Shown here: positions 1-64,000 of the stretch, piece by piece | Layout of the letters: each line of letters starts with the position of its first letter | How positions within the stretch are numbered: position 1 is the first letter of the stretch | Assembly: GCA_964473025.1 (NCBI GenBank) | Contig: CAYYMZ010000001.1 | Span: forward strand, 24,163 to 88,162 | Source: an uncultured Candidatus Saccharibacteria bacterium | Lineage (GTDB): Bacteria; Patescibacteriota; UBA1384; DTJR01 | DNA: 64,000 nt | Direction: 5' to 3' | Program-made: the position numbers and the translations under genes | The notes under the pieces: model-generated | Databases searched by the model: none | What the model was told of the DNA's origin: nothing | What the model saw: the letters and a program-made list of their open reading frames with translations, nothing else

Positions 1-28
1 AAAATATCAAATATGACTTTTAACTGAT

Positions 29-1288
29 ATGGAACCAATAATCAAAATCGAGGGTTTAGGGAAAAAATATACGATAGGAACAAGAGAGCCCTATTACGCT
101 CTTCGTGATCACCTCGCTGGTTTTTTCAATTTTAGAAAACCAAAAAAGAAGAAAGAAGAGTTTTGGGCTCTTAAAAATATTAATCTTGAAATCAAGCGAG
201 GCGAAGCGATCGGCATTATCGGGCGAAATGGTGCGGGGAAAAGTACGTTGTTGAAGATTCTCTCGCAAATCACCCCTCCGACCGAAGGCAAGATCATCAT
301 GGAAGGAAGGGTAGCTTCTCTTTTAGAGGTCGGTACCGGTTTCAATCCGGAGCTGACAGGGCGGGAAAATATTTATTTAAACGGCGCGATTTTGGGTATG
401 TCGAGGTCCGAAATCCGGAAAAAATTTAATGAGATTGTCGCTTTCTCCGAAATTGAAAAATTTCTTGATACACCAGTCAAACGCTACTCGAGCGGAATGT
501 ATGTTCGGCTCGCCTTCGCGGTCGCGGCACACTTGGAGCCAGAAATTTTATTGGTTGATGAAGTTTTAGCTGTTGGTGACGCACAGTTTCAAAAAAAATG
601 CCTTGGCAAAATGAGCGAGGTAGGCAAACACGGCAGGACAGTGGTTTTTGTTTCTCACAATATGGCGGCCATATCTAATCTTTGTTCGCGTTGCATCTAT
701 TTGGAGTCGGGTCAGGTTAGATATATCGGCGAAACAAAAAAAGCAATCGAGAGATATATTAGTCAAGCAGATGATGCTTTGGGTATTAAAAAATGGAACT
801 TGAAAGATATGCCTAAATCAGAAAGCGTTCGCCTGGAATCAGTCAGAATCGTCTCCGGTGGCAAGATGACGAGAAGTGTTTATATCAACAAGGAAGTCCA
901 GGTAGAAATCTCATATAACTGTCTTAAACAAGACAGCATTCTACATCCTGTTATTCATCTACGCGATGAGCTTGGGTCTCTGGTTTTTGCTTCAGCAGAT
1001 TTCCCTTCGGCGAATTTGGGTGACAATTATTGGTATGGCAAAAAAAGGCCAGTTGGTGTTTACAAATCGACCTGCATCTTGCCAGCAAATTTTTTGAACG
1101 ACAACACATATCACTTGGATATCGGAATCGCTGATGAAAAACATGCATGGAAAATCAACGAGCTTGATGTTTTGAGCTTCACGGTCGAGGAAACGGGAGA
1201 AATGAAAAAAGAATATATGGGTGAATGGATAGGGGCGATCAGACCGAAGCTTCTCTGGGAAACAGAGCTTTTGAGAAAGGAAAAATAA
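29..1288 (+). CDS. wzt: ABC transporter ATP-binding protein for polysaccharide/O-antigen export (Wzt/TagH type) with extra C-terminal domain
   Basis: Walker A GRNGAGKST, ABC signature LSGGM, Walker B ILLVDE; 419 aa with ~170 aa C-terminal extension as in Wzt; first gene of glycan locus. Confidence 0.8.
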   Translation: MEPIIKIEGLGKKYTIGTREPYYALRDHLAGFFNFRKPKKKKEEFWALKNINLEIKRGEAIGIIGRNGAGKSTLLKILSQITPPTEGKIIMEGRVASLLEVGTGFNPELTGRENIYLNGAILGMSRSEIRKKFNEIVAFSEIEKFLDTPVKRYSSGMYVRLAFAVAAHLEPEILLVDEVLAVGDAQFQKKCLGKMSEVGKHGRTVVFVSHNMAAISNLCSRCIYLESGQVRYIGETKKAIERYISQADDALGIKKWNLKDMPKSESVRLESVRIVSGGKMTRSVYINKEVQVEISYNCLKQDSILHPVIHLRDELGSLVFASADFPSANLGDNYWYGKKRPVGVYKSTCILPANFLNDNTYHLDIGIADEKHAWKINELDVLSFTVEETGEMKKEYMGEWIGAIRPKLLWETELLRKEK

Positions 1289-2985
1289 TGGGTTATGTTC
1301 GGGAAAAATACACAAGAGAATACTTCTTAAGGCAAGATGCTAATGGCAATAAAACAAATATTGGCGTTGAGGGCCTAGAGGAGTTTTTATCTGGAGATAT
1401 AAGAAAGGTGGATAAGAACCTTCTTGGAAAGATCGATTTTAAGGACAAAATTGTAGTTGACTTCGGTTTCGGACGCGGCGAGGCAATTAAGTATATATGT
1501 GAACAAGGAGCGAAGAAGGTTTACGGTGTTGATTTCTCGAAAGCGAGCATTGAAATTGCCTCGAGTATGTTAGAGCACTACGGCCACCGGGCCGACCTGG
1601 AATGTAGTGATGCTCTTGAGTATATGCAAAAGTTTGTTAAAAGTGACAAAACGGTTAAGTTTGACGTTGTTATAATGTTCGATTTTGTTGAGCATATTTC
1701 ACGAAGCGAACTCGGTCAACTGCTCTCGTATCTTAGGAAAACTATGAGCGAGAAGGGGTTGGTTGTTATTAACACTCCTATCTATAAATCTGATAATGAT
1801 GTAATCAAAGAAGGGCTCAAGGAGGAGGCGAGAGACGCAAGCGATGAAATGCCGCAAACAGAAGGTATGCACTGCAATCGATATACCAAAAAATCCTTAA
1901 TTAAATTCATGAAAAGCAATGGTTTTAATGCGATATCCCCTAAATTTTTCTCCCCAAGTTTTAAAAGTGGTTTTGCACTGACAAATGCTCAAAAATGGTC
2001 TAATGCAAAAAGAAATCTTTTCCCCGTACAGGGCCGGTATCGAAAAGATTCGTTCGAAAAAGCCTTAACTAGCGCACAAATTAGAAAAATGGGTTGGAAA
2101 AAAGTCTTTTCCCCAGCTATATTACCCATTATTTTACCTCCAGCATTTTTTATTTTAAAAAACCGACTATTTCCCTCAAAAAAGGTCCCAATCTATAGCT
2201 ACAATCCAATTTGGCATAAAATAAAGGGCGGCGCCTTAAGGGGAAAATGGTTTTATATTGACACTCACGACAATAGTTGGCAGCAAGAAATTATCGAGGG
2301 GACTTATGATAAATTCTTCTTTGATTTTCTGAAAAAATATAACCTTGAGGGTAAAACTATTTTCGATGTGGGAGCTTTTGTTGGCTCCCACAGTTTGGCC
2401 TTTGCTCAGATGGTTGGTAAAAACGGTAAAGTTTTTTCTTTTGAACCAAATGAATTTAATATTAGCCGGATGAAGAAAATCTTTAACAGGAATAAAGACT
2501 TAGGGAAAAGAATCAAAATTGTTAAAGTTGCTCTTTCAGACAAAAACGGTTCCACGGTCTTTAGCTTTAGTAATCAAATAGACAATGGTTTTAGCTCTGG
2601 CGGATTTGTTGAGGGCTCGGATACGCCGAGGGAAGAGGCAGAATATGAAAAAAGTCATTTTAAAAAGTGCTCCGTTAAAAGTGTTAAGCTTGACGATCTT
2701 GAGGCAAGGATGAAAATCAAGGATTCGCCCCTCATCATCAAAATTGATACTGAGGGGGCGGAGGGGAATATTCTCGAATCTGGGCAAAAATATTTAAAAA
2801 AACACAAGCCGATTATCTTGGTCGAAATCCATTCCCCGGAGAATATGATTCACACCGTTCAAGTTTTAAGCAAGCTTGGTTATGAGATTTCAATTTTAAA
2901 AAAAGAGATCGATGGGCGGGTTTTTCTGTCTGCCAACCCAGATATTAAAAATAAATCTTATGCAGAAATTTACCCAAAAAATTAA
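1288..2985 (+). CDS. two-domain methyltransferase: N-terminal class I SAM-dependent MTase + C-terminal FkbM-family methyltransferase
   Basis: ATG at 1288 overlaps wzt stop (TAATG); N-terminal VVDFGFGRGEA SAM-binding motif; C-terminal FDVGAFVGSHSL..IKIDTEGAE typical of FkbM family. ORF-track start 1225 lies inside wzt. Confidence 0.7.
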   Translation: MGYVREKYTREYFLRQDANGNKTNIGVEGLEEFLSGDIRKVDKNLLGKIDFKDKIVVDFGFGRGEAIKYICEQGAKKVYGVDFSKASIEIASSMLEHYGHRADLECSDALEYMQKFVKSDKTVKFDVVIMFDFVEHISRSELGQLLSYLRKTMSEKGLVVINTPIYKSDNDVIKEGLKEEARDASDEMPQTEGMHCNRYTKKSLIKFMKSNGFNAISPKFFSPSFKSGFALTNAQKWSNAKRNLFPVQGRYRKDSFEKALTSAQIRKMGWKKVFSPAILPIILPPAFFILKNRLFPSKKVPIYSYNPIWHKIKGGALRGKWFYIDTHDNSWQQEIIEGTYDKFFFDFLKKYNLEGKTIFDVGAFVGSHSLAFAQMVGKNGKVFSFEPNEFNISRMKKIFNRNKDLGKRIKIVKVALSDKNGSTVFSFSNQIDNGFSSGGFVEGSDTPREEAEYEKSHFKKCSVKSVKLDDLEARMKIKDSPLIIKIDTEGAEGNILESGQKYLKKHKPIILVEIHSPENMIHTVQVLSKLGYEISILKKEIDGRVFLSANPDIKNKSYAEIYPKN

Positions 2986-3025
2986 ACAGACAGTTTTGCA
3001 AAAATTCTTTACGCTTTTTTGTCTG

Positions 3026-3973
3026 ATGCTTGAAAAGCCTTTGTTTTATGACTGGGCCTCAATTTTTTTCTCGAGAGTTGCCGTAAATGGAACGGGTAGC
3101 AATAAATGCTTAAAAAGAGGTTTTTTGCCAGTTCCGGTTCATTTTTATTCTCCGATTCCCGATCTTAAGGACTTAGAGAAACGGAAGGTTTGGGACCAAA
3201 AAAGCAATCTTTCTGGGTTAGAGTTTGACATCAAAGAGCATCTCGCCTTTCTTCAGAGATTGGGTGAAAAATACGGCAAAGAATGTTCTTGGAAATTTGA
3301 GAAAACAGCCAAGGAAAGTGAATTTTACCTTGACAATAAAAGCTTTCTTTTTGGTGACGCCGCTTCCCTACACTCAATAATCAGAGAGTTTAAGCCAAGC
3401 CGGGTAATTGAAATCGGTTCCGGCAACTCATCCAAAATTATTTCCCAAGCCCTGAAGCTAAATAAAGAGGAGGGCGGAAAGAGTGGCGAATACACGATTA
3501 TTGATCCTTATTCTCTTAGGCATATTAGAAAAGGAGTGATAAATTACACGCATTTGATTAAGGAAAGGGTTGAATTAGTCGACCCTAAGATTTTTGAGCA
3601 ACTTGGGAAAAATGACATACTTTTTATCGACTCCAGCCATTCTGTAAAGATAGGGTCGGACGTCAATTTCCTTTTCTTAGAAGTGTTGGGGCGACTCAAA
3701 AGTGGAGTCTTTATACATTGCCACGATATCGACTTGCCTTATGAGTATCCAAAGTGTTATGCCACCGAAGAAAAATTCCACCAATTTTGGACCGAGCGCT
3801 ATCTCCTACAGGCCTTTCTTGCTTTTAACAATCAATTCGAAATTGTTTTGCCAATGGCCTACCTAATGCGTAATTATATTTCACGTTTCAAAAAACTTTT
3901 TCCATCTTATGATCCAAAAAAGCCGGGAGGGCGGCTTAGTATTAGTGTGAGTTTTTGGATGAGAAGAAAATAA
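3026..3973 (+). CDS. SAM-dependent methyltransferase, TylF/Methyltransf_24-like (putative sugar O-methyltransferase)
   Basis: VIEIGSGNSS glycine loop and FIDSSHS motif (D..H.Y-like) typical of Methyltransf_24; start uncertain (alternatives 2960, 2912). Confidence 0.55.
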   Translation: MLEKPLFYDWASIFFSRVAVNGTGSNKCLKRGFLPVPVHFYSPIPDLKDLEKRKVWDQKSNLSGLEFDIKEHLAFLQRLGEKYGKECSWKFEKTAKESEFYLDNKSFLFGDAASLHSIIREFKPSRVIEIGSGNSSKIISQALKLNKEEGGKSGEYTIIDPYSLRHIRKGVINYTHLIKERVELVDPKIFEQLGKNDILFIDSSHSVKIGSDVNFLFLEVLGRLKSGVFIHCHDIDLPYEYPKCYATEEKFHQFWTERYLLQAFLAFNNQFEIVLPMAYLMRNYISRFKKLFPSYDPKKPGGRLSISVSFWMRRK

Positions 3974-3985
3974 AATCGGTGTTTA

Positions 3986-5167
3986 ATGAAAAATAAGATT
4001 GCGATCCTTTCTCACGTCCTGCCTCCCTCGAGCAATGGACAAGCGATCATGCTTTACCGCCTGCTTGAGAAAACCCCGAAACAAGACTACATCTTGATTT
4101 TAAGCAGGAAATATCTCGGCAGAGAAAAAGAGCCAAGAAGTTCAAAAAAACTTGCCGGGAAATATTATACTCTCGAGATACCAAAAGAAACCGAACTAAC
4201 GATCCGCGAGTATATGAAAAAATCATTATACCGGCGTGCGGTCAGCTTTATCAGCACGGTCAGAACTCAAACAAAGCAATTGAAATCAATCCTAATTTCC
4301 GAAAAATGTGAAACGTTAGTTGCCTGCACCGGCGGATTTTTTGATCTTTTCGCCGCCTATCTCGCGGTCAGAAAATTAAAAATCCGCTTTGTGATTTATT
4401 CTTTTGATGACTACGTTTATCAGTGGACGGGAATTTTAAGGGTAATGGTGCGAATGATTGCAAAAAGAGCTTTTAAAAGAGCAGATCAACTGATTGCACC
4501 GAATGAATTTTTGCAAAAAGCATATTTCTCGCGCTACGGTAAAAAAAGCGTTATCGTCCGTAACCCATATATTCCATTTCGCATATCGAAGCAAAAAAAG
4601 GTCTTTAACAAAAAAGAAATCAACATTGTCTACACCGGTTCGGTTTATTTCGCTCATTTTGATGCGTTTAGAAATTTGATCAAAGCAATAGAGCTTTTAG
4701 ATATGCCTGCTAAGCTCCATATTTTTACGGGTCAGCCCAAACAAAAGCTTGAGAAGGAAGGCATTTCCGGTCGGCAGGTTATTTTCCATAAAAACGTTGA
4801 TCAAAGCGAAACCTGCAATGTCCAAAAACAAGCAGATATTCTTTTTTTACCCCTTGCTTTTGATTCTCCGATCGGTGAAACAATTAAAACCTCGGCTCCG
4901 GGTAAGATGGGCGAATATCTATCTTCCGGCCGGCCCATTCTAGTTCATGCCCCCAAGAATTCATACATTAGTTGGTATTTTAAGAAGAATAAGTGCGGCG
5001 TGGTCGCTGATACACCCGATCCAAAGCAATTAGCCGAAGCAATTGCCGAAATGATTAAAAATAAAAGTAAATCAAAAGAATTTATTAGGAATGCAATAAG
5101 ACGAGCCAAGTCGGATTTCTCACTTGAAAAAGCGCGCAAAAACTTTAGCAGTGTAATTTCCGAATGA
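3986..5167 (+). CDS. glycosyltransferase, GT4-like
   Basis: 393 aa; C-terminal GT-B nucleotide-binding fold residues (EXXXG/KxGxxxxSxYxxE-like), stop overlaps next start (ATGATG). Confidence 0.65.
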   Translation: MKNKIAILSHVLPPSSNGQAIMLYRLLEKTPKQDYILILSRKYLGREKEPRSSKKLAGKYYTLEIPKETELTIREYMKKSLYRRAVSFISTVRTQTKQLKSILISEKCETLVACTGGFFDLFAAYLAVRKLKIRFVIYSFDDYVYQWTGILRVMVRMIAKRAFKRADQLIAPNEFLQKAYFSRYGKKSVIVRNPYIPFRISKQKKVFNKKEINIVYTGSVYFAHFDAFRNLIKAIELLDMPAKLHIFTGQPKQKLEKEGISGRQVIFHKNVDQSETCNVQKQADILFLPLAFDSPIGETIKTSAPGKMGEYLSSGRPILVHAPKNSYISWYFKKNKCGVVADTPDPKQLAEAIAEMIKNKSKSKEFIRNAIRRAKSDFSLEKARKNFSSVISE

Positions 5168-6390
5168 TGAAAACATTACTCCTTTCCCCTTCCTTGCCAA
5201 ACAAAAAATCCTCGGGCGGTATCATGATTTGTGATCTCTTGAGCTTGGTCAAAGAAGACGAGATTTTTGCTTTCGTAGCCAGAGACCCGCATTTAAAAAA
5301 CGTTTTAATTGAAAAATATCCTGCTCTTTCTGACATAGAAACAATCAAAAGACCAATAGAGTCGCCTTATAGTTTCCCGAGATGGTTTTTTGATAAAGCT
5401 CTCTCGCGGCAAATCGAAAAAATAAAAGATTTTTATATCAAATGGCGAGTAATTAGAAGAGCAGTTAGGTATGGCAAAAGAAACGGGGTTGAATGTGTTT
5501 GGGCGGTCCTTCAGGGTAAAACAATGATTATTAGTGCCCTTAAAGTTGCAAAAGCACTAGGCGTGCCCTTGATTTCTCAAATTTGGGATGAGCCCAAGTG
5601 GATTCTATCTGACACGGGAATTGACCAAAAAACCAAAGTAAAAATACTTAAGATTTTTGGGGAGACGGTTAAAGCAAGCAAGGTCTGTGCTACTGCGTCT
5701 GAGCCAATGGCTAAGAAATATCAAGACAAATACCGCACTAAAACAGTTGTCTTTATGGGAAGCTTGGATGCAAAAATGGCCCTCTCTGCGGCAAAGCGCA
5801 TAAATTATGGCAATAACTTAAAAATTGGTTTTGCCGGGCAGTTGTACGCAACCTCCGAGTGGAAAGCATTAATCTTGGCACTTGACGAAGTTGACTGGAA
5901 AATTCGCGGTAGGCGTGTTACTATTCACCTCTTGGGCGGGTTTGGTTCATCTGAAATGCAAAATCTGCCATCAAACCGGGTTGTAAATTTGGGCTACAAA
6001 TCACAACAGCAAACAATAAAAATTTTATCAAAAATGGATATCCTTTATTGCCCATATTGGTTCGACGAGGAGCACAGAGGTATTGCCAAAACAAGTTTTC
6101 CCAGCAAGCTAACAACCTATTTTGCAGCGGGTAGGCCGGTATTTTTCCATGGGCCGGAGTATTCCTCACCAGCGAAGTTTATCAGGGAAAACAAATGTGG
6201 TGTATTATGCCACTCGCTGAGAAGCAAAGATATTGTGAAACAATTTGAAGAGCTTTTGAGTGATCGCAAAAGATATAGTCAGATTACGCGAGCAGGGAGA
6301 GTGGCCTTTGATAAATATCTGACTTATGGTAATCTCTCAAATCAGCTAACAGTTTTTCTAAATATAGCGAAAGAGAGTATTTCAAGATGA
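5164..6390 (+). CDS. glycosyltransferase, GT4/GT1-like
   Basis: 408 aa; GT-B C-terminal domain similar to neighbour; translationally coupled (4-nt overlaps both sides). Confidence 0.6.
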   Translation: MMKTLLLSPSLPNKKSSGGIMICDLLSLVKEDEIFAFVARDPHLKNVLIEKYPALSDIETIKRPIESPYSFPRWFFDKALSRQIEKIKDFYIKWRVIRRAVRYGKRNGVECVWAVLQGKTMIISALKVAKALGVPLISQIWDEPKWILSDTGIDQKTKVKILKIFGETVKASKVCATASEPMAKKYQDKYRTKTVVFMGSLDAKMALSAAKRINYGNNLKIGFAGQLYATSEWKALILALDEVDWKIRGRRVTIHLLGGFGSSEMQNLPSNRVVNLGYKSQQQTIKILSKMDILYCPYWFDEEHRGIAKTSFPSKLTTYFAAGRPVFFHGPEYSSPAKFIRENKCGVLCHSLRSKDIVKQFEELLSDRKRYSQITRAGRVAFDKYLTYGNLSNQLTVFLNIAKESISR

Positions 6391-8675
6391 AAATATTAAT
6401 TGTAGCTTTCTCGGAGAGTATTCATGTTACCCGTTGGATTAATCAGCTGGAAGGCAGCAAAATCAAAGTTTATCTTTTTCCGAGTGTTGACAACGGAGTG
6501 ACTAATAAAGAGCTAAAAGACGCAACCGTTTTTCATTCATTCTACGGGAATCTGTCTTATCGAAATAAAAATGTAAAAACCAAAGGCATTCCAGTTTTAA
6601 GCCACTTGATTGGAATTGTGCTGAGGATGATTTTAAAAAAAATCAGACCTAATTATCACCAGGAGCGCCTGCGCCGGGTTATTAAAAAGATCAGGCCGGA
6701 TATTATTCATTCGATGGAGATTCAACATTCGTCTTATCTGGTTAGCGAGATTAAAAATAACTGGAAAGGAAATTTTCCGAAATGGATTGTAACTAACTGG
6801 GGAAGCGACATCTATCTTTACGGACAGCTTCCAGAACATCGAGAGAAAATAAAAAAGGTGCTAAGCTCTTGCGATTACTATTCATGTGAATGTCAAAGAG
6901 ATATTTTGCTCGGCAAAAAACACGGATTTTCAAAAGCCACTCTGCCAGTTTTTCCAAATTCTGGCGGGTTTAATTTGAAGAGATTAAAAAAAATTCGCGA
7001 AAAAATACCGCCCTCAAAGAGAAGGACGATTATCGTAAAGGGTTATCAAGGTTGGGCTGGAAGGGCCCAAGTGGCTCTACATGCGCTTGATTGTTGCGGA
7101 AAGCTGATAGATGGTTACCGCCTTGTAGTTTATTCTATCCAGCCTGATACGGGCGTTGGAATTGCCGCAGAACTTTTAGCTCAAAAATATAACTTGAGAC
7201 TAGTCCTTGTACCACTCCATACATCCCATGAGCAGATCCTAAAATATATGTCTCAAGCGCGGATCTCGATTGGTGTAAGTATTTCCGATGCAATTTCGAC
7301 AATGGTTTTAGAAGCGATGGTTATGGGATCCTTCCCGATCCAATCCAACACCTCCTGCGCTAATGAGTGGATCAAATCTGGCAAAACAGGTATGATTGTT
7401 CCGCCGGAGGATCCGGAGGTAATCGAGCGAGCAATAAGAAATGCTCTCACAAATGACAAGCTTGTCGACCGCGCCGCGCTCTTGAATTGGAAGGTGGCCG
7501 AGAAACAACTGGATCACAAATTAATAAAAAAGAAAATTATAAGGTTTTATAATGAGGTAACAAATATGAAAACAAATAAAACGTTTGTAACAGGAATTTT
7601 TGGTAGTGGCAAAACAACCTTTGTCAAGAAGTATGCCAAGGAGAACAAGATTAAACTTATTTCCTTTGATTGGAGCTTTAATTATCGCATAAAAGGAAAT
7701 CAATCACGCCGAATTTTACAAAATCTGCCGGAGCGTTTTGTGATGGACGCAATTCCAATCGACGAACAGGGTAGTTGGGATGATTTTATTGAGTATGAGA
7801 AAAAACGCGACGACGTTTCGGTCGTCTGTATTTATTGTCCCTCGATGAGCGTTTGGTTGAGAAGGGTTGGCAAGAGGCGGTCTATTATAAGGGTTGGCAA
7901 GAGAGCGGTCTATTATAAGGATTTTATGGGCGCCTTAAAATACTCGGCTAAAAAAACTCTGAGAAAGAGAATTATTCCTATTAACATTGAAGAGTTAAAT
8001 AAAGATTACCGCAGTTTTTTCACCGGCACTTTGACATCATTAAAAAAGTTCAAATCTGTCCGATATTATGACTCCTGCGCCAATGAATATACTACCCTTG
8101 GGGAGATGCTAAAGAGAATCAAAATTGACACCTTCCCATTCCAGGACTATCTCCAGAGTCGGCCCGAAGGTTATGACAAATACTATCAGGATATCGAAAT
8201 AATCAATTTCAAGGGATATTCAGAATCCTACAAAACATGGAATATTATCAAGGATTTAGTTAACTGGAAGGGAAAGGATGTAGTTGATTTAGGTTGCTTT
8301 CAAGGTTATTTTTCGTTTAAAGCCGAAGATGCCGGGGCTAACGTTATCGGCCTGGAAAAAAGCGAAACGGTTTTGAAAACAGCTAGATGGATAAATAAAT
8401 TAAGGGGTGGAAAGGTAAAATTAAGACAATGGGAGGGCGGAGAACTTATTCCGAAATGCGACATCGTTTTGTGTCTTAACGTCCTTCATCATTTTCCCGA
8501 CCCTGATAAGGTTATTGAGATGATGAATTGTAAAAAAATGATCTTCGAGATTAACAAAAAAGATCGGCCGATAGTTGAAAGACACTTGAAAGTTATAAAA
8601 ACCGTCCGGTCCCAAAGGGTAAAAAGGACGATTCTATTATGCGAGGCCAAGAAAGATCTTAAGAAATCTGCCTAA
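6387..8675 (+). CDS. three-domain fusion protein: N-terminal GT4-like glycosyltransferase, central P-loop NTPase/kinase-like domain, C-terminal class I SAM methyltransferase
   Basis: GT-B motif SISDAISTMVLEAMVMG; Walker A GIFGSGKTT at ~aa 405; MTase motif VVDLGCFQGYF..VLCLNVLHHF at C-terminus; 762 aa. Confidence 0.65.
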   Translation: MKILIVAFSESIHVTRWINQLEGSKIKVYLFPSVDNGVTNKELKDATVFHSFYGNLSYRNKNVKTKGIPVLSHLIGIVLRMILKKIRPNYHQERLRRVIKKIRPDIIHSMEIQHSSYLVSEIKNNWKGNFPKWIVTNWGSDIYLYGQLPEHREKIKKVLSSCDYYSCECQRDILLGKKHGFSKATLPVFPNSGGFNLKRLKKIREKIPPSKRRTIIVKGYQGWAGRAQVALHALDCCGKLIDGYRLVVYSIQPDTGVGIAAELLAQKYNLRLVLVPLHTSHEQILKYMSQARISIGVSISDAISTMVLEAMVMGSFPIQSNTSCANEWIKSGKTGMIVPPEDPEVIERAIRNALTNDKLVDRAALLNWKVAEKQLDHKLIKKKIIRFYNEVTNMKTNKTFVTGIFGSGKTTFVKKYAKENKIKLISFDWSFNYRIKGNQSRRILQNLPERFVMDAIPIDEQGSWDDFIEYEKKRDDVSVVCIYCPSMSVWLRRVGKRRSIIRVGKRAVYYKDFMGALKYSAKKTLRKRIIPINIEELNKDYRSFFTGTLTSLKKFKSVRYYDSCANEYTTLGEMLKRIKIDTFPFQDYLQSRPEGYDKYYQDIEIINFKGYSESYKTWNIIKDLVNWKGKDVVDLGCFQGYFSFKAEDAGANVIGLEKSETVLKTARWINKLRGGKVKLRQWEGGELIPKCDIVLCLNVLHHFPDPDKVIEMMNCKKMIFEINKKDRPIVERHLKVIKTVRSQRVKRTILLCEAKKDLKKSA
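7862..7916 (+). repeat. imperfect tandem duplication (27 nt + 28 nt) inside the fusion-protein CDS
   Basis: gttggcaagaggcggtctattataagg / gttggcaagagagcggtctattataagg; extra nt in copy 2 makes the two copies read in different frames (VGKRRSIIR vs VGKRAVYYK) yet ORF stays open. Confidence 0.85.
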
Positions 8676-8736
8676 TCAGCTGGGTTGACTCTAAAGTATT
8701 ATCTGATAGTTTATAAAAAAATAGCAGAGGTGAAAT

Positions 8737-9687
8737 ATGAAAGTATTAGTTGTTGGTGGAGCGGGATATTTGGGCGGTGCAGTCACGGACCTTTTGGCCC
8801 AAACCGATCATAAATTCAGGGTCTACGATGCCCTTTTGTACGAAGATGCATATTTAAAAAAAGTTGACTTTGTTTATGGTGATATCCGCGACAGAAAAAA
8901 ACTTTTAACTAATCTAAGATGGGCCGACGTGGTCGTGTTTTTAGCGGCACTAGTCGGAGATGGCGCCTGTGCCATCAATCCCGATATCTCGACAGAGTTA
9001 AACCACCTTGCCGTTGCTTGGTTGGCTGAAAATTTTGATGGCAGAATTATTTTTATGTCAACCTGCTCGGTTTATGGGGCGCAAGATGAGATTTTAAACG
9101 AAAAATCACCGATTAATCCATTGTCAGTTTATGCTGTGACTAAATTTGCCGCTGAAGTTCACCTTAAGAACAAAGATGCCATTATTTTCCGCCTCGGAAC
9201 ACTTTTTGGTGTCTCGGATGAATTTTCTAGGATTCGACTTGACTTAGTTGTAAATACGATGACCGCAAAAGCATATTCTGAAGGAGAGCTTAAAGTTTTT
9301 GGCGGTACGCAATACAGGCCGCTACTGCACGTCAAAGATGCGGCTCAGGCGATTGTGGATAATCTTGAAACCAAGCACAAAGGAATCTATAACTTACATA
9401 AAATAAATATCAAAATTTCTGATTTGGCCGAGGAGGTCAAAAAGCAATTCCCCAAAGTAAAAATTGAAAAGGTAAAAATGAAATTCGAAGATTCCAGAAA
9501 TTACCGGGTTTCATCTGATTTGGCCAAAAAAACCTTCGGGTTTAATCCACAATACTCGCCTTCTGATGGGATCAAAGAGCTTAAGAAAATTCTAGAAGAG
9601 GGACGGATTAGAGATCTTAATAGTCCGCGGTATACCAATCAAATGTTTTTAACACAATTTAATACCCATAAGTTGTGCAAGGAGTAA
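8737..9687 (+). CDS. NAD-dependent epimerase/dehydratase (SDR family, sugar-nucleotide modifying)
   Basis: N-terminal VVGGAGYLGG Rossmann motif; YxxxK-type SDR; good SD gaggtg upstream. Confidence 0.75.
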   Translation: MKVLVVGGAGYLGGAVTDLLAQTDHKFRVYDALLYEDAYLKKVDFVYGDIRDRKKLLTNLRWADVVVFLAALVGDGACAINPDISTELNHLAVAWLAENFDGRIIFMSTCSVYGAQDEILNEKSPINPLSVYAVTKFAAEVHLKNKDAIIFRLGTLFGVSDEFSRIRLDLVVNTMTAKAYSEGELKVFGGTQYRPLLHVKDAAQAIVDNLETKHKGIYNLHKINIKISDLAEEVKKQFPKVKIEKVKMKFEDSRNYRVSSDLAKKTFGFNPQYSPSDGIKELKKILEEGRIRDLNSPRYTNQMFLTQFNTHKLCKE

Positions 9688-9688
9688 A

Positions 9689-10153
9689 ATGCCAAAAGAA
9701 AAAGAATCAAATGAAGAAAAACCATATTTAATTGAGGGTGGAATTGCTATCGATGATCGAGGTCAGCTTGTATTTTCAAACGATTTTGATTTCAAGGGTA
9801 TCAAGAGATTTTATATGGTCGCAAACCATAAAGAAGGAATGGTGCGCGCTTGGCATGCCCACAAAAAAGAGGCGAAGTATGTTCTGGTCACAAATGGCGC
9901 GGCAGTTGCGGGAGCGGTCAAGGTAGACAATTGGGAAAATCCTTCTAAGTGGGTAGAAGTTAATCGCTTTGTCCTCTCGGCTAAAAAACCTTCTCTTTTG
10001 TATATTCCGGCGGGTTATGCTAATGGTTTTATGAACTTGACTGCTGATACTCAAATTATGTTTTTCTCGACCTTGACACTAGAGGAATCAAAGGGCGACG
10101 ACTTCCGTTTCGATGCCAGATATTGGGATATCTGGGAGGTTATTGAGCGTTAA
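9689..10153 (+). CDS. cupin-fold WxcM/FdtA-like sugar 3,4-ketoisomerase domain protein
   Basis: 154 aa; RAWHAHKKEAKYVLV..PAGYANGF resembles dTDP-4-keto-6-deoxyhexose isomerase/epimerase cupins. Confidence 0.5.
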   Translation: MPKEKESNEEKPYLIEGGIAIDDRGQLVFSNDFDFKGIKRFYMVANHKEGMVRAWHAHKKEAKYVLVTNGAAVAGAVKVDNWENPSKWVEVNRFVLSAKKPSLLYIPAGYANGFMNLTADTQIMFFSTLTLEESKGDDFRFDARYWDIWEVIER

Positions 10154-11987
10154 AAACGCCGTCAGAAGGACAGTCCGGATTGGCTGATCCGGTAAGCGCT
10201 TCATTAATATTTTTAAATTTAAAAATACTTCCGTCGAAAGAGTAACTGCATTTTGGTAAATAAGGGAGGTTGTAACCAAAATAGCTGTTTAAAACGAGCC
10301 GGAAAACATTGACCGAGCTCCCGCCCGAAGATAAATCATCACTAGTTGCTTTTGGTATATGGTAAGCGGCCAATATCCCGTATTTCATCTGGAGATTTTC
10401 ACTAGACAGCTGTTCCTTTTCAGCTAGGGTCATCTCCGCACTCGGTGCCTCGGCCCCAGCGGAGAGCATATTATCACGGGCAGGATAAGGGCCTTCATCT
10501 GATTGAATTATGATAATTGCCTGGCCGTCTGATTTCTGCAAGGCCGTGCTTACGATTTCTTTCATTTGGCTGTTGATAAATTCAACTTGACCGACATATT
10601 TTTCTTTAACTGGCTTGCCAATATTATTGATGCCCGTTGTTTTCGATAGTGAGCCATCAGCGTTAAAATAATACGGGTTGTGGGGCACTAGGATGTGGGA
10701 GAAAATAAATCTTGACCCCGGTGTTTGATCTGCAAGCTCTTTAAGTTTGCTTATGGAAGACAAAGATTGGTCTTTCTGGTTCATCCCTCCGTATGAAATA
10801 ATGGTAAAATTGCCGATTTTTATTCCGTGCACAATTGTTTTCCAGTAGATGCTGTTTGCCAATTCTTTCTTTTCAAATGTGTTAAGCGCGTAAATACGCC
10901 CAAAGATATTAAGGTGGGCGCCTGATTTATAGTCATTATCTGCCAGTGGCGCCTTGCTCGACACGTCGTAATATGAACCAAGATTATAATATTGATAACC
11001 GAGCTTTTTAAGCTCTTTGGCAACCGGAGAATAGAGGGCAGAATTAAAATAAGGCGCGTATGTCTGAAGTGAACTTTTGGCGAACAGTTGAGTCAAATCG
11101 CCGTGGTAGTTGGCCCGTAAAGTGGACGAGACAGAAGAAGCGGTGTTGGGATAATTAGCGTGCGCATTCGGATCGATTGAAAACCCGTTGTCTCTAAGAA
11201 AGTTAGCGAAATCCGAATTATCAAAGCCGAACCTATCTCTTAAAATATTTTCGTTTGTATATCGATCTAAGACAATATAGTAAATATCCGGTTTATCGTC
11301 GGGGTTCATATTGGCACCCTGTTCGAAAAGCGCCGCAGGCCGGTAGAAAAACTGCGGCCATTCTAAAACTGCGATGCGCAAAACAGAATAAAGCTGGATT
11401 GAAAATGTAACCAAGATTGCGATGACAGCTCCTCTGAAGAAAACATCTAGGTTTAATTTTCGTGACTTCATTAAACCGTCAACCTTGATAAACAGATAAT
11501 AAACAATCGCGACAAAGAGAACCACGAAGATAATTAAATTATAGCCTCCGAGAAAATCGATGATTTTAGATATAAAACCGACAGAACGAAATAAGTTCCA
11601 AACTGGTTGCAATATCATGTCGACTCTCCCTCTGATCGCGAAATAAAATCCAACTGCCAAGAGGAGAGCGACAAACCTGTTCTTTGTAAAAGGCCAAAAA
11701 GCCGTTAATGCCAGAAGCGCGCTGGAGACAGCGATTAAAATAAGAGGCAAAGCCAGGTCAAACAGGGAAATTTGCATTCTGTCTCTGATAAAGTCCGTCA
11801 ACGGCTGCAGGCTCAGCAGAAGAAAGATCGGGATCCACAACGCAAGAAAATTCTGCAGCCATTTCGGAGTAATATTCCCTAAAAAACGTGAAACTACTAA
11901 ATATGATTTTGCAAATCTTTTTGCCCACGATATTGCAACGGACTTATTTTCTCCAGTCTTTTTTACTCTTGATTTGACTTTTTTCAC
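10140..11987 (-). CDS. membrane-anchored sulfatase-like (alkaline phosphatase superfamily; LtaS/phosphoglycerol-transferase-like) enzyme
   Basis: N-terminal ~5 TM helices then extracytoplasmic domain; SHILVPHNPYYF resembles sulfatase/LtaS metal-site region. Confidence 0.55.
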   Translation of the reverse strand: MKKVKSRVKKTGENKSVAISWAKRFAKSYLVVSRFLGNITPKWLQNFLALWIPIFLLLSLQPLTDFIRDRMQISLFDLALPLILIAVSSALLALTAFWPFTKNRFVALLLAVGFYFAIRGRVDMILQPVWNLFRSVGFISKIIDFLGGYNLIIFVVLFVAIVYYLFIKVDGLMKSRKLNLDVFFRGAVIAILVTFSIQLYSVLRIAVLEWPQFFYRPAALFEQGANMNPDDKPDIYYIVLDRYTNENILRDRFGFDNSDFANFLRDNGFSIDPNAHANYPNTASSVSSTLRANYHGDLTQLFAKSSLQTYAPYFNSALYSPVAKELKKLGYQYYNLGSYYDVSSKAPLADNDYKSGAHLNIFGRIYALNTFEKKELANSIYWKTIVHGIKIGNFTIISYGGMNQKDQSLSSISKLKELADQTPGSRFIFSHILVPHNPYYFNADGSLSKTTGINNIGKPVKEKYVGQVEFINSQMKEIVSTALQKSDGQAIIIIQSDEGPYPARDNMLSAGAEAPSAEMTLAEKEQLSSENLQMKYGILAAYHIPKATSDDLSSGGSSVNVFRLVLNSYFGYNLPYLPKCSYSFDGSIFKFKNINEALTGSANPDCPSDGVFNAQ

Positions 11988-13372
11988 TTTAGACCCTTAA
12001 CCTTCATTAAGTGAATAATGCGGTGACTTCCCGGAATTTTTTCTTTTTTAAGAATTTTGAATTTTTCGGAAAAACTTGCTTCAAATCCCTCGATTGTGTA
12101 TCCGGGGAAAATATCCTCGCGCGAGGCCAAAAGCCGCTTAGTGTTTGAGTCCTGTTTTGGCACAAATTCGATAATTAAATATTTTGAAGTTTTGGCAAAT
12201 AGTTGTGCGATGTAAGACAGCGGAAGGTTATTGGCGATCGCCAAGTGGTGGATAAAAGCCAAGCACATCGAAAGGTCAAAATTGCATCTTTCAACAAAGG
12301 CGGTTCGCTCCTCGTTATTCCAACCAATCGAAGGGCTTGGATTAGTCAAATCGACGATCATTGGAAATAAACTCTTATCATTATTTTTCTTGATCGTCAA
12401 ATAAGATCTTTCGATCGCAAGTTCGTCGATATCAGAAGCTACGGTGAAAATCCCTTTCTCCGAAGCAAGACGGCTAAACGTCCCGTCATTTGCACCCGCA
12501 TCCCAGACCGATTTCGGCTTGATTTTATCTATCCAACCAGATACGATCTTCTTCTTTGCCTGGAATGCCCCTTTGGAATAATTTGTGTCGTTGTAATATT
12601 CGCCCCAGACTGTTTTCTGCTGTGGCAAATTCAATGCGGTGGCGGTTGACTGCAGGCTAGAAATAATCCCCAACAGTTGATTCTTGGTAATTCCTCGCCT
12701 CCGTTTTTTTATAACGCTTGGGTCGGTATATTTTTGCTGGCCTTTTGCGTGAAAGTGTAAATGGATTCCGAGCCCTAAGGATAATTTGGTTTTCCCAGGC
12801 AGAAGGCGCGATGCTAAATCGAGCGGAATGCCGTCAAGGTAGATTTCAAGTAATTTATTTAACCGTAAATCGGTTTTAGACATCAGTGCCAAGGGAGCCA
12901 GGAAGTGCTGACAAAATTGTTTATATGCTACCCAGGGCTCTCCCGTTTCGTAAATGCCGAAGGATAAAGTGTCGATTAAAACCGGTTTTCCGCGCAAAAA
13001 CTGAATATTATATGCGGATGCGTCCTTAAGGGTCATGCCGTAGGATAGAGCGATTTTCTGAATTTCTATTGTTAGAAGTGCGGCATCCTTTAACTGGCTA
13101 AAACTCCATTCGTACGGATAAGATAAAAAAGGGATTTGCTCCAGAAGCAAAATTTTATAAGTGTCTTGGAAGCTCTTGTTTCGGACTTCTTTGTGATTTA
13201 CAATCAGGCCTTTATCCAACAATTCGGCAAATAAACCAGTGCTCATGAGCATTTCATATTCTCTTGCGTATGATTTATTTACTTGTCTGTAAACTAAGGA
13301 CCCAGAACGGAAAACAAAACCGCTTGGGTCCCTGAAAGAGGAGGGGACCTTATTTGGATTTTTTGAGTTCAT
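11984..13372 (-). CDS. hypothetical protein with C-terminal class I SAM-dependent methyltransferase domain
   Basis: VWDAGANDGTFS glycine-loop motif and downstream acidic residue; N-terminal ~250 aa of unknown function; start chosen at internal Met (MNSKNP), ORF-track start 13444 also possible. Confidence 0.5.
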   Translation of the reverse strand: MNSKNPNKVPSSFRDPSGFVFRSGSLVYRQVNKSYAREYEMLMSTGLFAELLDKGLIVNHKEVRNKSFQDTYKILLLEQIPFLSYPYEWSFSQLKDAALLTIEIQKIALSYGMTLKDASAYNIQFLRGKPVLIDTLSFGIYETGEPWVAYKQFCQHFLAPLALMSKTDLRLNKLLEIYLDGIPLDLASRLLPGKTKLSLGLGIHLHFHAKGQQKYTDPSVIKKRRRGITKNQLLGIISSLQSTATALNLPQQKTVWGEYYNDTNYSKGAFQAKKKIVSGWIDKIKPKSVWDAGANDGTFSRLASEKGIFTVASDIDELAIERSYLTIKKNNDKSLFPMIVDLTNPSPSIGWNNEERTAFVERCNFDLSMCLAFIHHLAIANNLPLSYIAQLFAKTSKYLIIEFVPKQDSNTKRLLASREDIFPGYTIEGFEASFSEKFKILKKEKIPGSHRIIHLMKVKGLK

Positions 13373-13637
13373 TTCCTTTGCTCTTTTCCTGGTTTTCTTT
13401 CTTCTTACGCAAACCGGAGAAAAATCTGATGATCCGGCTTCCATAGACCTTTAAAACATACCCAGCGCCAAGCCCGGCGCCGATTAAAATCTGGATAATA
13501 TAACTTCCCGTACCAGGGTCAAGATAAGCGTGGGCGTTTTTAATTGGCACAAGACATAACAGCAACAAAAGCAGAAACGGCGATTTCACACGCAAGGTGT
13601 TTATTTTTAATTTTGAACGAAATTTAATATCCGACAT
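13350..13637 (-). CDS. small hypothetical membrane/secreted protein
   Basis: 95 aa, hydrophobic stretch LLLLLLCLVPI and GAGLGAGYV; SD-like gaggg 10 nt upstream; overlaps 5' end of upstream ORF, so uncertain. Confidence 0.3.
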   Translation of the reverse strand: MSDIKFRSKLKINTLRVKSPFLLLLLLCLVPIKNAHAYLDPGTGSYIIQILIGAGLGAGYVLKVYGSRIIRFFSGLRKKKENQEKSKGNELKKSK

Positions 13638-13719
13638 CTTTTTGCCCTCATTTATTAGATAGAATCCAAACTAGCTGTTTTTAAAGGTAACACAAATTTG
13701 AGTATTTTCAACACCGCGG

Positions 13720-14634
13720 GTGCGGTTAGTTTTACCCGTTGAACGTGACGGAAGTATCATACTTGACGTGACCAAAATCGAGCCGGGGGAGGGACATCGG
13801 CCTTTGGAGGCCAAGTATGCGGGCGCAGATCCCGCAGCTCTGCATCGGCTCACCAAACGAATCCGGGGGCCAATCTCGACCTACTGTTGGCCGGGTGAAG
13901 CAACCGCGCTTTTGGCACCGTTTGACAAGCTCCAAACCCTGCCCGAGCACCTGATCACAAAACTCAAGGCGAAGTACGGGGTGTGGGAGATTGGGGTGCT
14001 TCTAAACGAAGTGAGAAATACCGGCGCCCCCTACATCTGGAACGTCGCCGAGCCAAGCGGCGGTATGGCAGAAAGTGCCAACCTTGAGCTTGAGGCGATG
14101 CTCGAAATTGTCGAGATGGGGTTCTACAGGGAAGATGGCTGGGCGTCCTTTGATGTCTCGCGCCTTGCGAGTGCTGACCACTCGCAGGAAGTACTCGCCG
14201 AGCAGGAACGCTTGTGGCGTTCCATTAACCCCACCCTCGAGCGCAGGTGCGCGGTAGAGCTCTTGCCGATTGATCGTTTCGGCACAGATACCTTCAACGG
14301 GCGCCGTGGGATTATCTCGGTGCGCAAGGACGGCGGCCTCGGTTTTTTGAGAGCCGCTTACCTCCCTCTCAAAGAGGACGGATGGCGTCTGCGCGATCTG
14401 GAGGAGCATTTCGATCCGCAAAGCCAAACGAGCCAGATGCTCGACCGTAAGATCGTGGGGATTGTCGAGCGCATTGGCGGCAGATCGTCGCTGATGCTCG
14501 AGTTCGCCCCTAATGGCAGGCTTGATGAGTGCGGCCTGCACGTGGCCTTATCGGGCGAAGCGCTCAAGTACAACATCGGGCATCTAACCCGCTACGCGCT
14601 CGGTCCACGCGGTCTCGGCTGGATTAAGGACTAG
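13720..14634 (+). CDS. hypothetical protein (304 aa) in GC-rich islet
   Basis: 915-nt ORF in ~60% GC DNA (long ORFs unlikely by chance at this GC); GTG start, no clear SD; no recognisable motif. Confidence 0.5.
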   Translation: MRLVLPVERDGSIILDVTKIEPGEGHRPLEAKYAGADPAALHRLTKRIRGPISTYCWPGEATALLAPFDKLQTLPEHLITKLKAKYGVWEIGVLLNEVRNTGAPYIWNVAEPSGGMAESANLELEAMLEIVEMGFYREDGWASFDVSRLASADHSQEVLAEQERLWRSINPTLERRCAVELLPIDRFGTDTFNGRRGIISVRKDGGLGFLRAAYLPLKEDGWRLRDLEEHFDPQSQTSQMLDRKIVGIVERIGGRSSLMLEFAPNGRLDECGLHVALSGEALKYNIGHLTRYALGPRGLGWIKD

Positions 14635-14657
14635 CAGTACTACACAAGGAGGCAAAT

Positions 14658-15294
14658 ATGAATATCAGGTTTGTGCTGTTTGACATCGGTAACGTACTGG
14701 CGCTGGCGGATCGCCGGCGGACGGTGGAAGCGCTCATATTGCGCCACGGCGTCCCACGGGAGTTGGCCGAGGGTTACTTCGACCGCGCCGACTATGCCAC
14801 CCTAGGCCGGGGGGCAAATCAAGTGGGAAGAGTACTGTCAGCGTCTTCGTGAGCAGTGGCTTGTCGAGATCCCCGATGAAGATATTCACAGGGCACACGC
14901 TGGTCACATCTACGCTCTCGATGAGGAAGTAGCCGAATTGATTGCGAGAATTGAGGCCAAGCCTAATGCGCTAAAGGTGGCTGGTGTAACTAACACCAGT
15001 GGGGTCGAATTTGTGCGCTACTGTAATCTCAACGTAACCCTTGTTCTCGATCCGGTCTGGTGCTCATACCAACAAGGAGCGCTCAAAGGCGGTGAGGGGA
15101 TTTTCGGGCGGATTGTTGGCGCATGGATTCCGGATAACCTCGGCGTCGGGGTGGGGCCAGATCAGGTTCTACTCATCGACGATAGTCCCGAGAACTGTGT
15201 CGCGGCAGCCGCGGCAGGGCTGACAACGTTCCAGTACACTCCCTACCAACCCTGGCTTCTGGAGGCCTATCTCCGGGAGCAGGAAATTATATAG
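14658..15294 (+). pseudogene. HAD-superfamily hydrolase interrupted by a frameshift in a G6 homopolymer
   Basis: HAD motif I FVLFDIGNVL at N-terminus (ORF 14658-14852) and motif VLLIDDSPEN..AAAGL in ORF 14938-15294; deleting one G at 14809-14814 fuses the frames (..DYATLGRGQIKWEEYCQRL..). Confidence 0.7.
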
Positions 15295-15323
15295 TGAGTG
15301 TCAGCGTAAAGGAGATGATCACT

Positions 15324-15352
15324 GGGGGCCCCGACAGGCCCCCTTTCCTATC
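15324..15352 (+). terminator. rho-independent terminator
   Basis: GGGGGCC-ccgaca-GGCCCCC perfect 7-bp GC stem followed by TTTCCTATCTT; marks 3' edge of GC-rich islet. Confidence 0.7.
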
Positions 15353-15409
15353 TTGATATCTTTGCGTAAATCTTGTACCTTAGCCCTAGACAAATTAAAT
15401 AATTTTATT

Positions 15410-16324
15410 ATGAAACAGAAAATTGCAATCTTAGGGGTAGGGGGAATGTTAGGTTCGATGGTTTTGGATGTCATAGCTCAAGACACAGATTTTTCAATAA
15501 TCGCCACAGTCCGCGATTTGAAAGAAACGAAAAAATTGAAAAAATATAAAAACGTTGTTTTTCGTAAGCTTGACGTCGAGTATGCCGCCACAGACATGCT
15601 TCAGAAGGCGCTCAAAGGCGCCAAATGGGTCGTAAACTGCATCGGCATTATCAAGCCCTATATTCATGATGATAACGCGGTAGAAGTCGAAAGAGCGATC
15701 CGCGTTAACTCGCTCTTTCCCCATAATTTAGCTACGGCGGCCAAAAAGAATAAAGCCAAGGTCATCCAAATCGAAACCGACTGTGTTTATTCGGGCAAAA
15801 AAGGCAAATATACAGAAAGCGATCTACATGATGCACTGGACGTTTATGGCAAAACCAAATCAATCGGTGAAGTTTATTTTGATAATATGTACCACCTCCG
15901 CTGCTCGATTATTGGTCCAGAGTTAGCCGGACATCTTTCCCTGTTAGACTGGTTCTTGACCCAACCGGAAAATGCCAAACTGAATGGTTATCAAAATCAT
16001 CTCTGGAATGGTGTTACGACTTTGCAATTTGCCAAACTTTGCATCGGGATTATCAAGAAGGATATAAAGATTAATCATCTCCAACATATTATTCCGACGG
16101 GCAAGATTGCCAAAAGCGAAATGCTCAAGAGTTTCGCCAAAGAATTCAATCGTTCTGATATCGAGATTACGCCTGTTAATGCACCGAAAGTGGTTGACCG
16201 AACTCTCACAACCGAAAACATAAAAATAAATGAAAGAATCTGGAAAACAGCCGGTTACAAGAAAACCCCAACAGTCAAGGAAATGATAAAAGAGTTAGCG
16301 CAATATAAAATGGTGGTTGAATGA
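15410..16324 (+). CDS. NAD(P)-dependent sugar-nucleotide reductase/epimerase (RmlD substrate-binding-domain family)
   Basis: KIAILGVGGMLGS Rossmann motif; ~305 aa; start at internal Met (MKQKIAIL) preferred over track start 15353. Confidence 0.6.
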   Translation: MKQKIAILGVGGMLGSMVLDVIAQDTDFSIIATVRDLKETKKLKKYKNVVFRKLDVEYAATDMLQKALKGAKWVVNCIGIIKPYIHDDNAVEVERAIRVNSLFPHNLATAAKKNKAKVIQIETDCVYSGKKGKYTESDLHDALDVYGKTKSIGEVYFDNMYHLRCSIIGPELAGHLSLLDWFLTQPENAKLNGYQNHLWNGVTTLQFAKLCIGIIKKDIKINHLQHIIPTGKIAKSEMLKSFAKEFNRSDIEITPVNAPKVVDRTLTTENIKINERIWKTAGYKKTPTVKEMIKELAQYKMVVE

Positions 16325-17412
16325 AAGTCTTGACAATACTTGGAACCCGTCCCGAAATAATCCGACTTTGTTTAATTATTAAAAAATTAGATTCTCTTTG
16401 CGACCAGGTTTTGGTTCATACCGGACAGAACTACGACGTCAATTTAAATGAAATATTTTTGCGTCAGCTCGGCGTTCGCAAAATGGATTATCACTTTAAC
16501 GCAACTGGAACCCCCGCCGAGCAGATAGGCAAAATTTTAGTTGAGCTTGAAAAAATCATTAAGAAAGAAAAACCAGACCGGTTCCTGGTCTTAGGCGACA
16601 CTAACAGTTCGATTGGCGCTATTATGGCCAAACGGCTTCATATTCCCGTCTATCACATGGAGGCGGGCAATCGATGTTTCGATGACCGCGTTCCCGAGGA
16701 GGTTAATCGCCGGATCATTGACCATTCAAGTGATATTTTAATGCCTTATACCGAGCGTAGCCGCCAGAATCTTTTGCGCGAAGGCATTGCGGGGCAAAGA
16801 ATTTATGTAACAGGCAACCCGATTAAGGAAGTGCTTGATTATTTTGCTGAAGATATCGATGCAAGCCGAGCGATGGAAAAATTCAAAGTCGAAAAAGGTA
16901 AATTCTTTTTAGCAACGCTACATCGCGAGGAAAATGTCGATGTTGAAGAACGGCTTGCAAGATTTGTGCAGGCCTTCAACAAATTGACCGAAAAATACAA
17001 AATGCCACTTATCTGGAGTGTCCACCCGCGCACCAAAAAAAGAATTAAAGCAAATAAAAAACTTAAATTAAATAAGGCCGTTTGCGCAATCGAACCGTTG
17101 GGACTCTTTGACTTCGTGCATCTTGAGAAAAATGCCTTCTGTTTACTCTCCGATAGTGGCACCGTACAGGAAGAGGGAGCGATTTTTAACGTTCCAAACG
17201 TTACGCTTCGAGATGTGACGGAAAGGCCCGAAACCATCGAAGCAGGAAGTAATTTCTTAAGCGGTTGTGAGATAGAATCGATCCTGCTTGGTGTAAAAGT
17301 AGCGGTTCAGAAGGCGGACAGTTGGGACCCGCCCAAAGAGTATCTAGTTTCTGATGTTTCCTCTAAAATTGCCAAAATAGTTCTAAGCTATAAAAAAACA
17401 GAGCAATCTTAA
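16321..17412 (+). CDS. wecB: UDP-N-acetylglucosamine 2-epimerase (non-hydrolysing)
   Basis: MKVLTILGTRPEIIRL..HMEAGNRCFDDRVPEEVNRRIIDHSSD..LHREEN characteristic WecB/MnaA motifs. Confidence 0.85.
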   Translation: MKVLTILGTRPEIIRLCLIIKKLDSLCDQVLVHTGQNYDVNLNEIFLRQLGVRKMDYHFNATGTPAEQIGKILVELEKIIKKEKPDRFLVLGDTNSSIGAIMAKRLHIPVYHMEAGNRCFDDRVPEEVNRRIIDHSSDILMPYTERSRQNLLREGIAGQRIYVTGNPIKEVLDYFAEDIDASRAMEKFKVEKGKFFLATLHREENVDVEERLARFVQAFNKLTEKYKMPLIWSVHPRTKKRIKANKKLKLNKAVCAIEPLGLFDFVHLEKNAFCLLSDSGTVQEEGAIFNVPNVTLRDVTERPETIEAGSNFLSGCEIESILLGVKVAVQKADSWDPPKEYLVSDVSSKIAKIVLSYKKTEQS

Positions 17413-17454
17413 TAGGCTCTTTACCCTTTTCACTTTTAACTTTACCCTGTTTGG

Positions 17455-19428
17455 TTATTGAACGTAAGGGACTGCTTTCGGTTCGCCATTAGTATCGTTT
17501 ACTATTTTAAATAGTCGATAGCTTTTAGCTTTACTGATGTCCTCGAATAATCCTCCGTATGTATTCCAAAAATCTTCGCCTACCCTGTCTACAAGAAAAT
17601 AATCGTATTGGCCTGTCGCAAAAAGTTTTCTTAGCTGATCTGAGCTTGATCCAGACACCCAATAATCTTCTTTGCCTGGTTCTTCGATTCTTTTTAATTG
17701 CTCAGAACTGAATTTTCTCGGGAATATTTCGTAAGCTAAAATTGGCGACTCGACATCTTTGAACTTAGTATAGATAAATGTTCTTGACTTTTCCTCGGTG
17801 CGGCCATTTAAAAGATTAATCCAAGGCGTCAAACCATTTTTTAGTTGATTCGTCAGTTCTATATTTACGCTGGGGTAAGTATAGAAAACATTAATTGGAG
17901 GTGTTTCAAAAATAAAAAGCAATAGCAAAGCGCTACCCAAGATTGATAACGGCTTGGCATTTTCCTTTCTAAATAATCTGTCGCCGATCATAATCACAAA
18001 CCCGATGAGGGCGACGAAATATCCTATCGTGTAGGTGTTGATATATCTTACTATCGAAGTTAGCTCAAGAGCTTCCCTTAGGGGGTAAAAATAAGTGTAT
18101 GCGGCCATCAGAAGAACAAGGTAAGAGGCAAAGCCGGCCGTTAAGCTGATAAACAGAAGCAGGAAAATGCCCTTGTCTTTCTTCGTAAGGCATTTATAGA
18201 TTAAAAATGAAAAAATGAATAAAATTAATAACCACACAACCAAGGGAAATCTTTTCGTATTAGTCAGTTTTAATATCAGTTTCATTACGGGATTATTGTC
18301 TGTCAATGACTCAATCTTGGCTGAATCTTTTTGGAATGCCGAATTGATTCTTTGGGTTGCAAGGGCTTTTACAAATTTGGTTGCAATCAGTTTTTTATCC
18401 CGCCCAATTGGCTGGGTTTGTGGCTGGGTGCCTTGCGGCTCGGAAATGTTTTCAATCCTAAACTTCGAAGCAACATTAAATTGATTCAAGTAAACATACC
18501 AACTTTTATAAGCTAAAAAAGGCGTTGCAATAATTGCCAAAATGATCAGTACGTTAAAGACCGAAATTTTCAGGTTTTTTCTAGAATAAATACACAAATC
18601 AATCAAGTTTACTGCCGCAAGAATGTAGGCAAAAATCATTCCATTCTCTTTGATGGTGGAGAGCAAAAAGAGAATTGGCAAGATTAGCAATTTTTGTTTT
18701 ATCGATCTTAGAGTAAAAAGAGAGACCAAAATTGAAATCCCAAAGATAATTGCGATTACGTGGTCAACCAAAATGGACAAGAAACCAAACTGGCTGAATA
18801 AAAAGTAGCTTAAAAAGGAGAAAAGAACCAAGATGAGCAAAAGGTTTCCTTTGTAGTTAATTTTTTTCAAGGCCATAACATATGACAGGGCGGAAAAACC
18901 CAAAATACCTTGGGCGAAATAAAGCGCCTGCTCGCTAAATTTACCGAATTGGAGATAGAAATACTGGTTCAGCGAGGCAATTGGTGAATAATAAACACCA
19001 TAGTCAATAACTCCGCCGTATATACCGGACAGGCCGTGGTTATAAAAAATTAGCTTGGCATATTTTGCCCAGTAGAACTCATCGCTGTTATGCAGGGTTG
19101 CCCCTTGAACATAGGCAAACCAAACAATGCCAAGAGCAAGAAAAAACCAAAATTGGCTTGGTATCGATTTTAGGAAAATAAATATTTTTGCTGGCGAAAA
19201 CCGGTTTTTTATCAGGACGTATAGGGTGCAATAAATAAGTGAGGCAAGGCCGGCAAAAAAGATTAATTTATTTACCCAAAAGAGAAGACCGATGAAAGCG
19301 GATAAATATAATAATAAAATAATACTGGTACAAACAAAGAGAGGGAAAACCGAAATCAGCTTGGGATATTTTTTAGATAATACCCCAACAAACCCGATAA
19401 TTGACAAAAAACTCAAGAAATAGATCAA
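17455..19428 (-). CDS. large polytopic membrane protein (>=12 TM) with C-terminal extracytoplasmic domain; possible polysaccharide polymerase/glycosyltransferase
   Basis: 657 aa, long hydrophobic N-terminal two-thirds; located inside glycan locus; no diagnostic motif. Confidence 0.45.
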   Translation of the reverse strand: MIYFLSFLSIIGFVGVLSKKYPKLISVFPLFVCTSIILLLYLSAFIGLLFWVNKLIFFAGLASLIYCTLYVLIKNRFSPAKIFIFLKSIPSQFWFFLALGIVWFAYVQGATLHNSDEFYWAKYAKLIFYNHGLSGIYGGVIDYGVYYSPIASLNQYFYLQFGKFSEQALYFAQGILGFSALSYVMALKKINYKGNLLLILVLFSFLSYFLFSQFGFLSILVDHVIAIIFGISILVSLFTLRSIKQKLLILPILFLLSTIKENGMIFAYILAAVNLIDLCIYSRKNLKISVFNVLIILAIIATPFLAYKSWYVYLNQFNVASKFRIENISEPQGTQPQTQPIGRDKKLIATKFVKALATQRINSAFQKDSAKIESLTDNNPVMKLILKLTNTKRFPLVVWLLILFIFSFLIYKCLTKKDKGIFLLLFISLTAGFASYLVLLMAAYTYFYPLREALELTSIVRYINTYTIGYFVALIGFVIMIGDRLFRKENAKPLSILGSALLLLFIFETPPINVFYTYPSVNIELTNQLKNGLTPWINLLNGRTEEKSRTFIYTKFKDVESPILAYEIFPRKFSSEQLKRIEEPGKEDYWVSGSSSDQLRKLFATGQYDYFLVDRVGEDFWNTYGGLFEDISKAKSYRLFKIVNDTNGEPKAVPYVQ

Positions 19429-20606
19429 TTTGCGGACCTAGTTTTTATACATTTTTGATAAATAATTACTATTTTGTCTGCAACCTTCCCGATATCAAAC
19501 TGTTTTAAGGCCACAGCGCAATTTTTTGATAAATTTGCTCTTTCATTATAAACCCATTTTATTTTTTGGGCAGTTTCTGCCGGGTTTTGCGGATCGCTGA
19601 CTACAGCTGCGCATTGGTATTTCATCAGCTCTTCTGAAATGCCAACATCTTTAGATAAACATACTGGCACATTGTGGCTTAATGCTTCAAGGGCGGCCAA
19701 AGAGAAGGATTCGTAGTATGAAAAAAGGACAAAAACGTCACTACTTGCGAAAAGTTCCTCCTTTGTCTTCCCCTCGACAAATCCAGTAAAAATAACATTA
19801 TCGCCTAATTGCAGGTCAGCAATTTTTCGGTCAAGTTTCGCTTTTTCTCCCTCATCCGGTCCCGCGATAATTAATTTATAAGAAGGATCGTTCCTGACGA
19901 GAAGGGCGAAAGCGTCTATTAGTCGGTCCAACCCTTTTATGAAACCCAATCGGCCAAGAAACAACAAAACCTTATCGGTTTCTTTAAGGCCAAATTTTTG
20001 GCGATTACTCCTTTCCCTTTTTTGCGTGGTGCTCGAAATAGGATTTAAAACAACCTCGACTTTATCTTTTAAATCTGGCATAAAGCTTAATAGCCGCTTT
20101 TTTTCCTGCGACGAGACAACCAGAATCTTTGACGCGTCTCGAAGCAACCGCTTGCCGTACAAAATATTGAAGATTTTTTTGATCAAGGTCTTCTTAAAAA
20201 GCGGAATTGGCGCAGGCATTTCATGCAGATGCAGAATATAGGGAATTTTGTATTTTCGGCAGTATTTGGCGCAAACAATATTTTGATAAGTAAAAAAAGA
20301 ATGTAAATGTACTAAATCGTAATCTTTGACGTGCGACCTAAAATATTTTTTGAAGCCCCTGGGTAAAAATAAATTGGCTTTTTTTGCCAAAACATTGCTG
20401 ACATTCCTAAACCTTAAAACTCTGACCAAGTCAATCACTTCACAAAGCTTACCTATTCGTTTAGTATGGTCGTATGCATCGGTGGTCAGAACCGTTACCT
20501 CGTGTCCACGTTTGGCTAATTCTCGAGATATGTCAAAGCACACCCGAACCGGACCACCGTAACCCCAGGCCGGCGCGAAAAATGGAATGATTTGCGCGAT
20601 TTTCAT
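19425..20606 (-). CDS. glycosyltransferase family 4
   Basis: MKIAQIIPFFAPAWGYGGPVRV N-terminal GT4 motif and C-terminal E..FSLAALEAL..VPV motif. Confidence 0.8.
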   Translation of the reverse strand: MKIAQIIPFFAPAWGYGGPVRVCFDISRELAKRGHEVTVLTTDAYDHTKRIGKLCEVIDLVRVLRFRNVSNVLAKKANLFLPRGFKKYFRSHVKDYDLVHLHSFFTYQNIVCAKYCRKYKIPYILHLHEMPAPIPLFKKTLIKKIFNILYGKRLLRDASKILVVSSQEKKRLLSFMPDLKDKVEVVLNPISSTTQKRERSNRQKFGLKETDKVLLFLGRLGFIKGLDRLIDAFALLVRNDPSYKLIIAGPDEGEKAKLDRKIADLQLGDNVIFTGFVEGKTKEELFASSDVFVLFSYYESFSLAALEALSHNVPVCLSKDVGISEELMKYQCAAVVSDPQNPAETAQKIKWVYNERANLSKNCAVALKQFDIGKVADKIVIIYQKCIKTRSAN

Positions 20607-20645
20607 ATAGTCAATATATCATAAAGCATAAGGTTTAAAAGCAAA

Positions 20646-21842
20646 ATGGACATCCTGGTTATTCACGAAACGGAATACATCGAAAAAGTGGTTTTTGAAT
20701 ACCAGATTATTCCCGAACTTTGGGCGAGTTGGGGGCATAATGTCTATGCGATTGATTTTCCAACGAAGTTGGATAGAAAGAGCATATTTGATCTCGGAAC
20801 TTTCAAAACTAAAATTATCAAAAATGTCAAAAAAGCGGATAAACAAAGGGGAATCACGCTGATTAGACCGGGCTTTATTAAATTGCCGGTTCTAAGCCGG
20901 ATGACGGCATTTATTACTCATTTCTTTGCCATCAGACGGGCGATTATCGACTATAAAATCGATGTTATCTTTTTATATTCCGTCCCGACTAACGGCTTAC
21001 AGACGGTCTTTTGGGCTAAAAAGTTCAAAATTCCGGTTCACTTCCGCCTTTTAGATGTGCTGCACCGTCTTGTGCCATTTAAAATCCTGACTTGGCCAAC
21101 TTATTGCATGGAAAAGATGGTTTATAAGAGGGTTAATGGGCTAACGGCAATCACGCCGCGTCTTAGAGATTATGCCGTTGAAATGGGCGCACGAAGAGAT
21201 ACTGCAACATATCTTCCTTCGGGTTCAGATCGGGACTTGTTTTATCCTCAAACTAAAGATGTTAAATTGCTCAAAAAATATGGTTTAAAAAAAGACGACC
21301 TCGTGATTTTATTTGCCGGTACTCTTTATAATTTTTCGGGTCTTAATAAGGTTATCGAATATTTGGGGGATCATAAAAATAAATATCCTGCTTTAAAGTT
21401 TTTGATTTTAGGCCACGGCGAACAAGAAAAGAAATTAAGGAAATTAATTGCCACGAAAAATCTGCAAAAAGAAGTGATCCTAGCCGGTTTTATTGATTAT
21501 AAGATTTTGGCAAGATACATCAATCTGGCGGATATCTGCATTAACCCGTTTGAAATAAACGAAATCACTAACATCATCTTCCCGGGAAAGATATACCAGT
21601 ATCTTGCTTGCGGCAAACCGGTTATTGCCTCCCGCCTTGCGGGTTTGGTCGATCTTTTTCCCGAGAGAAAACAGAAGAATATTTTTTATTATAATGCGGA
21701 TAAAATAGGCGAATTTTTTAAACTGATTGGCACCGTCAAGAAAGTGAAAATTAAAGATCCAAATCCATCATTGCAGGAGATTGCTAAGATTTTAGAGCGG
21801 CATCTAGAGGCATTGGTTTCGGCAAAAAATACAAAGGATTAG
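20646..21842 (+). CDS. glycosyltransferase family 4
   Basis: GT-B C-terminal motif FPGKIYQYLACGKPVIAS; divergent from preceding GT4 with 39-bp spacer. Confidence 0.75.
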   Translation: MDILVIHETEYIEKVVFEYQIIPELWASWGHNVYAIDFPTKLDRKSIFDLGTFKTKIIKNVKKADKQRGITLIRPGFIKLPVLSRMTAFITHFFAIRRAIIDYKIDVIFLYSVPTNGLQTVFWAKKFKIPVHFRLLDVLHRLVPFKILTWPTYCMEKMVYKRVNGLTAITPRLRDYAVEMGARRDTATYLPSGSDRDLFYPQTKDVKLLKKYGLKKDDLVILFAGTLYNFSGLNKVIEYLGDHKNKYPALKFLILGHGEQEKKLRKLIATKNLQKEVILAGFIDYKILARYINLADICINPFEINEITNIIFPGKIYQYLACGKPVIASRLAGLVDLFPERKQKNIFYYNADKIGEFFKLIGTVKKVKIKDPNPSLQEIAKILERHLEALVSAKNTKD

Positions 21843-22204
21843 CGTTTTTTTGGATTACTTTTTTTTTTCTTCCGTTGGAGCTCGTGCAAGGTGAAATTTC
21901 TTGAAAGCAGATCAAGATTTTTCTCGATTCGATTGGCCTTGATATAAATTCTGTAGCAGATAAAAAGAACAAAGACCAAGCCCATGCCGAAAATCGTGCC
22001 GAGACCTGTGCGGCTGCCCCCAACCACTGCAATCAGTTTGTCGATTAAATTAGGATAATAAGCAAAAACAATAATTGCCGTCCAAATAATCAGCCAAAAG
22101 GCCGTCATTTCAATCGACTCTTTTTTGTTTCTGTAATCCGTAATCGATCTGGCAATGACCAGAACTGACAGTAGGATAGCGAAAATTTTTGCAAATATTA
22201 ACAT
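21839..22204 (-). CDS. DUF2304-like small membrane protein (usual partner of GtrB-like GT2)
   Basis: 121 aa, 3-4 TM segments, basic C-terminus; immediately downstream of GT2 with 2-nt spacer, the conserved GT2+DUF2304 arrangement. Confidence 0.5.
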   Translation of the reverse strand: MLIFAKIFAILLSVLVIARSITDYRNKKESIEMTAFWLIIWTAIIVFAYYPNLIDKLIAVVGGSRTGLGTIFGMGLVFVLFICYRIYIKANRIEKNLDLLSRNFTLHELQRKKKKSNPKKR

Positions 22205-22206
22205 TT

Positions 22207-22890
22207 TTAACCGGCTATTCTTTTGAAAATTAATTTGATGACGATATTCACCCCATTGAAAACAGATTGGCCTTTCCGCCGTGAATAGCGGGTATATCTG
22301 ACTTTAATCGGAATTTCACCTATTTTCAACCTTTTGCGAGTTGCCTCCAGAATTATTTCCGAGCAAAATTCATATCCGGCGGTGTCCAAATCCATTTTTT
22401 TTAAAGCACGAGCAGAAAATGCCTTAAAGCCCGATTGCGAATCGCTTGTCCACTTGCCTGATAATAGATAGGTTATGATGTTTAGTCCCCAGTTGCCGAC
22501 TTTTTTGTGTTGCGGCATTCCCTCGGGGTTGACCAATCTGGTACCAATCACCAGATCTAACCGCTTTCCCAAAACCGGTTTTGTGATTTTGGCAATGTCC
22601 GAAGGATCGTGCTGACCGTCACCGTCAAAAGTAACGGCGATGTCAGCATCTATTCTTCTGGCGGCTTCAAGCCCCGTGGCAGTAGCACATCCAACACCGA
22701 GATTGGTGTGGTGGCTGACTAAAATTGCCTGAGTATGTTCTATTTGCCCGGCCGAGTTATCCGTCGAACCATCATCAACGGCCAGAATAGTAATTTTACT
22801 TATCCCGGATAGCTTTGAGGGCAAGGATTTAATGACACTTTTAATAACTGGTCCCTCATTGTAAACAGGAATGACAATCGCTAAATGCAT
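22207..22890 (-). CDS. glycosyltransferase family 2, polyprenyl-phosphate sugar transferase (GtrB/DPM1-like)
   Basis: IVIPVYNE..AVDDGSTDNS..DxD-type GT-A motifs; 227 aa. Confidence 0.8.
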   Translation of the reverse strand: MHLAIVIPVYNEGPVIKSVIKSLPSKLSGISKITILAVDDGSTDNSAGQIEHTQAILVSHHTNLGVGCATATGLEAARRIDADIAVTFDGDGQHDPSDIAKITKPVLGKRLDLVIGTRLVNPEGMPQHKKVGNWGLNIITYLLSGKWTSDSQSGFKAFSARALKKMDLDTAGYEFCSEIILEATRKRLKIGEIPIKVRYTRYSRRKGQSVFNGVNIVIKLIFKRIAG

Positions 22891-22892
22891 TT

Positions 22893-23810
22893 TTATTTTT
22901 CTTTAAACCACTCGATCGTTTTTTGCAACCCATCCTTAAGCGTAACCTTTGGCTCCCAGCCCAAACTTTCTTTGATTTTGCTCGCGTCAAGGGAGCTGTG
23001 CTCTTGCTCCTTGGCCTTGTAATCAATGTGCACAATTTCGCTTTTCGAACCCGATAATTCTTGGAGTATTTTTACGATTTCATTGACCGATGTCTCGCAT
23101 CCGGTCCCAATGTTAAATGTATCGCAGACATCAGAATCCATTGCCATTAAATTTGCGGCCACAACGTCGGTGACGTAAACGAAATCTCTTGTGTGGGTGC
23201 CATCCCCGAAAACATCGAGTCGTTCGTCTCGTATCATACAGTCGGTAAAAATGGCGACGATTCCAGCTTCTCCTTTGGGGTTCTGGCGTGGGCCAAAGAC
23301 GTTTGCATAGCGCAAGATAACACTTTGGAGACCCTCTCCTGAAAAATACTTAATAAATTTTTCGGCAAACATTTTGTCGATTCCATACGGGGAAACAGGA
23401 TCGGCTTCGGCCATCTCCGTTGTCGGCCGCTCTGCTTTATCTCCATAAATTGCCCCTCCCGTTGAGGAGAAGATAAACTTTTTGACTTTGTATTTTTTTG
23501 CTGCCATCAAAAGGTTTACCGTCCCGATAACATTAGTTTCGATGTCAAACGCGGGGTCTTTTGCTGAAACAATCACGCTTGCCTGCGCCGCAAGGTGAAA
23601 AATAACTTCCGGTTTGGTTTCACTAAATATTTTACCTAACTTGTTCGCGTTGGTAATATCCTCCTCAAAAAACTTTGCTTGTTCGTTAACATTGTCGCGG
23701 TTTCCGGTTGACAGATTATCAACAACGCTAACCTCATGATTTTTTTCAATCAAAGCATCAACCAAATTTGAACCAATAAAGCCCGCACCACCAGAAACTA
23801 AAATTTTCAT
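22893..23810 (-). CDS. NAD-dependent epimerase/dehydratase (UDP-glucose 4-epimerase-like)
   Basis: MKILVSGGAGFIGSNLV Rossmann motif; SD aaaggga upstream of ATG at 23810 (track start 23837 less likely). Confidence 0.75.
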   Translation of the reverse strand: MKILVSGGAGFIGSNLVDALIEKNHEVSVVDNLSTGNRDNVNEQAKFFEEDITNANKLGKIFSETKPEVIFHLAAQASVIVSAKDPAFDIETNVIGTVNLLMAAKKYKVKKFIFSSTGGAIYGDKAERPTTEMAEADPVSPYGIDKMFAEKFIKYFSGEGLQSVILRYANVFGPRQNPKGEAGIVAIFTDCMIRDERLDVFGDGTHTRDFVYVTDVVAANLMAMDSDVCDTFNIGTGCETSVNEIVKILQELSGSKSEIVHIDYKAKEQEHSSLDASKIKESLGWEPKVTLKDGLQKTIEWFKEK

Positions 23811-23843
23811 AAACATCCCTTTCTTTTGCAACCTCATTTAAAC

Positions 23844-23868
23844 AAAAAAAGGGCTCACTTGAAAGCCC
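23844..23868 (-). terminator. rho-independent terminator (minus strand) after lysine-rich protein gene
   Basis: GGGCT-cacttgaa-AGCCC hairpin with 7-A run on plus strand = T-tract on minus strand. Confidence 0.5.
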
Positions 23869-23895
23869 ATCTGCGCCGGGTGCTATAAATCTTTC

Positions 23896-24507
23896 TTATA
23901 GTCTAAACAAACGCATCAATTTATCGGACAAAAGTTCTCCCACCTCGGTTTTCTCGGGTAAATGATGCAAAAGTAATATGCGAACTTCGTTGGTGACTTG
24001 CCTCGAGAGGGGAATAACTACAGGCGCTTTAAACGGACTTAACGGCTCGATATATAAAATCGGCTTTGTTTCATGCTTGGTTATCCAAAATGACCTAAGT
24101 TCCAGATATGAAATATATTGATTGCGCTCCAAAATTCCGCCTTCATCAACAGCAAACTCCTGGGGTTTTGGTTTGTCATGAGCAAGCTGGAAGGTAACGA
24201 TAACCGCCAAAATAATGATTATGACGGGGAAGTAATTGTTCGTGTAAATTAAAATAAGTGAAAAAACGATTGCTAGAACGCCAACCGCCAGTGACCAGTA
24301 GGGACTTCTTTCGAAAGTATAATAATCCGGCGCACTCCAGCGCAAAATAACCGAGTCAAGAACTTCCTTAGCTTTCGTTTTGGAAGATGCGACTTTAAGC
24401 GGTTGTGCCTTAACGGGCTTTTTCTTCTCTTCCTTTTTCGCCTTTAAAACCGGTTTAGCTTTCTTCGGCACCGCTTTTTTTACCTTTTTTTTCGCTTTCT
24501 CTGCCAT
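23896..24507 (-). CDS. hypothetical membrane protein with lysine-rich histone-H1-like N-terminal tail
   Basis: N-terminal 50 aa AEKAKKKVKKAVPKKAKPVLKAKKEEKKKPVKA; two TM helices (SLAVGVLAIVFSLILIY / VIIIILAVIVTF) then ~90-aa soluble domain. Confidence 0.5.
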   Translation of the reverse strand: MAEKAKKKVKKAVPKKAKPVLKAKKEEKKKPVKAQPLKVASSKTKAKEVLDSVILRWSAPDYYTFERSPYWSLAVGVLAIVFSLILIYTNNYFPVIIIILAVIVTFQLAHDKPKPQEFAVDEGGILERNQYISYLELRSFWITKHETKPILYIEPLSPFKAPVVIPLSRQVTNEVRILLLHHLPEKTEVGELLSDKLMRLFRL

Positions 24508-24699
24508 AAATTAATTATAGCAGAATTTGAATTATGAATTTAGAACTATGAATAAAGGATAAATCAGAAAAATTTGAGTTTCATGAATTTAAACCATAAT
24601 TCATGCTTCGTTATCCATGATTCAGGCTTAAGGGCGAAGCCTCTTGACATCTCTCGGCGCCGAAAGAGTGGAGCTTTCGGCTATACCTTGTGCAATTCG

Positions 24700-25983
24700 T
24701 CAAGGGCGCAAGCGCTTGACGTCCCTTGGAAACAAAACCGCTTCTTTAACACTATCTAAATTAAGTAAATGTTGAATTAATCTTTCCGATCCTATTGCCC
24801 AACCGCCGTGCGGCGGCATCGCGTATTTAAAGACGTCAAGATAAAACTCCATTCCTTCCGGCTTGACGCCCTTTTTCTTCATATTCTCAAGCAATTTTTT
24901 ATAATCGTGAATTCTCTGCGAACCGGTGACAAGTTCGACACCCCTGAATAAAAGATCAAAACCATAAGTTGCGTCCGCATCATCCGGGTCTGGCATCGTG
25001 TAAAAAGGTCGCTCCTTCCAAGGATAATGGGTTGTAAAAATAAAGTCGGAACCAAATTCTTCCTTGGCATATCTGCAAATTAACCTTTCGCCTTCAGGGT
25101 CAATGTCCGTTCCGGCGGGCACTTCATAACCGTATTTTTCTTTGATGATTTTTTTGGCATCAGCAAGTTTAACGTGAGGAATTTCAGCGGGTACTTCCGG
25201 AACTTTTGCCTCCCACATTTCAAGATAGGGTTTGCCCTTTTCGCCGATCATTTTAAATACTTTAACCAAAACCTTATTTAACATCGCCGTGACCGAGCGG
25301 TAATCTTCGATAAAGCCCATTTCTGCGTCAAGCGAAATATATTCATTAACATGGCGGGTGGTGAAGTGGGGCTCGGCGCGGAAAACAGGGCCAATCTCAA
25401 AAACCCGTTCAAAAACGCCAACCATGATTTGCTTATAAAACTGGGGTGATTGAGCTAGGAAGGCCTCTTTTTCAAAATAATCAATCTTAAAAAAGTTTGC
25501 TCCGCCTTCCGATGCCGCTTCGAGAATTTTCGGAGTTTTAATCTCGGTAAATCCTTCATCGCGCATCACTGTTTCGTAGGACTCAAGCAAAATGTCGTAG
25601 AGTTTAAAAATTGCCTGAACCTTCGAGTGACGAAGCGAGATTGTACGCAGATCTAAAAGTGTTGCAAGCTGGAGTTTCAGTTGCGGATTGGCGATATCAA
25701 ACGGCAGATCTTCGAGGTTTGCGGAGACAACCTTCAAGCTTTTTCCCTGAATCTCAAATCCGCCCTTGGCACGCTTTTCTTCTTTAACCAATCCTTCGAC
25801 TTCAACCGCATCACCTGTTTTAGCGCCTGGATCCTTCTCAAAAACACATTGGATTGTGCCAGAATAATCCTGCAAGACGATGAATGTTACGTTGCCTAAA
25901 GCACGGACGTTTTGTACACGGCCTTGTAGCGTTACTTCTTTGCCAGAGCTTTCCTTCAGATCCTTAACTAATGTTCTTTCCAT
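24700..25983 (-). CDS. aspS: aspartate--tRNA ligase, archaeal/eukaryal-type class IIb (Asp/Asn-tRNA synthetase family)
   Basis: 427 aa; class II motif 3 GGWAIGSERLIQHLLNLDSVKEAVLFPRDVKRLRP; N-terminal OB anticodon-binding domain. Confidence 0.8.
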   Translation of the reverse strand: MERTLVKDLKESSGKEVTLQGRVQNVRALGNVTFIVLQDYSGTIQCVFEKDPGAKTGDAVEVEGLVKEEKRAKGGFEIQGKSLKVVSANLEDLPFDIANPQLKLQLATLLDLRTISLRHSKVQAIFKLYDILLESYETVMRDEGFTEIKTPKILEAASEGGANFFKIDYFEKEAFLAQSPQFYKQIMVGVFERVFEIGPVFRAEPHFTTRHVNEYISLDAEMGFIEDYRSVTAMLNKVLVKVFKMIGEKGKPYLEMWEAKVPEVPAEIPHVKLADAKKIIKEKYGYEVPAGTDIDPEGERLICRYAKEEFGSDFIFTTHYPWKERPFYTMPDPDDADATYGFDLLFRGVELVTGSQRIHDYKKLLENMKKKGVKPEGMEFYLDVFKYAMPPHGGWAIGSERLIQHLLNLDSVKEAVLFPRDVKRLRP

Positions 25984-26049
25984 AATTTTAAAATTATTTG
26001 ACTTAAGTCAAATTGTATCTCATTTAGAGTAAATCGCAAGGTAAATTTA

Positions 26050-26700
26050 CTACTTAATCAGAAAACTTAGACCTTTGACGGCGAAGTAAATCCCGAAAAC
26101 CATAAATAGAACGAAAATTATGAAATCGCCATAATTAGCCAGGAAGCGGTTAATTTTTGCCAAGATGCGGTCCGCTAATTTTGGAATAATTGTCACGATA
26201 AAAATGGGCAAAGTAACCGGCAGGGTAAAGAAAAAAACGTTGATGATCAGAAAAATAAGTTTGCCCCAACTTCCAAACCCCGATGCGCCCACTTCTTTAG
26301 CGGAAGCGAAAATCAGGAAAAACGAATCGTTGGCAATGCTTATCAGCACTCCGGCAAAAAACCATTTCAGCAAGCTTCCGCCACGGTTCTTGTGCTCTGT
26401 CTTTGCGGGTTTACTGACAAGCAATTTTTTAAATCCGTAAATTATAAATAAAACACCCAGTACCAAATCGACAACCGAGGTAATAAGAGCGTGTTTGGGG
26501 GTCGTGGCGGGAATGTTGCCAATATAAAATCCGGCGATTGTGATCCCTGTCCCAACCAATAATGCTCCAAGCAGAACAGCCAGGGCGCTTGCTTTCGACC
26601 GATCTTTTTTGCTCAACAGATAAATTACTAGACCAAATAGAACTGGGCTAATCGTCGCTGTCAAATCAAGCGGTATGACCTTAGCTAACGTTGCAAACAT
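26050..26700 (-). CDS. hypothetical 6-TM membrane protein
   Basis: 216 aa, six hydrophobic segments, no diagnostic motif. Confidence 0.45.
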   Translation of the reverse strand: MFATLAKVIPLDLTATISPVLFGLVIYLLSKKDRSKASALAVLLGALLVGTGITIAGFYIGNIPATTPKHALITSVVDLVLGVLFIIYGFKKLLVSKPAKTEHKNRGGSLLKWFFAGVLISIANDSFFLIFASAKEVGASGFGSWGKLIFLIINVFFFTLPVTLPIFIVTIIPKLADRILAKINRFLANYGDFIIFVLFMVFGIYFAVKGLSFLIK

Positions 26701-26766
26701 GAATTCCCCTCTAGTTTAGTTTACCAAAAAAACTGCTAGATGGACTTGAAACTCTTTATTTTTCGA

Positions 26767-27372
26767 TTATTTTATAATTTCAAAATTTTTTCTATCTGCA
26801 ATGACGAATTGCTCGTCAGTTAAAGTTATAACAGGATATCGGGTTGTTTTTCTGCCTTCCTCGACAGTCTCTTTGAACTCATCCGTATAATGGCAGACGA
26901 CGATAAAATTAACCAAATTCAATGCTGATAAATCTTTAAGGTGGACGGAGTTTCTATCGGCATGCTTCCAGCCAGCCGCTTCGATGGTGGGGCAGGCGAG
27001 ATAGCTTCCCGCACTTGAACCGATATAGGCCGTTCCGGCTTTGACCATTTCTCTAGCAACTTTGTCGAATCCGCTCTTTTTCGCTTCGTTTAACAGGTGA
27101 AAAGTATTTCCCCCAGCTACAAACAAAACATCAAAATCCGCGAGTGATTCTCTGGTTCGCTCTTCGGTTTTGTTTTTTAGGTCAAAATCCTCAACTTTGA
27201 ATCCCAAATCAACCAGCATTTTCCGGTCCGCGTCCATCCACGGCTTATTATCGCCATACGGATCGCCCGCCGTTGGAATAAATGCAAGTTTCAACTCTTT
27301 CGGCGGTTTCGGCAACATCTTCGCGATTTTGCCCATAACTCTTGATGCTTGTGATGTCAAAAATACCTTCAT
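26767..27372 (-). CDS. pepE: peptidase S51 family (dipeptidase E-like)
   Basis: VLFVAGGNTFHLL and YIGSSAGS motifs characteristic of S51/PepE. Confidence 0.65.
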   Translation of the reverse strand: MKVFLTSQASRVMGKIAKMLPKPPKELKLAFIPTAGDPYGDNKPWMDADRKMLVDLGFKVEDFDLKNKTEERTRESLADFDVLFVAGGNTFHLLNEAKKSGFDKVAREMVKAGTAYIGSSAGSYLACPTIEAAGWKHADRNSVHLKDLSALNLVNFIVVCHYTDEFKETVEEGRKTTRYPVITLTDEQFVIADRKNFEIIK

Positions 27373-28079
27373 TTTTTCCCCGTTGTTATTTTTCGCGTAG
27401 TTTCTCTGTAGGCAATTTTCGGCAATGAATCCTGATTTTTTTCAAGAAACGCTAGCGTTTCTTTTCCATTTTTGACAGCCAGCGATCGCAAAATCCAGGA
27501 AATCGCTTTGGTGATCAAAACATCTTTCTCGCCTTTGAGCTTCTCGATCGTTTCGTAAGCTAATTTTCGAAGTTTCGGGTCGCCCGAACCTCTTACCGAT
27601 TTGCACTGCAAAACTAAACTGGCACGTCTAATCTGGATATTCTTATCTTTGGCAAATTTATTGATTGTTTTTTCCCATTCCTTCCATCGGAAGAGAACTT
27701 CTTTTTCACTAAATAACGACTGGCAAATGCAGTCGCACTCCGCCCAGCCGTTGGTCGTCCTTAACCATTTTTTTAAATGCCCAAAATCGAGCGATCGGCG
27801 CACCTCGGGAAGCTTGGTCAGCATTTTCCCCGCAAAATTAAAATCTTCAAACGTGTCACTAGAAAAAAGATCATCCAAAACTCCTACCTGCTGCTCTGGT
27901 GAAAGTACTTTCATTTGCCCCAAATACTCACGGATAACTTTATCGCGCTGAGCGGAATAGATATTCAGCAATTTTCTTTTTGTGCCCAAATACCTCCCAA
28001 CAAAATCAAGTTCTTTCTGCGAACATTTTTTTCTCGCAGATTTCAATGATTTTCTAATTTTCTCGGCAATATTGTTCAC
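27369..28079 (-). CDS. HEAT-repeat DNA alkylation repair-like protein (AlkC/AlkD family)
   Basis: 236 aa all-helical, weak similarity pattern to DNA_alkylation family; low certainty. Confidence 0.4.
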   Translation of the reverse strand: MNNIAEKIRKSLKSARKKCSQKELDFVGRYLGTKRKLLNIYSAQRDKVIREYLGQMKVLSPEQQVGVLDDLFSSDTFEDFNFAGKMLTKLPEVRRSLDFGHLKKWLRTTNGWAECDCICQSLFSEKEVLFRWKEWEKTINKFAKDKNIQIRRASLVLQCKSVRGSGDPKLRKLAYETIEKLKGEKDVLITKAISWILRSLAVKNGKETLAFLEKNQDSLPKIAYRETTRKITTGKK

Positions 28080-28507
28080 TTGCTAGATATTTTTTTGGCA
28101 TATTTTTGAAGGAAATCCACCAATCCGGCAATAACAGCATCTCGCAGGTCAGGATCGCTTGACGCTACCCAAACAGCCAGATTGTAGAGCTTCTGCGGGG
28201 GAATATCCATCCAGTGTCCGTTTAACATCAGAAACACCAGCAATGTTGTAACGGCTATCCGTTTGTTTCCGTTTTGGAATGGATGGTTTTTGATTAACAG
28301 ATAAAATAATATTGCTGACTTATTGGCGAGTGTCGGATAGAGATCTTTTCTGCCGTAGGTCTGAAAAGGAGTGGCAAGGCAGCTTTCCAAAACGCGCGGA
28401 AACCTCGTCCTAAAAGCCGGAATCGGTTCGTCCCAGCTCATCGTTGCAACAGCGAGTTGATGGGCGATTTTTTCAATATGGTTTAATCCGATTCTTTTGG
28501 TGTGCAT
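28076..28507 (-). CDS. doc: Doc/Fic-family toxin (death-on-curing type II TA toxin)
   Basis: Fic motif HPFQNGNKRIA (HxFx[DN]GNKR); 143 aa; overlaps upstream antitoxin gene by 1 nt. Confidence 0.8.
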   Translation of the reverse strand: MHTKRIGLNHIEKIAHQLAVATMSWDEPIPAFRTRFPRVLESCLATPFQTYGRKDLYPTLANKSAILFYLLIKNHPFQNGNKRIAVTTLLVFLMLNGHWMDIPPQKLYNLAVWVASSDPDLRDAVIAGLVDFLQKYAKKISSK

Positions 28508-28761
28508 TATTCCGCTCCGAGTTTTTTAATCACATCACCGTATTGGCGGACAATTTTTTTAACCGCTTTTTCTATTTCTTTTTGGTCCTTAGCAGTCATT
28601 TCCCCCATGATTGAGTCAACATATTCCTTGGGAATCAAATATTCATGCCCAACTCTTTGATGGGGAATCAGGTTCGCCTTGACCTGGCGAAACACTTGCA
28701 TTCTACTTAGACCGATTTTTTTTGCCAGTTCTGGAATTGTGACAAATTCTTTTTGTATCAT
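28507..28761 (-). CDS. HTH (excisionase/MerR-like) antitoxin partner of Doc
   Basis: 84 aa; N-terminal HTH TIPELAKKIGLSRMQVFRQV; operon with doc; palindromes upstream. Confidence 0.65.
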   Translation of the reverse strand: MIQKEFVTIPELAKKIGLSRMQVFRQVKANLIPHQRVGHEYLIPKEYVDSIMGEMTAKDQKEIEKAVKKIVRQYGDVIKKLGAE

Positions 28762-28774
28762 GATGCTAATACTA

Positions 28775-28813
28775 TGCTACATATGTAACATAATGTCAAT
28801 GGTATGTTACATC
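28775..28813 (-). promoter_or_regulatory. palindromic operator/promoter region of the doc TA operon
   Basis: perfect palindrome TACATATGTA plus inverted half-sites ATGTAACAT / ATGTTACAT within AT-rich region just upstream of antitoxin start. Confidence 0.45.
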
Positions 28814-28912
28814 TATTTTAAAATATACTCCCAGACCGGCTTGCTAATAGATATTTTGAACAAAATAAGCGATCTTAACTGACATAAAAACCCGATATTT
28901 CTGTTTTAAATC

Positions 28913-29188
28913 CTAGCTAACCTTCAGAACTTTGCCATCAAACGCCACTTCCACAGCTTGGCCATTCTCGAGCTCCAAGGCATCTCGCAGGGCTTTCGTC
29001 ATACCGATAAACTTATCGCTTCTACCCTTGATTAAATTGGCAGCGCTTTTGTTAACCTTGATTTTGCCTCCGCTTACTTTTAGTGCCTTCTGATTTTTCG
29101 GGCTGATCGCACACAGCGGATTTTCCTTTACATCCTCATATTTTTTGAGAGTTTCTTTCCTGAACCCTCGAACCTTTAGCTTAATCAT
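28913..29188 (-). CDS. small hypothetical protein with C-terminal AbrB/MazE-like segment
   Basis: 91 aa from internal Met (MIKLKVRG); C-terminus ALELENGQAVEVAFDGKVLKV resembles swapped-hairpin AbrB/MazE domains; track ORF extends over tRNA region and is trimmed. Confidence 0.35.
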   Translation of the reverse strand: MIKLKVRGFRKETLKKYEDVKENPLCAISPKNQKALKVSGGKIKVNKSAANLIKGRSDKFIGMTKALRDALELENGQAVEVAFDGKVLKVS

Positions 29189-29357
29189 ATTGTCTCCTCG
29201 CCATATTATTATTAAAAAATCTGTGGTTGGGATTCGGTCACCTGTTCTTGCCTGCTGGCAAGCCAGTCGACCCCATCTCGCCCAGCCAAGCTGGGCTGCG
29301 GCCTTCGAATCCGTCCACGCCAGTGCCCAGGCATCAAGGCAAGCTTGATGCATGCGC

Positions 29358-29449
<92 letters not shown>

Positions 29450-29555
29450 ACGATTTACAAAAACAACCTGATTTTAAACCTTCTGCGGACCTCCACTTCT
29501 GTAAACTATATCAAAATATGCGGCAACTTCAATAAATAAAACCTTCTAGTACAAT

Positions 29556-30707
29556 ATGGTTATGTCACGAAATCAAATCGCCCTTATTATTTTCTTCTTT
29601 TCACTTTTGGTTTTTATTTTATTTGCCCAGAAAACTTATCAGTATATGAGCTATTTCGTGCCTTTGGCTGATGCGATTTTGCACGGACGCATCGATGTTA
29701 GCCAAACAGGAGCGATGAATGAACTTGTGCCTTACGCCGGTAAATGGTTTGTGGTTTATCCGCCGATGCCGGCCATCGCCGTTTTACCGTTCGTTTTAAT
29801 CTGGGGGATAGGGTTTAACCAAGTAATTGCCTCGGTTGTATTTGCCGCTGCCGCCGTTGCCCTATTTTTTATCCTCACCACTAAATTCACCAAAAAATTA
29901 TGGGTTAGCTTGGCACTAACGGCGCTTTTGGCGTTTGGCACGAACTTTTTTTACACTTCGCTGATCGGCTCCTCTTGGTATATTGCCCATATTTTAGCGG
30001 TTTTCTTTTTAATTTGCGCCCTCCTTATGTCAATTAACAAAAAGCCGTTTTTGGGGGGTTTATTTTTATCTTTTGCTTTCCTGTCGCGCCTGCCAACAGC
30101 TCTGGCTTTCCCGATTCTGCTCTATTTTTTGCTTTCGAAGAGCAAAACCCGCTTCAAAATACTCTTTTGGTTCGCTCTGCCGATCGTCTCTGCTATAATT
30201 ATATTTGCACTATATAACGCACTGCGCTTCGGATCGATAACCCAGACCGGCTATTCGCTAATACTAGGGGTTTTACAAGAGCCGTGGTATCAAGAGGGGA
30301 TTTTTAATCTAAACTACATTCCGCGCCAACTGAATGCTCTGTTTTTGGTTTTACCTAAAATCACCAATAGCTTCCCTTACTTCCTACCATCTAGTGTTGG
30401 TATGGCATTATGGATAACAACGCCCGCTTTGTTGTTGCTGTTTTTGATTAAATTTAAAGATAAGGCCGTCGGGTGGTTCTTGCTGACCGCATTGCTCGTG
30501 GCAATTCCCAGTTTGATTCACGGCACGGTCGGATTTACCCAGTTCGGCTATCGTTTTTCTCTTGATTACATCCTGTTTTTACTGATTCCGCTCATTTTTG
30601 TGTTTGAGCGGATAGGCAAGTGGTGGACTTGGATTTTTGTCTCTTTAAGCATCGCTATCAATCTCTGGGTTGTAATTTTATTTTACTTGCACATTTTTTC
30701 AACGTAA
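29556..30707 (+). CDS. polytopic membrane protein (~11 TM), putative GT-C-type glycosyltransferase
   Basis: 383 aa almost entirely hydrophobic helices; no diagnostic motif. Confidence 0.4.
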   Translation: MVMSRNQIALIIFFFSLLVFILFAQKTYQYMSYFVPLADAILHGRIDVSQTGAMNELVPYAGKWFVVYPPMPAIAVLPFVLIWGIGFNQVIASVVFAAAAVALFFILTTKFTKKLWVSLALTALLAFGTNFFYTSLIGSSWYIAHILAVFFLICALLMSINKKPFLGGLFLSFAFLSRLPTALAFPILLYFLLSKSKTRFKILFWFALPIVSAIIIFALYNALRFGSITQTGYSLILGVLQEPWYQEGIFNLNYIPRQLNALFLVLPKITNSFPYFLPSSVGMALWITTPALLLLFLIKFKDKAVGWFLLTALLVAIPSLIHGTVGFTQFGYRFSLDYILFLLIPLIFVFERIGKWWTWIFVSLSIAINLWVVILFYLHIFST

Positions 30708-30747
30708 GATTGAATTTAGGGTGGTTTTAGAGTAGGATTATGGTCTT

Positions 30748-30822
30748 GCTCCCGTAGTTCAACGGATAGAATGTGGGCTTCCGGAGCCTATGATGTGGGT
30801 TCGATTCCCGCCGGGAGTACCA
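30748..30822 (+). tRNA. tRNA-Arg (anticodon CCG)
   Basis: 75 nt cloverleaf: acceptor GCTCCCG/CGGGAGT, anticodon stem TGGGC/GCCTA with loop TTCCGGA, T-arm GTGGG-TTCGATT-CCCGC, CCA encoded. Confidence 0.85.
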
Positions 30823-31023
30823 CTTCGCTAGGCTCAGTGTAAACTTAGAAAAGTGAAGGAAAGAAAGCTTGCTCTGAGGAGCAAAGCGACGATGAGCGCC
30901 CGTAGCTCCCTCCTTCAGACTCACCGTCAAATCTATTTCATAGTATTATGACGGTGTGTCTTACGGCGGGCAGGCAGCTGGATATTGGTCTGCTGACTAA
31001 TTGCCTGGGAGAATTTACAGTAT

Positions 31024-31099
31024 GTGCCTGTAGCTCAGTGGATAGAGCGCTGGTTTGCGGAACCAGAGGTCGGAGGTTCAAATCCTCCCAGGCATACCA
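31024..31099 (+). tRNA. tRNA-Arg (anticodon GCG as read from gene)
   Basis: 76 nt, GTAGCTCAGTGGATAGAGC D-arm, anticodon stem CTGGT/ACCAG loop TTGCGGA, T-arm GGAGG-TTCAAAT-CCTCC, CCA encoded. Confidence 0.85.
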
Positions 31100-31235
31100 T
31101 AAAAGATGTCGGCTGAAGTTTATCCGTCTCTGGCGGAGAGCCGAATCAAACCCTGCCTGCCCCTCGTAGCCAAAGGCGAAGTGGGGTCGGGCGTACCATT
31201 CGACTTGAACCGGCAACTTGTTTTTGTAAAAGAAA

Positions 31236-31268
31236 GGGCCTTACCACGCGTGCGGTAAGGCCCTTTTG
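31236..31268. terminator. bidirectional rho-independent terminator
   Basis: GGGCCTTACC-acgcgtgc-GGTAAGGCCC 10-bp stem followed by TTTTG on plus strand and TTTCTTTT on minus strand. Confidence 0.7.
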
Positions 31269-31289
31269 CTGTCCTGTCACGGTCTGCAC

Positions 31290-31532
31290 CTAGCAGACCG
31301 TCTCGGGGATATTGTCCGTGCCCTCCATGCACGGATCGCCGTCAGCCCTATGGTGCTTGAGCAGTCGCCAACTGAGAGCTTCATCTCCAGTGCAAGTGAG
31401 ATGATCCCCCACCGAGTCGAAGCCGCCGTGGTTTGCGGCTTGCTCGAGCTCCCGATCTTCCGCTCTTCGCAGCGGAAGGTCTGACTGATTGCAGAATCCA
31501 CAGGTTCCCTTCTTGCTTTCCGCTCCGGCCAT
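31290..31532 (-). CDS. small Cys-containing hypothetical protein (80 aa) in GC-rich islet
   Basis: strong SD AAGGAGGG 7 nt upstream of ATG; ends just before bidirectional terminator; GC-rich unlike neighbours. Confidence 0.5.
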   Translation of the reverse strand: MAGAESKKGTCGFCNQSDLPLRRAEDRELEQAANHGGFDSVGDHLTCTGDEALSWRLLKHHRADGDPCMEGTDNIPETVC

Positions 31533-31572
31533 ATTATCACCCTCCTTGGTATTTGGACAAGCGAAACATCAA

Positions 31573-31601
31573 AGCATATCAAAAAATTTTACAATAGTCA
31601 A
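31573..31601 (-). promoter_or_regulatory. sigma70-like promoter for small Cys protein gene
   Basis: minus strand TTGACT-17 nt-TATGCT. Confidence 0.4.
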
Positions 31602-31890
31602 TCGATATTCAGTTCTGCTATAATTAAATCGTACTTTTTTATTTGGTCGCAGATTCAGCAGATCCCGCGCCTATGTCTTTGACCCCTGTTGTAATGGGGA
31701 GGAGGCAAGCCAAGGCAGAGTGGGGCATACCCGGCCGGCTAGTTTCAAAACAAGGAGGGCTTTGCGAAAAGTTCAGTGTTGTTGTTTGTAAAAAAATCGT
31801 AAAAGCAAGAAGACACAATAAAAAAACAAAAAAACAAGACAAGAATCGACCCTTAATTCTTTATTCGATATTCGTTATTCTAAATTCTGC

Positions 31891-32490
31891 CTACTGTGCG
31901 TTCTCTATTTTAACCGAGGTCATTTTGTCGCCGACGGTGAGCTGTTTAGCAATATCCATGCCGGAGGTGACTTGGCCAAATAGGTTATAGGCCTTGGTCA
32001 GTTTGGTGGAATTATCAACGAGGTTAATAAAAAATTGTGAGCCGTTGGTATCGGGACCGGAGTTTGCCATCGCCACGGTGCCCTCGATGTATTCGCCTCG
32101 GACAGTTTCGTCTTTAAAACTATATCCAGGACCGCCGGTACCGTTTCCCTTCGGATCGCCGCCCTGAACAACGAATCCTTCTTCAACGCGGTGGAAAGTT
32201 AAACCGTCATAAAATCCTTTGTTTGCCAGATAAACGAAATTGCTAATTGTCAAAGGTGCCTTGTCGGCGGACAGGGCAATCTCGATTGTTCCTTTTGAGG
32301 TTTGAATAACCGCTTTTTTGTTTTGAATCTGCTCGTCGGCTAATTTACCCGGAAAACTATATTTGCCGGGCGTTGTACTCTCAATCACGTTTCCTCCTCC
32401 ATTAGTGTTTGTATTTTGCTCCGTTGTGCAACCGGTTAAACCGATTAAGGCAACAATAGCGGTTATGAATAAATAATGTGATTTTTTCAC
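31891..32490 (-). CDS. peptidyl-prolyl cis-trans isomerase, cyclophilin type, lipoprotein
   Basis: lipobox LIGLTGC after signal peptide; cyclophilin motifs FHRVEEGFVVQGGDP and GSQFFI; GTG start. Confidence 0.85.
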   Translation of the reverse strand: MKKSHYLFITAIVALIGLTGCTTEQNTNTNGGGNVIESTTPGKYSFPGKLADEQIQNKKAVIQTSKGTIEIALSADKAPLTISNFVYLANKGFYDGLTFHRVEEGFVVQGGDPKGNGTGGPGYSFKDETVRGEYIEGTVAMANSGPDTNGSQFFINLVDNSTKLTKAYNLFGQVTSGMDIAKQLTVGDKMTSVKIENAQ

Positions 32491-32695
32491 GACTCTTTAT
32501 TATAAATATTTATTTTGTCGTGCCCTTCCGAAGGAGGGCAATGTATTGACCTCGCAATTTGTAATTCTCAACAGACAATACAAATACGTGGATAAATTGA
32601 TTTAACCATAAATATGATTTTTCGCAACATCTAATTTGTAGTAGAATAGAAAGTATAAAAATAATCAAGGCCCATAACACCGAACCTTACTGTCA

Positions 32696-32727
32696 CCCCA
32701 ACACCCTTTGGTAAAAGGGTGTTGGGG
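32696..32727. repeat. perfect palindromic element CCCCAACACCCTT-tggtaa-AAGGGTGTTGGGG
   Basis: 13-bp perfect stem; same arms recur at 32766-32788 and split at 63288/63376. Confidence 0.8.
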
Positions 32728-32765
32728 ATGACAAGTAGCGGCTGGTGTCAGGGCTTCCGGTCCAT

Positions 32766-32788
32766 AACACCCTTTGTTAAAGGGTGTT
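32766..32788. repeat. second copy of AACACCCTTT/AAAGGGTGTT palindrome, 20 nt upstream of a start codon
   Basis: 10-bp stem with 3-nt loop; followed by SD GGAGG and ATG at 32810. Confidence 0.75.
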
Positions 32789-32809
32789 GGGACACGGAGC
32801 GGAGGAAAT

Positions 32810-33361
32810 ATGGAAATAGACGAGAAAACAAAAACACAAAGGAGAAATACGGTTATTTGGATCGTGGTTTTGTCGGTGGTTGTGTTGGCTCTGGCAGGAC
32901 TCTTGTATTGGCAGATACGCAATCTTAACGCATCAAAAAAACTGGCCAATGCCACCCCGACAGCAACGGCAACCGTCACCCAAACCGCGACTAAGACCGC
33001 AACTAAAACATCGACTGCAACGGTAACGAGCACCGCCGAAGATCGAACTCCCCAAGTCAGAACCGCGTCCGATGGTTTTCTTGGCGCCTATGTGGGAAGA
33101 AATTTGGCTGATGCCAAACCGTTTATGACCGATGGATTTTTCGCTTCTTGGACCCAAGAAGGTTTTGCCGGTGTTTCAAGTCCGGGGAGATTAAATTTCG
33201 AAGTTGTTGATATTTCAACCGGCGCTGGTCCCTGGCAGGTATTGGCCAAGGTCAATCTTCAGCTAAACGGTGAAGACGCCGGATATGAATCGTGGCGCCT
33301 CGATGTCGATTTGGTAGACGGTAAGTACCTCGTCAGTGCGATGAACGCTGCCTCGCTTTAA
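32810..33361 (+). CDS. hypothetical membrane-anchored protein with Thr/Ala-rich linker
   Basis: SD ggagg before ATG 32810; N-terminal TM VIWIVVLSVVVLALAGLL, linker TPTATATVTQTATKTATKTSTATVTSTA, C-terminal ~110-aa domain. Confidence 0.55.
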   Translation: MEIDEKTKTQRRNTVIWIVVLSVVVLALAGLLYWQIRNLNASKKLANATPTATATVTQTATKTATKTSTATVTSTAEDRTPQVRTASDGFLGAYVGRNLADAKPFMTDGFFASWTQEGFAGVSSPGRLNFEVVDISTGAGPWQVLAKVNLQLNGEDAGYESWRLDVDLVDGKYLVSAMNAASL

Positions 33362-34049
33362 CCTTGTTCTCTTCGGCTAGAATTTCTTTTAGAGTTTTTG
33401 AAACCTCTTGATACATTTTGATGCGGTTGCGGATGACATCTACCGGATCGGGGGTTTTATTTTCTTTAATAACTTGCGACAGGCCCTCGAGGACGACAAT
33501 AGCGCGGCGCGTTTTTGGCACGCTGCGGGTAATCAGCAAATCGACGCCAAAACGGCTCTTTTTGATCTTATCCATTGGGGGTAAGAATTTCTTATAAATT
33601 GCTCTCTGTCCCGAAATTCCCGGCCAGACGCGGTTGGCAATTTTTGTAGAAGTATATTTGTGCCATTTTTTTAAACTAAAAACGCCAAGCGACAAATCGG
33701 CTTCGCGGCTAAAGATGACAGGGGAGAGAATCTTCAAAATATGTTCTTTTTTTAGCCCGACCAAATCAGAATCAAGAAAAAGCAGAAGATTGTTTTGCGC
33801 CGCGCGAATTCCACTACCCATCGCCGAACCCTTGCCTTGATTTTCCTTGTGACGGATTAAGCGGATGCGCTTGTCGTGAAAACTTAAAATAATCTCGGGC
33901 GTTTTGTCAGTTGACCCATCGTCAACGACAATAATCTCATCAACAAAGTCACAGTCGCCAAGAACTTTCAAAACCCGCCCAATGTTCCTTGACTCGTTGT
34001 AGGCGGGGACAATGGCCGATACTTTTTCTTCAATTTTAATCATATCCAA
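33333..34049 (-). CDS. glycosyltransferase family 2
   Basis: AIVPAYNES..VVDDGSTDKT..LDSD GT-A motifs; 3' end overlaps convergent ORF by 29 nt. Confidence 0.75.
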   Translation of the reverse strand: MDMIKIEEKVSAIVPAYNESRNIGRVLKVLGDCDFVDEIIVVDDGSTDKTPEIILSFHDKRIRLIRHKENQGKGSAMGSGIRAAQNNLLLFLDSDLVGLKKEHILKILSPVIFSREADLSLGVFSLKKWHKYTSTKIANRVWPGISGQRAIYKKFLPPMDKIKKSRFGVDLLITRSVPKTRRAIVVLEGLSQVIKENKTPDPVDVIRNRIKMYQEVSKTLKEILAEENKVKARQRSSH

Positions 34050-34099
34050 ACACTCCGCTTTGTTTATAGCAGATTTTAAATCAATTTACAGCTGGAGGT

Positions 34100-34444
34100 T
34101 TAGATATTGAAGCTAGAGCCAAACTTGCCGATGACAGGAAGCTCGACTTCCTTGCCGCCTGCGGCGTTGACTATGCCCATGATAAAGAGAATCAAGAGCA
34201 ATATCCAAGCGATTCCCCCGATCATCCAACCAATAACAGGGATAGCGGTGATAACACCGACGATCAGATAGGTAATCAAGAGGACTAATCCTTGCTTGAT
34301 GTGAAACTTAACGAAAGGATCATTCTTTGCATCCGTTAAAAACGGAATCAAAACTAAAATGCCGAAATAACATAAAATTGCCATTCCGGTATTTTTTTGT
34401 CCCCCCGACGATGGCGCTGGTGATGGTTTTTCTTCTTCAGCCAT
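34100..34444 (-). CDS. DUF4870-family small membrane protein
   Basis: AILCYFGILVLIPFL..FVKFHIKQGLVLLI conserved DUF4870 core, two TM. Confidence 0.6.
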   Translation of the reverse strand: MAEEEKPSPAPSSGGQKNTGMAILCYFGILVLIPFLTDAKNDPFVKFHIKQGLVLLITYLIVGVITAIPVIGWMIGGIAWILLLILFIMGIVNAAGGKEVELPVIGKFGSSFNI

Positions 34445-34705
34445 TTAGCCTCCAAACTTAATTATTTTTATTTTCGACCAAACTCTCTTATTTAATGATA
34501 GCGGATTTGCACTCTAATTCAACCCGGTAGTAGAAAATCGACAGCCTTCCGGCTAGACGTAAACACCTCCTTGAGTTGGAAATGTAAACAAGCGATTATT
34601 TCACGATTTCATTTTACAAAAATTAAGTCGATTTTTCACTATCCGGGTCAATAAGTGGCGTCGATCCGCTCCTCTTAATTTAAGAGAAAGCCCCAACGTC
34701 CCTGA

Positions 34706-35233
34706 TTAGGGGACATCGGGGCGGAGAGGCCGCATCTTGCGGATATCGAGACAGTCGGGTGTCTCTACCTCTGGGTCGAGGGCCCTGGCGTATTCCTTCG
34801 CATCGGCGTGCCTGACGAAGAAATAGTGGTTACCATCTTCGTTTACCGGTGTGGCAACCCTCTCGTTCATGTAGACGCCAAACGAGCCATCTAGGGAACG
34901 GGTCAGGACTTGTGCATTGAGCAGAGCCCGGTTTACATTACGCAGATCTTCTTTAGTACCACACTTGAGCAACTGCACGTAGTTTTCCCAGTCAACCCAG
35001 ACAGCGCCCGAGTGGATTAGGTAGATCTTCTTCTTGGTACGTTTGCAGTAGCTGTGGTTTCGGAATCTGGCGATGCCTCTGCTTTCAGTGCAACGCGGAC
35101 ATTTCTCTCCGGACGCTACTCGGAATTCAACATCTCTGAGGTAGAAGATAATGATTTCCTCAAACGGTCCTGTTGCCCCGCAGATGGGGCACGAGAGTGA
35201 AGACGGAGCGTTTTTGATTTCTCCGATTGTCAT
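34706..35233 (-). CDS. zinc-ribbon-containing hypothetical protein
   Basis: CPICG..(20 aa)..CPRC four-Cys ribbon; elevated GC; start at internal Met with weak SD. Confidence 0.45.
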   Translation of the reverse strand: MTIGEIKNAPSSLSCPICGATGPFEEIIIFYLRDVEFRVASGEKCPRCTESRGIARFRNHSYCKRTKKKIYLIHSGAVWVDWENYVQLLKCGTKEDLRNVNRALLNAQVLTRSLDGSFGVYMNERVATPVNEDGNHYFFVRHADAKEYARALDPEVETPDCLDIRKMRPLRPDVP

Positions 35234-35320
35234 CCTGTACCCATCCTTTCGAGTTTCGAGCGTTAGGTGACACCGAACTAAAATTATCAAAGCGAACTTA
35301 CAAACGCAATAAAAAACTTC

Positions 35321-35965
35321 TTAATAGCGGTTAGGGGGGGTACCTTCGAAGTCGGGCTTACTCTGATCTTCTGGCGGTTCGGGAGTTTTTTCTTCCCTTT
35401 TTGGCTTCAATGTTTCAAAATCATCAACGAGTTCGCCAAATTCCTGAGGTAAATCAACAGTGCACTCGCGGACCGTCATTTGCGGTGCTTTGAATCCCTC
35501 GGGGCCGGTTTCGGACAGCCCAACTCTCCGTTTCGGGTCAATTTTTCCATCCTTGTATCTATAGTGGTAAAACGTTTCGGTCAGTCCGGCATCAGAGAGA
35601 TGCTGTTCAAGCTTAATATGTCCGGCTGTGTCGTAATTAGTAACGTGAGTGTCGCCGTTTGCACCGACGACAACGGTTCTAAATAATCTTGCCCGATCCG
35701 GGTAGTCAAGAACGAGAAAGCGGGAAACGTGCCCACCGTCTTCCAAATCGTGGCGCACACCGATGAGATGTCTCAGTTTGTCGTATTTTTTATATCCCTC
35801 CCACTGATAACGGTCGTCAAGCTCAAAATCATGTCTGATGTGGACTTTTGGCTTTCCCTCTTCGATAATTGGTTTGCCCTCTTTATCTACAAATCGAACC
35901 GTCTCAAAGGCGTTTTCAGGGAGGGGTCCTTTGCAAACTTTAAATTCCTCTTTCTTTTCTTCCAT
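35321..35965 (-). CDS. hypothetical protein (214 aa), acidic C-terminus
   Basis: long ORF in moderately GC-elevated segment; no motif. Confidence 0.45.
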   Translation of the reverse strand: MEEKKEEFKVCKGPLPENAFETVRFVDKEGKPIIEEGKPKVHIRHDFELDDRYQWEGYKKYDKLRHLIGVRHDLEDGGHVSRFLVLDYPDRARLFRTVVVGANGDTHVTNYDTAGHIKLEQHLSDAGLTETFYHYRYKDGKIDPKRRVGLSETGPEGFKAPQMTVRECTVDLPQEFGELVDDFETLKPKREEKTPEPPEDQSKPDFEGTPPNRY

Positions 35966-36003
35966 GTTTTAATCTTAGCGAAAATTTAAAATGTGGCAAA
36001 TTA

Positions 36004-36025
36004 AAATTGCCCAAAAGGGCAATTT
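36004..36025 (-). terminator. hairpin, possible terminator for UPF0182 gene
   Basis: AAATTGCCC-aaaa-GGGCAATTT perfect 9-bp stem ~90 nt downstream of stop on minus strand, T-rich flank. Confidence 0.4.
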
Positions 36026-36119
36026 CATGGCGGAGCTTCGAGATGCGGCACCCGAGAATATTTTCTGGCATATTATTTTGCGCTCGTCTTTAAAGAATTA
36101 CGCATATTGTTCAAGCCAA

Positions 36120-38849
36120 TTATTGCTTTAAAATCTCTCCCAAACGCCTGATGACCTCACCGTAGCGCGTCCAATCGCCGTCCTTTTGCGCTTGGAGGGC
36201 CTCTTCATACGCCGCCAGTGCTTTTTGTATACGCTCTTGAATATTTTGAGACGGGATCACTTGCGGTTTTGCCACCACGCCTTCTTGCGGTTCTGCTCCC
36301 GTTCTTTCATCACCAAAAATTTTAGACAGCCCCTGTTCCAGCGTCTCTTCCATGGCAATTTTATTTCCATACGCCACAATTACCCGTTTGAGCTCCGGAA
36401 TTTTACCGGCTTCGGCCTTAAGATAAAGCGGGCGCACATACAAAAGCGACTCTTCAATCGGAATAACCAACAGCGGGCCCTGAATTACCTGCGACCCGCC
36501 CTGACTCCAGAGCGTGATTTGCTGACTAATTTCGGGGTCTTGATTAATTCTGCCAATAACTTGCTTGGGTCCAAATACCAGCTTGTCTTTAGGAAAACGA
36601 TAGGCTAATAACTTGCCGTAGTTTTCTCCATCGTTGCGAGCAACCATCCAGGCGGACAAGTTGTCTTTTGCCCGGGGAGTAAATGGCAGCATCAAAATAT
36701 ATTCTTCTTGTTTCTCTTCCGGCAACTTCATAATGATGTGGCGCGGTTGCATTGATGAAACCCCGCCCGCGCGAGCTTCCCCCTCTCCTTCTGCAGCAAT
36801 AGCCGGAATTTCCCACTGGTCTTCTTTATTATAAAAAATCTGTGGATCATCCATGTGGTAGACCAAATACGCGGCGGTCTGCAGGGTAAAGATATCCTCC
36901 GGATAACGCAAATGAGAAACCAGGCTCTTGGGAATCTCTGACATCGGCCGGAATGTCCCGGGAAAAATTTTGCTATATGTTTTTATAATCGGATCCTCTG
37001 CATCCGCCTGATAAAAAACGACACTGCCATCATAAGCATCAACCACCACTTTTACCGAGTTTCTAATATAGTTTATATTACTGCCGTTTAACCGCGTAGG
37101 TTGCGAGTAAGGATAACGATCGCTGGTGGTATAGGCGTCGGCGATCCAATACACTTTGCCGTCGGCAATGACACTGTAGGGGTCTTTGTCAAAAGTCAAA
37201 AACGGCGCAATCTTGGCAATTCTTTCAGCAATATTACGCTGGTACATAATACGGCTCTCGTTCGTTATGTCGTTGGACAAAAGTATTTTAAGCGATTTAA
37301 ATTTCAAGGCGTAAAAGACGCGCCGCGCAAGTGAGTTTATTTCCACTCCGCCCTTGCCCTCATATGTTGCGTAGACATTTTCTTCGCCCTTGGGGTAGTC
37401 AAACTCGCGGGATTTTGTTTTAGTGATGACATAATCGTTAGTCAGCTCGCCGAAGTAGATTTCCGGGCGCGAAATTTCAAGCTCTTTGACATCCGATTTG
37501 GGCGGCAAGTCCTTCACAAACAAGACCGGCAATCCTTCCGGGGTAACTTGATTGACGGGCCCGGCCGCCATGCCGTATCCATGCGTAAATGTCAGCCGTT
37601 CATTAATCCAATTCCTATTTGGCAAACTGGCCGAAGCCAGTTCGCGCGGAGAGAGCATGATCTGGCGAATTTCTCCGTCTATGATATAGCGGTCATTGTC
37701 AACTTCGGCAAACTCGTAATATGTTCTGATTTCTTGTACCTGGGAAAAAGTCGACAAGAGTGGTTTCCTGTCCCAAAGCCGCACATTTTTAACCGTCAGA
37801 TTATTGTTTGCAATATCAGCCGCGGTAATTGGCTTGTCTCCCGAGATTTCTCGCTCTTCAATTTTGTCAAGCGCAAACGCCTGACGAGTAGCGGCAATAT
37901 TATGCTTAATGAACGGAGTCTCTTTTACCAGTTCATTAGGGGCAACCGCCAGTTTTTGGACAAAGAACGGAATCATCGCTCCGGCGAGTCCCACAATAAT
38001 GTAAAGAGAAATTGCTCCGATAAGCGGCGATAATTTTCCTTTCCAGGCCCAAAAGATGGCCGAAACTGCCGCAAGCGCAGCGGCGGCCATTGAGATCCAA
38101 AGCATGAATATTCTGACGGTTGCATCAGTGTATGTTGCGCCAAACACTAAACCGCCCTGGCTCGTCAGCAGCGTAAAGCGGGAGATGTAGATTCCGACGA
38201 CAATGATGGCCAGAAAAATGGCGAGCAGGATACCAAGATGGATTCGCGCTGCGCGGTCTATTCGCATTTGTTTAAATGATCGCAAGCTTGCGATATGAAA
38301 GCTACCGCGTAAAAAATATATGATCGCGCAGCCGGCAAGTGATAACAGAACGAGAAACTTTACCAGCCCTAATCCTGTTTGGAAGACCGGAAGAGAAAAA
38401 ATATAAAATCCGATATCCTTATTAAAGATGGGATCTGCCGCGCCAAAAGCCGTCCCTGAAATAAATTTCAATACCTCCTGCCAATTAGCCGCCGCTATAA
38501 GTCCGAAAAAAAGCGCGACTACCAAACTCAGCATAACGGCAAATTTCTTAACGACGCGACTGTCCACATTTACCAACTGACCGACTAAAGCTTGCGGTAA
38601 AACTGCTGTCCAGGAGATTTTTGAGCGGATCGCCAAAGAGAAGTTGACGAGCAAAAAACCGCCGACGGAAACTCCTGCCGCTGAAAACAAGATTATTCTA
38701 GTAACCAGGGACTTAATAAAGATTTGAGTGTGGCCAACCTCGGAAAACCACCACCAGTCAGTAACAAAAGCGACAATGCTTGAAAGAAAAACAAAAATAA
38801 CGAAAAACGTGATAATAACGGAAAGTTTTGTTGTTTTAAATCTATTCAT
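36120..38849 (-). CDS. UPF0182-family large membrane protein
   Basis: ~910 aa; 7 N-terminal TM helices then large soluble region with YWIADAYTTSDRYPYSQP motif recalled from UPF0182/COG1615; start set at internal Met MNRFKTT. Confidence 0.55.
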   Translation of the reverse strand: MNRFKTTKLSVIITFFVIFVFLSSIVAFVTDWWWFSEVGHTQIFIKSLVTRIILFSAAGVSVGGFLLVNFSLAIRSKISWTAVLPQALVGQLVNVDSRVVKKFAVMLSLVVALFFGLIAAANWQEVLKFISGTAFGAADPIFNKDIGFYIFSLPVFQTGLGLVKFLVLLSLAGCAIIYFLRGSFHIASLRSFKQMRIDRAARIHLGILLAIFLAIIVVGIYISRFTLLTSQGGLVFGATYTDATVRIFMLWISMAAAALAAVSAIFWAWKGKLSPLIGAISLYIIVGLAGAMIPFFVQKLAVAPNELVKETPFIKHNIAATRQAFALDKIEEREISGDKPITAADIANNNLTVKNVRLWDRKPLLSTFSQVQEIRTYYEFAEVDNDRYIIDGEIRQIMLSPRELASASLPNRNWINERLTFTHGYGMAAGPVNQVTPEGLPVLFVKDLPPKSDVKELEISRPEIYFGELTNDYVITKTKSREFDYPKGEENVYATYEGKGGVEINSLARRVFYALKFKSLKILLSNDITNESRIMYQRNIAERIAKIAPFLTFDKDPYSVIADGKVYWIADAYTTSDRYPYSQPTRLNGSNINYIRNSVKVVVDAYDGSVVFYQADAEDPIIKTYSKIFPGTFRPMSEIPKSLVSHLRYPEDIFTLQTAAYLVYHMDDPQIFYNKEDQWEIPAIAAEGEGEARAGGVSSMQPRHIIMKLPEEKQEEYILMLPFTPRAKDNLSAWMVARNDGENYGKLLAYRFPKDKLVFGPKQVIGRINQDPEISQQITLWSQGGSQVIQGPLLVIPIEESLLYVRPLYLKAEAGKIPELKRVIVAYGNKIAMEETLEQGLSKIFGDERTGAEPQEGVVAKPQVIPSQNIQERIQKALAAYEEALQAQKDGDWTRYGEVIRRLGEILKQ

Positions 38850-38904
38850 TATAACATCAACTTGAATGTAACAGCTTTTTTTTAAGTTGCAAACTTCAAA
38901 ATTC

Positions 38905-39219
38905 TTAAAAGTCCAGAGCAAAAGAGAACCGTCCCCATTTTTCAAATGCCGGACGCCCGCCGAAATAGCAAATACAGTATGGAACAAGCGAACCGAGGGT
39001 CAAGCCCAGCGCCACGGGAAGCGCGACTTGTAAAATGGCCCGATTCGCTGCTTCCGCTAGTTCTACTTGAGGGGAGAGTAAGAAAAACCCGGCCGCCATT
39101 GGCACAATCGGAGACGGTATAAAGAATACGATCTCTTCAAGGGGCGCGGCGGCAAAAACACCCGCCGGTCCGCCGCCGGAAATTATTGATTGTGTAACTT
39201 GTATAAGTTTTTCTAACAT
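38905..39219 (-). pseudogene. truncated DedA-family protein (N-terminal ~half only)
   Basis: LEEIVFFIPSPIVPMAAGFFL and GRPAFEKWGRF match DedA core but ORF stops after 104 aa; a full-length DedA is at 58608-59228. Confidence 0.4.
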
Positions 39220-39686
39220 AAAGTGTGGTTTTTATTTTTTCTTTTCTTTGCTTCCAGCGCGCGGATTTCTTTTTCATCAAAACCCAGATGGTGGCCGACT
39301 TCATGCCATACTACCTCATATATCAATTTTTTCAACTTCTTTTCATCACCACCGGCTAATTCTTCTATCGGTTGCTGAAAGATAGTGATTTTGTCTGGCA
39401 GGACGCCGAAATAATTTGAACCTCGTTCTGTTTTCGGGATGCCTTCATAAAGACCGAGCAGTACTTCATTCATTTTAATCATATTAATATTAACTTCCTT
39501 GGCTTTCTTGCCTGCCCGCCGAAGCCTTAGCGAAGGAGGGCGGCGCACTTCTCTCTCCACAACAAACGCAACATTATCCATTGCTTGCCTTCCGTGCACT
39601 GGTAGTGCCGAAATGGCTCCGCGGATTAATTGTTCAAAGTCGTTTTTCTTCACCCCGTTAGAAATTTTCTGTTTTTGTAATTTCAT
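39213..39686 (-). CDS. zincin-like metallopeptidase (DUF1025/Zn-dependent protease family)
   Basis: HEXXH motif in YEVVWHEVGHHLG; 157 aa. Confidence 0.55.
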   Translation of the reverse strand: MKLQKQKISNGVKKNDFEQLIRGAISALPVHGRQAMDNVAFVVEREVRRPPSLRLRRAGKKAKEVNINMIKMNEVLLGLYEGIPKTERGSNYFGVLPDKITIFQQPIEELAGGDEKKLKKLIYEVVWHEVGHHLGFDEKEIRALEAKKRKNKNHTLC

Positions 39687-39752
39687 AGATATTTCTTTAG
39701 TAAAATGTTTTTTATTCTCCCGCGAAATTAATAATAAGATTTCTAACGGGGT

Positions 39753-42437
39753 TCATGCTGGTATTGACGCTTTCTTTCGATAAAAGAATTTTCTTATCTC
39801 TTCTACCAAGACGATTGACAACCCGACAATAATAATTAGAATCCAATCCGGAAGGGACAAAGCAGTTGTATGTAAAATCCTCTGCATTAACGGATTATAA
39901 ACAGCCAAAAGCTGTAATGCTATCACAATAATTGTTGCCCCGACTAAAAACTTGTTAGAAAAAAATCCCATCTGGAAAATGGATTTATTTTCCGAGCGGC
40001 AGTTCCAGGCATTAAACCATTGAAAAGCTGCTAAAGTTGTCAGCGATATTGTCCATGCTTTGGCAAGATCTATCTGATAAAATCTCTGGAAAAGCAATAA
40101 TGCACCGATTGCCATCGGCATCGCCATTAGAACCATTCTCTTTGCCATTAACGAATCAACAAGGTATTTAGAAGATTTTTCAAATTTACCCTTCAGCAAC
40201 CCGTCTTCTTTGGGTTCCATTGCTAACGCCACGTCCAAAATGCCATCAGTTACTAAATTGAGCCAAATAATTTGCGCCGGCAAAATTGGCAAGGGCCATC
40301 CTAAAAACAAGGCTCCGCTAATAGTTAGGACTTCACCCACGCTGGTAGAAAAAAGATAAAGAATAACTTTTTTTATTGTTTTGTAGATTGCTCGACCCTC
40401 TTCAACGGCCGAGACAATGCTGCCAAAGTTATCATCCAGAAGCACAATGTCCGCAGCTTCTTTTGCCACCTCGGTACCGATTTTTCCCATTGCTACGCCG
40501 AGATCAGCGGCAACGAGTGAGGGAGCGTCATTAACGCCGTCTCCGGTCATCGCCACTGTTTCCCCGCGCGCTCTATACGCTTCGATAATCCTCAGTTTGT
40601 GTTCCGGCGTCACTCGCGCGAATACCGATGTTTTGGCCAATTTTTCGGAAAGTGCGGCATCAGAAAAAGTGTCAATATCTTGTCCCTCAAGAACAATATC
40701 GTCATCTTGATAAATACCGGCTTCCTTAGCAATCGCTTGCGCCGTAATTTTGTGGTCTCCTGTGACCATCACCACTTTAATGCCGGCGAAAGCCGCTTTT
40801 TGTATAGCACCCCTTGCCTCTGGCCGAAGAGCATCTTTCATGCCGAAAAATCCCGCAAAAGTAAGATCGCCAATCGTTTCTGGTTTTAGAGTTTCCTGCC
40901 CGCTCGCAAGCTTGCGTTGCAGGCGGGTTGGGTCATCATGGCTTTCCGCAAACGCGATGACCCGCAACCCTTCCCGCGACATGGAGAGAAAAACGGATTC
41001 TAATTCCTGTTTTTCTTCTTTCGATATTTGAGAGAGATTCAAAATCACTTCCGGCGCGCCGACAACTGCTAGAAATTCTTGGCCATCAAGTCGGTGAACC
41101 GTTGCGTGATATTTGAGCTTGTAATCAAACGGAATTTCAGAAACTTGTGGTGATTCTCGCTCTAAATCATCTTTATTAAGCCCCAACTTCTCGGCAAGCA
41201 TGAGCATCGCCGCTTCAGTCGGGTCGCCGGCAACGCGCCAAACTTTCTCTTCTTCCGAAAACATCACGCGGGCATTGGAGGAAAAAGCGGCAATCTTCCC
41301 CGCAAGACGAAGTTCCGGGTGATTAACTGAATCAATTACACTCCCGTCTAATCGAATTTCTCCCTTCGGCTCATAACCAATTCCGCCAACCTCAAAGAAT
41401 TTGCCGGCGGTGTATACTTTCTTAATTACCATCTCATTTTTAGTAATCGTGCCGGTTTTATCAACGGCAATAACCTTTGTTTGTCCCAACGCTTCTACTG
41501 CTTGGAGTTTCTTAACTAAAGCATGGCGCTTGCTCATTCGCCAAACGCCTGTGGCTAAAATTAAAGTCATCACAATTGGGAGACCTTCAGGGATAATTGA
41601 GACCGCCAAGGAAACTACCGTTCTAAACATCTCGGAGAGCGTGCTTCCGCGAGCAAGACCAAGAAAAAAAAGAAGCGTGCCGATACCCAAGACGGCGCAA
41701 ACAATCAAGCGCGAAAGATAACGAATATTTGTTTTAAGGGGTATCTCTGTATCAATGGTAGCGATTTCTTTAGAAATTTTTCCAATAAAAGTCTCTAAGC
41801 CCGTGGCGACAACAATCGCTTTCCCGTTTCCAGCAACAATATGAGTTCCCTTAAAAACCATATTATTTTGTTCGAAGATCGGTAAGTCAGTCGCTTCTGA
41901 TACATCGGAAATTTTGTTGACCGGTACTGACTCTCCAGTCAAAGCTGATTCATCAAGGAGTAGTTGGTTGGAAACTGAAAGACGGGCATCGGCGGGAATT
42001 TTCTCGCCTTCTTGCAGGAGGATGATATCGCCAGGGACAAGTTCGCTGTCTAGGATAATCGATTCATTGCCCTCGCGTAAAACAGTCGCCTTGGTTGTTA
42101 CAAAGTTTTTAAGGGCTAAAAGTGTGTTTTGGGCTTTTCCCTCTTGAAAAGTGCCGACAACCGCGTTAAAGAAAAGAACAAAAAGTATCAAACCTCCGTC
42201 AGTAAACTCTCTTAAGAAGAAGGTGACGATAGAGGCGGCAAAAAGGATGTAAATTAAAGGACTTTGAAATTGACGAAGAAAAATCACCAATAAACTATCT
42301 GATTTTGTTTCAGGCAGTTTATTTCGGCCGTATTTTAACAAACGATTCTTGCTTTCCGTTTCTGTTAAACCCTGAAGACTAGAGCCGAGATCAACCAAGA
42401 CGGTCGCGGCTGATTTAGTGGACCATAAATTATTCAC
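39753..42437 (-). CDS. cation-transporting P-type ATPase (type II, Ca2+/Mg2+-like)
   Basis: phosphorylation motif DKTGTIT, hinge MTGDGVNDAPSL, TGES-like actuator; 894 aa with 10 TM. Confidence 0.85.
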   Translation of the reverse strand: MNNLWSTKSAATVLVDLGSSLQGLTETESKNRLLKYGRNKLPETKSDSLLVIFLRQFQSPLIYILFAASIVTFFLREFTDGGLILFVLFFNAVVGTFQEGKAQNTLLALKNFVTTKATVLREGNESIILDSELVPGDIILLQEGEKIPADARLSVSNQLLLDESALTGESVPVNKISDVSEATDLPIFEQNNMVFKGTHIVAGNGKAIVVATGLETFIGKISKEIATIDTEIPLKTNIRYLSRLIVCAVLGIGTLLFFLGLARGSTLSEMFRTVVSLAVSIIPEGLPIVMTLILATGVWRMSKRHALVKKLQAVEALGQTKVIAVDKTGTITKNEMVIKKVYTAGKFFEVGGIGYEPKGEIRLDGSVIDSVNHPELRLAGKIAAFSSNARVMFSEEEKVWRVAGDPTEAAMLMLAEKLGLNKDDLERESPQVSEIPFDYKLKYHATVHRLDGQEFLAVVGAPEVILNLSQISKEEKQELESVFLSMSREGLRVIAFAESHDDPTRLQRKLASGQETLKPETIGDLTFAGFFGMKDALRPEARGAIQKAAFAGIKVVMVTGDHKITAQAIAKEAGIYQDDDIVLEGQDIDTFSDAALSEKLAKTSVFARVTPEHKLRIIEAYRARGETVAMTGDGVNDAPSLVAADLGVAMGKIGTEVAKEAADIVLLDDNFGSIVSAVEEGRAIYKTIKKVILYLFSTSVGEVLTISGALFLGWPLPILPAQIIWLNLVTDGILDVALAMEPKEDGLLKGKFEKSSKYLVDSLMAKRMVLMAMPMAIGALLLFQRFYQIDLAKAWTISLTTLAAFQWFNAWNCRSENKSIFQMGFFSNKFLVGATIIVIALQLLAVYNPLMQRILHTTALSLPDWILIIIVGLSIVLVEEIRKFFYRKKASIPA

Positions 42438-42622
42438 TTAACTACTCCTTGATTTAATTCTACCATAAGAAGACTGGATTAAGATAAAAGAAAAAGATTT
42501 TAAATGATTAGCTGATTTTAGGGCAAAAGTCCCAAAGCAGGAGGATTTATAAGGTTTGTCAAAAAGTTCGAAACTCAGGTACGGGCAGTGAAGGAAACAC
42601 CAGAATGGACCTATTTGCAACC

Positions 42623-42648
42623 AAAAAAGACCTTAAACGGTCTTTTTC
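42623..42648. terminator. bidirectional hairpin terminator downstream of tRNA-Ser(UGA)
   Basis: AGACC-ttaaac-GGTCT flanked by A6 and T5. Confidence 0.55.
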
Positions 42649-42704
42649 ACTTCCTGCTCCCTTTCTACTCCTTTTTTAACTTGTAAAAAGTCCCAAACTT
42701 TGGT

Positions 42705-42794
42705 TGGCGGAGAGGGTGAGATTCGAACTCACGGTGGACTTGCATCCACAACAGTTTTCAAGACTGTCCCGATAAACCGCTCCGGCACCTCTCC
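42705..42794 (-). tRNA. tRNA-Ser (anticodon UGA)
   Basis: 90 nt class II tRNA, anticodon stem ACAGT/ACTGT loop CTTGAAA, T-loop GAGTTCGAATCTC, CCA encoded. Confidence 0.9.
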
Positions 42795-42916
42795 CCGAGC
42801 CAAATTTTACCTTAAGTTACCTATAATTTCAATCATTTTGATTGCATATTTGGCTCAAAATGATATATTTATCTGTTCGTCGCATCGTTGACAATCCGAC
42901 AGGGAGGGGATTCAGG

Positions 42917-43732
42917 ATGACAATTGGCGTTGGTATTCTGGCAGGAGGTCAGGGGAAGCGTCTCAAGCAGAATGTGCCGAAAGCGGAGGCACCACTCTAC
43001 GGCAGGCCGATGTGAGCTTACACGTGCGAAGCGGCACTGGAGATTACCAGGGAGCAGATCCAAATGGTCGTGCCGGCAGGAAGGCAGATTCACCACCATC
43101 AGGTAGAGTGCCTTGATACCCGCCATTCGTACATGGGCGATCTGTTTCAGCTTGTTGAACGGGCAAGGGAAAGAGAGTACGACCGTTTTCTGGTCATCAA
43201 TGCCGACTCCGTGCTGGTGACGGCCAAATCCCTACAGAGTTTCCTGGAATTGACCGAAGGGAGCGAAGCCGGCATTATCTGGCCGGCGATCCGACGCCAC
43301 TCCATCCCAGAGATGCTCCGGCAGACGGTCTTGAACGACCTGCCGGGGAGACCGGATCTCATCCGCAGCGGGGTTATGATGTTCAGGCCAGCGTCACTTC
43401 ACCCCAAAAAGAACATTCTTCGTAAACTAGCCCGCGATCCGAACAAGATAGTGCTCAGATCGCCTCTTGGCTTACCGTTCTGGGCCTTCAGGAGAGTTCA
43501 AGCGGAGTTTTACCGCCGCTATGCCGAGCTTCCTCTTCTTGGTCTGCGCAACTGCATCATGTGGGGCATGAAACTGCTCAACACAGAGGAGATCAAGAGC
43601 TGCATGAAAAGTTGTTTGGGTTGCGAGAGGGTAGAAATGCCGGAACTGGACATCGGGGTATTCGGCTTCGACGTCGATACGCCCAAAGAGCTGAAGCTGG
43701 CAGAGGACTATCTGCGCAGGTGGGGAAGATAA
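42917..43732 (+). pseudogene. MobA-like NTP-transferase (nucleotidyltransferase) gene with in-frame TGA at 43013-43015
   Basis: N-terminus GILAGGQGKRL..LYGRPM-[TGA]-AYTCEAAL continues in same frame as 222-aa ORF; strong SD GGGAGGGG; GC-rich; stop falls where MobA homologues have Trp. Confidence 0.55.
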
Positions 43733-43741
43733 GATTAATCA

Positions 43742-43783
43742 GGGTCGAAACAAAAAGGGGTGTTTCGACCCTTTTTGTTTTTA
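43742..43783 (+). terminator. rho-independent terminator
   Basis: GGGTCGAAACA-aaaagggg-TGTTTCGACCC 11-bp stem followed by TTTTTGTTTTT. Confidence 0.75.
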
Positions 43784-43854
43784 TCCCCCTTCGCAGAAGA
43801 CCTCGGATTATATCCGAGCACGAATAGGTCTTCTGCTTCGAAAGGATTGCATAA

Positions 43855-43877
43855 CAAAAAAACGCCCTTTCGGGCTC
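43855..43877 (-). terminator. rho-independent terminator for TPR gene (minus strand)
   Basis: GCCC-gaaa-GGGC tetraloop hairpin followed by T7 on minus strand. Confidence 0.45.
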
Positions 43878-43917
43878 AAATATTTTTTACTTTTTAGCTT
43901 TTACTTTTTAGTTATTA

Positions 43918-44553
43918 CTATCCTCCTATCTCGTTTTCGAAACCGAATTGTTTGGCTTTGGCAAACTCGTCTTTCGACTTGCTTTCATCGTTTAATTCTT
44001 GATAGACGAGCGAGAGCAAATAATGCGTCTGCCCATAAACAGGATCTTTTTTCAAAGCATTCTCCAGCGCTCCTTTGGCTTGGTCGAATTTATTGGTGGC
44101 GAGATAAACTTGTGCCAAATTGACATAAGCATCGCGCCAGACGGGATCTTTTTGAATGGCAAGCTGCGCTGCGGCCTCGGCGCGCTCGCCATCACCCGAC
44201 TTAACATAATTTTGGCTTAACGCCACGAATGAATAGGCATCGGTCCCTAACTTCGCAACTTCAGCTTCAACCGCTTTAAAATGATTCTGATATTCCTGCT
44301 CTCGCGCTAGATTTGCTTGATAATTTTTCTGCGCTACATAGTCATAACCTTTTTTGATGCCTAAATATCCCGAAATAACCACGGCAAAAACAAAAACCGT
44401 AAGAAAAATCGCCTTCCAAGGCAATTTACCAAAATTTAGCTGTTTTTTTACGAGCCCAAAATCAAAAGAGTGATGGTTGCGACGTGACGTGAAATGCAAC
44501 TCAGTTCGAAGCTGAGGGGATAGTTTGTAAGAACTTATTTTGTCGTTGGCCAT
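43918..44553 (-). CDS. TPR-repeat protein with N-terminal membrane anchor
   Basis: TM helices near aa 55-75; >=4 TPR units (AYVNLAQVYLATNKFDQAKGALENALKKDP etc.). Confidence 0.7.
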   Translation of the reverse strand: MANDKISSYKLSPQLRTELHFTSRRNHHSFDFGLVKKQLNFGKLPWKAIFLTVFVFAVVISGYLGIKKGYDYVAQKNYQANLAREQEYQNHFKAVEAEVAKLGTDAYSFVALSQNYVKSGDGERAEAAAQLAIQKDPVWRDAYVNLAQVYLATNKFDQAKGALENALKKDPVYGQTHYLLSLVYQELNDESKSKDEFAKAKQFGFENEIGG

Positions 44554-44647
44554 TGGTAGTGAAAAGTTTTTAAAGTCTATAAAGTTTGTAATGTCGTAAA
44601 GCCGAAACGTCTAGTTTTCAGACTCTTGACTCAATGGACTTTTGACT

Positions 44648-47233
44648 TTATGAACTGATTTCCGGCCATTTAGCCGAAATCAGATTTTCGCTATCTTTAA
44701 ATTCTTTTGGAATTTTCTGCCATATGGTTTCGGTCACATAGGGAACGAAGGGGTGGAGCATTTTGAGAGAATCAATCAGAATCAAAACAAGCTTCGCCCT
44801 GGCCGCAGTGCAATCTTCTGCCAGGTCGCTTTGCAGCCGGGGTTTAGCTTCTTCAATCATTATATCAGCAAACTCGTGCCAAATAAAGTCGTACAATAAT
44901 TCTCCAGCGCGCGAGAAGTGTAACTGGTCTAAATGCTTGGTTGTTTCTATAATTACTTCATTGAATCTGACCAAATCTTTTTCGTCTTGTTTTGACCATT
45001 TGGCATTTGAGCTTAGAGCTTCATTTGTTATTTGGGTTTTGTCATTTGGGTTTTCCAGGTTCATCAAAACGAACCTTGAGATATTCCAGATCTTGTTTGA
45101 AAAATTGCGATAGCCCTTGATTTTTGACTCTCCGACGGCAATATCGTTGCCGGCGGTTGTGCCGACGATTAGCGACATTCGAACGGCATCGGTGCCATAT
45201 TTTTGGGCAACATCGAGCGGGTCCAAAACGTTGCCGAGCGATTTGGACATTTTGCGGTTCTGTTCATCGCGGACCAGGCCATGCAAATAAACCGTTTCAA
45301 ACGGCGCCTTGCCGGTTAATTCCAGTCCCATCATAATCATCCGCGCAACCCAGAAAAACAGGATATCATAGCCCGTTTCCATGACGGTTGTTGGGTAAAA
45401 ATATTTATAATCTTCGGTTTCCTTGGGCCAGCCCAAAGTCGAGAACGGCCATAATCCGGACGAAAACCAAGTGTCTAACACGTCCTCCTCCTGCGTCCAG
45501 TTCTCGATGTCTTTTGGTGGCTCGGCACCGACGTAAATGTCATCCTTGGAAATTTTCAATTTTAAATTTGAAATTTTTAATGAATTTTCAATGTCAGAAT
45601 TTTGGAACTTGTCACGCACAGTGAAATCATAGGCATAGATATAAGCATCTGTATCGGGATTAACTTCTTTTTCCGGATTATGAAATTTGAAGGCCTCGAT
45701 CAGTTGCCCGACATTGTCATAAACTGCTCCGTGAGCTTTGTCCTGAAGGGGCAGATCTTTTACTTTTGTCTTTGTTGATTCGGTTATGATTCCAAAGCCA
45801 AAAATTTCACTGGTGGCGCTATTCTCAAAATAAACCTTATCTCCAACTTTAAGTTCGTGATTGCGGATGCGATACGTTTTAGTTTTACCAGCTAAAATTT
45901 GCGGAACTACTCTTTCCGCAATCCCCATCACCTTCAATTTTAAATTTGAAATTTTAAATTTTAAATTCGCATCCTGTTTACGGTAGTAAACAGGCATGCG
46001 ATGTCCCCACCAAAGTTGTCTCGAAATACACCAGTCACGGATATTATCCATCCAGTGAAAATAAACTTTTTCAAATCTTTTGGGCGTAATTTTGATTTTG
46101 CCTGATTTTACGGCCTTTTTAGCTTTTTCAGCGAGTGGTTTCATCTTCACAAACCACTGTTTCGAGGGGATCGGCTCAATTTGTCCGTTGCACCTGTAGC
46201 ATAAGGCGATGTTGTGTTCGTAGTTTTCCTCGATATGGTCGATCAAGCCCATCTTCTGCATATCGTCGACGATTGTCTCGCGCGCATCACGGGTTTTCAT
46301 GCCAGCGTATTTGCCTGTATTTGCCATCATGCGGCCGTTCTCGTCGATAACTTGCTTCATTGCAACGTTGTGCCGTTGGGCAATTTCAAAGTCAACTAAA
46401 GAATGTGCGGGTGTCACTTTGATAGCACCGGTGCCAAATTCCGGATCAACGGCATTGTCTTCAACAACGATAACTTCGAATTCTCCCAAAACGCCTGGAA
46501 TCATATATTTTTTGCCGACCATATCTTTGTAGCGCTTATCTCCCGGATGAACGGCAACGGCGGTATCACCGAGTTTGGTCTCAGGTCGGGAGGTTGCTAA
46601 GACAAACGGGCCGTATTTTATCCAATACAATTTCCCTATCTCTTTTTTGTATTCCACTTCATCGTCGGCGATGGCGGTGTGACAGCGCGGGCACCAGTTG
46701 ACAGTACGAAGTCCCCGATAGATTAATTTTTTTTCATAAAATCGGACGAATGCTTCATTGACGGCATCGGACATGCCTTCATCTAATGTAAATCTCTCGC
46801 GGCTCCAGTCGCAACTTGCCCCCATGGCGCGAAGCTGATGGGTAATCTCCCCGCCAAATTCGTTTTTCCATTCCCAAATGCGCTTGACGAATTCCTCACG
46901 GCCGAGATCTTTTTTAGTTTTGCCTTCTTTGCGGATCTGCTTTTCCACTACTGCTTGAGTGGCGATGCCAGCGTGATCGGTGCCGGGGAGCCAGAGAGTC
47001 GGTTCGCCCTTCATTCTGTGATAACGGGCCAAAATATCTTCCAAAGTAATAAACATGGCGTGGCCAATGTGCAATTTACCCGTTACGTTTGGCGGCGGCA
47101 TCATGATGGTGAAGGGCTTTGCCTTAGGATCTATTGTTGGTGTAAAGGCACCCGATTTTTTCCACAGAGAATAAATATCTTGCTCGGATTCCTTCGGGTT
47201 GTAGGTTTTGTCTAGATCCATGGTTAAATCCAA
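44648..47233 (-). CDS. valS: valine--tRNA ligase with an inserted ASCH-like domain
   Basis: HIGH motif PPPNVTGKLHIGHA, WCISRQLWWGHRMP, DVLDTWFSSGLWPFSTLGWP, KMSKS; 861 aa. Confidence 0.9.
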   Translation of the reverse strand: MDLTMDLDKTYNPKESEQDIYSLWKKSGAFTPTIDPKAKPFTIMMPPPNVTGKLHIGHAMFITLEDILARYHRMKGEPTLWLPGTDHAGIATQAVVEKQIRKEGKTKKDLGREEFVKRIWEWKNEFGGEITHQLRAMGASCDWSRERFTLDEGMSDAVNEAFVRFYEKKLIYRGLRTVNWCPRCHTAIADDEVEYKKEIGKLYWIKYGPFVLATSRPETKLGDTAVAVHPGDKRYKDMVGKKYMIPGVLGEFEVIVVEDNAVDPEFGTGAIKVTPAHSLVDFEIAQRHNVAMKQVIDENGRMMANTGKYAGMKTRDARETIVDDMQKMGLIDHIEENYEHNIALCYRCNGQIEPIPSKQWFVKMKPLAEKAKKAVKSGKIKITPKRFEKVYFHWMDNIRDWCISRQLWWGHRMPVYYRKQDANLKFKISNLKLKVMGIAERVVPQILAGKTKTYRIRNHELKVGDKVYFENSATSEIFGFGIITESTKTKVKDLPLQDKAHGAVYDNVGQLIEAFKFHNPEKEVNPDTDAYIYAYDFTVRDKFQNSDIENSLKISNLKLKISKDDIYVGAEPPKDIENWTQEEDVLDTWFSSGLWPFSTLGWPKETEDYKYFYPTTVMETGYDILFFWVARMIMMGLELTGKAPFETVYLHGLVRDEQNRKMSKSLGNVLDPLDVAQKYGTDAVRMSLIVGTTAGNDIAVGESKIKGYRNFSNKIWNISRFVLMNLENPNDKTQITNEALSSNAKWSKQDEKDLVRFNEVIIETTKHLDQLHFSRAGELLYDFIWHEFADIMIEEAKPRLQSDLAEDCTAARAKLVLILIDSLKMLHPFVPYVTETIWQKIPKEFKDSENLISAKWPEISS
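45556..45579. repeat. 24-nt direct repeat copy A flanking valS insertion (encodes KISNLKLK)
   Basis: caattttaaatttgaaatttttaa; second copy 378 nt (in frame) away at 45934. Confidence 0.8.
45934..45957. repeat. 24-nt direct repeat copy B flanking valS insertion
   Basis: caattttaaatttgaaattttaaa, 23/24 identical to copy A. Confidence 0.8.
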
Positions 47234-47337
47234 AATCTAAATGACAAATGACAAATAAAGTCCAAATGACTTAATATCAAATATTTTGAACTTTGAACTT
47301 TGAGCTTCATTTGGCATTTTGGCTTTGACATTTGAGC
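47234..47337. repeat. trpS-valS intergenic spacer made of degenerate TCATTTG-type repeat units in inverted arrangement
   Basis: left half aaatgacaaatgacaaataaagtccaaatgac, right half catttggcattttggctttgacatttgagc; related words at 45001-45060 and 56361-56400. Confidence 0.6.
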
Positions 47338-48375
47338 TTAACCTAAGCCAATCCTGTCTTTTACCTGGCTTAGGGTTTCCATTGCGATAGGTTCTATTTT
47401 TTTGGCCCCTTCGGCTAAAATCTGGCGCAATTTCTCTGGTTCGGCCATCAAGGATTTATATTTTTCCTGAATTGGGGCCAAGAATTTGACTAGTTCCTCG
47501 GCGAGGGCGTCTTTAAACTCGCCATACTGCTTGCCTTCAAATTCTTTTTCTAGCTCAGCGATGGTTTTGCCCGAGATTTCGGAATAAATAGTCAAAAGGT
47601 TGGTCAGTGCTGGTTTGTCCGCGCCTGATTTAATTTCCGACCCGGAATCAGTGACCGCCTTTTTGATTTTATTGCGGATTGTCTCGGCATCATCAGTTAG
47701 AGCGATGTAATTCAAGGCAGATTCGGCCGATTTAGACATCTTTGCTCTTGGATCGTCTAGGCCCATAATACGGGCACCCGATTTTTTGATGATTGGGTTT
47801 GGCACGACAAAAAGATCACCCCGCCCGCATCCGCTGGCGCCAGCTTTTGACGGGCAAGCATATTTATTATTTAATCGCTCGGCGATATTTCTGGTTATTT
47901 CGAGGTGCTGTTTTTGGTCATCGCCAATCGGCACGTTGGTGGTTTGATAGAGCAGGATATCTGCGGCCATAAGGACCGGATAATCGAAAAGACCAGCGGA
48001 AACATTGGGTTTGTTTTCGGCTTTTTCCTTAAATTGTGTCATTCTTTGTAATTCGCCTAAGGTTGTAAAACAATTCAAAATCACCGCTAATTCCGAGTGT
48101 TCCGGGCGGTCGGATTGGACGAAGATAGCTGATTTAGCAGGGTCGATGCCGCAGGCGACATACATAGCGGCAACCGAGAGAATGTTCTTTTTCAGCTCTT
48201 CAGGATCTTGGGGAACGGTGATGGCGTGAAGATCAACGACACAGAAAATACACTCACCATCATTTTGCATTTCAACAAACTGCTTGATGGCGCCGATGTA
48301 ATTTCCAATATGTAACACTCCCGACGGTTGAATGCCGGAAAAAACCCGACTGCCGGTAGGTACGTCTCTTTTCAT
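47338..48375 (-). CDS. trpS: tryptophan--tRNA ligase
   Basis: GIQPSGVLHIGNYIGA (HIGH region) and KMSKS; 345 aa. Confidence 0.85.
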   Translation of the reverse strand: MKRDVPTGSRVFSGIQPSGVLHIGNYIGAIKQFVEMQNDGECIFCVVDLHAITVPQDPEELKKNILSVAAMYVACGIDPAKSAIFVQSDRPEHSELAVILNCFTTLGELQRMTQFKEKAENKPNVSAGLFDYPVLMAADILLYQTTNVPIGDDQKQHLEITRNIAERLNNKYACPSKAGASGCGRGDLFVVPNPIIKKSGARIMGLDDPRAKMSKSAESALNYIALTDDAETIRNKIKKAVTDSGSEIKSGADKPALTNLLTIYSEISGKTIAELEKEFEGKQYGEFKDALAEELVKFLAPIQEKYKSLMAEPEKLRQILAEGAKKIEPIAMETLSQVKDRIGLG

Positions 48376-48516
48376 ACTCTAAATTTAACAAAATCAGGTT
48401 GAATTATCAACTTCATTTTCTTGGGCCTCTTTTAAAGAGGCCATCTTCCGAAGCAAATAGAATTTGCATCTGACTTCTCGCACATATTTATGCGATAAAT
48501 CGGTGCGAATTAATTT

Positions 48517-48546
48517 AAAAAAAGCGGCCCCCTGTGAGGGGGGCCG
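48517..48546 (-). terminator. rho-independent terminator (minus strand) ending GC-rich operon 50078-48582
   Basis: CGGCCCCC-tgtga-GGGGGCCG 8-bp GC stem with A7 on plus strand (T7 on minus). Confidence 0.7.
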
Positions 48547-48581
48547 TAGAGTCCGATCGTGCCCCTAGGGGGCGGTCGGAC

Positions 48582-49427
48582 CTATGAGATGCGGTCGAGG
48601 AAGTGGGGATCGTGGTCAAGGTGGTGCCTGATGGCGGCCGCGTCTGACTTGGAATGTGACGACACCGGAAGTGTCGGCCGCGCGAGCAGGTAGAGGACCC
48701 AGTAGGTGGCCGCGACGACGATGAGCTCGGCGGCAAGCCTGCCAATCATCATGGTGTCAGAACCAACGACCATGACTGACAGGGCTCCAAAAATCGGTGC
48801 CGCGGCTACTACTACTAACCCAAGGCCATATCGCGAGATCTTGTATGGCCTGTGTGCGATTGCGGCGCCTGTCATACCCCAGAACAGACAGCCGAACAGA
48901 GCAAGTGCAGGCCAGAGCAGGTAAACCAACGCGAAGATCTCCCCATTCAGATTCGCAAGATGGGGGAAGATTCTTTGTGCAAGGTAGTGAACCGCGAAGG
49001 AGCTGACAAACAGCGTCACCCATCCCACCGCAGTCAGGACCTTGATCAGCTTGAAACTGACCCGCTCGAGGTCGCCCTCGACGATGCGGATTGGGTCTGC
49101 CGTAGTGTGTAGGACCCAGGCACCAATCGCCGCGGCGCAGAACAGCCACCCGCTGATGGCATCCCAATAGACGCCTATGCAAACAGCCGCTATTGCCAGT
49201 ACTGCCAGCGTACTGATGCAAATCCCGTTGCCCGCCAGTTCGTGCTTCCCTGACTTGATCTCGAGTCCATTGAGGATGTAGGTAACGACGCGAAGGGGGA
49301 TCAGGCCAACCAGAATTCCGGTGGCCATGGCCCAAAGCGGCGGATGAGGCAGGCGAAACGCGGCGATTGAGACGTAGGCGATGGCCGCGTAAATCATCGC
49401 GTAAATCAGAAAACGCCTGAAACGCAT
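48582..49427 (-). CDS. hypothetical polytopic membrane protein (GC-rich islet)
   Basis: 281 aa, ~8 hydrophobic helices; ~58% GC. Confidence 0.5.
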   Translation of the reverse strand: MRFRRFLIYAMIYAAIAYVSIAAFRLPHPPLWAMATGILVGLIPLRVVTYILNGLEIKSGKHELAGNGICISTLAVLAIAAVCIGVYWDAISGWLFCAAAIGAWVLHTTADPIRIVEGDLERVSFKLIKVLTAVGWVTLFVSSFAVHYLAQRIFPHLANLNGEIFALVYLLWPALALFGCLFWGMTGAAIAHRPYKISRYGLGLVVVAAAPIFGALSVMVVGSDTMMIGRLAAELIVVAATYWVLYLLARPTLPVSSHSKSDAAAIRHHLDHDPHFLDRIS

Positions 49428-49445
49428 TGGTATTCCTCCTTTCGG

Positions 49446-49901
49446 TTACGGTCCTTGCCGATCAAGGACTTCGACGTCTTCAGGGCTGTAGACATCTTGC
49501 TCGGGAGAAACCGCAGGTTCTTCGGTGGTGGGTTTTGCCGCTTCGTCCCAGACGAGGCAACCGAGGATGGTTGCGACGATGGAGATGGATGGAATCAATG
49601 TCCAAGCAAGCCATGTTCTTCCCCCAGCAAGGCCGGCGACAAGCGTCTCAACGCCCAAGACCGCCACAATTGTTGCCACGGCAGCGACCCGGGCAGCATA
49701 CTCGTCGAATGTGCTAGAAGGATTGCTGGTCATCCAGAACCAGAGCCAAACGCAACCAGCCCCAATCAGCACCCCGACGGCGATTTTGCCTTCGATGGCA
49801 CCCGCTGCTCCACCGGCAATCCAGCAGAGGAGTCCTACTAAGTATGCGGCTAGTAGGCTTAGTATTGCTCCCTTTACGAACGGTTGAATCTTGTACCACA
49901 T
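49446..49901 (-). CDS. hypothetical membrane protein (GC-rich islet)
   Basis: 151 aa, 4 TM, acidic C-terminus. Confidence 0.45.
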   Translation of the reverse strand: MWYKIQPFVKGAILSLLAAYLVGLLCWIAGGAAGAIEGKIAVGVLIGAGCVWLWFWMTSNPSSTFDEYAARVAAVATIVAVLGVETLVAGLAGGRTWLAWTLIPSISIVATILGCLVWDEAAKPTTEEPAVSPEQDVYSPEDVEVLDRQGP

Positions 49902-49904
49902 GTC

Positions 49905-50078
49905 TTATTCCTCCCTTCGTTTGTTGAGCCAATAGCTATATGCCTTCTCTGCGCCCATAGCGAGAGCAACGATAGCTGCCAAAAGCAGCATGCTGCCTAT
50001 GATTGGCAGCCGGAAAAAGAAACCAACGACTCCCAAAACCTTCTCTAGTTTGGAGCCATCTTGCTCGTGGGCTGCCAT
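49905..50078 (-). CDS. small membrane protein
   Basis: SD AAGGAGG 5 nt upstream of ATG at 50078; one TM helix. Confidence 0.45.
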   Translation of the reverse strand: MAAHEQDGSKLEKVLGVVGFFFRLPIIGSMLLLAAIVALAMGAEKAYSYWLNKRREE

Positions 50079-50168
50079 CTCGTCCTCCTTTCGACTAAAC
50101 AAAATGTCAATGCACGACTAAGCCGCTTATCATACCAAGATTGTATGGAAAATCAATAGCTTAAGCAA

Positions 50169-50828
50169 ATGTGCTATATTCGGCTTATGCGTTATCGGCA
50201 AAAATATTTAAATCGGGCAAAAATTGCGGCGCGCGCTTTGAGCTTTGTGCCGTTTTTGCGCATGGCGGGATTAAACGGTTCGATGGTCAGAGGAGATGAT
50301 ACAAGAAAAAGCGATATTGATTTTTTATGCATTGCCAAAGCGGGGCGGTTATACACAGCAAGATTTTTTGCGACTTTGTATGTTGCCATAACGGGTTGGC
50401 GGCGGCATGGCAAACGGGTAGCGGGGCGTATTTGTTTAAACTGCTTTTTGTCTGACCGAAAGCCAGATATTACACCCAAAAATCCCAAGTCAAAAAAGAA
50501 AGTGGCTTGGGCGTATAAATACACGATTACATTAGTTCAAGATGGCAGGATTACCGAGAAGTTTTTTGAGACGAACGAATGGTTTGCAAATTATAAAGTC
50601 CCCGGTCAAAAATATAGCCACAAATTGCAGGAAGAGATTTTTAAGTTTTTCCCGATCAGGCGACGCAAGTTTAGCGAAAGATTGATAGAAGGAAAATTCG
50701 GCGATTGGATTGAGAGAAAATTGATGAAATATCAGGTTAAACGAATTCTACGCGGTAAAAATACGAATGATGAAACAGTAGCGACAAAATCAGAAATAAG
50801 ATTGCACCCGAGAAAAGTTTATAAATGA
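50169..50828 (+). CDS. nucleotidyltransferase-domain protein (Pol-beta superfamily)
   Basis: GSMVRGDDTRKSDIDFL motif (GS..D.D); 219 aa. Confidence 0.6.
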   Translation: MCYIRLMRYRQKYLNRAKIAARALSFVPFLRMAGLNGSMVRGDDTRKSDIDFLCIAKAGRLYTARFFATLYVAITGWRRHGKRVAGRICLNCFLSDRKPDITPKNPKSKKKVAWAYKYTITLVQDGRITEKFFETNEWFANYKVPGQKYSHKLQEEIFKFFPIRRRKFSERLIEGKFGDWIERKLMKYQVKRILRGKNTNDETVATKSEIRLHPRKVYK

Positions 50829-50856
50829 AAAGGGAGCCCCTGCGGGGGCTCCCTGA

Positions 50857-51087
50857 CTAACTTCGGCAGTCGGGGGCGGATCGCGCCTCGACAGAGTCGG
50901 AGACGACGACCACACTCACCTTGTTCGCCTTCGGGTCAAAGGGGAGGGGATGGGATTGCACAATCCTCCGGTCAGGGTTATGGGCCTTCCACAAAGCGAG
51001 GATCTTTTCCACTGCTCCCTGTATGTTCAAGGCGTGATGAGAGGCTGGGTCAACATCAGTGCTTACGGTTTCGATTTGCTGATCCAT
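50857..51087 (-). CDS. hypothetical protein (76 aa, GC-rich)
   Basis: ORF in GC-rich stretch, no motif. Confidence 0.35.
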   Translation of the reverse strand: MDQQIETVSTDVDPASHHALNIQGAVEKILALWKAHNPDRRIVQSHPLPFDPKANKVSVVVVSDSVEARSAPDCRS

Positions 51088-51143
51088 CTCGCACCTCCTG
51101 TGTGCTACCGAATGAATGTCTGACTACTGATCGGACACGATGC

Positions 51144-51683
51144 TTACATCATCGCGTCGTTCGGATCGCCTGCGAGCTGGGAAAGGTCGGCCACTAGCCC
51201 TTCTCTCCGCGGGTTCTTCGGCTCGAATAGCCCGACCGCATCGGAGCCGGCGACCAGTTCGCCGACTTTAGCAACATCGCCGTTGAGGGGGAACCCCCAC
51301 GGCGGTGGGAGAAAGTCCCCACCCCCGCAGATTTTGTTGCCCTTCTCGTCGTAGAGGAAGGTCTCTGCCGGGTGTGATGGTGTCGAGATGCGCCGGGCAA
51401 AGGAGGCGATTTCCTTGAGCTGCTCCACGGATCTCATCCGATCCACTTGCAGTAAGATTGCCATGGTGGCGATGAGGCCGGTTGCGACGAAGCACGCTCC
51501 TTGGACGACCCAGTAGAGATCGGCTAGCCCCGCGAAGAACAGTGTGAAGATTCCGACTGGCAAGAGAATCCAAAACAGCCGGCTTGCCAACCTTCCCATG
51601 CGAGCGTAATGGTTCCACCACGCCCGATAGTGGGTCTTACTGTAGTGCACGCCCCGATCTACTTCCTGCATTTCAGCAGCCAT
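51144..51683 (-). CDS. hypothetical membrane protein (179 aa, GC-rich)
   Basis: two TM helices then soluble domain. Confidence 0.45.
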   Translation of the reverse strand: MAAEMQEVDRGVHYSKTHYRAWWNHYARMGRLASRLFWILLPVGIFTLFFAGLADLYWVVQGACFVATGLIATMAILLQVDRMRSVEQLKEIASFARRISTPSHPAETFLYDEKGNKICGGGDFLPPPWGFPLNGDVAKVGELVAGSDAVGLFEPKNPRREGLVADLSQLAGDPNDAMM

Positions 51684-51801
51684 CCCGATCCCTCCCTATG
51701 TCAAGATTGCACGACTCTCAATTTCTTGAGTCCATAATGATATGTAATTTGAGGTAAGATGTCAACTGGAAAAGAGAAAAAATGCTTTGAGTAAAGTCAA
51801 C

Positions 51802-51830
51802 TTGACATTTTCTCTACTGTTGTGATAAAT
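51802..51830 (+). promoter_or_regulatory. sigma70-like promoter of groES-groEL
   Basis: TTGACA-17 nt-ATAAAT (extended TGtG upstream of -10); no CIRCE-like inverted repeat seen. Confidence 0.5.
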
Positions 51831-51904
51831 TTATTCTCCGGCGTCGAAAGGAACCCCCTTCCAATCAACGCCGGATTTAGAAAAAAATAATTGGAAGGTA
51901 GCTT

Positions 51905-53840
<1,936 letters not shown>

Positions 53841-53903
53841 TCGCAAGCGATTACAAAGTCAAAAGTCAGAACTAGAAAGTCAAAAATAAGGAGACGCAAA
53901 AAA

Positions 53904-53926
53904 GCGCCCGTCTGGGTGCTTTTTTG
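53904..53926 (+). terminator. rho-independent terminator after groEL
   Basis: GCGCCC-gtct-GGGTGC followed by TTTTTTG. Confidence 0.7.
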
Positions 53927-53939
53927 CTTGAGTTTAACT

Positions 53940-54750
53940 TCTAGTTTCTAAAATGGTCTGGACACCGGACGTGACGGGGATGTCGCGTCCGGTGTCCTTG
54001 GGGAGGAGGCCGTTCCTGCAGTCTGCAGTCAGGTTTGGCCTGGAACCGATGAACCCGAGCCAACAGGATTCATCGTCGCTGCCTCTTGGGAAGGCAGCAA
54101 AAATGGGCGAGCAGCAAGTTCCCCCCGGAAGCAAGCTGCTCGCACCGAGTCGGTTTTGGGGCAGCCAGGAGGGGTCGGGGCCCCTAACCGACATCTCAGA
54201 TGATGGCAGCCGGTGGCAAAACCGGATGATCAGATGATGGGATGATCGGAGATGGTTTGCCACCGGAGCGATACGGAGTTAGGAGGAAGATGGCCGGACC
54301 GGACAGGTAGGGATTTGGAAGCTCGGAGCCAAGAACTATCCTTTTACCCTTTTCGCCGCGGTGCGGCACCCTTGTCCGGTCCGGTGCGGTTGCCAGGGTT
54401 TCCCCCAGCGCCCTCGAGGAGGTTCAGGATTAGAAAGAAGTGCGACCGGATAAACCCCTGGTCTGGGTAGTCAATTTGTGAAACCCAGGGCGGTGTCCGC
54501 TCCCGTCAACCTCCAAGCTGCCATAGTCGTGAGGTGCCTAGAGATTGAGCGAACGCCGTTAACACAGGCCCTATCCGGAGGACCTCCGGTCCCCATAAAA
54601 CCGGAGATTTTGGGGCAGCCGGAGCTCTGGCCTTGATTCGCCTTGGCCCCGGAAATTTCAGTCGTTTCAGTGATCGTTCGCAAAGATGCGGATTAAGCGT
54701 AATTTATCATTTTCAACCCGATTTGTCAAGACAAAACAGGTCGGATTGGC
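53940..54750. other. GC-rich ORF-poor highly structured region (candidate ncRNA or decayed island DNA)
   Basis: no convincing ORF on either strand over ~800 nt; perfect 12-bp hairpin GGACACCGGACG/CGTCCGGTGTCC (53960-53996), 9-bp GCGAGCAGC/GCTGCTCGC (54106-54145), CCGGAGG/CCTCCGG. Confidence 0.3.
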
Positions 54751-54798
54751 AAAAAAAGAGCGCCCGGCCCCAGTTCTTGTAAACTGGGGCTGGGCGCT
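54751..54798 (-). terminator. rho-independent terminator (minus strand)
   Basis: 17-bp stem AGCGCCCGGCCCCAGTT/AACTGGGGCTGGGCGCT (one G-U) with T7 on minus strand. Confidence 0.7.
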
Positions 54799-54819
54799 GG
54801 GTATGACCGGTTGTAGCGG

Positions 54820-55113
54820 TCAGTGGCCGCTGGAGGTGGCCAGAAGCACGGAGCAGTTGGCGATGCAGTGACCGTTGATGATAACGGCACTGCAGCTGCA
54901 GCGACCTTCGCCGGCATTGTAGAGGCTGTCGTGGAGCGCAGTATCACCGCTGCGATAACGCTCACCGACGGTGGCCATCGAGACCAACTCGACATTGTGG
55001 CCATCGTCCTGCAGGCAGATGCCGAGGGCCGGTACGGTGGCGCCCTCCTCGTTGTAGCTATAGGCAGTCTGGTTGACGATGGCTGCTGTCGTTGTCGAAA
55101 GTCCGTTTTGCAC
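54820..55113 (-). CDS. small Cys/Ser-rich protein (97 aa)
   Basis: GTG start with SD AGGAGAG 8 nt upstream; terminator immediately downstream; C-terminal GRCSCSAVIINGHCIANCSVLLATSSGH. Confidence 0.55.
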   Translation of the reverse strand: MQNGLSTTTAAIVNQTAYSYNEEGATVPALGICLQDDGHNVELVSMATVGERYRSGDTALHDSLYNAGEGRCSCSAVIINGHCIANCSVLLATSSGH

Positions 55114-55137
55114 GAATAAATCTCTCCTGGTGTTAGA

Positions 55138-55608
55138 TTAACTGTCACAACCGCCGAGGCACTCGCCAGCGATGATCGGCAGACCGCACGTGGAGCAGAA
55201 CTTGACACCGAAACGCCTGAAGGCGCGGCGCATCACGTCGGTTCCATCGCGGATCAGCTCTCTCGCCCGTTCAGGCGAGATCAGCTCCACTTGCCCTTCC
55301 TCCAGTATCCGATCGTGCGTGCACGGCACTTCACTATCGTGCTTAGTGCAGACCATTCCGAAGACCGAGCAGAAGACGAGCTCCGGATCGGGCGGTGGTG
55401 GCTCTTCGGTCTTGACGTAGAGTTCCTCAACCTCGGCGGGCAGGGGACCGAACACGACGCTACAGTTCGGACATTGCTTCGTGTCTGGTGTGAGTGTGAA
55501 CAGGCAATTCTGGCAGATCCAGCTCCCATCGTCGAGATGACGCGGTGGTTGGATCTCAACGGGCGGTTTCACCTTAAGGGCGGTTGGTTTTCTCAGACGC
55601 CAAAGCAT
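55138..55608 (-). CDS. double zinc-ribbon hypothetical protein
   Basis: SD GGAGGG upstream of ATG 55608; CQNC..CPNC and CSTC..C..C motifs. Confidence 0.6.
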   Translation of the reverse strand: MLWRLRKPTALKVKPPVEIQPPRHLDDGSWICQNCLFTLTPDTKQCPNCSVVFGPLPAEVEELYVKTEEPPPPDPELVFCSVFGMVCTKHDSEVPCTHDRILEEGQVELISPERARELIRDGTDVMRRAFRRFGVKFCSTCGLPIIAGECLGGCDS

Positions 55609-55666
55609 GGCGATCCCTCCAAACAAATGTAGTGAACGTCTGAACTAGGATAATTCAGATCATACG

Positions 55667-55695
55667 ATTATAAACCTAATATAAAAAGAGGTCAA
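55667..55695 (-). promoter_or_regulatory. sigma70-type promoter of zinc-ribbon/Cys-peptide operon
   Basis: minus strand TTGACC-17 nt-TATAAT, ~55 nt upstream of start. Confidence 0.55.
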
Positions 55696-55726
55696 TATCA
55701 ATAATGGTTTTAAAAGTGAATCGAAA

Positions 55727-55957
55727 TTATTTCGGGATTTTTTGAATAAGGTCCCAGAGAGAAATACCCACTTGTTTGACGGCCGGATAGGCGGCGGGTA
55801 ATAATAGCAAAAATATTACAATCCAAATCAGATTTTTTCGTAAAAATTTAATCAGGGCAAAAACGAGAATAACGATAACAATAATCGAAAGAGGCAACCG
55901 GTAGGCCTCGGGGATAAGTTGCAACGCCTGATTATAATAATTAATTACTGTCTGCAT
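55727..55957 (-). CDS. small membrane protein (76 aa)
   Basis: two hydrophobic helices; no motif. Confidence 0.4.
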   Translation of the reverse strand: MQTVINYYNQALQLIPEAYRLPLSIIVIVILVFALIKFLRKNLIWIVIFLLLLPAAYPAVKQVGISLWDLIQKIPK

Positions 55958-56024
55958 AAGCTAATTATAAACCAAAAATCAAAATTACAAATGTCAATTG
56001 AAATCCAAAGCTCAAATCATCAAA

Positions 56025-56387
56025 TCATTTTTTTAGAATTGAAGAGAAGATGAGAAGCAATTCCTGCGATTCTCTCCATAACTTTCGGCATTCTTCTTTC
56101 TGCTTAGGATTTGCATCAGCCATGATTCTTAGCCAATATCTTGTTTCTTTTGCCTCCTTCTTACAGATTGATATTTTATGCTTAAAATCTTTCTTAGAAT
56201 TGCAAGCATCCGCTTCACAGTAGTTTGCTCCTATACTTGAAGAAGCTCTAACGAGCTGCGTGACAAGAGGTTTGTTGATCGAGTTAGCTGGTGTCTTCTT
56301 CAAAAGCCTAATAACATCGAGAGTAAAAGCAGTCGTTCTTTCTTCTAAATCATATTTTGGTTTATGATTTTGAGCTTTATTTGTCAT
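56025..56387 (-). CDS. four-helix-bundle protein (23S rRNA intervening-sequence protein family)
   Basis: LVTQLVRASSSIGANYCEA..KISICKKEAKETRYWL matches family consensus; start at internal Met MTNKAQ. Confidence 0.65.
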   Translation of the reverse strand: MTNKAQNHKPKYDLEERTTAFTLDVIRLLKKTPANSINKPLVTQLVRASSSIGANYCEADACNSKKDFKHKISICKKEAKETRYWLRIMADANPKQKEECRKLWRESQELLLIFSSILKK

Positions 56388-57321
56388 TTGGGCTTTCGGC
56401 TTTATCGTTTGCGGTTCTATTATGGAACCGCTTATGTATCTCGTGCAAATGCTTGTCGGTAACATGGGTATAAACTTGGGTGGTGGTGATCGAAGAGTGG
56501 CCTAATAAACTCTGCACAGAGCGTAAATCCGCTCCGGCGCGCAAAATATCAGTGGCAAATGAATGGCGCAAAACGTGCGGCGTAACTTGTTTGACGATAC
56601 CGGCGCGCCTGGCCGCTTCGGCTACAATGCGCTCGACCTGCCTTGAGGTTAACCGCCCGCCGGATTCAGAGAGTTCATTCGAACCCAAATCCTCGCCGTT
56701 GGGCTTTGAATCTTTAATAAATAACGCCTTGTCTTTGTCGTGGCGCGCTTTGAGATATTTTTCGACCCACTCCTTGGCTTCGTCAGAGAGAAAAACGACA
56801 CGGCGTTTGCCGCCTTTGCCGTCAACCGAAAATTCCTCGTGTCCCAGATTAACCTGATCGCGGTTTAGGCCGGTTAATTCCGAAACGCGTACGCCGGTGG
56901 AAAATAAAATTTCTAAAATCGCGCGGTTTCTAAGTTCCAAAATATTTTTTTCACCATATACATTGCGGATTCGCTCTAACTCTTGCGGTTCCAAAAAAGC
57001 AATTGCGCGCTCGGGAGTATCGGAGAGTTCAATTTTCTCGGGCGCAAGCGATTCAACATCTGTTTTTGATAAATATTTCAAAAAGCTCCGAATCGCAATC
57101 ATATAATAGTTCATCGTTTTGTTTGCAAGGCCTCGCCGGTGCAAGACGAGCCGCCACTTTTTGATGAGTTCAAGGTCTATTTTTTTCACCGAAACTATAC
57201 CCTGACTTTCGGCAAATTCGGCAAATTTACTAAGATATGAATCGTAGTTGCGGATTGTCAGCTGGGAGTGCCCGCGCTCGAGTTCAATATATTCTAAAAA
57301 TTCTCTAATTTGTTTTTCCAC
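56377..57321 (-). CDS. xerC: tyrosine recombinase XerC/XerD
   Basis: C-terminal catalytic HVLRHSFATD..LLGHSSITTTQVYTHV with Tyr; 314 aa. Confidence 0.85.
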   Translation of the reverse strand: MEKQIREFLEYIELERGHSQLTIRNYDSYLSKFAEFAESQGIVSVKKIDLELIKKWRLVLHRRGLANKTMNYYMIAIRSFLKYLSKTDVESLAPEKIELSDTPERAIAFLEPQELERIRNVYGEKNILELRNRAILEILFSTGVRVSELTGLNRDQVNLGHEEFSVDGKGGKRRVVFLSDEAKEWVEKYLKARHDKDKALFIKDSKPNGEDLGSNELSESGGRLTSRQVERIVAEAARRAGIVKQVTPHVLRHSFATDILRAGADLRSVQSLLGHSSITTTQVYTHVTDKHLHEIHKRFHNRTANDKAESPNDK

Positions 57322-57397
57322 AATTTTATTTTACGACATCGCCCGGAGATTGCAAAGTTATATTGCCATATCCTTCGAAATTGTTATACTTTTGACG

Positions 57398-57979
57398 ATG
57401 AATATTCTTAATTTCGACAATAATCTTTTGGTTTCGATAAATCACGCCTTGATCGGCCATTATTCTATCTTAGATTCAATCCTTGAGGCCATTGCCTCTT
57501 ATACCGTTTACGTTCTACCGGTTTTACTTTTGGCCCTCTGGTTTATTGCGCCAAAAAAAAGAGAAGCATTATTTTTGGCTTTTTTTGCCGCGTTTTTGGC
57601 TTGGCTTATAATCACCAAATTAATCGTGCCGAGCATCTGGCTTCGAGCCCGCCCTGACTTGGCGCTTTTGGGGGTAAAGGAAGTGATTTTTCACCGCCCG
57701 AGCTACTCATTTCCGTCCGATCATGCGACCCTTTTATTCGGCTTATCTTTCGGCCTTTTTGCTTTTGACTGGAAAAAGGCGGGTTGGTGGTTTCTGGCTT
57801 TCGCCATTGTAGTTTCTCTCGCCCGCGTTGCGGTCGGTGTTCATTTTCCGCTTGATATCTTGGGAGGTATCGCCTCCGCCGCGATCGGTGTTTGGATTGT
57901 TAATCTATTAAAAAAGCCGATTTTGGCGTATATTTATAAGCCAATCGTTTGGGTTTTGAAAAAAATAAAATTGGCATGA
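57398..57979 (+). CDS. PAP2-family phosphatase (undecaprenyl-diphosphatase/PgpB-like)
   Basis: PAP2 motifs SFPSDHAT and VAVGVHFPLDILGG; start at internal Met MNILNF. Confidence 0.7.
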   Translation: MNILNFDNNLLVSINHALIGHYSILDSILEAIASYTVYVLPVLLLALWFIAPKKREALFLAFFAAFLAWLIITKLIVPSIWLRARPDLALLGVKEVIFHRPSYSFPSDHATLLFGLSFGLFAFDWKKAGWWFLAFAIVVSLARVAVGVHFPLDILGGIASAAIGVWIVNLLKKPILAYIYKPIVWVLKKIKLA

Positions 57980-58611
57980 AAAGAATATTTAAAGTTGAAC
58001 ATACGGGTTGGCTGGGGGCTTCCTCGGAGATTATTTCCTGGCTGTTTTCTCCACCTTTGGTCGGCACAGTTTTCTTTATTTTTCTGGTTTTTTGGTATTC
58101 GGCCGATTTTTCACAGGGCTTGCGCTGGATAGTGGCTATCTCTCCGTTTTTGATTTTTATTCCCCTTATATATTTTGCCGTTTCGGTTAAATTTGGCTGG
58201 ATTTCCGACATCGATCTAACCAAAAGAGAGGAACGCCCTGCCTTTCTGCTTGTATTTTCTCTCTCCCTAGCCATAGCTGCCTTAGTTTTGTATTTGCTTG
58301 ATGTCCCGAATAAATTTTTAGTTTATGTTTTGTCCGGCTTGGTAACGACAGTTTTGGCCTCAATCATCACTTTATATTGGAAAATCAGCTTCCACACCGC
58401 TATCACATCGGGCGTTGTAACAGCCATAAATATCTTGGGTGGTCCGCAGTTCTGGCCGCTGTTTCTTCTTTTAATACCGATTGGAATCGCCCGCGTCGTG
58501 CTCAAGCGCCACACCGTTTGGCAGGTAATCGGCGGAGCAATCATTGCCTTTTTGGCAACTTGGATTGTCTTTAATCTTTTTGGCTACCCGTTCTGGGGGA
58601 ACACCCTATGA
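57976..58611 (+). CDS. polytopic membrane protein, distant PAP2-like
   Basis: ATGA overlap with previous gene; 6 TM; degenerate FHTA and KRHTVWQVIGG motifs. Confidence 0.4.
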   Translation: MKRIFKVEHTGWLGASSEIISWLFSPPLVGTVFFIFLVFWYSADFSQGLRWIVAISPFLIFIPLIYFAVSVKFGWISDIDLTKREERPAFLLVFSLSLAIAALVLYLLDVPNKFLVYVLSGLVTTVLASIITLYWKISFHTAITSGVVTAINILGGPQFWPLFLLLIPIGIARVVLKRHTVWQVIGGAIIAFLATWIVFNLFGYPFWGNTL

Positions 58612-59228
58612 TCGGCGATATCCTATCGGTTCTCAGTAATTTTATTATCAACACCATCAGCTCGATGGGGTATTGGGGGGTGGTGGCATTAATGGCGATT
58701 GAATCGGCTAATATTCCACTTCCTTCCGAAGTGATCATGCCGTTTTCGGGCTATCTCGTGTCGGTAGGACGCTTTTCACTCTGGGGAATTGCCTTGGCGG
58801 GCGGTTTCGGCTGTTTGGTCGGATCGCTTTTTTCCTATTGGATCGGCGCCATCGGCGGCCGGCCGTTAATTGAAAAATATGGCAAATATATCCTGATCTC
58901 GCATCACGATTTAAATTTGACGGACAAATGGTTTAAAAGATGGGGAGATGCCACGGTTTTTGTCGGACGGCTTTTGCCAGTGGTTCGAACTTTTATCTCC
59001 TTTCCCGCCGGAATTGCACGCACCAATCTTTTGACCTTTTCTATATATACATTCGTCGGCTCCGTCATTTGGTCATATTTTCTAGGTTGGGTCGGATTCA
59101 AACTCGGCCAAAATTGGAATACCTTAAAAGGTTATTTTCACGGCGCCGACATTATTATCGGAATTTTAATTTTATTAGGTTTGGCTTGGTGGATCTATCG
59201 CCATATCAAGCACTCTCGGACTCCATAG
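58608..59228 (+). CDS. dedA: DedA-family membrane protein
   Basis: GYWGVVALMAIESANIPLPSEVIMPFSGYL and GRLLPVVRTFISFPAG conserved DedA motifs. Confidence 0.8.
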   Translation: MIGDILSVLSNFIINTISSMGYWGVVALMAIESANIPLPSEVIMPFSGYLVSVGRFSLWGIALAGGFGCLVGSLFSYWIGAIGGRPLIEKYGKYILISHHDLNLTDKWFKRWGDATVFVGRLLPVVRTFISFPAGIARTNLLTFSIYTFVGSVIWSYFLGWVGFKLGQNWNTLKGYFHGADIIIGILILLGLAWWIYRHIKHSRTP

Positions 59229-59250
59229 GCCTTCGTGCTATAATCAAAGT

Positions 59251-59772
59251 GTGCTAATCGAATTGTCGAAATTTGTAGGTATGCCCGTGGGAGCATTAGA
59301 CGTTGGTGCTTTAATTGGGCGTGTCCGGCGGGTTTTAGTTGATCCTGATCAAGGTAAAATCGCCGGATTTTTAATTAAAGAAAAAGGTTTTTCGAGTAGG
59401 CCGAAAGTTGTTTCGATGATAGATGTAATCGATGTGGAACGTGCCGCCATGGTTATCAATTCCCGTGAGAGTTTGGTCACACGAGGTGAGATTGTCCGGA
59501 TAGCCAAAATTTTAGAATATAAATTTAACATAATCGGACTGCCCGCCAGAACCAGAGAAGGGCAGATGCTCGGCAAAATCACGGATGTGGTTGTTGACTC
59601 CGCAACGGGTGAAATCGTGCGCCTTTACACCAAATTTTTGCTCCAACATCGCGTCTTTGAACGCTCCCAAATTGACGAGATAACGTGGCAGGAGATATTT
59701 TTCAAAATAGATAATCGCAAAAAGGTTAAAGAAAAAATTCCTGTTGCAAAAGAAGCCGAGGCAACAGGTTAA
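59251..59772 (+). CDS. PRC-barrel domain protein (two tandem PRC barrels)
   Basis: FVGMPVGALDVGALIGRVRRVLVD and IIGLPARTREGQMLGKITDVVVD repeated PRC-like units. Confidence 0.55.
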   Translation: MLIELSKFVGMPVGALDVGALIGRVRRVLVDPDQGKIAGFLIKEKGFSSRPKVVSMIDVIDVERAAMVINSRESLVTRGEIVRIAKILEYKFNIIGLPARTREGQMLGKITDVVVDSATGEIVRLYTKFLLQHRVFERSQIDEITWQEIFFKIDNRKKVKEKIPVAKEAEATG

Positions 59773-60485
59773 CCGGCTAGGCGAATGACTGTGTAGAGAA
59801 CGGCCATCCCGAGGATGGTCATTATTGTTGTCCAAATAGTTGGGTGGCGGTGGTGGCTTTCGGGAATCAAATCGCTTGCCCCAAGGTATAAAAACAACCC
59901 CGTAAAGACAGCCATAATTAGTCCCAAAACCGCTTCGGAAACGCTGATAAAGATTGTGGATATTATACCGAGCGCAGGTGCTAAGGAAACAATAGTGAGA
60001 TAGCGAATTGCGCCGGCGCGGTTATCGCGGTTTTTTAAAACTATTCCTACGGTGTTTATGCCGTCAGAAAATCTGTGAACTAGGATAGCGGAAGCGACTG
60101 TCCAGCCGATCGCTGGTGATATTTTAAATGCCAGTCCGATTCCGAATCCGTCAAAAAAGCTGTGCAAAATTAAAGCCAGCGCCCCAAAACTTCCTTGATG
60201 CGCCTCTTTGCAACACTCGTCTTCGTCGTGCTTGTGGATTGAAAATATCCGGTCAAGGATGAGATAAGCAGCGAATCCACCCATAATCAACAATGCCACG
60301 GTTTGCAAACTGAAAGTATCCGATGCTAGCTCGATTGATTCGGGCAAAAGGTCAAATAATGCGACCGCCAGAACTGCACCGGCGGAAAACCCCAAAATTA
60401 GGTGTAATTTATCGCGAAAACGGATTGCAAAAAGACCCCCTAGAAGGGTAAATACAATTGCTAGTGCGGCGACGAGATAAACCAT
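59769..60485 (-). CDS. zupT: ZIP-family metal transporter (ZupT-like)
   Basis: HSFFDGFGIGLAF and HRFSDGINTVGI and C-terminal HH motif; 8 TM. Confidence 0.75.
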   Translation of the reverse strand: MVYLVAALAIVFTLLGGLFAIRFRDKLHLILGFSAGAVLAVALFDLLPESIELASDTFSLQTVALLIMGGFAAYLILDRIFSIHKHDEDECCKEAHQGSFGALALILHSFFDGFGIGLAFKISPAIGWTVASAILVHRFSDGINTVGIVLKNRDNRAGAIRYLTIVSLAPALGIISTIFISVSEAVLGLIMAVFTGLFLYLGASDLIPESHHRHPTIWTTIMTILGMAVLYTVIRLAG

Positions 60486-60613
60486 GTTAATAATTTAAAA
60501 TTAAAAATGCAAAATTAAAAATTAAGATTTTGGACAAACCCTATCTCCTTTTGTCCTTCTTGTCCAGTTAATATCTGATTGTCAAACAAATCTAAACCTG
60601 TTATCATCGGCTT

Positions 60614-61711
60614 ATGTCATTATCAATCGGAATTGTGGGGCTGCCAAACGTCGGGAAATCGACGATTTTTAATGCACTCGTCAAATCGGAGCTCGCCGAA
60701 GCGGCAAATTATGCCTTTACAACGATTGATCCGAATGTTGGGGTGGTTGAGGTACCGGACGAACGGTTAAAAAAACTAGCAGAAGTTGAAAAATCAGACC
60801 GCATTGTGCCCGCAACGGTAAAATTTGTCGATATCGCGGGATTAATTGCAGGTGCGCATAAGGGGGAGGGGTTAGGAAATAAATTTTTATCGCATATCCG
60901 CGAGGTTGACGCAATTGCGATGGTGGTGCGGCTCTTTTCAAACAAAGACGTGATGCACGTTGCGGACAAAATGGATCCGAAAGATGATATTGTAACAATT
61001 ATGCTGGAACTTGTTTTGTCTGACTCGGAAACGCTGGGCAAAAAGCTATTTGCGGCCGAAAAAGACGCCAAAACAGGTTCAAAGGTTGCTACGGCACAAT
61101 TGGAAATTTATAAAAAAATCGAAAAATGTTTCGAGCAAAACAGACCGGCGATAGAGGCAAATTTGAACGATGTGGAAAAGGATTTAGTTGATGAAGCGAA
61201 TTTTTTAACCTTAAAACCGTTTCTATACGTTTTTAACGTCGATGAGGATGTGGCAACAGAATTACCGGAAGATTTAGTTGAAGAATTTGGACTAAAAAAT
61301 TTGGTCCAACCGGAGGGAGCAGTTGTTATCTCAGCCAAAATTGAGTCAGAACTGCCCAAATTAAACGAAACCGAACAAGAGATATTTTTGCAGGATTTAG
61401 GGCTGGATGAACCCGGATTAAACCGTCTTGCCAAAGCGGCCTATAAAACCTTAAATCTCATCCCGTTTTTTACCGCCGGGCCGATGGAAGCGCGGGCTTG
61501 GACGGTTAAAAAGGGAGATAGGGCACCACAGGCGGCGGGAAAAATCCACACAGATTTTGAAAATAAATTTATCAAGGCCGAAGTGGTCAATTTTAACGAT
61601 TTTGTTGCACTCGGGGGCTGGACTAAAACAAAGGAAGCGGGGAAGGCGAGGTTAGAGGGCAAGACCTATGAGATCAAAGACGGGGATGTGGTATTTATTC
61701 ACCACGGATAG
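60614..61711 (+). CDS. ychF: ribosome-binding ATPase YchF
   Basis: G1 GIVGLPNVGKST, TGS C-terminal domain; 365 aa. Confidence 0.9.
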   Translation: MSLSIGIVGLPNVGKSTIFNALVKSELAEAANYAFTTIDPNVGVVEVPDERLKKLAEVEKSDRIVPATVKFVDIAGLIAGAHKGEGLGNKFLSHIREVDAIAMVVRLFSNKDVMHVADKMDPKDDIVTIMLELVLSDSETLGKKLFAAEKDAKTGSKVATAQLEIYKKIEKCFEQNRPAIEANLNDVEKDLVDEANFLTLKPFLYVFNVDEDVATELPEDLVEEFGLKNLVQPEGAVVISAKIESELPKLNETEQEIFLQDLGLDEPGLNRLAKAAYKTLNLIPFFTAGPMEARAWTVKKGDRAPQAAGKIHTDFENKFIKAEVVNFNDFVALGGWTKTKEAGKARLEGKTYEIKDGDVVFIHHG

Positions 61712-61917
61712 CGCTCGGGTATCTTGCTCTCTCGGCACGCGTCATCTCATCCAGCGATGAGATGCGCTCAAACCTCGGCTTCACGGCCCCCCTATGGGGG
61801 AACCATGCCCGCTCGCCTGCGGACGGCGTCGAGAGCAACCACCCTCGCTCGGATATTCGAATTAAATTTTGTCTTGTAAAATTTTCTTGCTATAATTAAA
61901 CTAAATCAAGGAGGAGT

Positions 61918-62685
61918 ATGGTTGATAGTGCAAAGCCTTTAGGACAAGAACCAGGGGGCGGGTTACCGCCGGCAGAAGCAGCACCAGTTGAAGTGCCAGT
62001 TGATGGTGCGCCACAAGAAGCAGCACCAGCCGCTGTACCAGTAGAGCCAGCGCCAGCGGAAATAGCGCCAGATGATCTAGGTCCTGCCCAACAAGCGGTT
62101 GGAGAAGCGGCTGCGGCTGAGGAAGTTGTGCCTGCCACCAAACCTGCGCCAATAGAAGCCTCTGCAAAAAGTCCGGAAGATCTTTCAAGAATGGTAGCTG
62201 GGGATGAACACGAAAATCTGGAGAATTCGTTGGTCGGTGATCAAGGGCCAAATCCTGAAGAAGTTTTGCCAGGGCAAGAAGAAGCGATAACGGGTGGGAT
62301 AGAACCTGACATATACAGTCCCGATCCGCTCGTTCCAGAGCAAAAACCCGCAGCGGCAGCGGTACCCGCGGAACCGGTTACTGCTCAGCCACCTGCCGCG
62401 GAACCAGTTGCGCCTCAGTCGCCTGCCACAAAAGACGTCACACCTCTGAACCCATCATACAGGGTTGAATCTGAAGAGACAGAGGGGGATCGTCTAAGGA
62501 GAGAAATTAGTGAATTAACAGAACAAATGGCTGAAATTGAAAGAAAAAGGGATGTGATTAAGCCTCAAGCTGATGAATACGATAGATTGACCGAAGAGTT
62601 GAAAACCGTATATGCGAAATTTGATGGAAAGTGGAAGGAATTCGAAGCTTCGCCTGAATCAAAGAAAAATAGTCAGGTGGGATAA
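61918..62685 (+). CDS. hypothetical Pro/Ala/Glu-rich protein with C-terminal coiled coil
   Basis: SD AAGGAGG; promoter-like TATAAT at 61893; low-complexity N-terminal 180 aa. Confidence 0.5.
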   Translation: MVDSAKPLGQEPGGGLPPAEAAPVEVPVDGAPQEAAPAAVPVEPAPAEIAPDDLGPAQQAVGEAAAAEEVVPATKPAPIEASAKSPEDLSRMVAGDEHENLENSLVGDQGPNPEEVLPGQEEAITGGIEPDIYSPDPLVPEQKPAAAAVPAEPVTAQPPAAEPVAPQSPATKDVTPLNPSYRVESEETEGDRLRREISELTEQMAEIERKRDVIKPQADEYDRLTEELKTVYAKFDGKWKEFEASPESKKNSQVG

Positions 62686-63284
62686 TGCCAACAATTGAAA
62701 TTTTATACATAACCTTAATCGTCGCGATCGTGGTCATAACCGTCACGGTTGTTTGGCTGTCAAACGACCTGCGCGGATTAATCAGGTCATTGCGCCACTC
62801 CGCCGAAGATACCGGAAAAGTAACACATGAAATAAGAGAGAAGGTGTTGATGGTTTCTGAGGCACTGGATCGTGCCGGTGCGGCCGCATCGTCGATTATC
62901 GGTATGATCGAAAACGCAATCGAAGAGATTAAAGGAAAAAGAGACGCCATCGTTTCGAGCATCGGCCTATTATCCGGTGCCGGCAGGGCGATTAAAGAAC
63001 GTCGCGCGGCCAAGGTTGAAGAAGATCCGGACGAAGATGAGGATGAGGAAGAGGAAGAAGTTGAAATGCCGGTAAAGAAAGAAACAAAATTGGCCAAAGA
63101 ATCGAAAAAAGATGATTCAAAGCCATCGGTTGACTCTGTTGCCAAGCCAAAGCAGGCTGAGCCAAAAAAAGAATTAAAAAAAGAAGATCAGCCCAAGGCC
63201 GACCAGCCGCAGGCTGGAAAATCTGAAACCCCAAAAAAAGAAGAGGAAGAACCCGAAGGTAAAGAAGAAGAGACCGACCTGTAG
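62685..63284 (+). CDS. hypothetical membrane-anchored protein (DUF948-like) with acidic/lysine-rich tail
   Basis: ATGA overlap; N-terminal TM ILYITLIVAIVVITVTVVWL; Asp/Glu run then KKE repeats. Confidence 0.5.
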   Translation: MPTIEILYITLIVAIVVITVTVVWLSNDLRGLIRSLRHSAEDTGKVTHEIREKVLMVSEALDRAGAAASSIIGMIENAIEEIKGKRDAIVSSIGLLSGAGRAIKERRAAKVEEDPDEDEDEEEEEVEMPVKKETKLAKESKKDDSKPSVDSVAKPKQAEPKKELKKEDQPKADQPQAGKSETPKKEEEEPEGKEEETDL

Positions 63285-63287
63285 TCC

Positions 63288-63390
63288 CAACACCCTTTGC
63301 GGTGCCGAGCTATTTAAGTTTTTTAAATTAGTGTTAGTTTTAAACTGTTATGAACTTGCGAAAATCCTCAGCTAAAAGGGTGTTAGGGGT
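63288..63390. repeat. split copy of CCCAACACCCTTT/AAAGGGTGTTAGGGG inverted repeat with ~75-nt interior
   Basis: arms at 63288-63300 and 63376-63390; right arm lies inside start of next CDS. Confidence 0.6.
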
Positions 63391-64000
63391 GTCTTTTTTT
63401 ATTATCGCTGTTTTGGTGACCGGCGCTTTTTTGATTACCAAATATTTTTTATCTAAAGAAGCAGTAACCGACAGGGAGAAAGACGCCTTGCCGAGTGCCG
63501 TCGCGTTGACTCAAATAAAAACGACGTCGCCCCAAGTAACCAAGACGACGATTCCGGATGAAATAAACTTTGATGTTCCTTTTACATCACAGGCGCCCAA
63601 TGCTAATTGGGACCGCACCCATGAGGAGGCCTGTGAGGAAGCGGCCATTTTGATGGCTGAGAGATATTTTGCGAGACGGCAAATTACCTCGCCGATCGAT
63701 GCCGAAGCTGGTTTGCAGGAAATTATTGCGTGGGAAAATCAGAATTTGGGATTTTTTGAGTCAACCACGGCCGAGGAAACGGTGCGAATTATCCGCGAGA
63801 TGTTTGACCTACAGGCACAAATTGTCACAAACCCGTCCGTCGACGAGATAAAAGCGGCTTTAGCGGATAATAAATTAGTTTTAGTCCCTTCCGCCGGACG
63901 CGAAATCGGCAATCCGTTTTATACTGCCCCGGGACCGCTCTACCATATGTTACTGCTCAAGGGTTATACTAAAACTCAATTTATTACCAACGATGCTGGG
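63350..64000 (+). CDS. membrane-anchored C39-like (papain-fold) peptidase domain protein, partial (3' end beyond window)
   Basis: N-terminal signal-anchor; FTSQAPNANWDRTHEEACEEAAILM resembles Peptidase_C39_2 Gln/Cys region. Confidence 0.45.
   Translation, partial: MNLRKSSAKRVLGVSFFIIAVLVTGAFLITKYFLSKEAVTDREKDALPSAVALTQIKTTSPQVTKTTIPDEINFDVPFTSQAPNANWDRTHEEACEEAAILMAERYFARRQITSPIDAEAGLQEIIAWENQNLGFFESTTAEETVRIIREMFDLQAQIVTNPSVDEIKAALADNKLVLVPSAGREIGNPFYTAPGPLYHMLLLKGYTKTQFITNDAG

Follow-up and report, generated by a model that had tools for sequence, protein, structure and literature searches.

The segment between positions 31100 and 31610 of the window (the whole 64,000-nt stretch of DNA analysed here, with a mean GC content of 0.441) is best explained as a composite, in which a decayed scar of integration into a tRNA gene stands next to a separate and intact gene cassette. 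A probability of roughly 65% was assigned to this explanation. The scar, 31100-31232, appears to be a decayed and chimeric copy of a family of 134-145 bp insertions, and the neighbour is a foreign-looking gene for a protein of 80 amino acids. The combination is ordinary biology, except for the tiny structured insertion family itself. A sequence-only reading of the same DNA had taken the segment for the remnant of one integrative element; footprints of tRNA-targeting site-specific integration were indeed found at the locus, but the 13-nt word on which that proposal was built is not an att duplicate and the cassette lies outside the scar. The rise in GC content that had been placed immediately after tRNA-Arg(GCG) was recovered, with 200-nt windows across 31100-31499 at 0.55-0.595, but its onset lies already at about 30700, together with the tRNA cluster.

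The insertion family was found as inserts of 134-145 bp directly 3' of tRNA-Ser(GCU) in the window and of tRNA-Arg genes in relatives. The targeted region runs from the T-loop to the 3' end of three tRNA species (Ser-GCU, Arg-CCG and Arg-GCG), and the inserts share one conserved core. In every case the junction lies within the T-loop, between TTCG and AA, with GGTCA(C/T) directly after it. The family is known from five or six copies, all on a few related metagenomic contigs, and the following were located by nhmmer or by reading of the sequence:

Window, 29226-29333, family copy
L008, 5688-5747, family copy
L094, 3138-3243, family copy
L012, 7693-7794, family copy
L164, family copy

Intact copies are bounded by a direct duplicate of 19-21 nt of the tRNA, extending from T-loop to 3' end:

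L012, direct duplicate of 21 nt, repeat period 145 nt
L094, direct duplicate of 21 nt, repeat period 144 nt
L008, direct duplicate of 19 nt, repeat period 134 nt

Each insert supplies a new tRNA 3' end, with a trailer hairpin behind it. A near-copy of the tRNA 3' end then follows in inverted orientation, succeeded by the hairpins P2 and P3 and finally by a conserved GTGACC end, and the original tRNA 3' end is displaced downstream as a direct repeat. Such a geometry is that of integration into a tRNA gene by a recombinase; the type of recombinase and the succession of events are inferred. The better-preserved of the copies in the window was found beside tRNA-Ser(GCU):

29217-29359, plus strand, module adjoining the 3' side of tRNA-Ser(GCU), which is at 29360-29449 on the minus strand

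Its direct duplicate, at 29225-29236, is decayed; the GGTCAC end and both hairpins (P3 and P2) are present, and the inverted arm terminates in CCA at 29322. With profiles made solely from relatives, nhmmer detected this copy at E = 1e-6 to 1e-4. The orthologous copy in L008 has the 19-nt duplicate, decay being evident when the two copies are compared, and L010 has an empty site. Up to the T-loop junction, 31 of 34 positions agree between the native 3' end and flank of tRNA-Ser(GCU) in L010 and the displaced copy and flank in L008, and the insertion of this family is therefore a site-specific integration. The displaced 3' end is of the ancestral, non-CCA type (GCTC), and the present tRNA of L008 ends in GCCA. 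For tRNA-Arg(GCG), L009 has no module directly after the tRNA but has a serine recombinase element there, and so is not a clean empty site. The P2 hairpin is identical in the tRNA-Ser copy of the window and the tRNA-Arg(GCG) copy of L164, which points to spread between tRNA species. No integrase was found between the two arms of any family copy, and no further module copies were found in relatives at about 59-61% identity. Two scans of viral contigs with the module core gave 60 chance hits and no hits, respectively. Decayed tandem tRNA copies, convergent pseudo-tRNAs and hammerhead-like ribozymes were each considered as identities for the module and were rejected by inspection and by the lack of an Rfam match. 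A MITE was rejected also: the inverted arm and the direct repeat do pair, but their sequence follows the neighbouring tRNA instead of being constant, and the duplication consists of 19-21 nt of tRNA.

It could be that the module, including 31100-31232, serves mainly as a structured RNA with a function, made in one transcript with the tRNA, and that its repeats are functional parts and not scars. The inverted arm could then form base pairs either with the 3' end of the tRNA or with the downstream duplicate and so influence tRNA processing or stability. Compensatory changes do keep the helices, an observation that was counted in favour of the scar-and-cassette explanation as well: 88.7% of cells were paired, as against 69.6% in shuffles and 34-47% in slid controls, and 20 of 35 pairs were changed on both sides (a level reached by 0 of 500 shuffles), in a test on five sequences whose structure was taken from the very alignment on which it was tested. 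The inverted arm also tracks the neighbouring tRNA in four copies, and 31100-31270 folds better than shuffled sequence (z = -3.35), with much of this contributed by the terminator described below. Such a function fits poorly, however, with presence/absence polymorphism that includes a clean empty site, with the decay of orthologous copies (window versus L008) and with an island copy that lacks P3 and cannot form the closing helix. In addition, the module is absent in relatives at 59% identity and matches no Rfam family. A mainly functional RNA was therefore considered unlikely, although it is the best placed of the alternatives to a composite of scar and cassette.

The copy at 31100-31232 was resolved into three short features:

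31128-31140, minus strand, 13-mer reading CTCTCCGCCA plus GAG, i.e. the tRNA-Ser 3' end and 3 nt of trailer
31141-31189, minus strand, decayed module core, with the CGACCCCACTTCGCC motif kept, P2 cut to GCC/GGC and P3 missing
31186-31201, plus strand, att-type fragment GTCGGGCGTACCATTC, the last 13 nt of a GCGCCC-type tRNA-Arg(GCG) with 3 nt of the L009 flank

In order, orientation and distance from the tRNA, three features agree with expectation: the core motif, the Arg-type repeat, and an inverted arm that includes CCA and T-loop-like sequence. A core-motif pattern matched the window only at 31141-31189 and at 29268, as against 0.01 matches expected, the pattern having been chosen after both places had been seen. 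When this copy was left out of the profile it was the best non-self match, at a weak E = 0.082 (E = 5.7 with another alignment), and its membership of the family is weakly suggested, mainly by positional logic and short motifs. The fragment at 31186-31201 matches the tRNA-Arg(GCG) allele of sister genomes and not the adjacent gene; a 16-nt match was obtained in 0 of 1000 shuffles (P < 0.001), and the same fragment closes the module in L094 and L164. It is best regarded as a displaced 3' fragment (attR-like), of which the island copy retains only the 13-nt core. The fragment and the module core share a GTCG where they abut, as would be expected if P3 had been lost by a deletion at microhomology. 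The inverted arm matches tRNA-Ser and not the neighbouring tRNA, and an extra event is therefore needed, for example gene conversion or recombination with the tRNA-Ser copy.

The 13-mer CTCTGGCGGAGAG was the starting point of the sequence-only reading, in which it was a duplicated att site. The word is present, with exactly two occurrences on the plus strand, 29357-29369 and 31128-31140, although both had been misplaced, by 1 and 3 nt; the exact match ends at these positions on both sides. Read in reverse complement, ten of its bases give the tRNA-Ser(GCU) 3' end, and the other three belong to the trailer. A T-loop-like GAATCAAACC follows it at 31143-31152. Its significance against shuffled controls was borne out: when the 520-nt segment was compared with the four tRNAs of the window, each with a 10-nt flank and on either strand, a match of at least 13 nt was obtained in 9 of 1000 dinucleotide shuffles (P about 0.009). 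The match is therefore unlikely to be due to chance, even though repeated 13-mers are not rare (274 recur in the window). The att interpretation did not survive, as the word lies 5' of tRNA-Ser(GCU), at a distance of 1.77 kb, and is inverted with respect to tRNA-Arg(GCG). In the alignments it occupies the place of the inverted tRNA-3'-end arm of the insertion family, and it is most readily identified as that internal arm and not as an att duplicate.

The surroundings of tRNA-Arg(GCG) contain further pieces of tRNA genes:

30748-30822, plus strand, tRNA-Arg(CCG) (ARAGORN; Rfam, 61 bits)
30896-30908, plus strand, 5' piece GCGCCCGTAGCTC, the same 13 nt with which the GCGCCC-type tRNA-Arg(GCG) begins in L008/L009
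30962-30977, no strand assigned, left arm of an inverted repeat of 16 nt with 2 mismatches, its partner at 31153-31168 across tRNA-Arg(GCG)
31002-31016, no strand assigned, TGCCTGGGAGAATTT, inverted near-copy (14/15) of the T-arm and acceptor 3' strand of tRNA-Arg(GCG) (31080-31094)
31024-31099, plus strand, resident tRNA-Arg(GCG) of GTGCCT type, 94% identical to the gene of L012 (a distant relative) and 82% identical to those of sister genomes

Synteny with the closest relative (L008/L009; membrane protein 88% identical) was found by blastn to stop at the end of tRNA-Arg(CCG), and at its tRNA-Arg(GCG) this relative has a large element with a serine recombinase. The locus is hypervariable and a hotspot of integration. 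The match at 30896-30908 begins at tRNA position 0, and a match of at least 13 nt between the 201-nt spacer and any of 10 tRNAs has P = 0.008; it is read as a likely 5' remnant of a displaced ancestral allele. The 16-nt inverted repeat had a length that was reached in 1 of 100 shuffles, and the near-copy at 31002-31016 ends 7 nt upstream of tRNA-Arg(GCG). The GCGCCC-type allele occurs in L008/L009, L094, L164 and L095 (membrane protein 77-88% identical), and the GTGCCT-type allele in the window and in L012 (membrane protein 63% identical). Fragments of one allele (30896-30908 and 31186-31201) thus flank an intact second allele, and the resident tRNA-Arg(GCG) seems to have replaced an older one. 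Most likely the present gene would have come with foreign DNA, displacing the ancestral gene; the suggestion of a foreign origin stems only from the distribution of alleles among relatives. Each old-allele fragment is only 13 nt long and the 50 nt between them are gone, and the replacement scenario therefore needs further deletions.

The second part of the composite, 31233-31610, consists of the following elements, all of which had been described in the sequence-only reading and were recovered here:

31233-31266, no strand assigned, terminator hairpin, its stem a perfect inverted repeat of 13 bp (31233-31245/31254-31266) around a loop of 8 nt, with a T-rich tail TTTCTTTT on the minus strand
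31290-31532, minus strand, 80-aa ORF with four conserved cysteines (C11, C14, C47 and C68)
31540-31547, minus strand, Shine-Dalgarno sequence AAGGAGGG, 7 nt before the ATG
31573-31601, minus strand, promoter TTGACT-17-TATGCT, with an extended -10 TG upstream

The hairpin is the terminator of the ORF and possibly also that of the tRNA operon; it was not listed by a consensus terminator scan. A full HMMER search with the ORF returned one homologue, P0126, with 39% identity over 77 aa (library E = 5.8e-5), on L096, where the promoter shares 22 of 27 nt and AAGGAGG precedes the gene. A word-indexed search returned the query only, a two-sequence profile brought no additional homologue, and four long repetitive proteins were rejected as homologues since their scores were summed from weak repeats. 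No match was found in Pfam, NCBIfam, PHROGs, PADLOC or PDB, and the AlphaFold2 model (mean pLDDT 54) was too low in confidence for a fold search. The GC content at third codon positions is 0.65 (0.654), as against about 0.48 in neighbouring genes, and the ORF is absent from the tRNA-Arg locus in all relatives examined. The ORF is a real coding gene, the cassette with its own promoter, Shine-Dalgarno sequence and terminator is intact and self-contained outside the scar, and its acquisition was probably horizontal. The encoded CxxC...C...C protein may bind metal.

These data bear on the proposal of a single element, in which the 13-mer would be the duplicated att core of an element that used a tRNA-Ser 3' end, and terminator, ORF and promoter the remains of its cargo. 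In its favour, the 13-mer does exist and would rarely arise by chance, the ORF stands out from its neighbours in base composition, and all relatives examined lack the ORF at this locus. Nevertheless, the orientation and side of the 13-mer mean that it cannot be the attR of tRNA-Ser(GCU) or tRNA-Arg(GCG), sister copies hold an inverted copy of the adjacent tRNA at the same position, and the direct duplicate is another word, 31186-31201, which lies between the tRNA and the cassette. Furthermore, no tRNA-Ser fragment was found to the right of the cassette, and the one homologue of the ORF lies on a 5.3-kb contig that is free of tRNA genes. The proposal is accordingly very improbable. Least probable of all is that there is no island, and that chance produced tRNA-like words in GC-rich intergenic DNA leading from the tRNA operon to a lineage-specific small gene: the 274 repeated 13-mers and the marginal profile support of the island copy would allow it, but three exact matches (13, 13 and 16 nt) lie at exact tRNA gene ends, each with P <= 0.009, the three words are ordered and oriented as the intact copies in relatives would predict, and synteny breaks exactly at the locus.

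The composite of scar and cassette was next placed against known systems. In tRNA-integrated islands by the Islander definition, inserted DNA regenerates the target tRNA, the original 3' fragment is displaced downstream, and the island contains an integrase gene close to one of its att sites (PMC4383910), and in mycobacteriophage Ms6 the attB lies in the tRNA T-loop (PMC1762012). The modules resemble such islands in a tRNA regenerated by the insert, a displaced direct repeat of 19-21 nt, a T-loop crossover and an empty site in a relative. The displaced fragment is clean in L012 and L094 (21 nt) and in L008 (19 nt), and at 31186-31201 it is of another allele than the adjacent tRNA; the empty site was found for the tRNA-Ser(GCU) copy (L010). 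In contrast to such islands, the modules insert only 134-145 bp and encode nothing, hence no integrase, one module core occurs at three tRNA species, every copy contains, in inverted orientation, a near-copy of the 3' end of its host tRNA, and the copy at 31100-31232 is truncated and chimeric. No integrase was found within or beside 31100-31610, where the repeat-bounded stretch is about 100-145 bp and the 80-aa ORF is the only adjoining called gene.

CIMEs (cis-mobilizable elements) are decayed integrative elements that keep attL and attR and have lost the genes for integration and transfer (PMC5704250). Intact module copies likewise keep both att-type repeats and have no recombination genes, and the tRNA-Arg locus, with its several footprints, gives the impression of accretion in tandem. 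To our knowledge, all described CIMEs are far longer than 134-145 bp. A further difference is that the same arm-to-arm fusion is common to module copies at different tRNAs, which points to spread as a mini-element rather than to independent deletions. In the tRNA-dependent lysogeny of actinobacteriophages, the disrupted host tRNA is not rebuilt and the insert holds a complete tRNA of the same isotype (PMC10865867). The likeness here is that 13-nt 5' and 3' pieces of one tRNA-Arg(GCG) flank an intact, different one; in this case, however, no phage or integrase is left, the middle of the old tRNA is missing, and arrival of the new tRNA on a mobile element is something we infer.

Some integrative elements use a host Xer recombinase; one of them is the CTX phage, whose integrating form is a single strand folded into a hairpin. 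The modules have no integrase of their own, their att-like inverted copies could fold, and the window holds a Xer-like recombinase gene (56377-57321), 25 kb away, the sole tyrosine recombinase found when 10 of the larger ORFs of the window were compared with Pfam. The module target is a tRNA T-loop and not dif, and Xer use or single-stranded integration would be a working analogy only.

One interpretation of these data, held only tentatively and with the odds clearly against it, is that the 134-145 bp modules form an undescribed class of integrase-less mini-elements that are little more than an att site. Such elements would insert into the tRNA T-loops of candidate-phyla-radiation bacteria and supply a new tRNA 3' end; at tRNA-Ser(GCU), a 3' end without an encoded CCA (GCTC) would have given way to one that has it. 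Movement among tRNA species could proceed by co-variation of the direct core and the internal inverted copy, with recombination in trans, perhaps as a folded strand and by a host Xer-like recombinase. The segment 31100-31232 would then be a dead copy, in a locus whose tRNA-Arg(GCG) allele was also exchanged by such traffic. If the modules are truly mobile, we know of no smaller tRNA-targeting integrative elements; they could reveal how an att site switches from one tRNA to another, and would offer a route for the exchange of tRNA 3' ends or whole tRNA alleles in candidate-phyla-radiation bacteria.

Searches for other elements around the segment gave little. With Rfam 15 at the gathering threshold only the four tRNAs passed, at E up to 10 nothing credible was returned over 30650-31950, and no tmRNA was found by ARAGORN. 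A small RNA candidate at 31630-31800 had no more structure than shuffles. A phage collection matched tRNA-Arg alone, a plasmid collection gave no match, and no remnant of the serine recombinase of relatives was found in the window. On the PPIase side there is no syntenic relative, and the relatives differ there.

Short tRNA-end words beside tRNA genes in reduced, uncultured genomes are readable as a layered record of integration, in which an obvious repeat such as the 13-mer can be the wrong choice for an island boundary. The 80-aa protein is a minor lead: its family has two members, their promoter is conserved, and the base composition is foreign.

The segment 31100-31610, directly 3' of tRNA-Arg(GCG), was resolved into a candidate insertion scar (31100-31232) and a cassette carrying a small ORF (31233-31610). 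The window has a GC content of 44%. The neighbouring membrane protein has its nearest named relatives among metagenome-assembled genomes such as those of Berkelbacteria and Woesebacteria, which makes the organism an uncultured bacterium of the candidate-phyla-radiation type. The local gene order was as follows.

29360-29449, minus strand: tRNA-Ser(GCU)
29556-30707, plus strand: 383-aa membrane protein
30748-30822, plus strand: tRNA-Arg(CCG)
30823-31023: spacer (201 nt) between the two tRNA-Arg genes
31024-31099, plus strand: tRNA-Arg(GCG)
31100-31610: the segment under study
31891-32490, minus strand: cyclophilin-type PPIase

Every element listed for this segment by a sequence-only reading was found. 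GC is raised (0.55-0.595 over 31100-31499), a terminator hairpin with a perfect 13-bp stem lies at 31233-31266, and an 80-aa ORF on the minus strand (31290-31532) is preceded by a Shine-Dalgarno-type AAGGAGGG, 7 nt upstream of its ATG, and by a TTGACT-17-TATGCT promoter with an extended -10. The 13-mer CTCTGGCGGAGAG, which had been taken for an att duplicate, is present twice, at 29357-29369 and 31128-31140, positions that differ by 1 and 3 nt from those first assigned. Its reverse complement gives the final 10 nt of tRNA-Ser and 3 nt of trailer, and the exact match could not be extended. There are 274 recurring 13-mers in the window; even so, a match of at least 13 nt between the segment and the ends of any of the window's four tRNAs arose in only 9 of 1000 dinucleotide shuffles.

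Reading of the relatives' sequences revealed an insertion module, with two hairpins termed P2 and P3, located 3' of tRNA genes.

Module architecture, in tRNA direction
1: tRNA with CCA end
2: trailer hairpin, 30-40 nt
3: inverted near-copy of the tRNA from T-loop to CCA end, ~3 nt shorter
4: GAATCGAAAGCCGCAG
5: hairpin P2
6: GAGGCGGGGTCG
7: hairpin P3, with AGCA loop
8: GTGACC
9: direct duplicate of the tRNA, T-loop to 3' end

Copies of the module (L-numbers are contigs of relatives)
L012: adjoins Arg(CCG); direct duplicate 21 nt; period 145 nt
L094: adjoins Arg(GCG), GCGCCC-type; direct duplicate 21 nt; period 144 nt
L164: adjoins Arg(GCG), GCGCCC-type; direct duplicate split by a 36-nt insert
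L008: adjoins Ser(GCU); direct duplicate 19 nt; period 134 nt
Window 29217-29359: adjoins Ser(GCU); direct duplicate decayed; period about 143 nt

The window tRNA-Ser copy was recovered by profiles built from relatives alone (E = 1e-6 to 1e-4), and in every copy the junction between module and tRNA falls within the T-loop, at TTCG|AA. This copy, just 3' of tRNA-Ser(GCU), is better preserved than that in the segment, and a 28-nt palindrome (79% complementary; 29311-29338 with 29344-29371) links the inverted arm of the module with the tRNA-Ser 3' end and trailer. The GC-rich insert in L164 (1314-1349, CCTGCCCGC...GCAGGCGGG) matches, over 9 of its bases, the opposite strand of window 30966-30974, part of one arm of an inverted repeat that flanks tRNA-Arg(GCG) in the window. 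On L012, a degenerate 3'-end copy GGTCAAATCTTGTTGTGTGCCA at 7901-7970, ~45 nt past the tRNA-Arg(GCG), is probably another, older integration scar.

The modules are insertions. In L010, a relative whose membrane protein is 73% identical, tRNA-Ser(GCU) has no module, and its native 3' end and flank (TGTTTTAGTTCCAGAGCGGAGAGGGTGGGATTCG, then the tRNA body) match the displaced copy and flank in L008 (TTTTTTAGATTCAGAGCGGAGAGGGTGGGATTCG, then the module) at 31 of 34 positions. The L008 displaced copy retains the ancestral non-CCA end (GCTC) and the tRNA itself now ends in GCCA, an end supplied by the insert. The same geometry, a displaced 3' end and a new end brought by the insert, is the one by which tRNA-integrated islands are defined (PMC4383910); a T-loop integration site, as at the module junction, is documented for phage Ms6 (PMC1762012); and, as in CIMEs (PMC5704250), the inserts are much too small to hold a recombinase gene.

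The module helices are conserved through compensatory changes: in an alignment of only five sequences, from which the tested structure was itself derived, 88.7% of cells were paired versus 69.6% in shuffles, and 20 of 35 pairs showed double changes, a number reached in 0 of 500 shuffles. Slid controls gave 34-47% pairing. The window tRNA-Ser and L164 tRNA-Arg(GCG) copies do not differ in their P2 hairpin or in their arm-to-arm fusion; spread as a mini-element is therefore favoured over independent deletions, a step that we infer. This structured insertion family, 134-145 bp in length and present at three tRNA species, is the more interesting by-product of the analysis and merits a proper survey.

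Module-like parts were present in 31100-31232 in the expected position, orientation and spacing.

31100-31232, minus strand: T-loop-like and acceptor-like sequence with CCA
31128-31140, minus strand: acceptor/CCA end (the 13-mer)
31143-31152: T-loop-like GAATCAAACC
Within 31100-31232: core motif CGACCCCACTTCGCC, followed by a vestigial P2 hairpin
31186-31201: 16-mer GTCGGGCGTACCATTC, directly after the vestigial P2

The 13-mer is thus the internal inverted arm of a module, not an att duplicate. The 16-mer corresponds to the 3'-terminal 13 nt of a GCGCCC-type tRNA-Arg(GCG), one of two alleles of this gene, followed by 3 nt of the flank that the allele has in L009; a match of this length was seen in 0 of 1000 shuffles, and the same tRNA fragment closes the module in L094 and L164. 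In those two, P3 lies between the core's GGGGTCG and the fragment's ...CCTGTCG. The two GTCG words coincide in the window, and loss of P3 by microhomology deletion would explain the scar junction. Since its inverted arm matches tRNA-Ser and not tRNA-Arg, the copy is chimeric, and the closing helix of intact copies cannot form. When the copy was left out of the model, its profile support was weak: it was the best non-self match in one run at E = 0.082, and had E = 5.7 in another. Mostly from the combined geometry, its membership of the insertion family is given a probability of about 0.75.

The spacer upstream holds a 13-nt word with which the GCGCCC-type tRNA begins (GCGCCCGTAGCTC, 30896-30908; P = 0.008). 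This allele was found in every closer relative examined that has a tRNA-Arg(GCG) (L008/L009, L094, L164 and L095); the gene was not found on the L010 contig. The resident window gene, of GTGCCT type, shares 94% identity with its counterpart in L012, a more distant relative, and 82% with the sister allele. The simplest reading of these sequences is allele replacement: the ancestral gene would have been disrupted, and incoming DNA would have brought an intact gene with the same anticodon, functionally resembling tRNA-dependent lysogeny (PMC10865867). Later deletions may have left the 16-nt inverted repeat that now flanks the new tRNA (P about 0.01). Folding of the spacer is stronger than in shuffled sequences (z = -2.7), and its hairpin at 30908-30970 (22-nt arms, 82% complementary, 19-nt loop) begins on the final base of the 13-nt fragment.

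The tRNA-Arg locus is a hotspot of recombination. Over the segment, same-species contigs from six samples were 99.9-100% identical. L008/L009, the nearest relative apart from these (membrane protein 88% identical), is colinear with the window from 25838 to 30823 and not beyond; in it, 8 nt separate tRNA-Arg(CCG) from the GCGCCC-type tRNA-Arg(GCG), and the latter is directly followed by a gene for a 568-aa large serine recombinase (L008/L009 7275-9036), whose final codons overlap the tRNA 3' end. Genes for SLFN/AlbA_2 and HNH domain proteins are among those downstream of the recombinase gene. The remaining relatives carry still different content 3' of these tRNAs. The segment itself shows ordinary decay at a hotspot of integration. 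The proposed remnant of an integrative element is partly right: it holds as regards tRNA-targeted integration, but another word serves as the diagnostic repeat, the small gene forms a separate cassette that could not be linked to the scar, and an integrase is absent.

Elsewhere in the window, a strain-specific indel (28034-28913, in place of a 412-nt segment of L008) lies within a few hundred bases of the tRNA-Ser scar and carries a toxin-antitoxin-like pair of Fic/DOC (28076-28507) and HTH_17 (28507-28761) genes. A Pfam scan covered 17 window ORFs in all; among the 10 larger ones the sole tyrosine recombinase was a 314-aa protein (56377-57321) that contains SAM_1 and Phage_integrase domains and resembles Xer in its size and architecture. 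Relatives at 59% identity (L158 262-1383, L157 5383-7145) have an IS110-family transposase ~1.5 kb from tRNA-Ser(GCU), and Cas12a-like fragments (REC1, Cpf1 domains) near ribosomal protein genes.

The ORF cassette lies beyond the direct fragment (31186-31201), on its right-hand side, and so falls outside the scar. Judged by sequence, the ORF is a real gene. Its single homologue, P0126 (84 aa, on the 5.3-kb contig L096, where no tRNA was found), is 39% identical over 77 residues, with four cysteines and the GF-SV and PE-V motifs conserved and the DNA not alignable. The P0126 gene shares 22 of 27 promoter nt (ATTGACT...TTTTTTGATAT), and likewise carries an AAGGAGG site and a terminator of its own. 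Horizontal acquisition of both genes is suggested, as both are GC3 outliers (0.65 for the ORF versus about 0.48 in window neighbours; 0.80 for P0126 versus 0.29-0.42 in most neighbouring genes). Comparison of the ORF with known protein families, defence systems, phages and structures gave no match, and its AlphaFold2 model was unreliable; from the CxxC...C...C pattern, a small metal-binding protein may be guessed at. A second GC-rich gene on L096 (1226-1669, 147 aa, no family match) has a GC content of 0.61, against 0.33-0.41 in other genes, and lies 0.8 kb from the homologue. Within window 31595-31800, a plus-strand promoter-like TAGTCA-18-TATAAT (10/12, with TG) is divergent to the ORF promoter and directed into a GC-richer patch converging on the PPIase gene; over the 171 nt downstream of it, folding did not exceed that of shuffled sequences (z = -0.02).

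Follow-up and report, generated by a model that had tools for sequence, protein, structure and literature searches.

The BOX repeats of pneumococcus, ERIC and the Correia/NEMIS elements of Neisseria are mosaic intergenic repeats that are transcribed, and the Rickettsia palindromic elements (RPE) insert in frame into genes. In E. coli, REPs located less than about 15 nt from a stop codon have been reported to modulate how the gene preceding them is translated. The genomes of CPR bacteria (Patescibacteria) are small and are commonly described as repeat-poor. REP/REPIN elements of Enterobacteria and Pseudomonas are mobilised by RAYT transposases (PMC3116915, PMC3337134, PMC3686654), and PATEs are non-autonomous derivatives of IS200/IS605 (PMC3119063). 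Full-text literature searches turned up no description of a REP or MITE family for CPR, and small palindromic non-autonomous repeats seem not to have been described in this phylum before.

The stretch of DNA analysed here (64 kb, referred to as the window), whose proteins have their closest named homologues in Berkelbacteria, carries copies of a palindrome made up of AACACCCTTT and its complement AAAGGGTGTT. These palindromes probably represent a small, lineage-specific, non-autonomous family of hairpin-forming repeats, similar to REP/REPIN elements or PATEs, in a Patescibacteria (CPR) genome. Their recurrence, which the original prediction had proposed, is real: the two 10-mers occur exactly six times in the window (starting at 32700, 32714, 32766, 32779, 63289 and 63375), compared to 0.25 on average, and two at most, in dinucleotide shuffles. 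The six 10-mers make three arm pairs, two of which are compact hairpins (32696–32727 and 32766–32788) and one of which is split (63286–63298 and 63375–63388). Beyond these six, copies with at most one mismatch are not found above chance in the window, and nhmmer profiles of hairpin A, hairpin B (both described below) and the solo palindrome, run against 151 sequences, yield no additional copies in the window or its relatives.

Core palindrome 1a (32696–32727, unstranded) has the sequence CCCCAACACCCTTT-GGTA-AAAGGGTGTTGGGG, which forms a perfect 14-bp stem, and its 3′ end is 82 nt away from the ATG at 32810. Core palindrome 1b (32766–32788) has the sequence AACACCCTTT-GTT-AAAGGGTGTT with a 10-bp stem and ends 21 nt from the same ATG. 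The stem length and the distance of about 20 nt predicted for 1b are thus correct, but 1a is both longer and farther from the start codon than the 13 bp and 70 nt initially assigned to it. The palindrome cores are 23–32 nt long and GC-rich, and all of them lie in spacers save for one coding arm (63375–63388). In the compact copies, the AACACCC and GGGTGTT blocks are 8, 9, 10, 10 and 11 nt apart; in the split copy, the distance is 82 nt. The 5′ flanks of the palindromes are CTGTCAC, GGTCCAT, CTATAAC, CCGTCAT, CCGCT, TTTGT and CTGTAGT. A GTAG-type head is found in the split copy alone, where it derives from a stop codon, so the family has no conserved head.

The two compact hairpins are located in a divergent spacer (locus 1) between a gene for a cyclophilin-type lipoprotein (31891–32490, minus strand) and a gene for a 183-residue membrane-anchored protein (32810–33361). 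The upstream limit of the insert in this spacer is a native promoter block, which lies outside the repeat and contains a −10-like hexamer TAGAAT of the 183-residue protein gene (32642–32647, plus strand). The block, TTGATTTAA..TTTGTAGTA(A/G)AAT, is conserved in the relatives L130 and L134, and a third relative, L135, has GTAGAAT; this conservation and the match to the consensus suggest that TAGAAT is a promoter element. The composite insert (about 145 nt, 32656–32800, plus strand) consists of an A-rich stretch, hairpin A, hairpin B and a GAGC tail, and stops exactly at the native SD sequence GGAGG (32801–32805). In the RNA fold, hairpin A (32669–32755, plus strand) is a long imperfect hairpin of 87 nt, the tip of which is palindrome 1a, and its outer arms, GGCCCATAACACC and GGTGTCAGGGCT, are similar to the arms of hairpin B (32756–32798, plus strand), the core of which is palindrome 1b. 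Jointly, hairpins A and B have a folding energy of −81.5 kcal/mol (z = −8.5), similar to the values obtained for two composites outside the window (L129b and L127, see below), and leave the SD unpaired in the MFE fold. G-U pairs do not assign the RNA strand, as both strands have about the same folding energy (−81.5 and −82.6 kcal/mol).

The cyclophilin side of the same spacer contains another lineage-specific insert of about 105 nt (32491–32596), which is missing from L130 and L134. It holds a hairpin GCCCTTC-CGAA-GGAGGGC (32522–32539), the loop of which reads UUCG on the cyclophilin gene's strand, and has no sequence kinship with the palindrome family. The ORF-free region 31100–31890 was considered as a related ncRNA and rejected: it contains an 80-residue ORF with a good SD as well as classical terminators, and is unrelated.

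The split copy (locus 2) connects the gene of a 199-residue membrane protein to that of a C39-like peptidase. Its left arm (CCCAACACCCTTT, 63286–63298, plus strand) begins 1 nt past the TAG stop codon (63282–63284) of the 199-residue protein gene. The AT-rich interior (76 nt, 63299–63374, plus strand) carries the SD-less ATG (63350) and codons 1–8 of the peptidase, and the right arm (AAAGGGTGTT-A-GGG, 63375–63388, plus strand) constitutes codons 9–13 (K R V L G), after which comes a run of seven T (T7). The stem is a 13-bp pair with a bulged A at 63385 in the right arm. The arm coordinates given by the original prediction were accurate to within a few bases (the gap being 76 and not 75 nt), and the start codon is indeed enclosed in the loop, but the stop codon, which the pair had also been thought to span, is adjacent to it on the outside. 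The T7 run is conserved coding sequence (F F I) that is also present in relatives without the arms.

In the relatives L143 and L144, the two genes at locus 2 are 7 nt apart (TAG GAAGTAA ATG) and there is no insert. Both arms are present in the window and in the sister species L141 and L142, in which the gene gap is 65–68 nt. The old insert corresponds to 63285–63389; the ancestral 7-nt junction with its SD has been lost and about 40 native nucleotides have been replaced. The N-terminus of the peptidase is now MNLRKSSAKRVLG and is repeat-derived, whereas the ancestral tail was MK(N/K)(K/R)ILKAG(I/V)L. An alternative in-frame start codon, GTG, is found at 63389, with AAGGG of the right arm immediately 5′ of it. 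The locus 2 flanks are 65–76% identical to those of L141 overall, while the arms are 100% identical: the left arm matches at 14 of 14 positions (neighbouring non-coding DNA, 65%) and the right arm at 16 of 16 (flanking coding DNA, 71%). The chance of the left arm escaping all 19 non-coding differences is P ~0.005.

Contigs assembled from the same samples carry five additional copies of the palindrome, one on L127, two on L129 and two on L136. L136 shares sequence with the right end of the window and continues for another 5.8 kb beyond it. L127 and L129 presumably belong to the same organism as the window, since the samples they come from also yielded contigs that match the window exactly, and since they show a similar divergence from sister species B. 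The L127 copy is a composite (1845–1966) with the same layout as that of locus 1 (A-rich stretch, hairpin A, hairpin B and GAGC tail), and its positions 1916–1966 are 100% identical to 32754–32804 of the window over 51 nt (hairpin B and GGAGCGGAG); 51-nt blocks of such complete identity adjoin wholly unrelated hairpins. On L129, copy L129a (1485–1515) is a bare palindrome of about 31 nt, which is located directly past a stop codon at the 3′ end of a gene, and copy L129b (612–668, composite 525–700, minus strand) has a locus 1-like layout and, over about 85 nt, can be aligned on the opposite strand to the window's hairpin A. These two versions of hairpin A have many differences in sequence; three of the 31 pairs carry compensatory changes, and none is broken except the terminal pair at an alignment end gap. 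The two L136 copies (5515–5545 and 6661–6690) are variants with the sequence TCCCAACATCCTTGAATAAGGGTGTTGGGA. Each is followed by one base and then by a promoter-like sequence TTGACA-17-TA(C/T)ATT, such that the palindrome is 1 nt 5′ of the −35 box, and both belong to a 67-nt repeat that is 95% identical, promoter-like sequence included.

The element exists in three forms: bare (about 31 nt), composite (about 145–200 nt) and with a 76-nt interior. Its arms of 13–14 nt recur in several intergenic places that are unlinked. The unbiased part of the sequence, which consists of the window and its L136 extension (about 70 kb), holds five palindromes at four sites, and a metagenome scan found only three distinct loci with the exact pattern in the source samples. 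The presence of more copies on contigs from the same samples, together with the empty orthologous sites of relatives described below, bears out the idea of a dispersed, mostly extragenic palindromic repeat family. That these elements are placed at gene starts is true in part. Three composites end at an SD-like GGAG (in L127, at a putative gene start), but two copies are located 0–1 nt past a stop codon and two more are 1 nt 5′ of a −35 box. The proposed association with genes of membrane or secreted proteins does not extend to the other copies, which adjoin a DnaJ-like gene and genes of soluble proteins of unknown function. A duplicated promoter and gene as the source of the repeats was also rejected, as blastp finds no paralogy among the downstream genes.

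Two unlinked spacers bearing palindrome copies share an exact 29-nt repeat, GCAAAAGGGACTTCGTCCTCTACTTGCAG (L127 2011–2039 and L136 5461–5489). Both spacers have a mosaic look with several repeat modules, and that of L136 (4776–5677) is 900 nt long and hairpin-rich.

The orthologous loci of relatives, retrieved via homologues of the 183-residue, C39-like and DnaJ-like proteins, provide filled and empty versions of four sites. Locus 1 is empty in L130, L131, L134 and L135; in L130, L134 and L135 the distance from the −10 hexamer to the ATG is about 25–35 nt, and the window has about 145 nt extra. The filled L129a site reads CTCTATAA-CCCCAACACCCTTTAAATAAAGGGTGTTGGGA-GTAAAGCG and its empty counterpart in L146 reads CTCTATAA-CAAG-GTAAAGCG; this site is also empty in L147, L148 and L150. 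In relatives, the empty form of L129b is TATAAT-AGAAATTGCATAA-GGAGGG, and in the filled form TATAAT and GGAGGG are separated by about 200 nt that end with GAGC directly before GGAGGG. A target-site duplication is present at none of the four filled/empty sites (locus 1, locus 2, L129a and L129b). The comparison is not perfectly clean, as the inserts took the place of 4–12 native nucleotides at L129a and L129b and of about 40 at locus 2. In all four comparisons, which is a sample of four sites only, the insert is directly 3′ of T(A/T)(A/G), the targets being ..ATAA, ..ATAA, ..ATTA and ..GTAG or TTAA. The inserts tested either begin 0–1 nt past a stop codon or directly precede an SD, and all of them are probably in transcribed spacers.

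Because the orthologous sites are empty in relatives, at least four independent insertions must have taken place, and at different times. The inserts at locus 1, L129a and L129b postdate the split from the sister species, which lacks them, and the insert at locus 2 predates it, so the family has been active repeatedly. The filled and empty versions of L129a further indicate that the bare palindrome of about 31 nt is an insertion unit in itself.

Relatives carry hairpin inserts of their own in the same spacers (L147 121–257; L131 3665–3812 and 2608–2814), which are unrelated to those of the window. The insert in the dnaJ leader of L147 has the sequence CCCGCCTGCAATGCC...GGCGGGCAGG. Lineage-specific insertion of hairpins into leaders seems to be general in the clade. 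A separate stretch, GGAGGGATTATTCAACTAGCGTC...GATTTGTTTTTGGGG, is found 5′ of the called start of a 137/160-residue membrane protein gene (L129 435–545, minus strand; L146 3640–3728; L148 6040–6128) and is nearly invariant across species in which the protein is 83–91% identical. It is either a conserved leader or the product of a mis-called start codon, possibly a non-ATG codon directly past the SD.

The common architecture of three loci (A-rich stretch, hairpin A closed by GYCCC/GGGRC, UUCC, hairpin B and GAGC followed by GGAG) is also what could be expected of a cis-regulatory RNA leader family, in which the two-hairpin module would be a functional 5′-UTR element of a regulon, bound by a ligand or a protein or serving as a stabiliser, with the palindrome as the stem that is recognised. 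The three compensatory changes that keep the pairing, the free SD and the constraint on the locus 2 arms are all in line with such a role. Nevertheless, we find it unlikely: the leaders of the orthologous genes are devoid of the module in all relatives examined, and the bare palindrome is also found past stop codons and 5′ of −35 boxes. Blocks of 51 identical nucleotides next to unrelated hairpins are a sign of repeat-type mosaicism, unlike the pattern of a diverging RNA family. Furthermore, the downstream genes have no functional relation, and an Rfam search at both gathering and permissive thresholds gave noise only (the best hit has 16.9 bits compared to a gathering score of 80). A role as transcription terminators or insulators, which could also operate on the opposite strand, where the A-rich tract 5′ of hairpin A becomes a T-tract, is improbable. 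Such a tract precedes hairpin A in all three composites, a terminator-like sequence is called on the minus strand (32689–32666, then ATTATTTTTA), the right arm of locus 2 is followed by the T7 run, and L129a lies at the 3′ end of a gene. However, the sense strand has no T-tract after 1a, 1b or L129a, whereas real terminators of the same genome (43741–43772 and 31233–31266) have classical T-tails. The inserts at locus 1 and L129b are placed between a promoter and its own gene, which a sense terminator would silence, and at locus 2 the loop is 76 nt long and the T7 run is the coding sequence shared with arm-less relatives. A scan of genome contigs with the pattern AACACCCTTT-N(2-32)-AAAGGGTGTT returned at least 120 unrelated loci from many phyla; among the matches listed, nearly all are ordinary terminators with an A-tract, a stem and a T-tract, and none has the CCC/GGG extension of the arms. 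Judging by the matches listed, the repeat in its exact form is not widespread. There were no matches to the compact or split pattern in viral sequences, and none to the composite in a blastn search of plasmids and phages.

The original prediction offered a binding site for a regulator as the alternative to a repeat family. A perfect inverted repeat, present at locus 1 in two copies 66 bp apart downstream of a promoter and on L136 in two copies 1 nt 5′ of TTGACA-17-TA(C/T)ATT promoters, could be the operator of a dimeric transcription factor that recognises the palindrome in duplex DNA and controls the adjacent promoters. The spacing of the half-sites ranges from 8 to 11 nt among the compact copies and reaches 82 nt at locus 2, which does not fit a DNA-binding protein that acts as a dimer. 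Perfectly symmetric arms of 13–14 bp are atypical of operators, the orthologous genes and promoters of relatives lack the hairpins, and the copies do not keep to one place with respect to promoters (about +13 or more, about −50, or past stop codons), all of which makes an operator very improbable. The arms, which end in ..YYYAAC and GTTRRR.., also bring to mind integron attC sites, with their variable interiors and location at gene junctions: CCCAAC and GTTGGG resemble the inverse-core and core motifs, and locus 2 begins right past a stop codon and has a 76-nt interior. An attC identity is extremely improbable. The sole tyrosine recombinase in the window is XerC/D-like (257 bits with TIGR02224 and 124 bits with the integron-integrase model, the cutoff of which is 265), a cassette array is absent from the window, the stems are perfect and have neither extrahelical bases nor an unpaired spacer, and other copies are located in 5′ leaders.

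Returning to the reading of the palindromes as a mobile repeat family, their mobility is deduced from insertion polymorphism only, as no transposase is seen in the ORFs examined: there is no transposase, RAYT, Y1_Tnp or IS element among the approximately 60 ORFs of the window and four ORFs of L136 (about 70 kb, an estimated 5–10% of a CPR-sized genome). The hairpins, the absence of target duplication and the short A/T-rich target amount to the behaviour of elements moved by HUH/Y1 enzymes. The family could thus have spread via a single-strand, hairpin-recognising HUH/Y1 transposase (RAYT-like or IS200/IS605-like), the gene of which would lie beyond the DNA covered here. After insertion, the elements would act solely as very stable stem-loops in the 5′ leader or intercistronic region of an mRNA and might affect its stability or translation; most plausibly, their effect is neutral or mildly stabilising.

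The old copy at locus 2 may have been domesticated. Its stem encloses the SD-less ATG (63350) and begins 1 nt past the upstream stop codon, so a ribosome that terminates on the upstream gene would melt the stem, and translation of the two genes would become coupled. The element would also provide the peptidase with its start codon and first ~13 residues. The compensatory pairs in hairpin A and the conservation of the arms at locus 2 argue, as far as sequence comparison goes, that the paired arms matter. Hairpin-templated repair, which can produce compensatory changes without selection on the RNA, or concerted evolution among copies could also account for this pattern. A more elaborate version of this scheme is tentative and, taken as a whole, possible but doubtful. 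According to it, the composite would be a hairpin-ended mobile cassette that inserts, with no duplication of the target, at T(A/T)A before GGAG (located between a promoter and its SD), or after a stop codon, and rewrites leaders and gene junctions of a streamlined CPR genome; a single-strand transposase of the HUH type would recognise the hairpin of the 13-nt palindrome, and one ancient copy would have been domesticated as a translational-coupling stem and have donated the start codon and N-terminus of the C39-like peptidase.

Repeated insertion exactly at translation signals shows that the intergenic spacers of CPR genomes are still under remodelling. Through these inserts, a 5′ leader of about 30 nt has grown to about 170 nt, and a coupled 7-nt junction has become a structured one of 65 nt. 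Pairs of close populations with and without an insert are natural material for studying the relationship between 5′ hairpins and expression in organisms that cannot be cultured. In annotation, such hairpins should not be taken for operators or terminators, and the start of the C39-like peptidase at 63350 lies inside repeat-derived sequence.

Several other features of this genome were noted. Islands with a G+C content of 55–65%, compared to about 40–45% in the genome, are found in the window (13720–15294, 48582–49901, 51144–51683 and 53934–55626) and in L136 (5678–7413). Their ORFs lack Pfam matches, show no detectable paralogy among themselves, and may be of foreign origin or evolve fast. Both L136 copies of the palindrome with its promoter-like sequence precede genes of such an island. 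The window encodes a four-helix-bundle ‘23S rRNA intervening sequence protein’ (56025–56465), the gene of which overlaps the 3′ end of the XerC/D-like recombinase gene (56377–57321); there is no rRNA gene in the window. A Fic/DOC-domain gene (28076–28507) is located after an 84-residue ORF (28507–28761), beside a tRNA-Ser gene. The counterparts of the 84-residue protein in L122 and L134 have only a faint match to HTH_17, and the pair may be a toxin–antitoxin-like module. A weak direct repeat with TTTG(A/G)(G/A)C-like units is present in three copies with 65–78% identity (44999–45053, 47285–47339 and 56362–56416), two of which are found at or in genes of tRNA synthetases. Low complexity of the sequence may account for this repeat.

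Compared to the known families, the element shares some properties with each. The split copy at locus 2 fits the form of a MITE with terminal inverted repeats (13-nt arms with 76 nt between them), but the compact copies are just arm, loop and arm, and the ends of the composites differ. Membership in MITEs of the type defined by terminal inverted repeats and target-site duplication was rejected, as there is no such duplication and 4–40 native nucleotides are replaced instead. Similar to BOX, ERIC and Correia elements, the repeat is modular, with conserved linkers and variable hairpins, is located near gene starts, is probably co-transcribed and would form a very stable RNA. Like them, it can carry or abut promoters, as the 67-nt repeat of L136 includes TTGACA-17-TACATT. 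Unlike them, it has far fewer copies, shows no sequence similarity to any of the three, and has neither the TA duplication nor the 26-bp terminal inverted repeats of Correia elements. With RPE, the kind that comes nearest to the translated copy, it has in common that it is a palindromic repeat in a reduced genome and is partly translated (63350–63388, the first ~13 residues of the peptidase), but here there is a single translated case, in which an N-terminal tail was replaced and no internal peptide was added, and most copies are non-coding.

The similarity to PATEs lies in the composite, which carries hairpins close to both ends but lacks terminal inverted repeats itself, in the absence of target-site duplication and in the position of the inserts right behind a short A/T-rich motif (TAA, TTA or TAG, in four out of four cases). 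It differs from PATEs in that the hairpins of different copies are interchangeable and do not form fixed ends, and no TnpA(Y1) or TnpB gene is found in the sequence examined. In contrast to classical REPs, which number hundreds per genome, five copies per approximately 70 kb are seen here. The element, which is REP-like but not an established member of REP/RAYT in the strict sense, also departs from REP/REPIN in having no conserved GTAG-type head, no RAYT gene in the sequence examined, hairpin A units that are not themselves palindromic, one translated arm and a CPR host. Similar to REP/REPIN, it is a short GC-rich palindrome without coding capacity that is dispersed in extragenic, probably transcribed spacers, its long form (hairpin A, 87 nt) is REPIN-sized and exists beside short single palindromes, its old copies persist vertically, and some of its copies adjoin stop codons.

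Follow-up and report, generated by a model that had tools for sequence, protein, structure and literature searches.

Does an in-frame TGA in a conserved nucleotidyltransferase gene mark a gene that has been lost, a stop that is still read through, a trace of another genetic code, or an error of sequencing? The question is raised by a single locus in the window, by which we mean the whole stretch of 64,000 nucleotides of an uncultured Candidatus Saccharibacteria bacterium analysed here. The preliminary description of this DNA had reported a GC-rich, MobA-like nucleotidyltransferase gene with TGA at the position of a Trp codon, and had offered three explanations: a TGG to TGA nonsense mutation, acquisition from a donor reading UGA as Trp, or a sequencing error. 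We favor the first, a recent G-to-A nonsense mutation that leaves the gene inactivated or at best with trace readthrough expression, and give it a probability of roughly 0.78.

The interrupted reading frame and its signals

By translation of the window, the frame covers 271 codons on the forward strand, from ATG 42917 to TAA 43732, and its sole internal stop is the TGA of codon 33. The translation reads MTIGVGILAGGQGKRLKQNVPKAEAPLYGRPM up to that stop and AYTCEAALEI...RRWGR from there to the final one, the immediate context being ...APLYGRPM, stop, AYTCEAALEI.... The match to the Pfam domain PF12804, NTP_transf_3 (MobA-like NTP transferase domain), extends over residues 7-129 and therefore across the TGA (E 5.2e-14, with 53.2 bits where the gathering threshold is 27), and both flanks of the TGA are covered by alignments to full-length homologues. 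Since the domain crosses the TGA, the continuity of the frame is not a chance juxtaposition of two ORFs, and an in-frame TGA at a Trp position of one frame, as first described, is confirmed. Mechanical ORF calling nevertheless splits the locus into a 57-aa ORF that ends at 43015 and a 222-aa ORF that starts at ATG 43064, and gene callers give the N-terminal piece as a 51-aa product (P0066) and the downstream piece as a 222-aa product (P0001). The locus should be annotated as one interrupted gene, either a pseudogene or a possible readthrough candidate, and not as a 222-aa hypothetical protein and a 51-aa ORF.

Table 1. Features of the nucleotidyltransferase locus and of the GC3-rich ORFs (window coordinates, except for the last row, which refers to the related contig L009)
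Feature	Position	Strand	Remarks
Promoter and 5' leader, conserved	42827..42916	+	TTGCAT, 16 nt, extended -10-like TGATATATT
Shine-Dalgarno AGGGAGGGG	42901..42909	+	Read from the sequence; kept in orthologous loci
Codons 1-32	42917..43012	+	Beta-strand 1, glycine-rich loop GILAGGQGKRL, invariant Lys22
In-frame TGA (opal), codon 33	43013..43015	+	Inferred G to A at 43015, ancestral TGG (Trp)
Codons 34-271 and TAA	43016..43732	+	Remaining GT-A-type fold (predicted); invariant Asp97 (INAD), Asp252/Asp254 (FDVD)
Met50, first in-frame ATG past the stop	43064..43066	+	AGGGAG upstream; possible re-initiation site; start of P0001
Intrinsic terminator	43741..43782	+	12-bp stem (6 G-C pairs), 8-nt loop, TTTTTGTTTTT
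GC3-rich ORFs in the window	13720-14634(+), 34706-35290(-), 43064-43732(+), 48582-49427(-), 49446-49901(-), 51144-51683(-), 55138-55626(-)		
L009 counterparts of GC3-rich ORFs	5436-5963, 7884-8738, 12838-13674, 13693-14151, 15882-16682		

The signals that the preliminary description ascribed to the gene were recognized as well, namely the strong Shine-Dalgarno site, which lies 7 nt before the ATG, and a terminator of its own, with its stem followed by a T-run. The promoter is a reading of the sequence, a consensus scanner having made no call there. The leader (90 nt) is 82-92% identical to those of the orthologous loci L093, L009 and L095, whereas the first 124 nt of the coding sequence reach 65-78%, and this better conservation across lineages points to a conserved regulatory region; the terminator block (43736-43783) is 89.6% identical to that of L009. 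A search of Rfam at E<=1 with 42795-43120 gave no match, and folding of the leader part 42866-42925 gave a weak consensus hairpin only, without covariation. The GC-richness of the gene also stands: the 222 codons after the stop (43064-43732) have a GC of 0.55 and a GC3 of 0.67, compared with a host GC3 of ~0.44, and the raised GC is limited to the coding sequence, the flanks not being raised.

Protein family and fold

The description of the product as MobA-like holds for the name of the Pfam domain and fails for the families themselves. The protein scored far below the cut-offs for MobA proper (16.3 bits against 151.85 for TIGR02665 and 16.0 against 164 for NF001457), MocA (19.5 against 186.45, TIGR03310) and CofC (11.6 against 105, TIGR03552). 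IspD was rejected likewise (18.9 bits against 27 for PF01128 and 24.6 against 181.3 for TIGR00453, in both cases over the N-terminal ~55 residues only), as was GlmU (38.9 against 366.85, TIGR01173), whose C-terminal left-handed beta-helix acetyltransferase domain is absent from the 271 residues. The best sequence matches in the PDB were nevertheless GlmU (E 4.4e-6) and IspD (E 5.4e-6), again through the N-terminal ~55 residues. An AlphaFold model (pLDDT 77.1, pTM 0.78) displays a predicted GT-A-type nucleotidyltransferase fold, and Foldseek aligned it to PDB entries with a probability of 1.0 and TM values of 0.5-0.7, among them 2dpw (a hypothetical transferase of Thermus), IspD (1vpa, 2xwl), GlmU, TarI and RmlA. 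Judged by sequence and modelled fold, the protein is nearer to IspD and to the N-terminal domain of GlmU, and it is a member of the NTP_transf_3 superfamily that probably acts as a sugar-phosphate or polyol-/alcohol-phosphate nucleotidyltransferase; it is not MobA.

With IspD, TarI and the N-terminal domain of GlmU the protein has in common the G-x-G-x-R loop, Lys22, Asp97 and a C-terminal D-x-D-T-P-x-E-L motif, but besides its low scores it differs from them by ~25 extra helical residues at ~178-200, a low-confidence part of the model that P0003 and P0004 also have, and by the tiny size of its family. The likeness to E. coli MobA consists of the NTP_transf_3 domain and a G-[KR]-P-[LM]-W motif, whose Trp stands where the window has TGA; however, the window protein is ~70 residues longer and reaches 16 bits against MobA cut-offs of 152-164. 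No molybdenum-cofactor genes occur among the neighbors examined. Residues G11, K22, D97, D252 and D254 are invariant or nearly so across 24 family members.

The family is rare. A search of 5.8 billion clustered proteins returned five relatives, one of them P0001 from the same locus, and an exhaustive HMM search of 1.84 billion representatives put the family at 25 members at E<=1e-10. The family alignment had no relative among the GTDB representative genomes, a protein-based scan of JGI metagenome contigs yielded the L009/L010 orthologue only, and tblastn against 80 ValRS-anchored loci of related Patescibacteria detected only the contigs L001-L008, which are described below, and the L009/L010/L011/L092 orthologue, so the gene seems confined to a narrow clade. 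It has no paralogue within the window.

The ancestral codon and the host genetic code

Four full-length relatives (51-71% identical, with the whole query covered) have W, W, W and Y at the column of the stop, Trp being the residue in the three closest (60-71% identical). The orthologous codon is TGG in L093, L009 and L095 and TAC in L094; one G-to-A transition at 43015 thus separates the window allele from the ancestral state, and the alignments point firmly to TGG as the ancestral codon. The Trp motif of E. coli MobA given in the preliminary description proved exact (NGKPLWQHV, PDB chain 1fr9_A), and Trp stands at the TGA position in this protein as in the three closest homologues. The wider family is more variable, with W in 8, Y in 3 and F in 1 of the 23 homologues aligned with the window protein, and V, I, L or C in the rest, Cys being found in two distant members (P0012 and P0018). 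According to the model, residue 33 would lie downstream of the Gly-rich loop and just before the first helix (35-43).

By ValRS similarity the host falls within Patescibacteria, its best named relatives bearing the labels of Berkelbacteria or Saccharibacteria MAGs, which as record labels are unreliable. It follows the standard code, and its reading of TGA as stop agrees with the preliminary description: 12 of the 51 long ORFs of the window end in TGA, several of them in ATGA stop/start overlaps. One such ORF is 3986-5167, which overlaps the ATG of the next (5164-6390), both encoding glycosyltransferases by Pfam. The adjoining tRNA-Ser gene (42705-42794, reverse strand) has the anticodon UGA and reads UCA, as had also been stated, and the other four Trp codons of the nucleotidyltransferase gene are all TGG. 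When the window was scanned for pairs of ORFs joined by a single stop, the nucleotidyltransferase was the only pair with domain support, the remaining ones being adjacent genes or non-coding frames. Among 20 ORFs from the first 27 kb of the window that were annotated with Pfam, there was no release factor, and hence no RF2 (prfB).

Code 25 is the reassignment of UGA to Gly in Gracilibacteria and Absconditabacteria. The locus resembles this system and code 4, in which UGA is read as Trp, by having UGA at a Trp position of a conserved ORF in a Patescibacteria genome; it differs from both in that a single isolated codon is concerned, in that the host terminates at TGA, and in that no other conserved ORF in the 64 kb is broken by TGA. 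The locus is evidence neither for an alternative genetic code nor for a recent foreign import.

Probable inactivation of the gene

The locus displays what is expected of a pseudogene formed by nonsense mutation, a premature stop at a sense codon of the orthologues in a host that reads TGA as stop, and the remainder of the gene appears untouched. At 88 columns the other four homologues are unanimous, and the window gene departs from them at 0 of these, while the same leave-one-out test applied to the other homologues gave 4-27 departures. Its leader, Shine-Dalgarno site and terminator are intact, and G11, R15, K22, D97, D252 and D254 are all present. These observations, together with the TGG of the orthologues, support the TGG to TGA mutation that had been proposed, as well as its recency.

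The course of events that we envisage begins with a single-copy gene for a nucleotidyltransferase of ~270 residues with a GT-A fold, from a rare family found mostly in a narrow clade of Patescibacteria, which would have been inherited vertically. In the window strain, a change of G to A at 43015 would then have replaced TGG, the codon of the conserved Trp33, by the stop TGA, and, as the host code is standard, translation would end after 32 residues. Ribosomes may restart at Met50, in which case MVVPAGR would form the N-terminal start of the putative re-initiation product; from this product residues 1-49 would be missing, and with them strand 1, the Gly-rich loop, Lys22 and helix A, and, having neither the glycine-rich nucleotide-binding loop nor Lys22, it should be catalytically dead. 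As no other decay is seen in the gene or in its signals, the event would be recent, this recency being read from the lack of further damage alone. The result would be an accessory nucleotidyltransferase lost in one clonal population of uncultured Patescibacteria, a case of ordinary genome erosion.

The gene is similar to unitary pseudogenes that arise by a single opal mutation, as the stop is placed at a sense codon of the orthologues, results from a transition, leaves the rest intact as in young pseudogenes, and causes the split of the gene by gene callers into P0066 and P0001. It differs from them in having no second lesion to confirm decay, and its loss of function is what we infer.

Alternative explanations for the stop

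An ORF that is flawless but for one stop fits recent inactivation and functional UGA readthrough equally. The stop could be leaky, with UGA read as Trp by the near-cognate tRNA-Trp(CCA) or by a suppressor tRNA, so that synthesis of full-length active enzyme continues at a low level and selection keeps acting on the gene, a 'pseudo-pseudogene'. We consider this unlikely, although it is the alternative that fares best. The UGA coincides exactly with a Trp codon, and near-cognate decoding of UGA leads to the insertion of Trp; the unchanged conserved columns, the complete set of catalytic residues (G11, R15, K22, D97, D252 and D254) and the intact leader, Shine-Dalgarno site and terminator would all be expected of a working gene. 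However, a very recent mutation fits each of these observations just as well, the host terminates at TGA, and TGA is kept in no other lineage, the three closest homologues having TGG. Moreover, the stretch of 81 nt that surrounds and follows the UGA is no more stably folded than shuffled sequence (z = -0.04), which, with the absence of a match in Rfam, argues against any SECIS-like or readthrough-stimulating element.

There is a precedent in Salmonella, where pseudogenes have been documented to be translated past their in-frame stops at a low level (PMC9122581). Readthrough in that study nevertheless concerned mostly UAG, with C as the commonest adjacent base (PMC9122581), whereas the window has UGA followed by G at +4. 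A literature search on UGA readthrough in Patescibacteria gave nothing specific to this group. A readthrough product would span the stop as ...LYGRPMWAYTCEAALEITR..., with PMWAYTCEAALEITR as the diagnostic peptide. We regard as more doubtful still the reading in which decoding of the UGA at codon 33 as Trp is frequent enough for the enzyme to remain functional. If it were true, a standard-code lineage of Patescibacteria would tolerate or exploit ambiguous decoding of UGA at a Trp site, which is the kind of intermediate stage that a UGA reassignment would be expected to pass through, in a radiation in which UGA has been reassigned elsewhere (code 25).

Far less probable than a leaky stop is that the UGA has another function, either as a selenocysteine codon or as the boundary of a functional split into a 32-aa peptide and a new 222-aa protein that starts at Met50. 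Selenocysteine would be in line with the Cys that P0012 and P0018 have at this column, but these are two of 23 and distant, the closest relatives have Trp or Tyr, no SECIS-like hairpin was found past the UGA, and the position is a hydrophobic one at the start of a helix, not a redox site; a bacterial selenoprotein was accordingly rejected. The split would draw on the SD-like AGGGAG before ATG 43064 and on the presence of Met50 in three of the five close homologues, yet the 222-aa product would be devoid of strand 1, the Gly-rich loop and Lys22, and codons 1-32 show no relaxation.

It is hardly credible that the stop is an artefact of sequencing or assembly and that the true codon is TGG. Single-base errors do happen in metagenome assemblies, and one study site may underlie all of the contigs in question, but the TGA recurs in eight contigs (L001-L008) that are identical to the window across the 816-nt gene and match it at 100% over their whole lengths of 1.6-7.2 kb (7,155 nt for the longest). 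These come from the ENA assemblies ERZ27248895, ERZ27248939, ERZ27248897 and ERZ27248922, the Logan assemblies SRR8437243 and SRR8437218, and the JGI metagenomes 3300028168 and 3300028169, and thus stem from no fewer than two runs and two JGI data sets, processed with three pipelines (MEGAHIT-style ENA, Logan and JGI), some of the eight assemblies possibly sharing reads. The 5.8 billion clustered proteins held no intact (TGG) allele but only the fragments P0001 and P0066, and a search of the JGI metagenome contigs for the exact DNA pattern around the stop, with the stop codon as NNN, gave no match. The stop at 43013-43015 is therefore real, and the sequencing error considered at the outset is effectively excluded. 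Given their 100% identity, the eight contigs represent one clonal population and carry no information on the age of the allele.

Inheritance and composition of the gene

Orthologues are located at the same locus in L009, L093 and L095, immediately ahead of the same TPR gene (211 aa), and in L009 also upstream of the genes for ValRS and TrpRS; nucleotide homology to the related loci starts at ~42823-42827, just past the tRNA. Synonymous divergence (Nei-Gojobori dS, approximate and near saturation) is 1.1-1.45 for the nucleotidyltransferase and 1.2-2.4 for the TPR neighbor, a similarity which suggests that the two genes were co-inherited, and dN/dS is 0.18-0.19 and 0.03, respectively. Over codons 1-32, the comparison with L093 gave a pN of 0.14 and a pS of 0.54, with no relaxation. 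The comparisons establish synteny with the orthologues, indicate vertical inheritance of the gene at this locus, and show that in the past it evolved under purifying selection, weaker than that on the TPR gene, codons 1-32 included.

The syntenic orthologues are GC3-rich too (0.61-0.64) beside low-GC3 neighbors, and GC-richness is consequently a stable property of the gene and not the trace of a recent transfer; recent horizontal transfer as its source is ruled out by the synteny and by the TPR-like dS. The codon-usage comparison gave a correlation of r = 0.14 between the RSCU of the gene and that of the host. Known code 4 lineages are AT-rich. An origin of the gene in a code 4 donor, with the TGA as a leftover sense codon, has next to nothing in its favor beyond a composition that departs from the host bulk (GC3 0.67 against 0.44, RSCU r = 0.14) and the adjoining tRNA gene, and is contradicted by orthologues with TGG at the same locus in three related lineages, by a synonymous divergence like that of the flanking TPR gene, by TGG at four of the five Trp codons, by a GC3 opposite to that of such lineages, and by contact with the 5' end of the tRNA gene instead of the 3' end usually targeted by integrases.

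A class of GC3-rich genes and the neighborhood of the locus

The nucleotidyltransferase belongs to a class of GC3-rich, fast-evolving and lineage-restricted genes. GC3-rich ORFs (0.57-0.72, compared with ~0.44 for the rest) are scattered singly among normal genes in the window (Table 1), and most encode membrane or orphan proteins without a Pfam family. Where L009 has syntenic counterparts, these are GC3-rich as well and 42-63% identical, while their neighbors are 79-96% identical. The codon usage of the class correlates with that of the nucleotidyltransferase gene (r = 0.65) and not with that of the host bulk, and L019, the nearest GTDB relative, has the same scatter of GC3 values near 0.70. 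The high GC3 of the nucleotidyltransferase persists in four lineages in spite of a dS >1, and such lineage-specific genes, which retain their composition although synonymous divergence exceeds one substitution per site, are the more interesting by-product of this work.

Between groEL and the zinc-ribbon gene at 55138-55626, the region 53930-55137 has a GC of ~0.58 and no long clean ORF, and neither a convincing Rfam match nor homologues in the fetched loci were found for it. Its part ~54760-55137 shares the third-position GC periodicity of the zinc-ribbon gene and lies in frame directly after the TAA of the latter; 105 codons are open, then comes a TGA, and a further 50 codons follow. This part may be a gene of its own or a second case of an interrupted gene.

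Upstream of the nucleotidyltransferase, the window has ~6.8 kb (36023-42822) between a conserved 214-aa gene and the nucleotidyltransferase gene, comprising genes for a UPF0182 protein, a Zincin_1 protein and a P-type ATPase, and the tRNA-Ser(UGA) gene, where L009 (6720-7794) and L093 (332-1028) have instead a small low-GC gene for an HNH endonuclease, accompanied in L009 by a GC-rich ORF of 63 aa. Comparison of the sequences suggests that this difference is a rearrangement or indel between close relatives. Downstream, the ValRS of the window (44648-47233, reverse strand) has 861 aa, compared with 702 aa in the L009 orthologue, from which an internal segment of ~140 residues (~422-563) is missing; the segment is bordered by the near-repeats KFKISNLKLK ... 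LKISNLKLKIS, and long forms of ValRS are found at other Patescibacteria loci, such as L012 and L016. A large cluster for cell-surface glycan biosynthesis occupies 1225-23837, not next to the nucleotidyltransferase but ~19 kb away, and encodes several GT1/GT4 and GT2 glycosyltransferases, NAD-dependent epimerases/dehydratases, a dTDP-sugar isomerase, a UDP-GlcNAc 2-epimerase and FkbM-type methyltransferases.

What the first reader, a model, noticed from the sequence alone, without database searches (positions are those of the whole stretch)
53940..54750. ~800-bp GC-rich ORF-free region with very stable stems directly after groEL: candidate large structured RNA
Between the groEL terminator and the terminator of the downstream minus-strand operon there is no credible ORF on either strand, yet the sequence is ~60% GC. 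It is full of long perfect stems: 12 bp at 53960-53996, 9 bp with a nested 4 bp at 54106-54145, GGGGCCCC, and CCGGAGG/CCTCCGG. RNase P P4 motifs (GGAAAGUCCGG, ACAGAAcCCGGCUUA) and tmRNA T-loop/tag motifs were looked for and not found. It could be a novel large ncRNA (ROOL/GOLLD-class), or a decayed coding island.
Basis: seen in the sequence. Interest (0 to 1): 0.6.

Follow-up and report, generated by a model that had tools for sequence, protein, structure and literature searches.

The report
Conserved 0.8-kb structured noncoding RNA candidate
The ORF-free GC-rich stretch after groEL in this uncultured Berkelbacteria (CPR) genome is most likely a stand-alone, about 800-nt, heavily folded noncoding RNA on the opposite strand to groEL; it is kept by selection but seen in only two related lineages, matches no known RNA family, and has no known function.

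Summary
Window 53940-54750 is about 59% GC in a genome of about 42% GC. It has no period-3 coding signal, no Pfam hit in six frames and no Rfam match. It folds far better than dinucleotide shuffles (z -6 to -9 on the minus strand), while GC-matched neighbouring genes give z about -1.

The only homolog found is in a syntenic metagenome contig (L086/L087, GroEL 95% identical). The region there is 81% identical overall and about 90% in a 226-nt 3' domain, although four-fold codon sites of the flanking genes are only about 60% identical. Nine of 13 indels are not multiples of three. So it is a selected noncoding element, not a decayed gene.

A conserved TTGACA-17-TAAATT promoter (54729-54701) and the flanking terminators point to a minus-strand transcript running from about 54694 to about 53896. 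Seventeen helices recur in independent folds of both homologs, and eight to fourteen pairs show compensatory changes. With only two sequences, covariation is suggestive, not proven.

It is not a ROOL, GOLLD or OLE member. More distant relatives carry unrelated hairpin-rich tails, sometimes behind a small zinc-ribbon ORF, in the same slot. This keeps a cis-acting or mRNA-remnant reading alive. Function is unknown. Interest is moderate.

The parts
54701..54729 (-). Sigma-70-type promoter: TTGACA (54729-54724), 17-nt spacer ending in TG, then TAAATT (54706-54701). The predicted start is near 54694.
   Evidence: 10 of 12 matches with an extended -10, and the only promoter-like site in 53700-55000. 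The -35 hexamer and its surroundings are invariant in L086, where the -10 reads TAATCT. An equivalent TTGACA-17-TACTAT sits at the same place in L098.
53893..54697 (-). Proposed transcript of about 800 nt. It is noncoding and forms about 17 conserved helices.
   Evidence: Fold z-scores. Alignment A2 with L086 is 80.8% identical over 769 aligned positions, with 13 indels of which 9 are not multiples of 3. Four-fold sites of flanking genes are only about 60% identical.
54582..54660 (-). 5' variable segment. It is 54.5% identical to L086, which is about the neutral level, and it folds differently in the two homologs.
54446..54578 (-). 5' domain: a long composite hairpin (helices 6-10), including an invariant 14-bp helix at 54507-54547 and 5 pairs with compensatory double changes.
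54294..54384 (-). Central domain closed by an invariant helix of 12 + 4 bp. It contains the invariant stretch CCGAGCUUCCAAAUCCCUA, predicted to be mostly unpaired.
   Evidence: inverted repeat I5.
54045..54270 (-). Most conserved 3' domain (about 90% identity): five consecutive hairpins. The first is a 13-bp stem (54210-54266) whose 30-nt loop, rich in AUCAUC, differs at 1 of 30 positions.
   Evidence: Alignment A3. Four single-base indels here rule out coding.
53960..53997 (-). 3' clamp hairpin of 16 bp with loop AUCCCC. Relative to L086 it shows one A-U to G-C double change, two G-C to G-U changes and one C.A mismatch repaired to C-G.
   Evidence: I3.
53896..53927 (.). Bidirectional intrinsic terminator shared by groEL (plus strand) and the proposed RNA (minus strand).
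   Evidence: (I4). Conserved in L086 and L098. The stem is perfect on the plus strand and has one A.C mismatch on the minus strand.
54757..54800 (-). Strong intrinsic terminator of the upstream minus-strand operon (orf162-orf97). It separates that operon from the RNA promoter.
   Evidence: (I2: 17-nt arms, 94% complementary, followed by a U run on the minus strand). Conserved in L086.
54820..55113 (-). orf97: a small Cys-rich orphan protein in the same GC-rich island. It is context and a possible partner, not part of the RNA.
   Evidence: Codon-position GC pattern. 62% aa identity to the L086 homolog. Paralog of the C-terminal part of orf162. No family in Pfam, NCBIfam, PHROGs or PADLOC.
55138..55626 (-). 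orf162: an orphan protein with a weak zinc-ribbon match (context).
   Evidence: Weak Pfam DZR match. Only 3 representatives among 1.84 billion proteins.

Best explanation
The region encodes a stand-alone, highly structured noncoding RNA of about 800 nt on the minus strand, convergent with groEL.

Transcription most likely starts about 7 nt downstream of a sigma-70-type promoter with an extended -10 (54729-54701). That promoter lies just after the terminator of the upstream orf162-orf97 operon. The transcript most likely ends at the bidirectional terminator shared with groEL (53927-53896).

The RNA folds into:
- a poorly conserved 5' segment;
- a long composite 5' hairpin domain;
- a central domain closed by an invariant helix of 12 + 4 bp;
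- a strongly conserved 3' domain of five consecutive hairpins, followed by a 16-bp clamp hairpin.

Invariant sequences predicted to be unpaired (a 30-nt AUCAUC-rich loop and CCGAGCUUCCAAAUCCCUA) suggest contacts with a partner or tertiary contacts.

Shown here: absence of coding, purifying selection, unusual foldability in both homologs, and conserved promoter and terminator motifs.

Inferred: transcription itself, the strand, and the exact ends.

A guess only: that the molecule acts as a stable RNA scaffold or RNP component, possibly with the adjacent small Cys-rich zinc-ribbon proteins, rather than as a base-pairing regulator.
For: - Noncoding: no period-3 signal, no Pfam family in six frames, 9 of 13 indels against the homolog not multiples of 3, and no shared ORF.
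- Selection: 80.8% identity overall and about 90% in the 3' domain. This compares with about 60% at four-fold sites of groEL, groES and the integrase, and 70-72% nt identity for the neighbouring orf97 and orf162. The 5' segment is at the neutral level (54.5%), so the conservation is mosaic and not one recent transfer tract.
- Structure: minus-strand z of -8.9 in the window, -9.0 for the L086 homolog and -6.0 with my 40 shuffles, against about -1 for GC-matched genes. The RNAalifold consensus energy gives z -15 on the minus strand and -9 on the plus strand against column shuffles, with 14 double-compensated pairs against 7.7 +/- 2.6. Slid controls give 1-2. Independent MFE folds share 141 pairs in 17 helices.
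- Transcription unit: the promoter is the only hit in 1.3 kb and is conserved in L086 and L098, and terminators lie on both sides.
- No known RNA family, no tRNA or tmRNA, and not repeated elsewhere in the window.
Against: - Only two homologous sequences exist, so covariation cannot reach statistical proof. When the window's single-sequence MFE is tested on L086, 30 changed pairs are kept and 37 are broken, barely better than slid controls.
- The strand-neutral wobble test is weak: 11 against 3 with the window as reference (p 0.03), but 3 against 4 with L086 as reference.
- Native MFE is equal on both strands. The z-score difference comes from base composition.
- There are no expression data.
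- The family is extremely narrow. Nothing turned up with three patterns in viral contigs, in phage or plasmid records, or in 26 sources (window and related loci) scanned with a covariance model. A single 20-mer in JGI metagenomes hit only the L086 contig.
- In L098 the equivalent promoter drives a plausible 119-aa zinc-ribbon ORF followed by an unrelated hairpin-rich tail. L091 has an ORF plus hairpin tail too. So the slot may hold mRNA tails rather than dedicated RNA genes.
- The many long perfect stems look more like stabiliser or terminator hairpins than like the irregular helices of known catalytic RNAs.
Confidence: 0.55

Rival explanations
1. The region is a cis-acting structured tail or mRNA remnant. 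The slot between the orf97-like gene and groEL normally holds a small zinc-ribbon gene with a long hairpin-rich 3' tail. In the window lineage the ORF has been lost or was never present. The conserved hairpins would then act in cis, as a 3'-exonuclease barrier, RNA stabiliser or insulator between convergent transcription units (highly expressed groEL against this unit), and not as a trans-acting RNA.
For: L098 has the same promoter, then a strong RBS (GAGGAGG-N7-ATG), a 119-aa Zn-ribbon ORF and a 490-nt hairpin tail with z -9.4. L091 has a DZR ORF and a 250-nt hairpin tail with z -4.9. The tails are not homologous between lineages, as expected if only 'being hairpins' matters. The window's stems are long and nearly perfect. 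The first 90 or so nt after the 5' end evolve neutrally.
Against: Sequences predicted to be unpaired are invariant while neutral sites are saturated: the 30-nt loop and a 19-nt junction. A pure hairpin barrier does not need that. About 90% identity over 226 nt exceeds the DNA identity of groEL (85.6%). No trace of the L098 or L091 ORFs is detectable in the window region (tblastn E >= 0.8). With no ORF upstream, there is nothing for the tail to stabilise.
Confidence: 0.22
2. The region is a DNA-level element: a cluster of palindromes that serve as protein-binding or recombination sites, for example linked to the nearby XerC/D-like recombinase or to a mobile island. Conservation would then reflect DNA function and not RNA function.
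For: Many perfect inverted repeats. Native MFE is equal on both strands. The wobble asymmetry is weak. A tyrosine recombinase gene lies 1.6 kb away, and the groEL-xerC slot varies between lineages.
Against: The recombinase scores best as housekeeping XerC/XerD, not as an integron integrase. It is conserved next to PAP2 genes in all relatives. No copy of the palindromes occurs elsewhere in 64 kb. Hairpin loops and junctions are conserved as well as the stems. A conserved promoter and terminator frame the region. The region is GC-rich, unlike origins.
Confidence: 0.1
3. The region is a decayed coding island or pseudogene with no present function.
For: It lies in a GC-rich island together with fast-evolving orphan genes. 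ORFs of 57-109 aa occur. Relatives have an ORF at the equivalent position.
Against: 81-90% identity where neutral sites are about 60%. No protein-family signal in six frames. The six-frame search of 5.8 billion proteins found nothing, but this is a weak test because the word filter was saturated. Frameshifting indels sit inside the best-conserved blocks.
Confidence: 0.05
4. The region encodes one or more unannotated small proteins.
For: Both homologs have a start codon at the same 5' position followed by the same six codons, MRTITE.
Against: There is no Shine-Dalgarno sequence upstream. The frames diverge after 6 codons through indels. There is no period-3 signal.
Confidence: 0.04

Closest known systems
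ROOL, GOLLD and OLE: large 'ornate' bacterial ncRNAs (Rfam; Weinberg et al. 2017, PMC5737381; cryo-EM of homo-oligomeric assemblies, PMC12286853)
   Same: The size range is similar (about 0.6-0.8 kb, from my own knowledge). Like them it has no coding potential, many helices, appears to be a stand-alone transcription unit, and its biochemical function is unknown. It stands out as a GC-rich intergenic region in a lower-GC genome.
   Different: No sequence or structure similarity: no Rfam hit even at E<=10. Known from two lineages only, not hundreds. No association with tRNAs or prophages. The stems are longer and more perfect. Covariation is not established.
Hairpin-rich 3' tails and REP/BIME-like palindrome clusters between convergent genes, which act as mRNA stabilisers or terminators (from my own knowledge)
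   Same: It lies between convergent units, consists of consecutive stable GC-rich hairpins, and ends at a bidirectional terminator. Sister lineages carry unrelated hairpin arrays at the same place.
   Different: It is not repeated elsewhere in the window. It has its own promoter with no ORF upstream. It is about 800 nt long. Its loops and junctions are conserved in sequence.
Sub-threshold Rfam look-alikes (sraL, RNAI, Phe_leader and others)
   Same: They share only a terminator-like hairpin followed by a U run.
   Different: All scores are far below gathering thresholds (for example sraL 23 against 39 bits). The matches cover the groEL terminator and not the region itself.

Membership tests
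ROOL (Rfam) | Match to the family covariance model | tested here: not met
   No ROOL hit at gathering threshold over the whole window, nor at E<=10 on 53800-54850, nor at E<=1 on the L086 homolog.
GOLLD (Rfam) | Match to the family covariance model; usual tRNA or prophage neighbourhood | tested here: not met
   No hit. The nearest tRNA is more than 11 kb away. No match in viral contigs or phage records.
OLE RNA (Rfam) | Match to the family covariance model; adjacent oapA-type genes | tested here: not met
   No hit. The neighbouring genes are orphan Cys-rich proteins with no family.
Group I / group II introns | Match to the catalytic-core models (Intron_gpI, Intron_gpII and the group-II D1D4 models); flanking exons or an RT/maturase ORF | tested here: not met
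   No hit at E<=10. No RT or other ORF with a family. No split tRNA.
RNase P RNA / tmRNA / 6S / SRP | Match to the Rfam models; tmRNA tag (ARAGORN) | tested here: not met
Independent bacterial ncRNA gene (generic) | Own promoter and terminator, no ORF, conservation above the neutral level | tested here: met
   Promoter. Terminators. No coding. 81-90% identity against about 60% neutral. All of this is computational.
Independent bacterial ncRNA gene (generic) | Detected transcript with defined ends | not testable with these tools
   No RNA-seq data are accessible.
Structured RNA with a conserved fold | Statistically significant covariation across many diverged homologs | tested here: inconclusive
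   Only two sequences. 14 double changes against 7.7 +/- 2.6 in column shuffles and 1-2 in slid controls. The structure was derived from the same sequences, and the single-sequence MFE transfers poorly.
Protein-coding gene or pseudogene | Conserved reading frame, period-3 composition, similarity to proteins | tested here: not met
Integron cassette array / attC sites | IntI-type integrase; repeated attC hairpins flanking cassettes | tested here: not met
   The recombinase scores 257 and 251 bits to XerC and XerD against 124 bits to the integron integrase model, below cutoff. There are no repeated hairpin units.

The most novel reading that the evidence does not exclude
This is a previously undescribed family of large (about 0.8 kb) ornate noncoding RNA, specific to a rare Berkelbacteria (CPR) lineage. 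It is expressed from its own promoter convergent with groEL and works as a folded RNA scaffold or RNP, perhaps with the adjacent orphan Cys-rich zinc-ribbon proteins. Sister lineages would carry non-homologous but equally hairpin-rich RNAs in the same slot, making it a rapidly turning-over 'structured-RNA cargo' locus in reduced genomes.
Probability: 0.4. Interest if true: 0.65.

Novelty: new member of a known kind. Interest (0 to 1): 0.5.

Why it matters
Large structured bacterial RNAs of unknown function are few. Recent cryo-EM work showed that three of them (ROOL, GOLLD, OLE) form unexpected RNA-only assemblies (PMC12286853), so each new candidate is a potential new RNA architecture.

CPR bacteria have tiny genomes, so about 800 nt of selectively maintained noncoding sequence implies a real function there. 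I found no paper describing a large ncRNA in this group in the held library.

The value is limited for now by the very narrow distribution (two lineages), by the absence of expression data, and by the real possibility that it is only a cis-acting hairpin tail.

Tried and rejected
Known-family and coding tests that found nothing:
- Rfam at gathering threshold and at E<=10 on the window region, and at E<=1 on L086 and L098. Only terminator-like sub-threshold hits appeared.
- ARAGORN on the region: nothing.
- Pfam on six-frame translations: nothing.
- A six-frame pseudo-protein against 5.8 billion proteins: nothing. This test was poor, because the word prefilter was saturated and it missed even the spurious ORF called in L086.

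Searches for homologs:
- GroEL-anchored loci from GTDB genomes (80 loci, GroEL identity <=66%): no homolog by blastn or nhmmer.
- Contexts of closer GroEL relatives. P0003 gave the only homolog. The contigs of P0004 and P0009 end at groEL. P0005, P0012, P0016 and P0019 have different cargo downstream.
- Exact conserved 20-24-mers: 0 hits in viral contigs, and only the L086 contig for the one 20-mer scanned in JGI metagenomes.
- blastn against phage and plasmid records: no match.
- Covariance model R1 of the 3' domain against 26 sources (window and related loci) and against L098: only the window itself.
- Cluster members of the neighbouring proteins: no further variants.

Other ideas checked and dropped:
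- DGR template/variable repeat, prompted by the nearby PF05635 gene: no repeat of the region anywhere in the window.
- Target search for the conserved loops within the window: only self-matches.
- Other GC-rich gaps in the window (50829-51143, 14635-14937) are not unusually structured (z -2.5 and -1.1) and contain an RBS plus ATG.
- Homology of the L098 119-aa and L091 105-aa ORFs to translations of the window region: none.

Full report
**What is there**

The window comes from an uncultured Candidatus Berkelbacteria (CPR/Patescibacteria) genome. The GroEL encoded at 52206-53840 has its named close relatives among Berkelbacteria MAGs. The best GTDB species representatives reach only about 65% identity.

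Downstream of groEL lies a bidirectional terminator (53896-53927). After it comes about 800 nt without a credible gene. This is followed by an AT-rich spacer, then a strong minus-strand terminator (54757-54800), and then two small minus-strand genes: orf97 (54820-55113) and orf162 (55138-55626).

GC is 0.58-0.61 against a window background of about 0.42. The GC-rich island runs on through orf97 and orf162 to about 55600, and the window has several other GC-rich patches that are coding. High GC on its own is therefore not diagnostic of RNA.

**It is not coding**

- The region has no period-3 signal (power 2.0-3.1, against 6-16 in neighbouring genes) and flat GC across codon positions. orf97, orf162 and the other GC-rich ORFs show a clear 0.70/0.45/0.60 pattern.
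- None of the six translated frames hits a Pfam family at E<=1.
- A six-frame query against the 5.8-billion protein collection returned nothing. I regard that test as weak, because the candidate filter was saturated.

**Known RNA families**

cmscan against Rfam 15 finds only four tRNAs elsewhere in the window at gathering thresholds. At E<=10 the region gives only sub-threshold matches that sit on terminator hairpins. The same holds for the homolog in L086. ARAGORN finds nothing. RNase P, tmRNA, group I and II introns, ROOL, GOLLD, OLE and HEARO are thereby excluded as far as their models can see.

**Foldability**

- The minus strand of 53930-54750 folds with z = -8.9 and the plus strand with z = -4.5, using 20 dinucleotide shuffles.
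- With 40 shuffles of my own on 53930-54697, the values are -6.0 and -3.8.
- GC-matched coding DNA next door (orf97 + orf162, and the orf281/orf151 island) gives only -0.4 to -1.3 on either strand.
- The excess structure is therefore specific to the noncoding stretch.
- The native MFE is the same on both strands (about -332 to -348 kcal/mol). The difference in z comes from base composition: the minus-strand RNA is C-rich, so its shuffles fold worse.

**Homologs**

The strain itself recurs, 100% identical, in five metagenome assemblies.

One diverged homolog exists, on contig Ga0172380_10003819 (JGI 3300014205) and its ENA twin (L086/L087). Its GroEL is 95% identical, and the gene order is the same: groEL, region, orf94, orf145, orf76, xerC-like.

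Nothing else was found in any of these searches:
- 80 GTDB groEL loci;
- contexts of seven further Berkelbacteria GroELs at 79-82% identity;
- three conserved 20-24-mers in viral contigs;
- one 20-mer in 241 million JGI metagenome records, which hit only the L086 contig;
- phage and plasmid records;
- a covariance model of the 3' domain over 26 sources, the window and related loci.

The neighbouring orf162 family has only three representatives among 1.84 billion proteins.

**Selection**

Between the window and L086, four-fold degenerate sites are only 59-62% identical in groEL, groES and the integrase, which is near saturation. orf97 and orf162 are 72% and 70% identical at the DNA level.

The noncoding region is 80.8% identical over 769 aligned positions, and the pattern is a mosaic:
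- 54.5% in a 5' segment (window about 54582-54660);
- 80-85% in the middle;
- about 90% over the 226-nt 3' domain (54045-54270), with invariant runs of 25-36 nt.

Of 13 indels, nine are not multiples of three. Four single-base indels lie inside the best-conserved domain.

This is purifying selection on a noncoding element. The fine-scale mosaic argues against a single recent transfer tract. The 'decayed coding island' reading is therefore rejected.

**Transcription unit and strand**

The only sigma-70-like site in 53700-55000 is on the minus strand: TTGACA (54729-54724), a 17-nt spacer with a TG extension, then TAAATT (54706-54701).

The 22 nt around the -35 are invariant in L086, where the -10 becomes TAATCT. 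L098 has TTGACA-17-TACTAT at the equivalent place.

Upstream of the promoter is the operon terminator. Downstream, about 800 nt away, is the terminator shared with groEL, which has a U run on both strands.

On the plus strand there is only a weak TTGAGT-15-TAAAAT (53929-53955, read; poorly conserved), and there is no plus-strand terminator at the far end.

I therefore place the RNA on the minus strand, from about 54694 to about 53896. This is an inference from motifs, not from expression data.

**Secondary structure**

The L086 homolog folds as well as the window sequence (z = -9.0).

Independent MFE predictions of the two sequences share 141 base pairs in 17 helices. These include invariant helices of 14 bp (54507-54547), 12 + 4 bp (54294-54384) and 12 bp (54105-54146).

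The RNAalifold consensus has 211 pairs with none broken, and 14 pairs changed on both sides. Eight of those 14 lie in well-defined hairpins (helices 5, 6, 7, 9, 19 and 28).

Controls:
- Column-shuffled alignments give consensus-energy z = -15 on the minus strand and -9 on the plus strand, and 7.7 +/- 2.6 double changes against 14 observed (z about 2.4).
- Slid-partner controls give 1-2 double changes.

These figures are encouraging but biased, because the structure was derived from the same two sequences. A stricter test is not convincing. Taking the window's single-sequence MFE and scoring L086's changes gives 30 pairs kept against 37 broken, hardly better than slid controls.

A strand-neutral count of one-sided transitions in helices predicted on both strands favours the minus strand with the window as reference: 11 G-U-compatible against 3, p about 0.03. 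With L086 as reference it does not (3 against 4).

My conclusion is that many local helices are conserved and several covary. The global fold and the strand are not proven by covariation.

**Conserved unpaired sequence**

- The 30-nt loop of the 54210-54266 hairpin (CCAUCUCCGAUCAUCCCAUCAUCUGAUCAUCC) differs at one position.
- CCGAGCUUCCAAAUCCCUA (about 54308-54326) is invariant and mostly unpaired in the consensus.
- The junctions CCCAUUUUUG and CCUCCUCCCCAAGG are invariant.

At a divergence where silent sites are saturated, this suggests sequence-specific contacts. No complementary target was found in the 64-kb window.

**Context, and the complication**

The slot between groEL and the XerC/D-like recombinase varies among Berkelbacteria. 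The recombinase scores best as XerC/XerD and is not an integron integrase.

| Locus | Content of the slot |
|---|---|
| L093 | ParE/RelB pair |
| L096 | GC-rich 90-aa ORF |
| L091 | GC-rich double-zinc-ribbon ORF, then a 250-nt hairpin-rich tail (z -4.9) |
| L098 | see below |

L098 is the only other lineage with an orf162 homolog (36-40% identity, depending on the aligner). It has the same order: xerC, four-helix-bundle gene, orf82, orf169, orf94, terminator, the same promoter. But the promoter is followed by a strong RBS, a plausible 119-aa zinc-ribbon ORF, and then a 490-nt GC-rich tail of long hairpins (z -9.4). The unit ends at the same bidirectional terminator.

That tail is not detectably homologous to the window RNA apart from the last 80 nt or so around the terminator. 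The 119-aa protein has no trace in the window region.

So this locus repeatedly carries hairpin-rich transcripts convergent with groEL, with or without a small ORF. This keeps a rival explanation open: the hairpins may act in cis as a stabiliser, exonuclease block or insulator, and the window version may be an ORF-less descendant.

Against that rival, there is no ORF here to stabilise, and loops and junctions are conserved in sequence as well as stems.

**Verdict**

| Reading | Probability |
|---|---|
| Genuine, selectively maintained, stand-alone structured ncRNA of about 800 nt on the minus strand, belonging to no described family | about 0.55 |
| Cis-acting structured tail or mRNA remnant | about 0.22 |
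| DNA-level palindrome element | about 0.10 |
| Pseudogene | about 0.05 |
| Small-protein reading | about 0.04 |

In kind it resembles the orphan 'ornate' large RNAs (ROOL, GOLLD, OLE; PMC5737381, PMC12286853), but it fails every membership test for them.

It is a new candidate within a known kind of object, namely large structured bacterial ncRNAs of unknown function. Its distribution is extremely narrow. Interest is moderate. It would rise sharply if transcription and a compact fold, or a protein partner, were shown.

Noticed in passing
window 13701-14950, 15051-15350, 42901-43450, 48501-49850, 50801-51700, 54800-55600, 61601-62500: There are several GC-rich (0.56-0.62) islands in a genome of about 42% GC. 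The ORFs I checked in them (13720-14634, 48582-49427, 49446-49901, 51144-51683, 54820-55113, 55138-55626) show a clear codon-position GC pattern. None has a significant Pfam family; orf162 gives only a sub-threshold DZR match. They look like fast-evolving orphan genes of unusual composition.
   Followed up: partly
window 54820-55113 (-) and 55138-55626 (-); L098 6511-6795: orf97 is a paralog of the C-terminal Cys-rich domain of orf162 (33% identity over 49 aa, E 3e-5; the shared motif ends in IIAG-x-C-x3-C). The orf162 family has only 3 representatives among 1.84 billion proteins.
   Followed up: partly
L098 6860-7915; L091 7770-8356: Other Berkelbacteria lineages carry, at the same place convergent with groEL, a small zinc-ribbon ORF followed by a non-homologous tail of 250-490 nt made of long, near-perfect GC-rich hairpins (z -9.4 and -4.9). 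L098 shares the promoter with the window.
   Followed up: partly
groEL-xerC interval: window 53840-56377; L086, L091, L093, L096, L098: The interval between groEL and the XerC/D-like recombinase is a variable slot. Its cargo differs between lineages (ParE/RelB in L093, a 90-aa ORF in L096). A PF05635 four-helix-bundle gene (window 56025-56465) is present in the window and L098 but absent in L086.
   Followed up: no
window 53929-53955 (+): A weak plus-strand promoter-like TTGAGT-15-TAAAAT lies just after the groEL terminator. The scan did not flag it because the spacer is 15 nt, and it is poorly conserved in L086. It would give an antisense transcript of the region with no terminator (read).
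   Followed up: no
window 54154-54166 and 54608-54620; 54196-54206 and 54230-54240: There are exact direct repeats inside the region: TTTTGGGGCAGCC twice, 454 nt apart, and TCAGATGATGG twice, 34 nt apart. In L086 the 54154 copy of the first repeat differs at one base and the 54608 copy is degenerate; the 54230 copy of the second is kept and the 54196 copy differs at one base. They may reflect internal duplication or repeated binding motifs.
   Followed up: no
window 50829-51143 (-) and 14635-14937 (+): Two other GC-rich gaps lacking ORFs of 90 aa or more are not unusually structured (z -2.5 and -1.1). Each contains an RBS followed by ATG, so they probably hold short or mis-delimited genes.
   Followed up: partly
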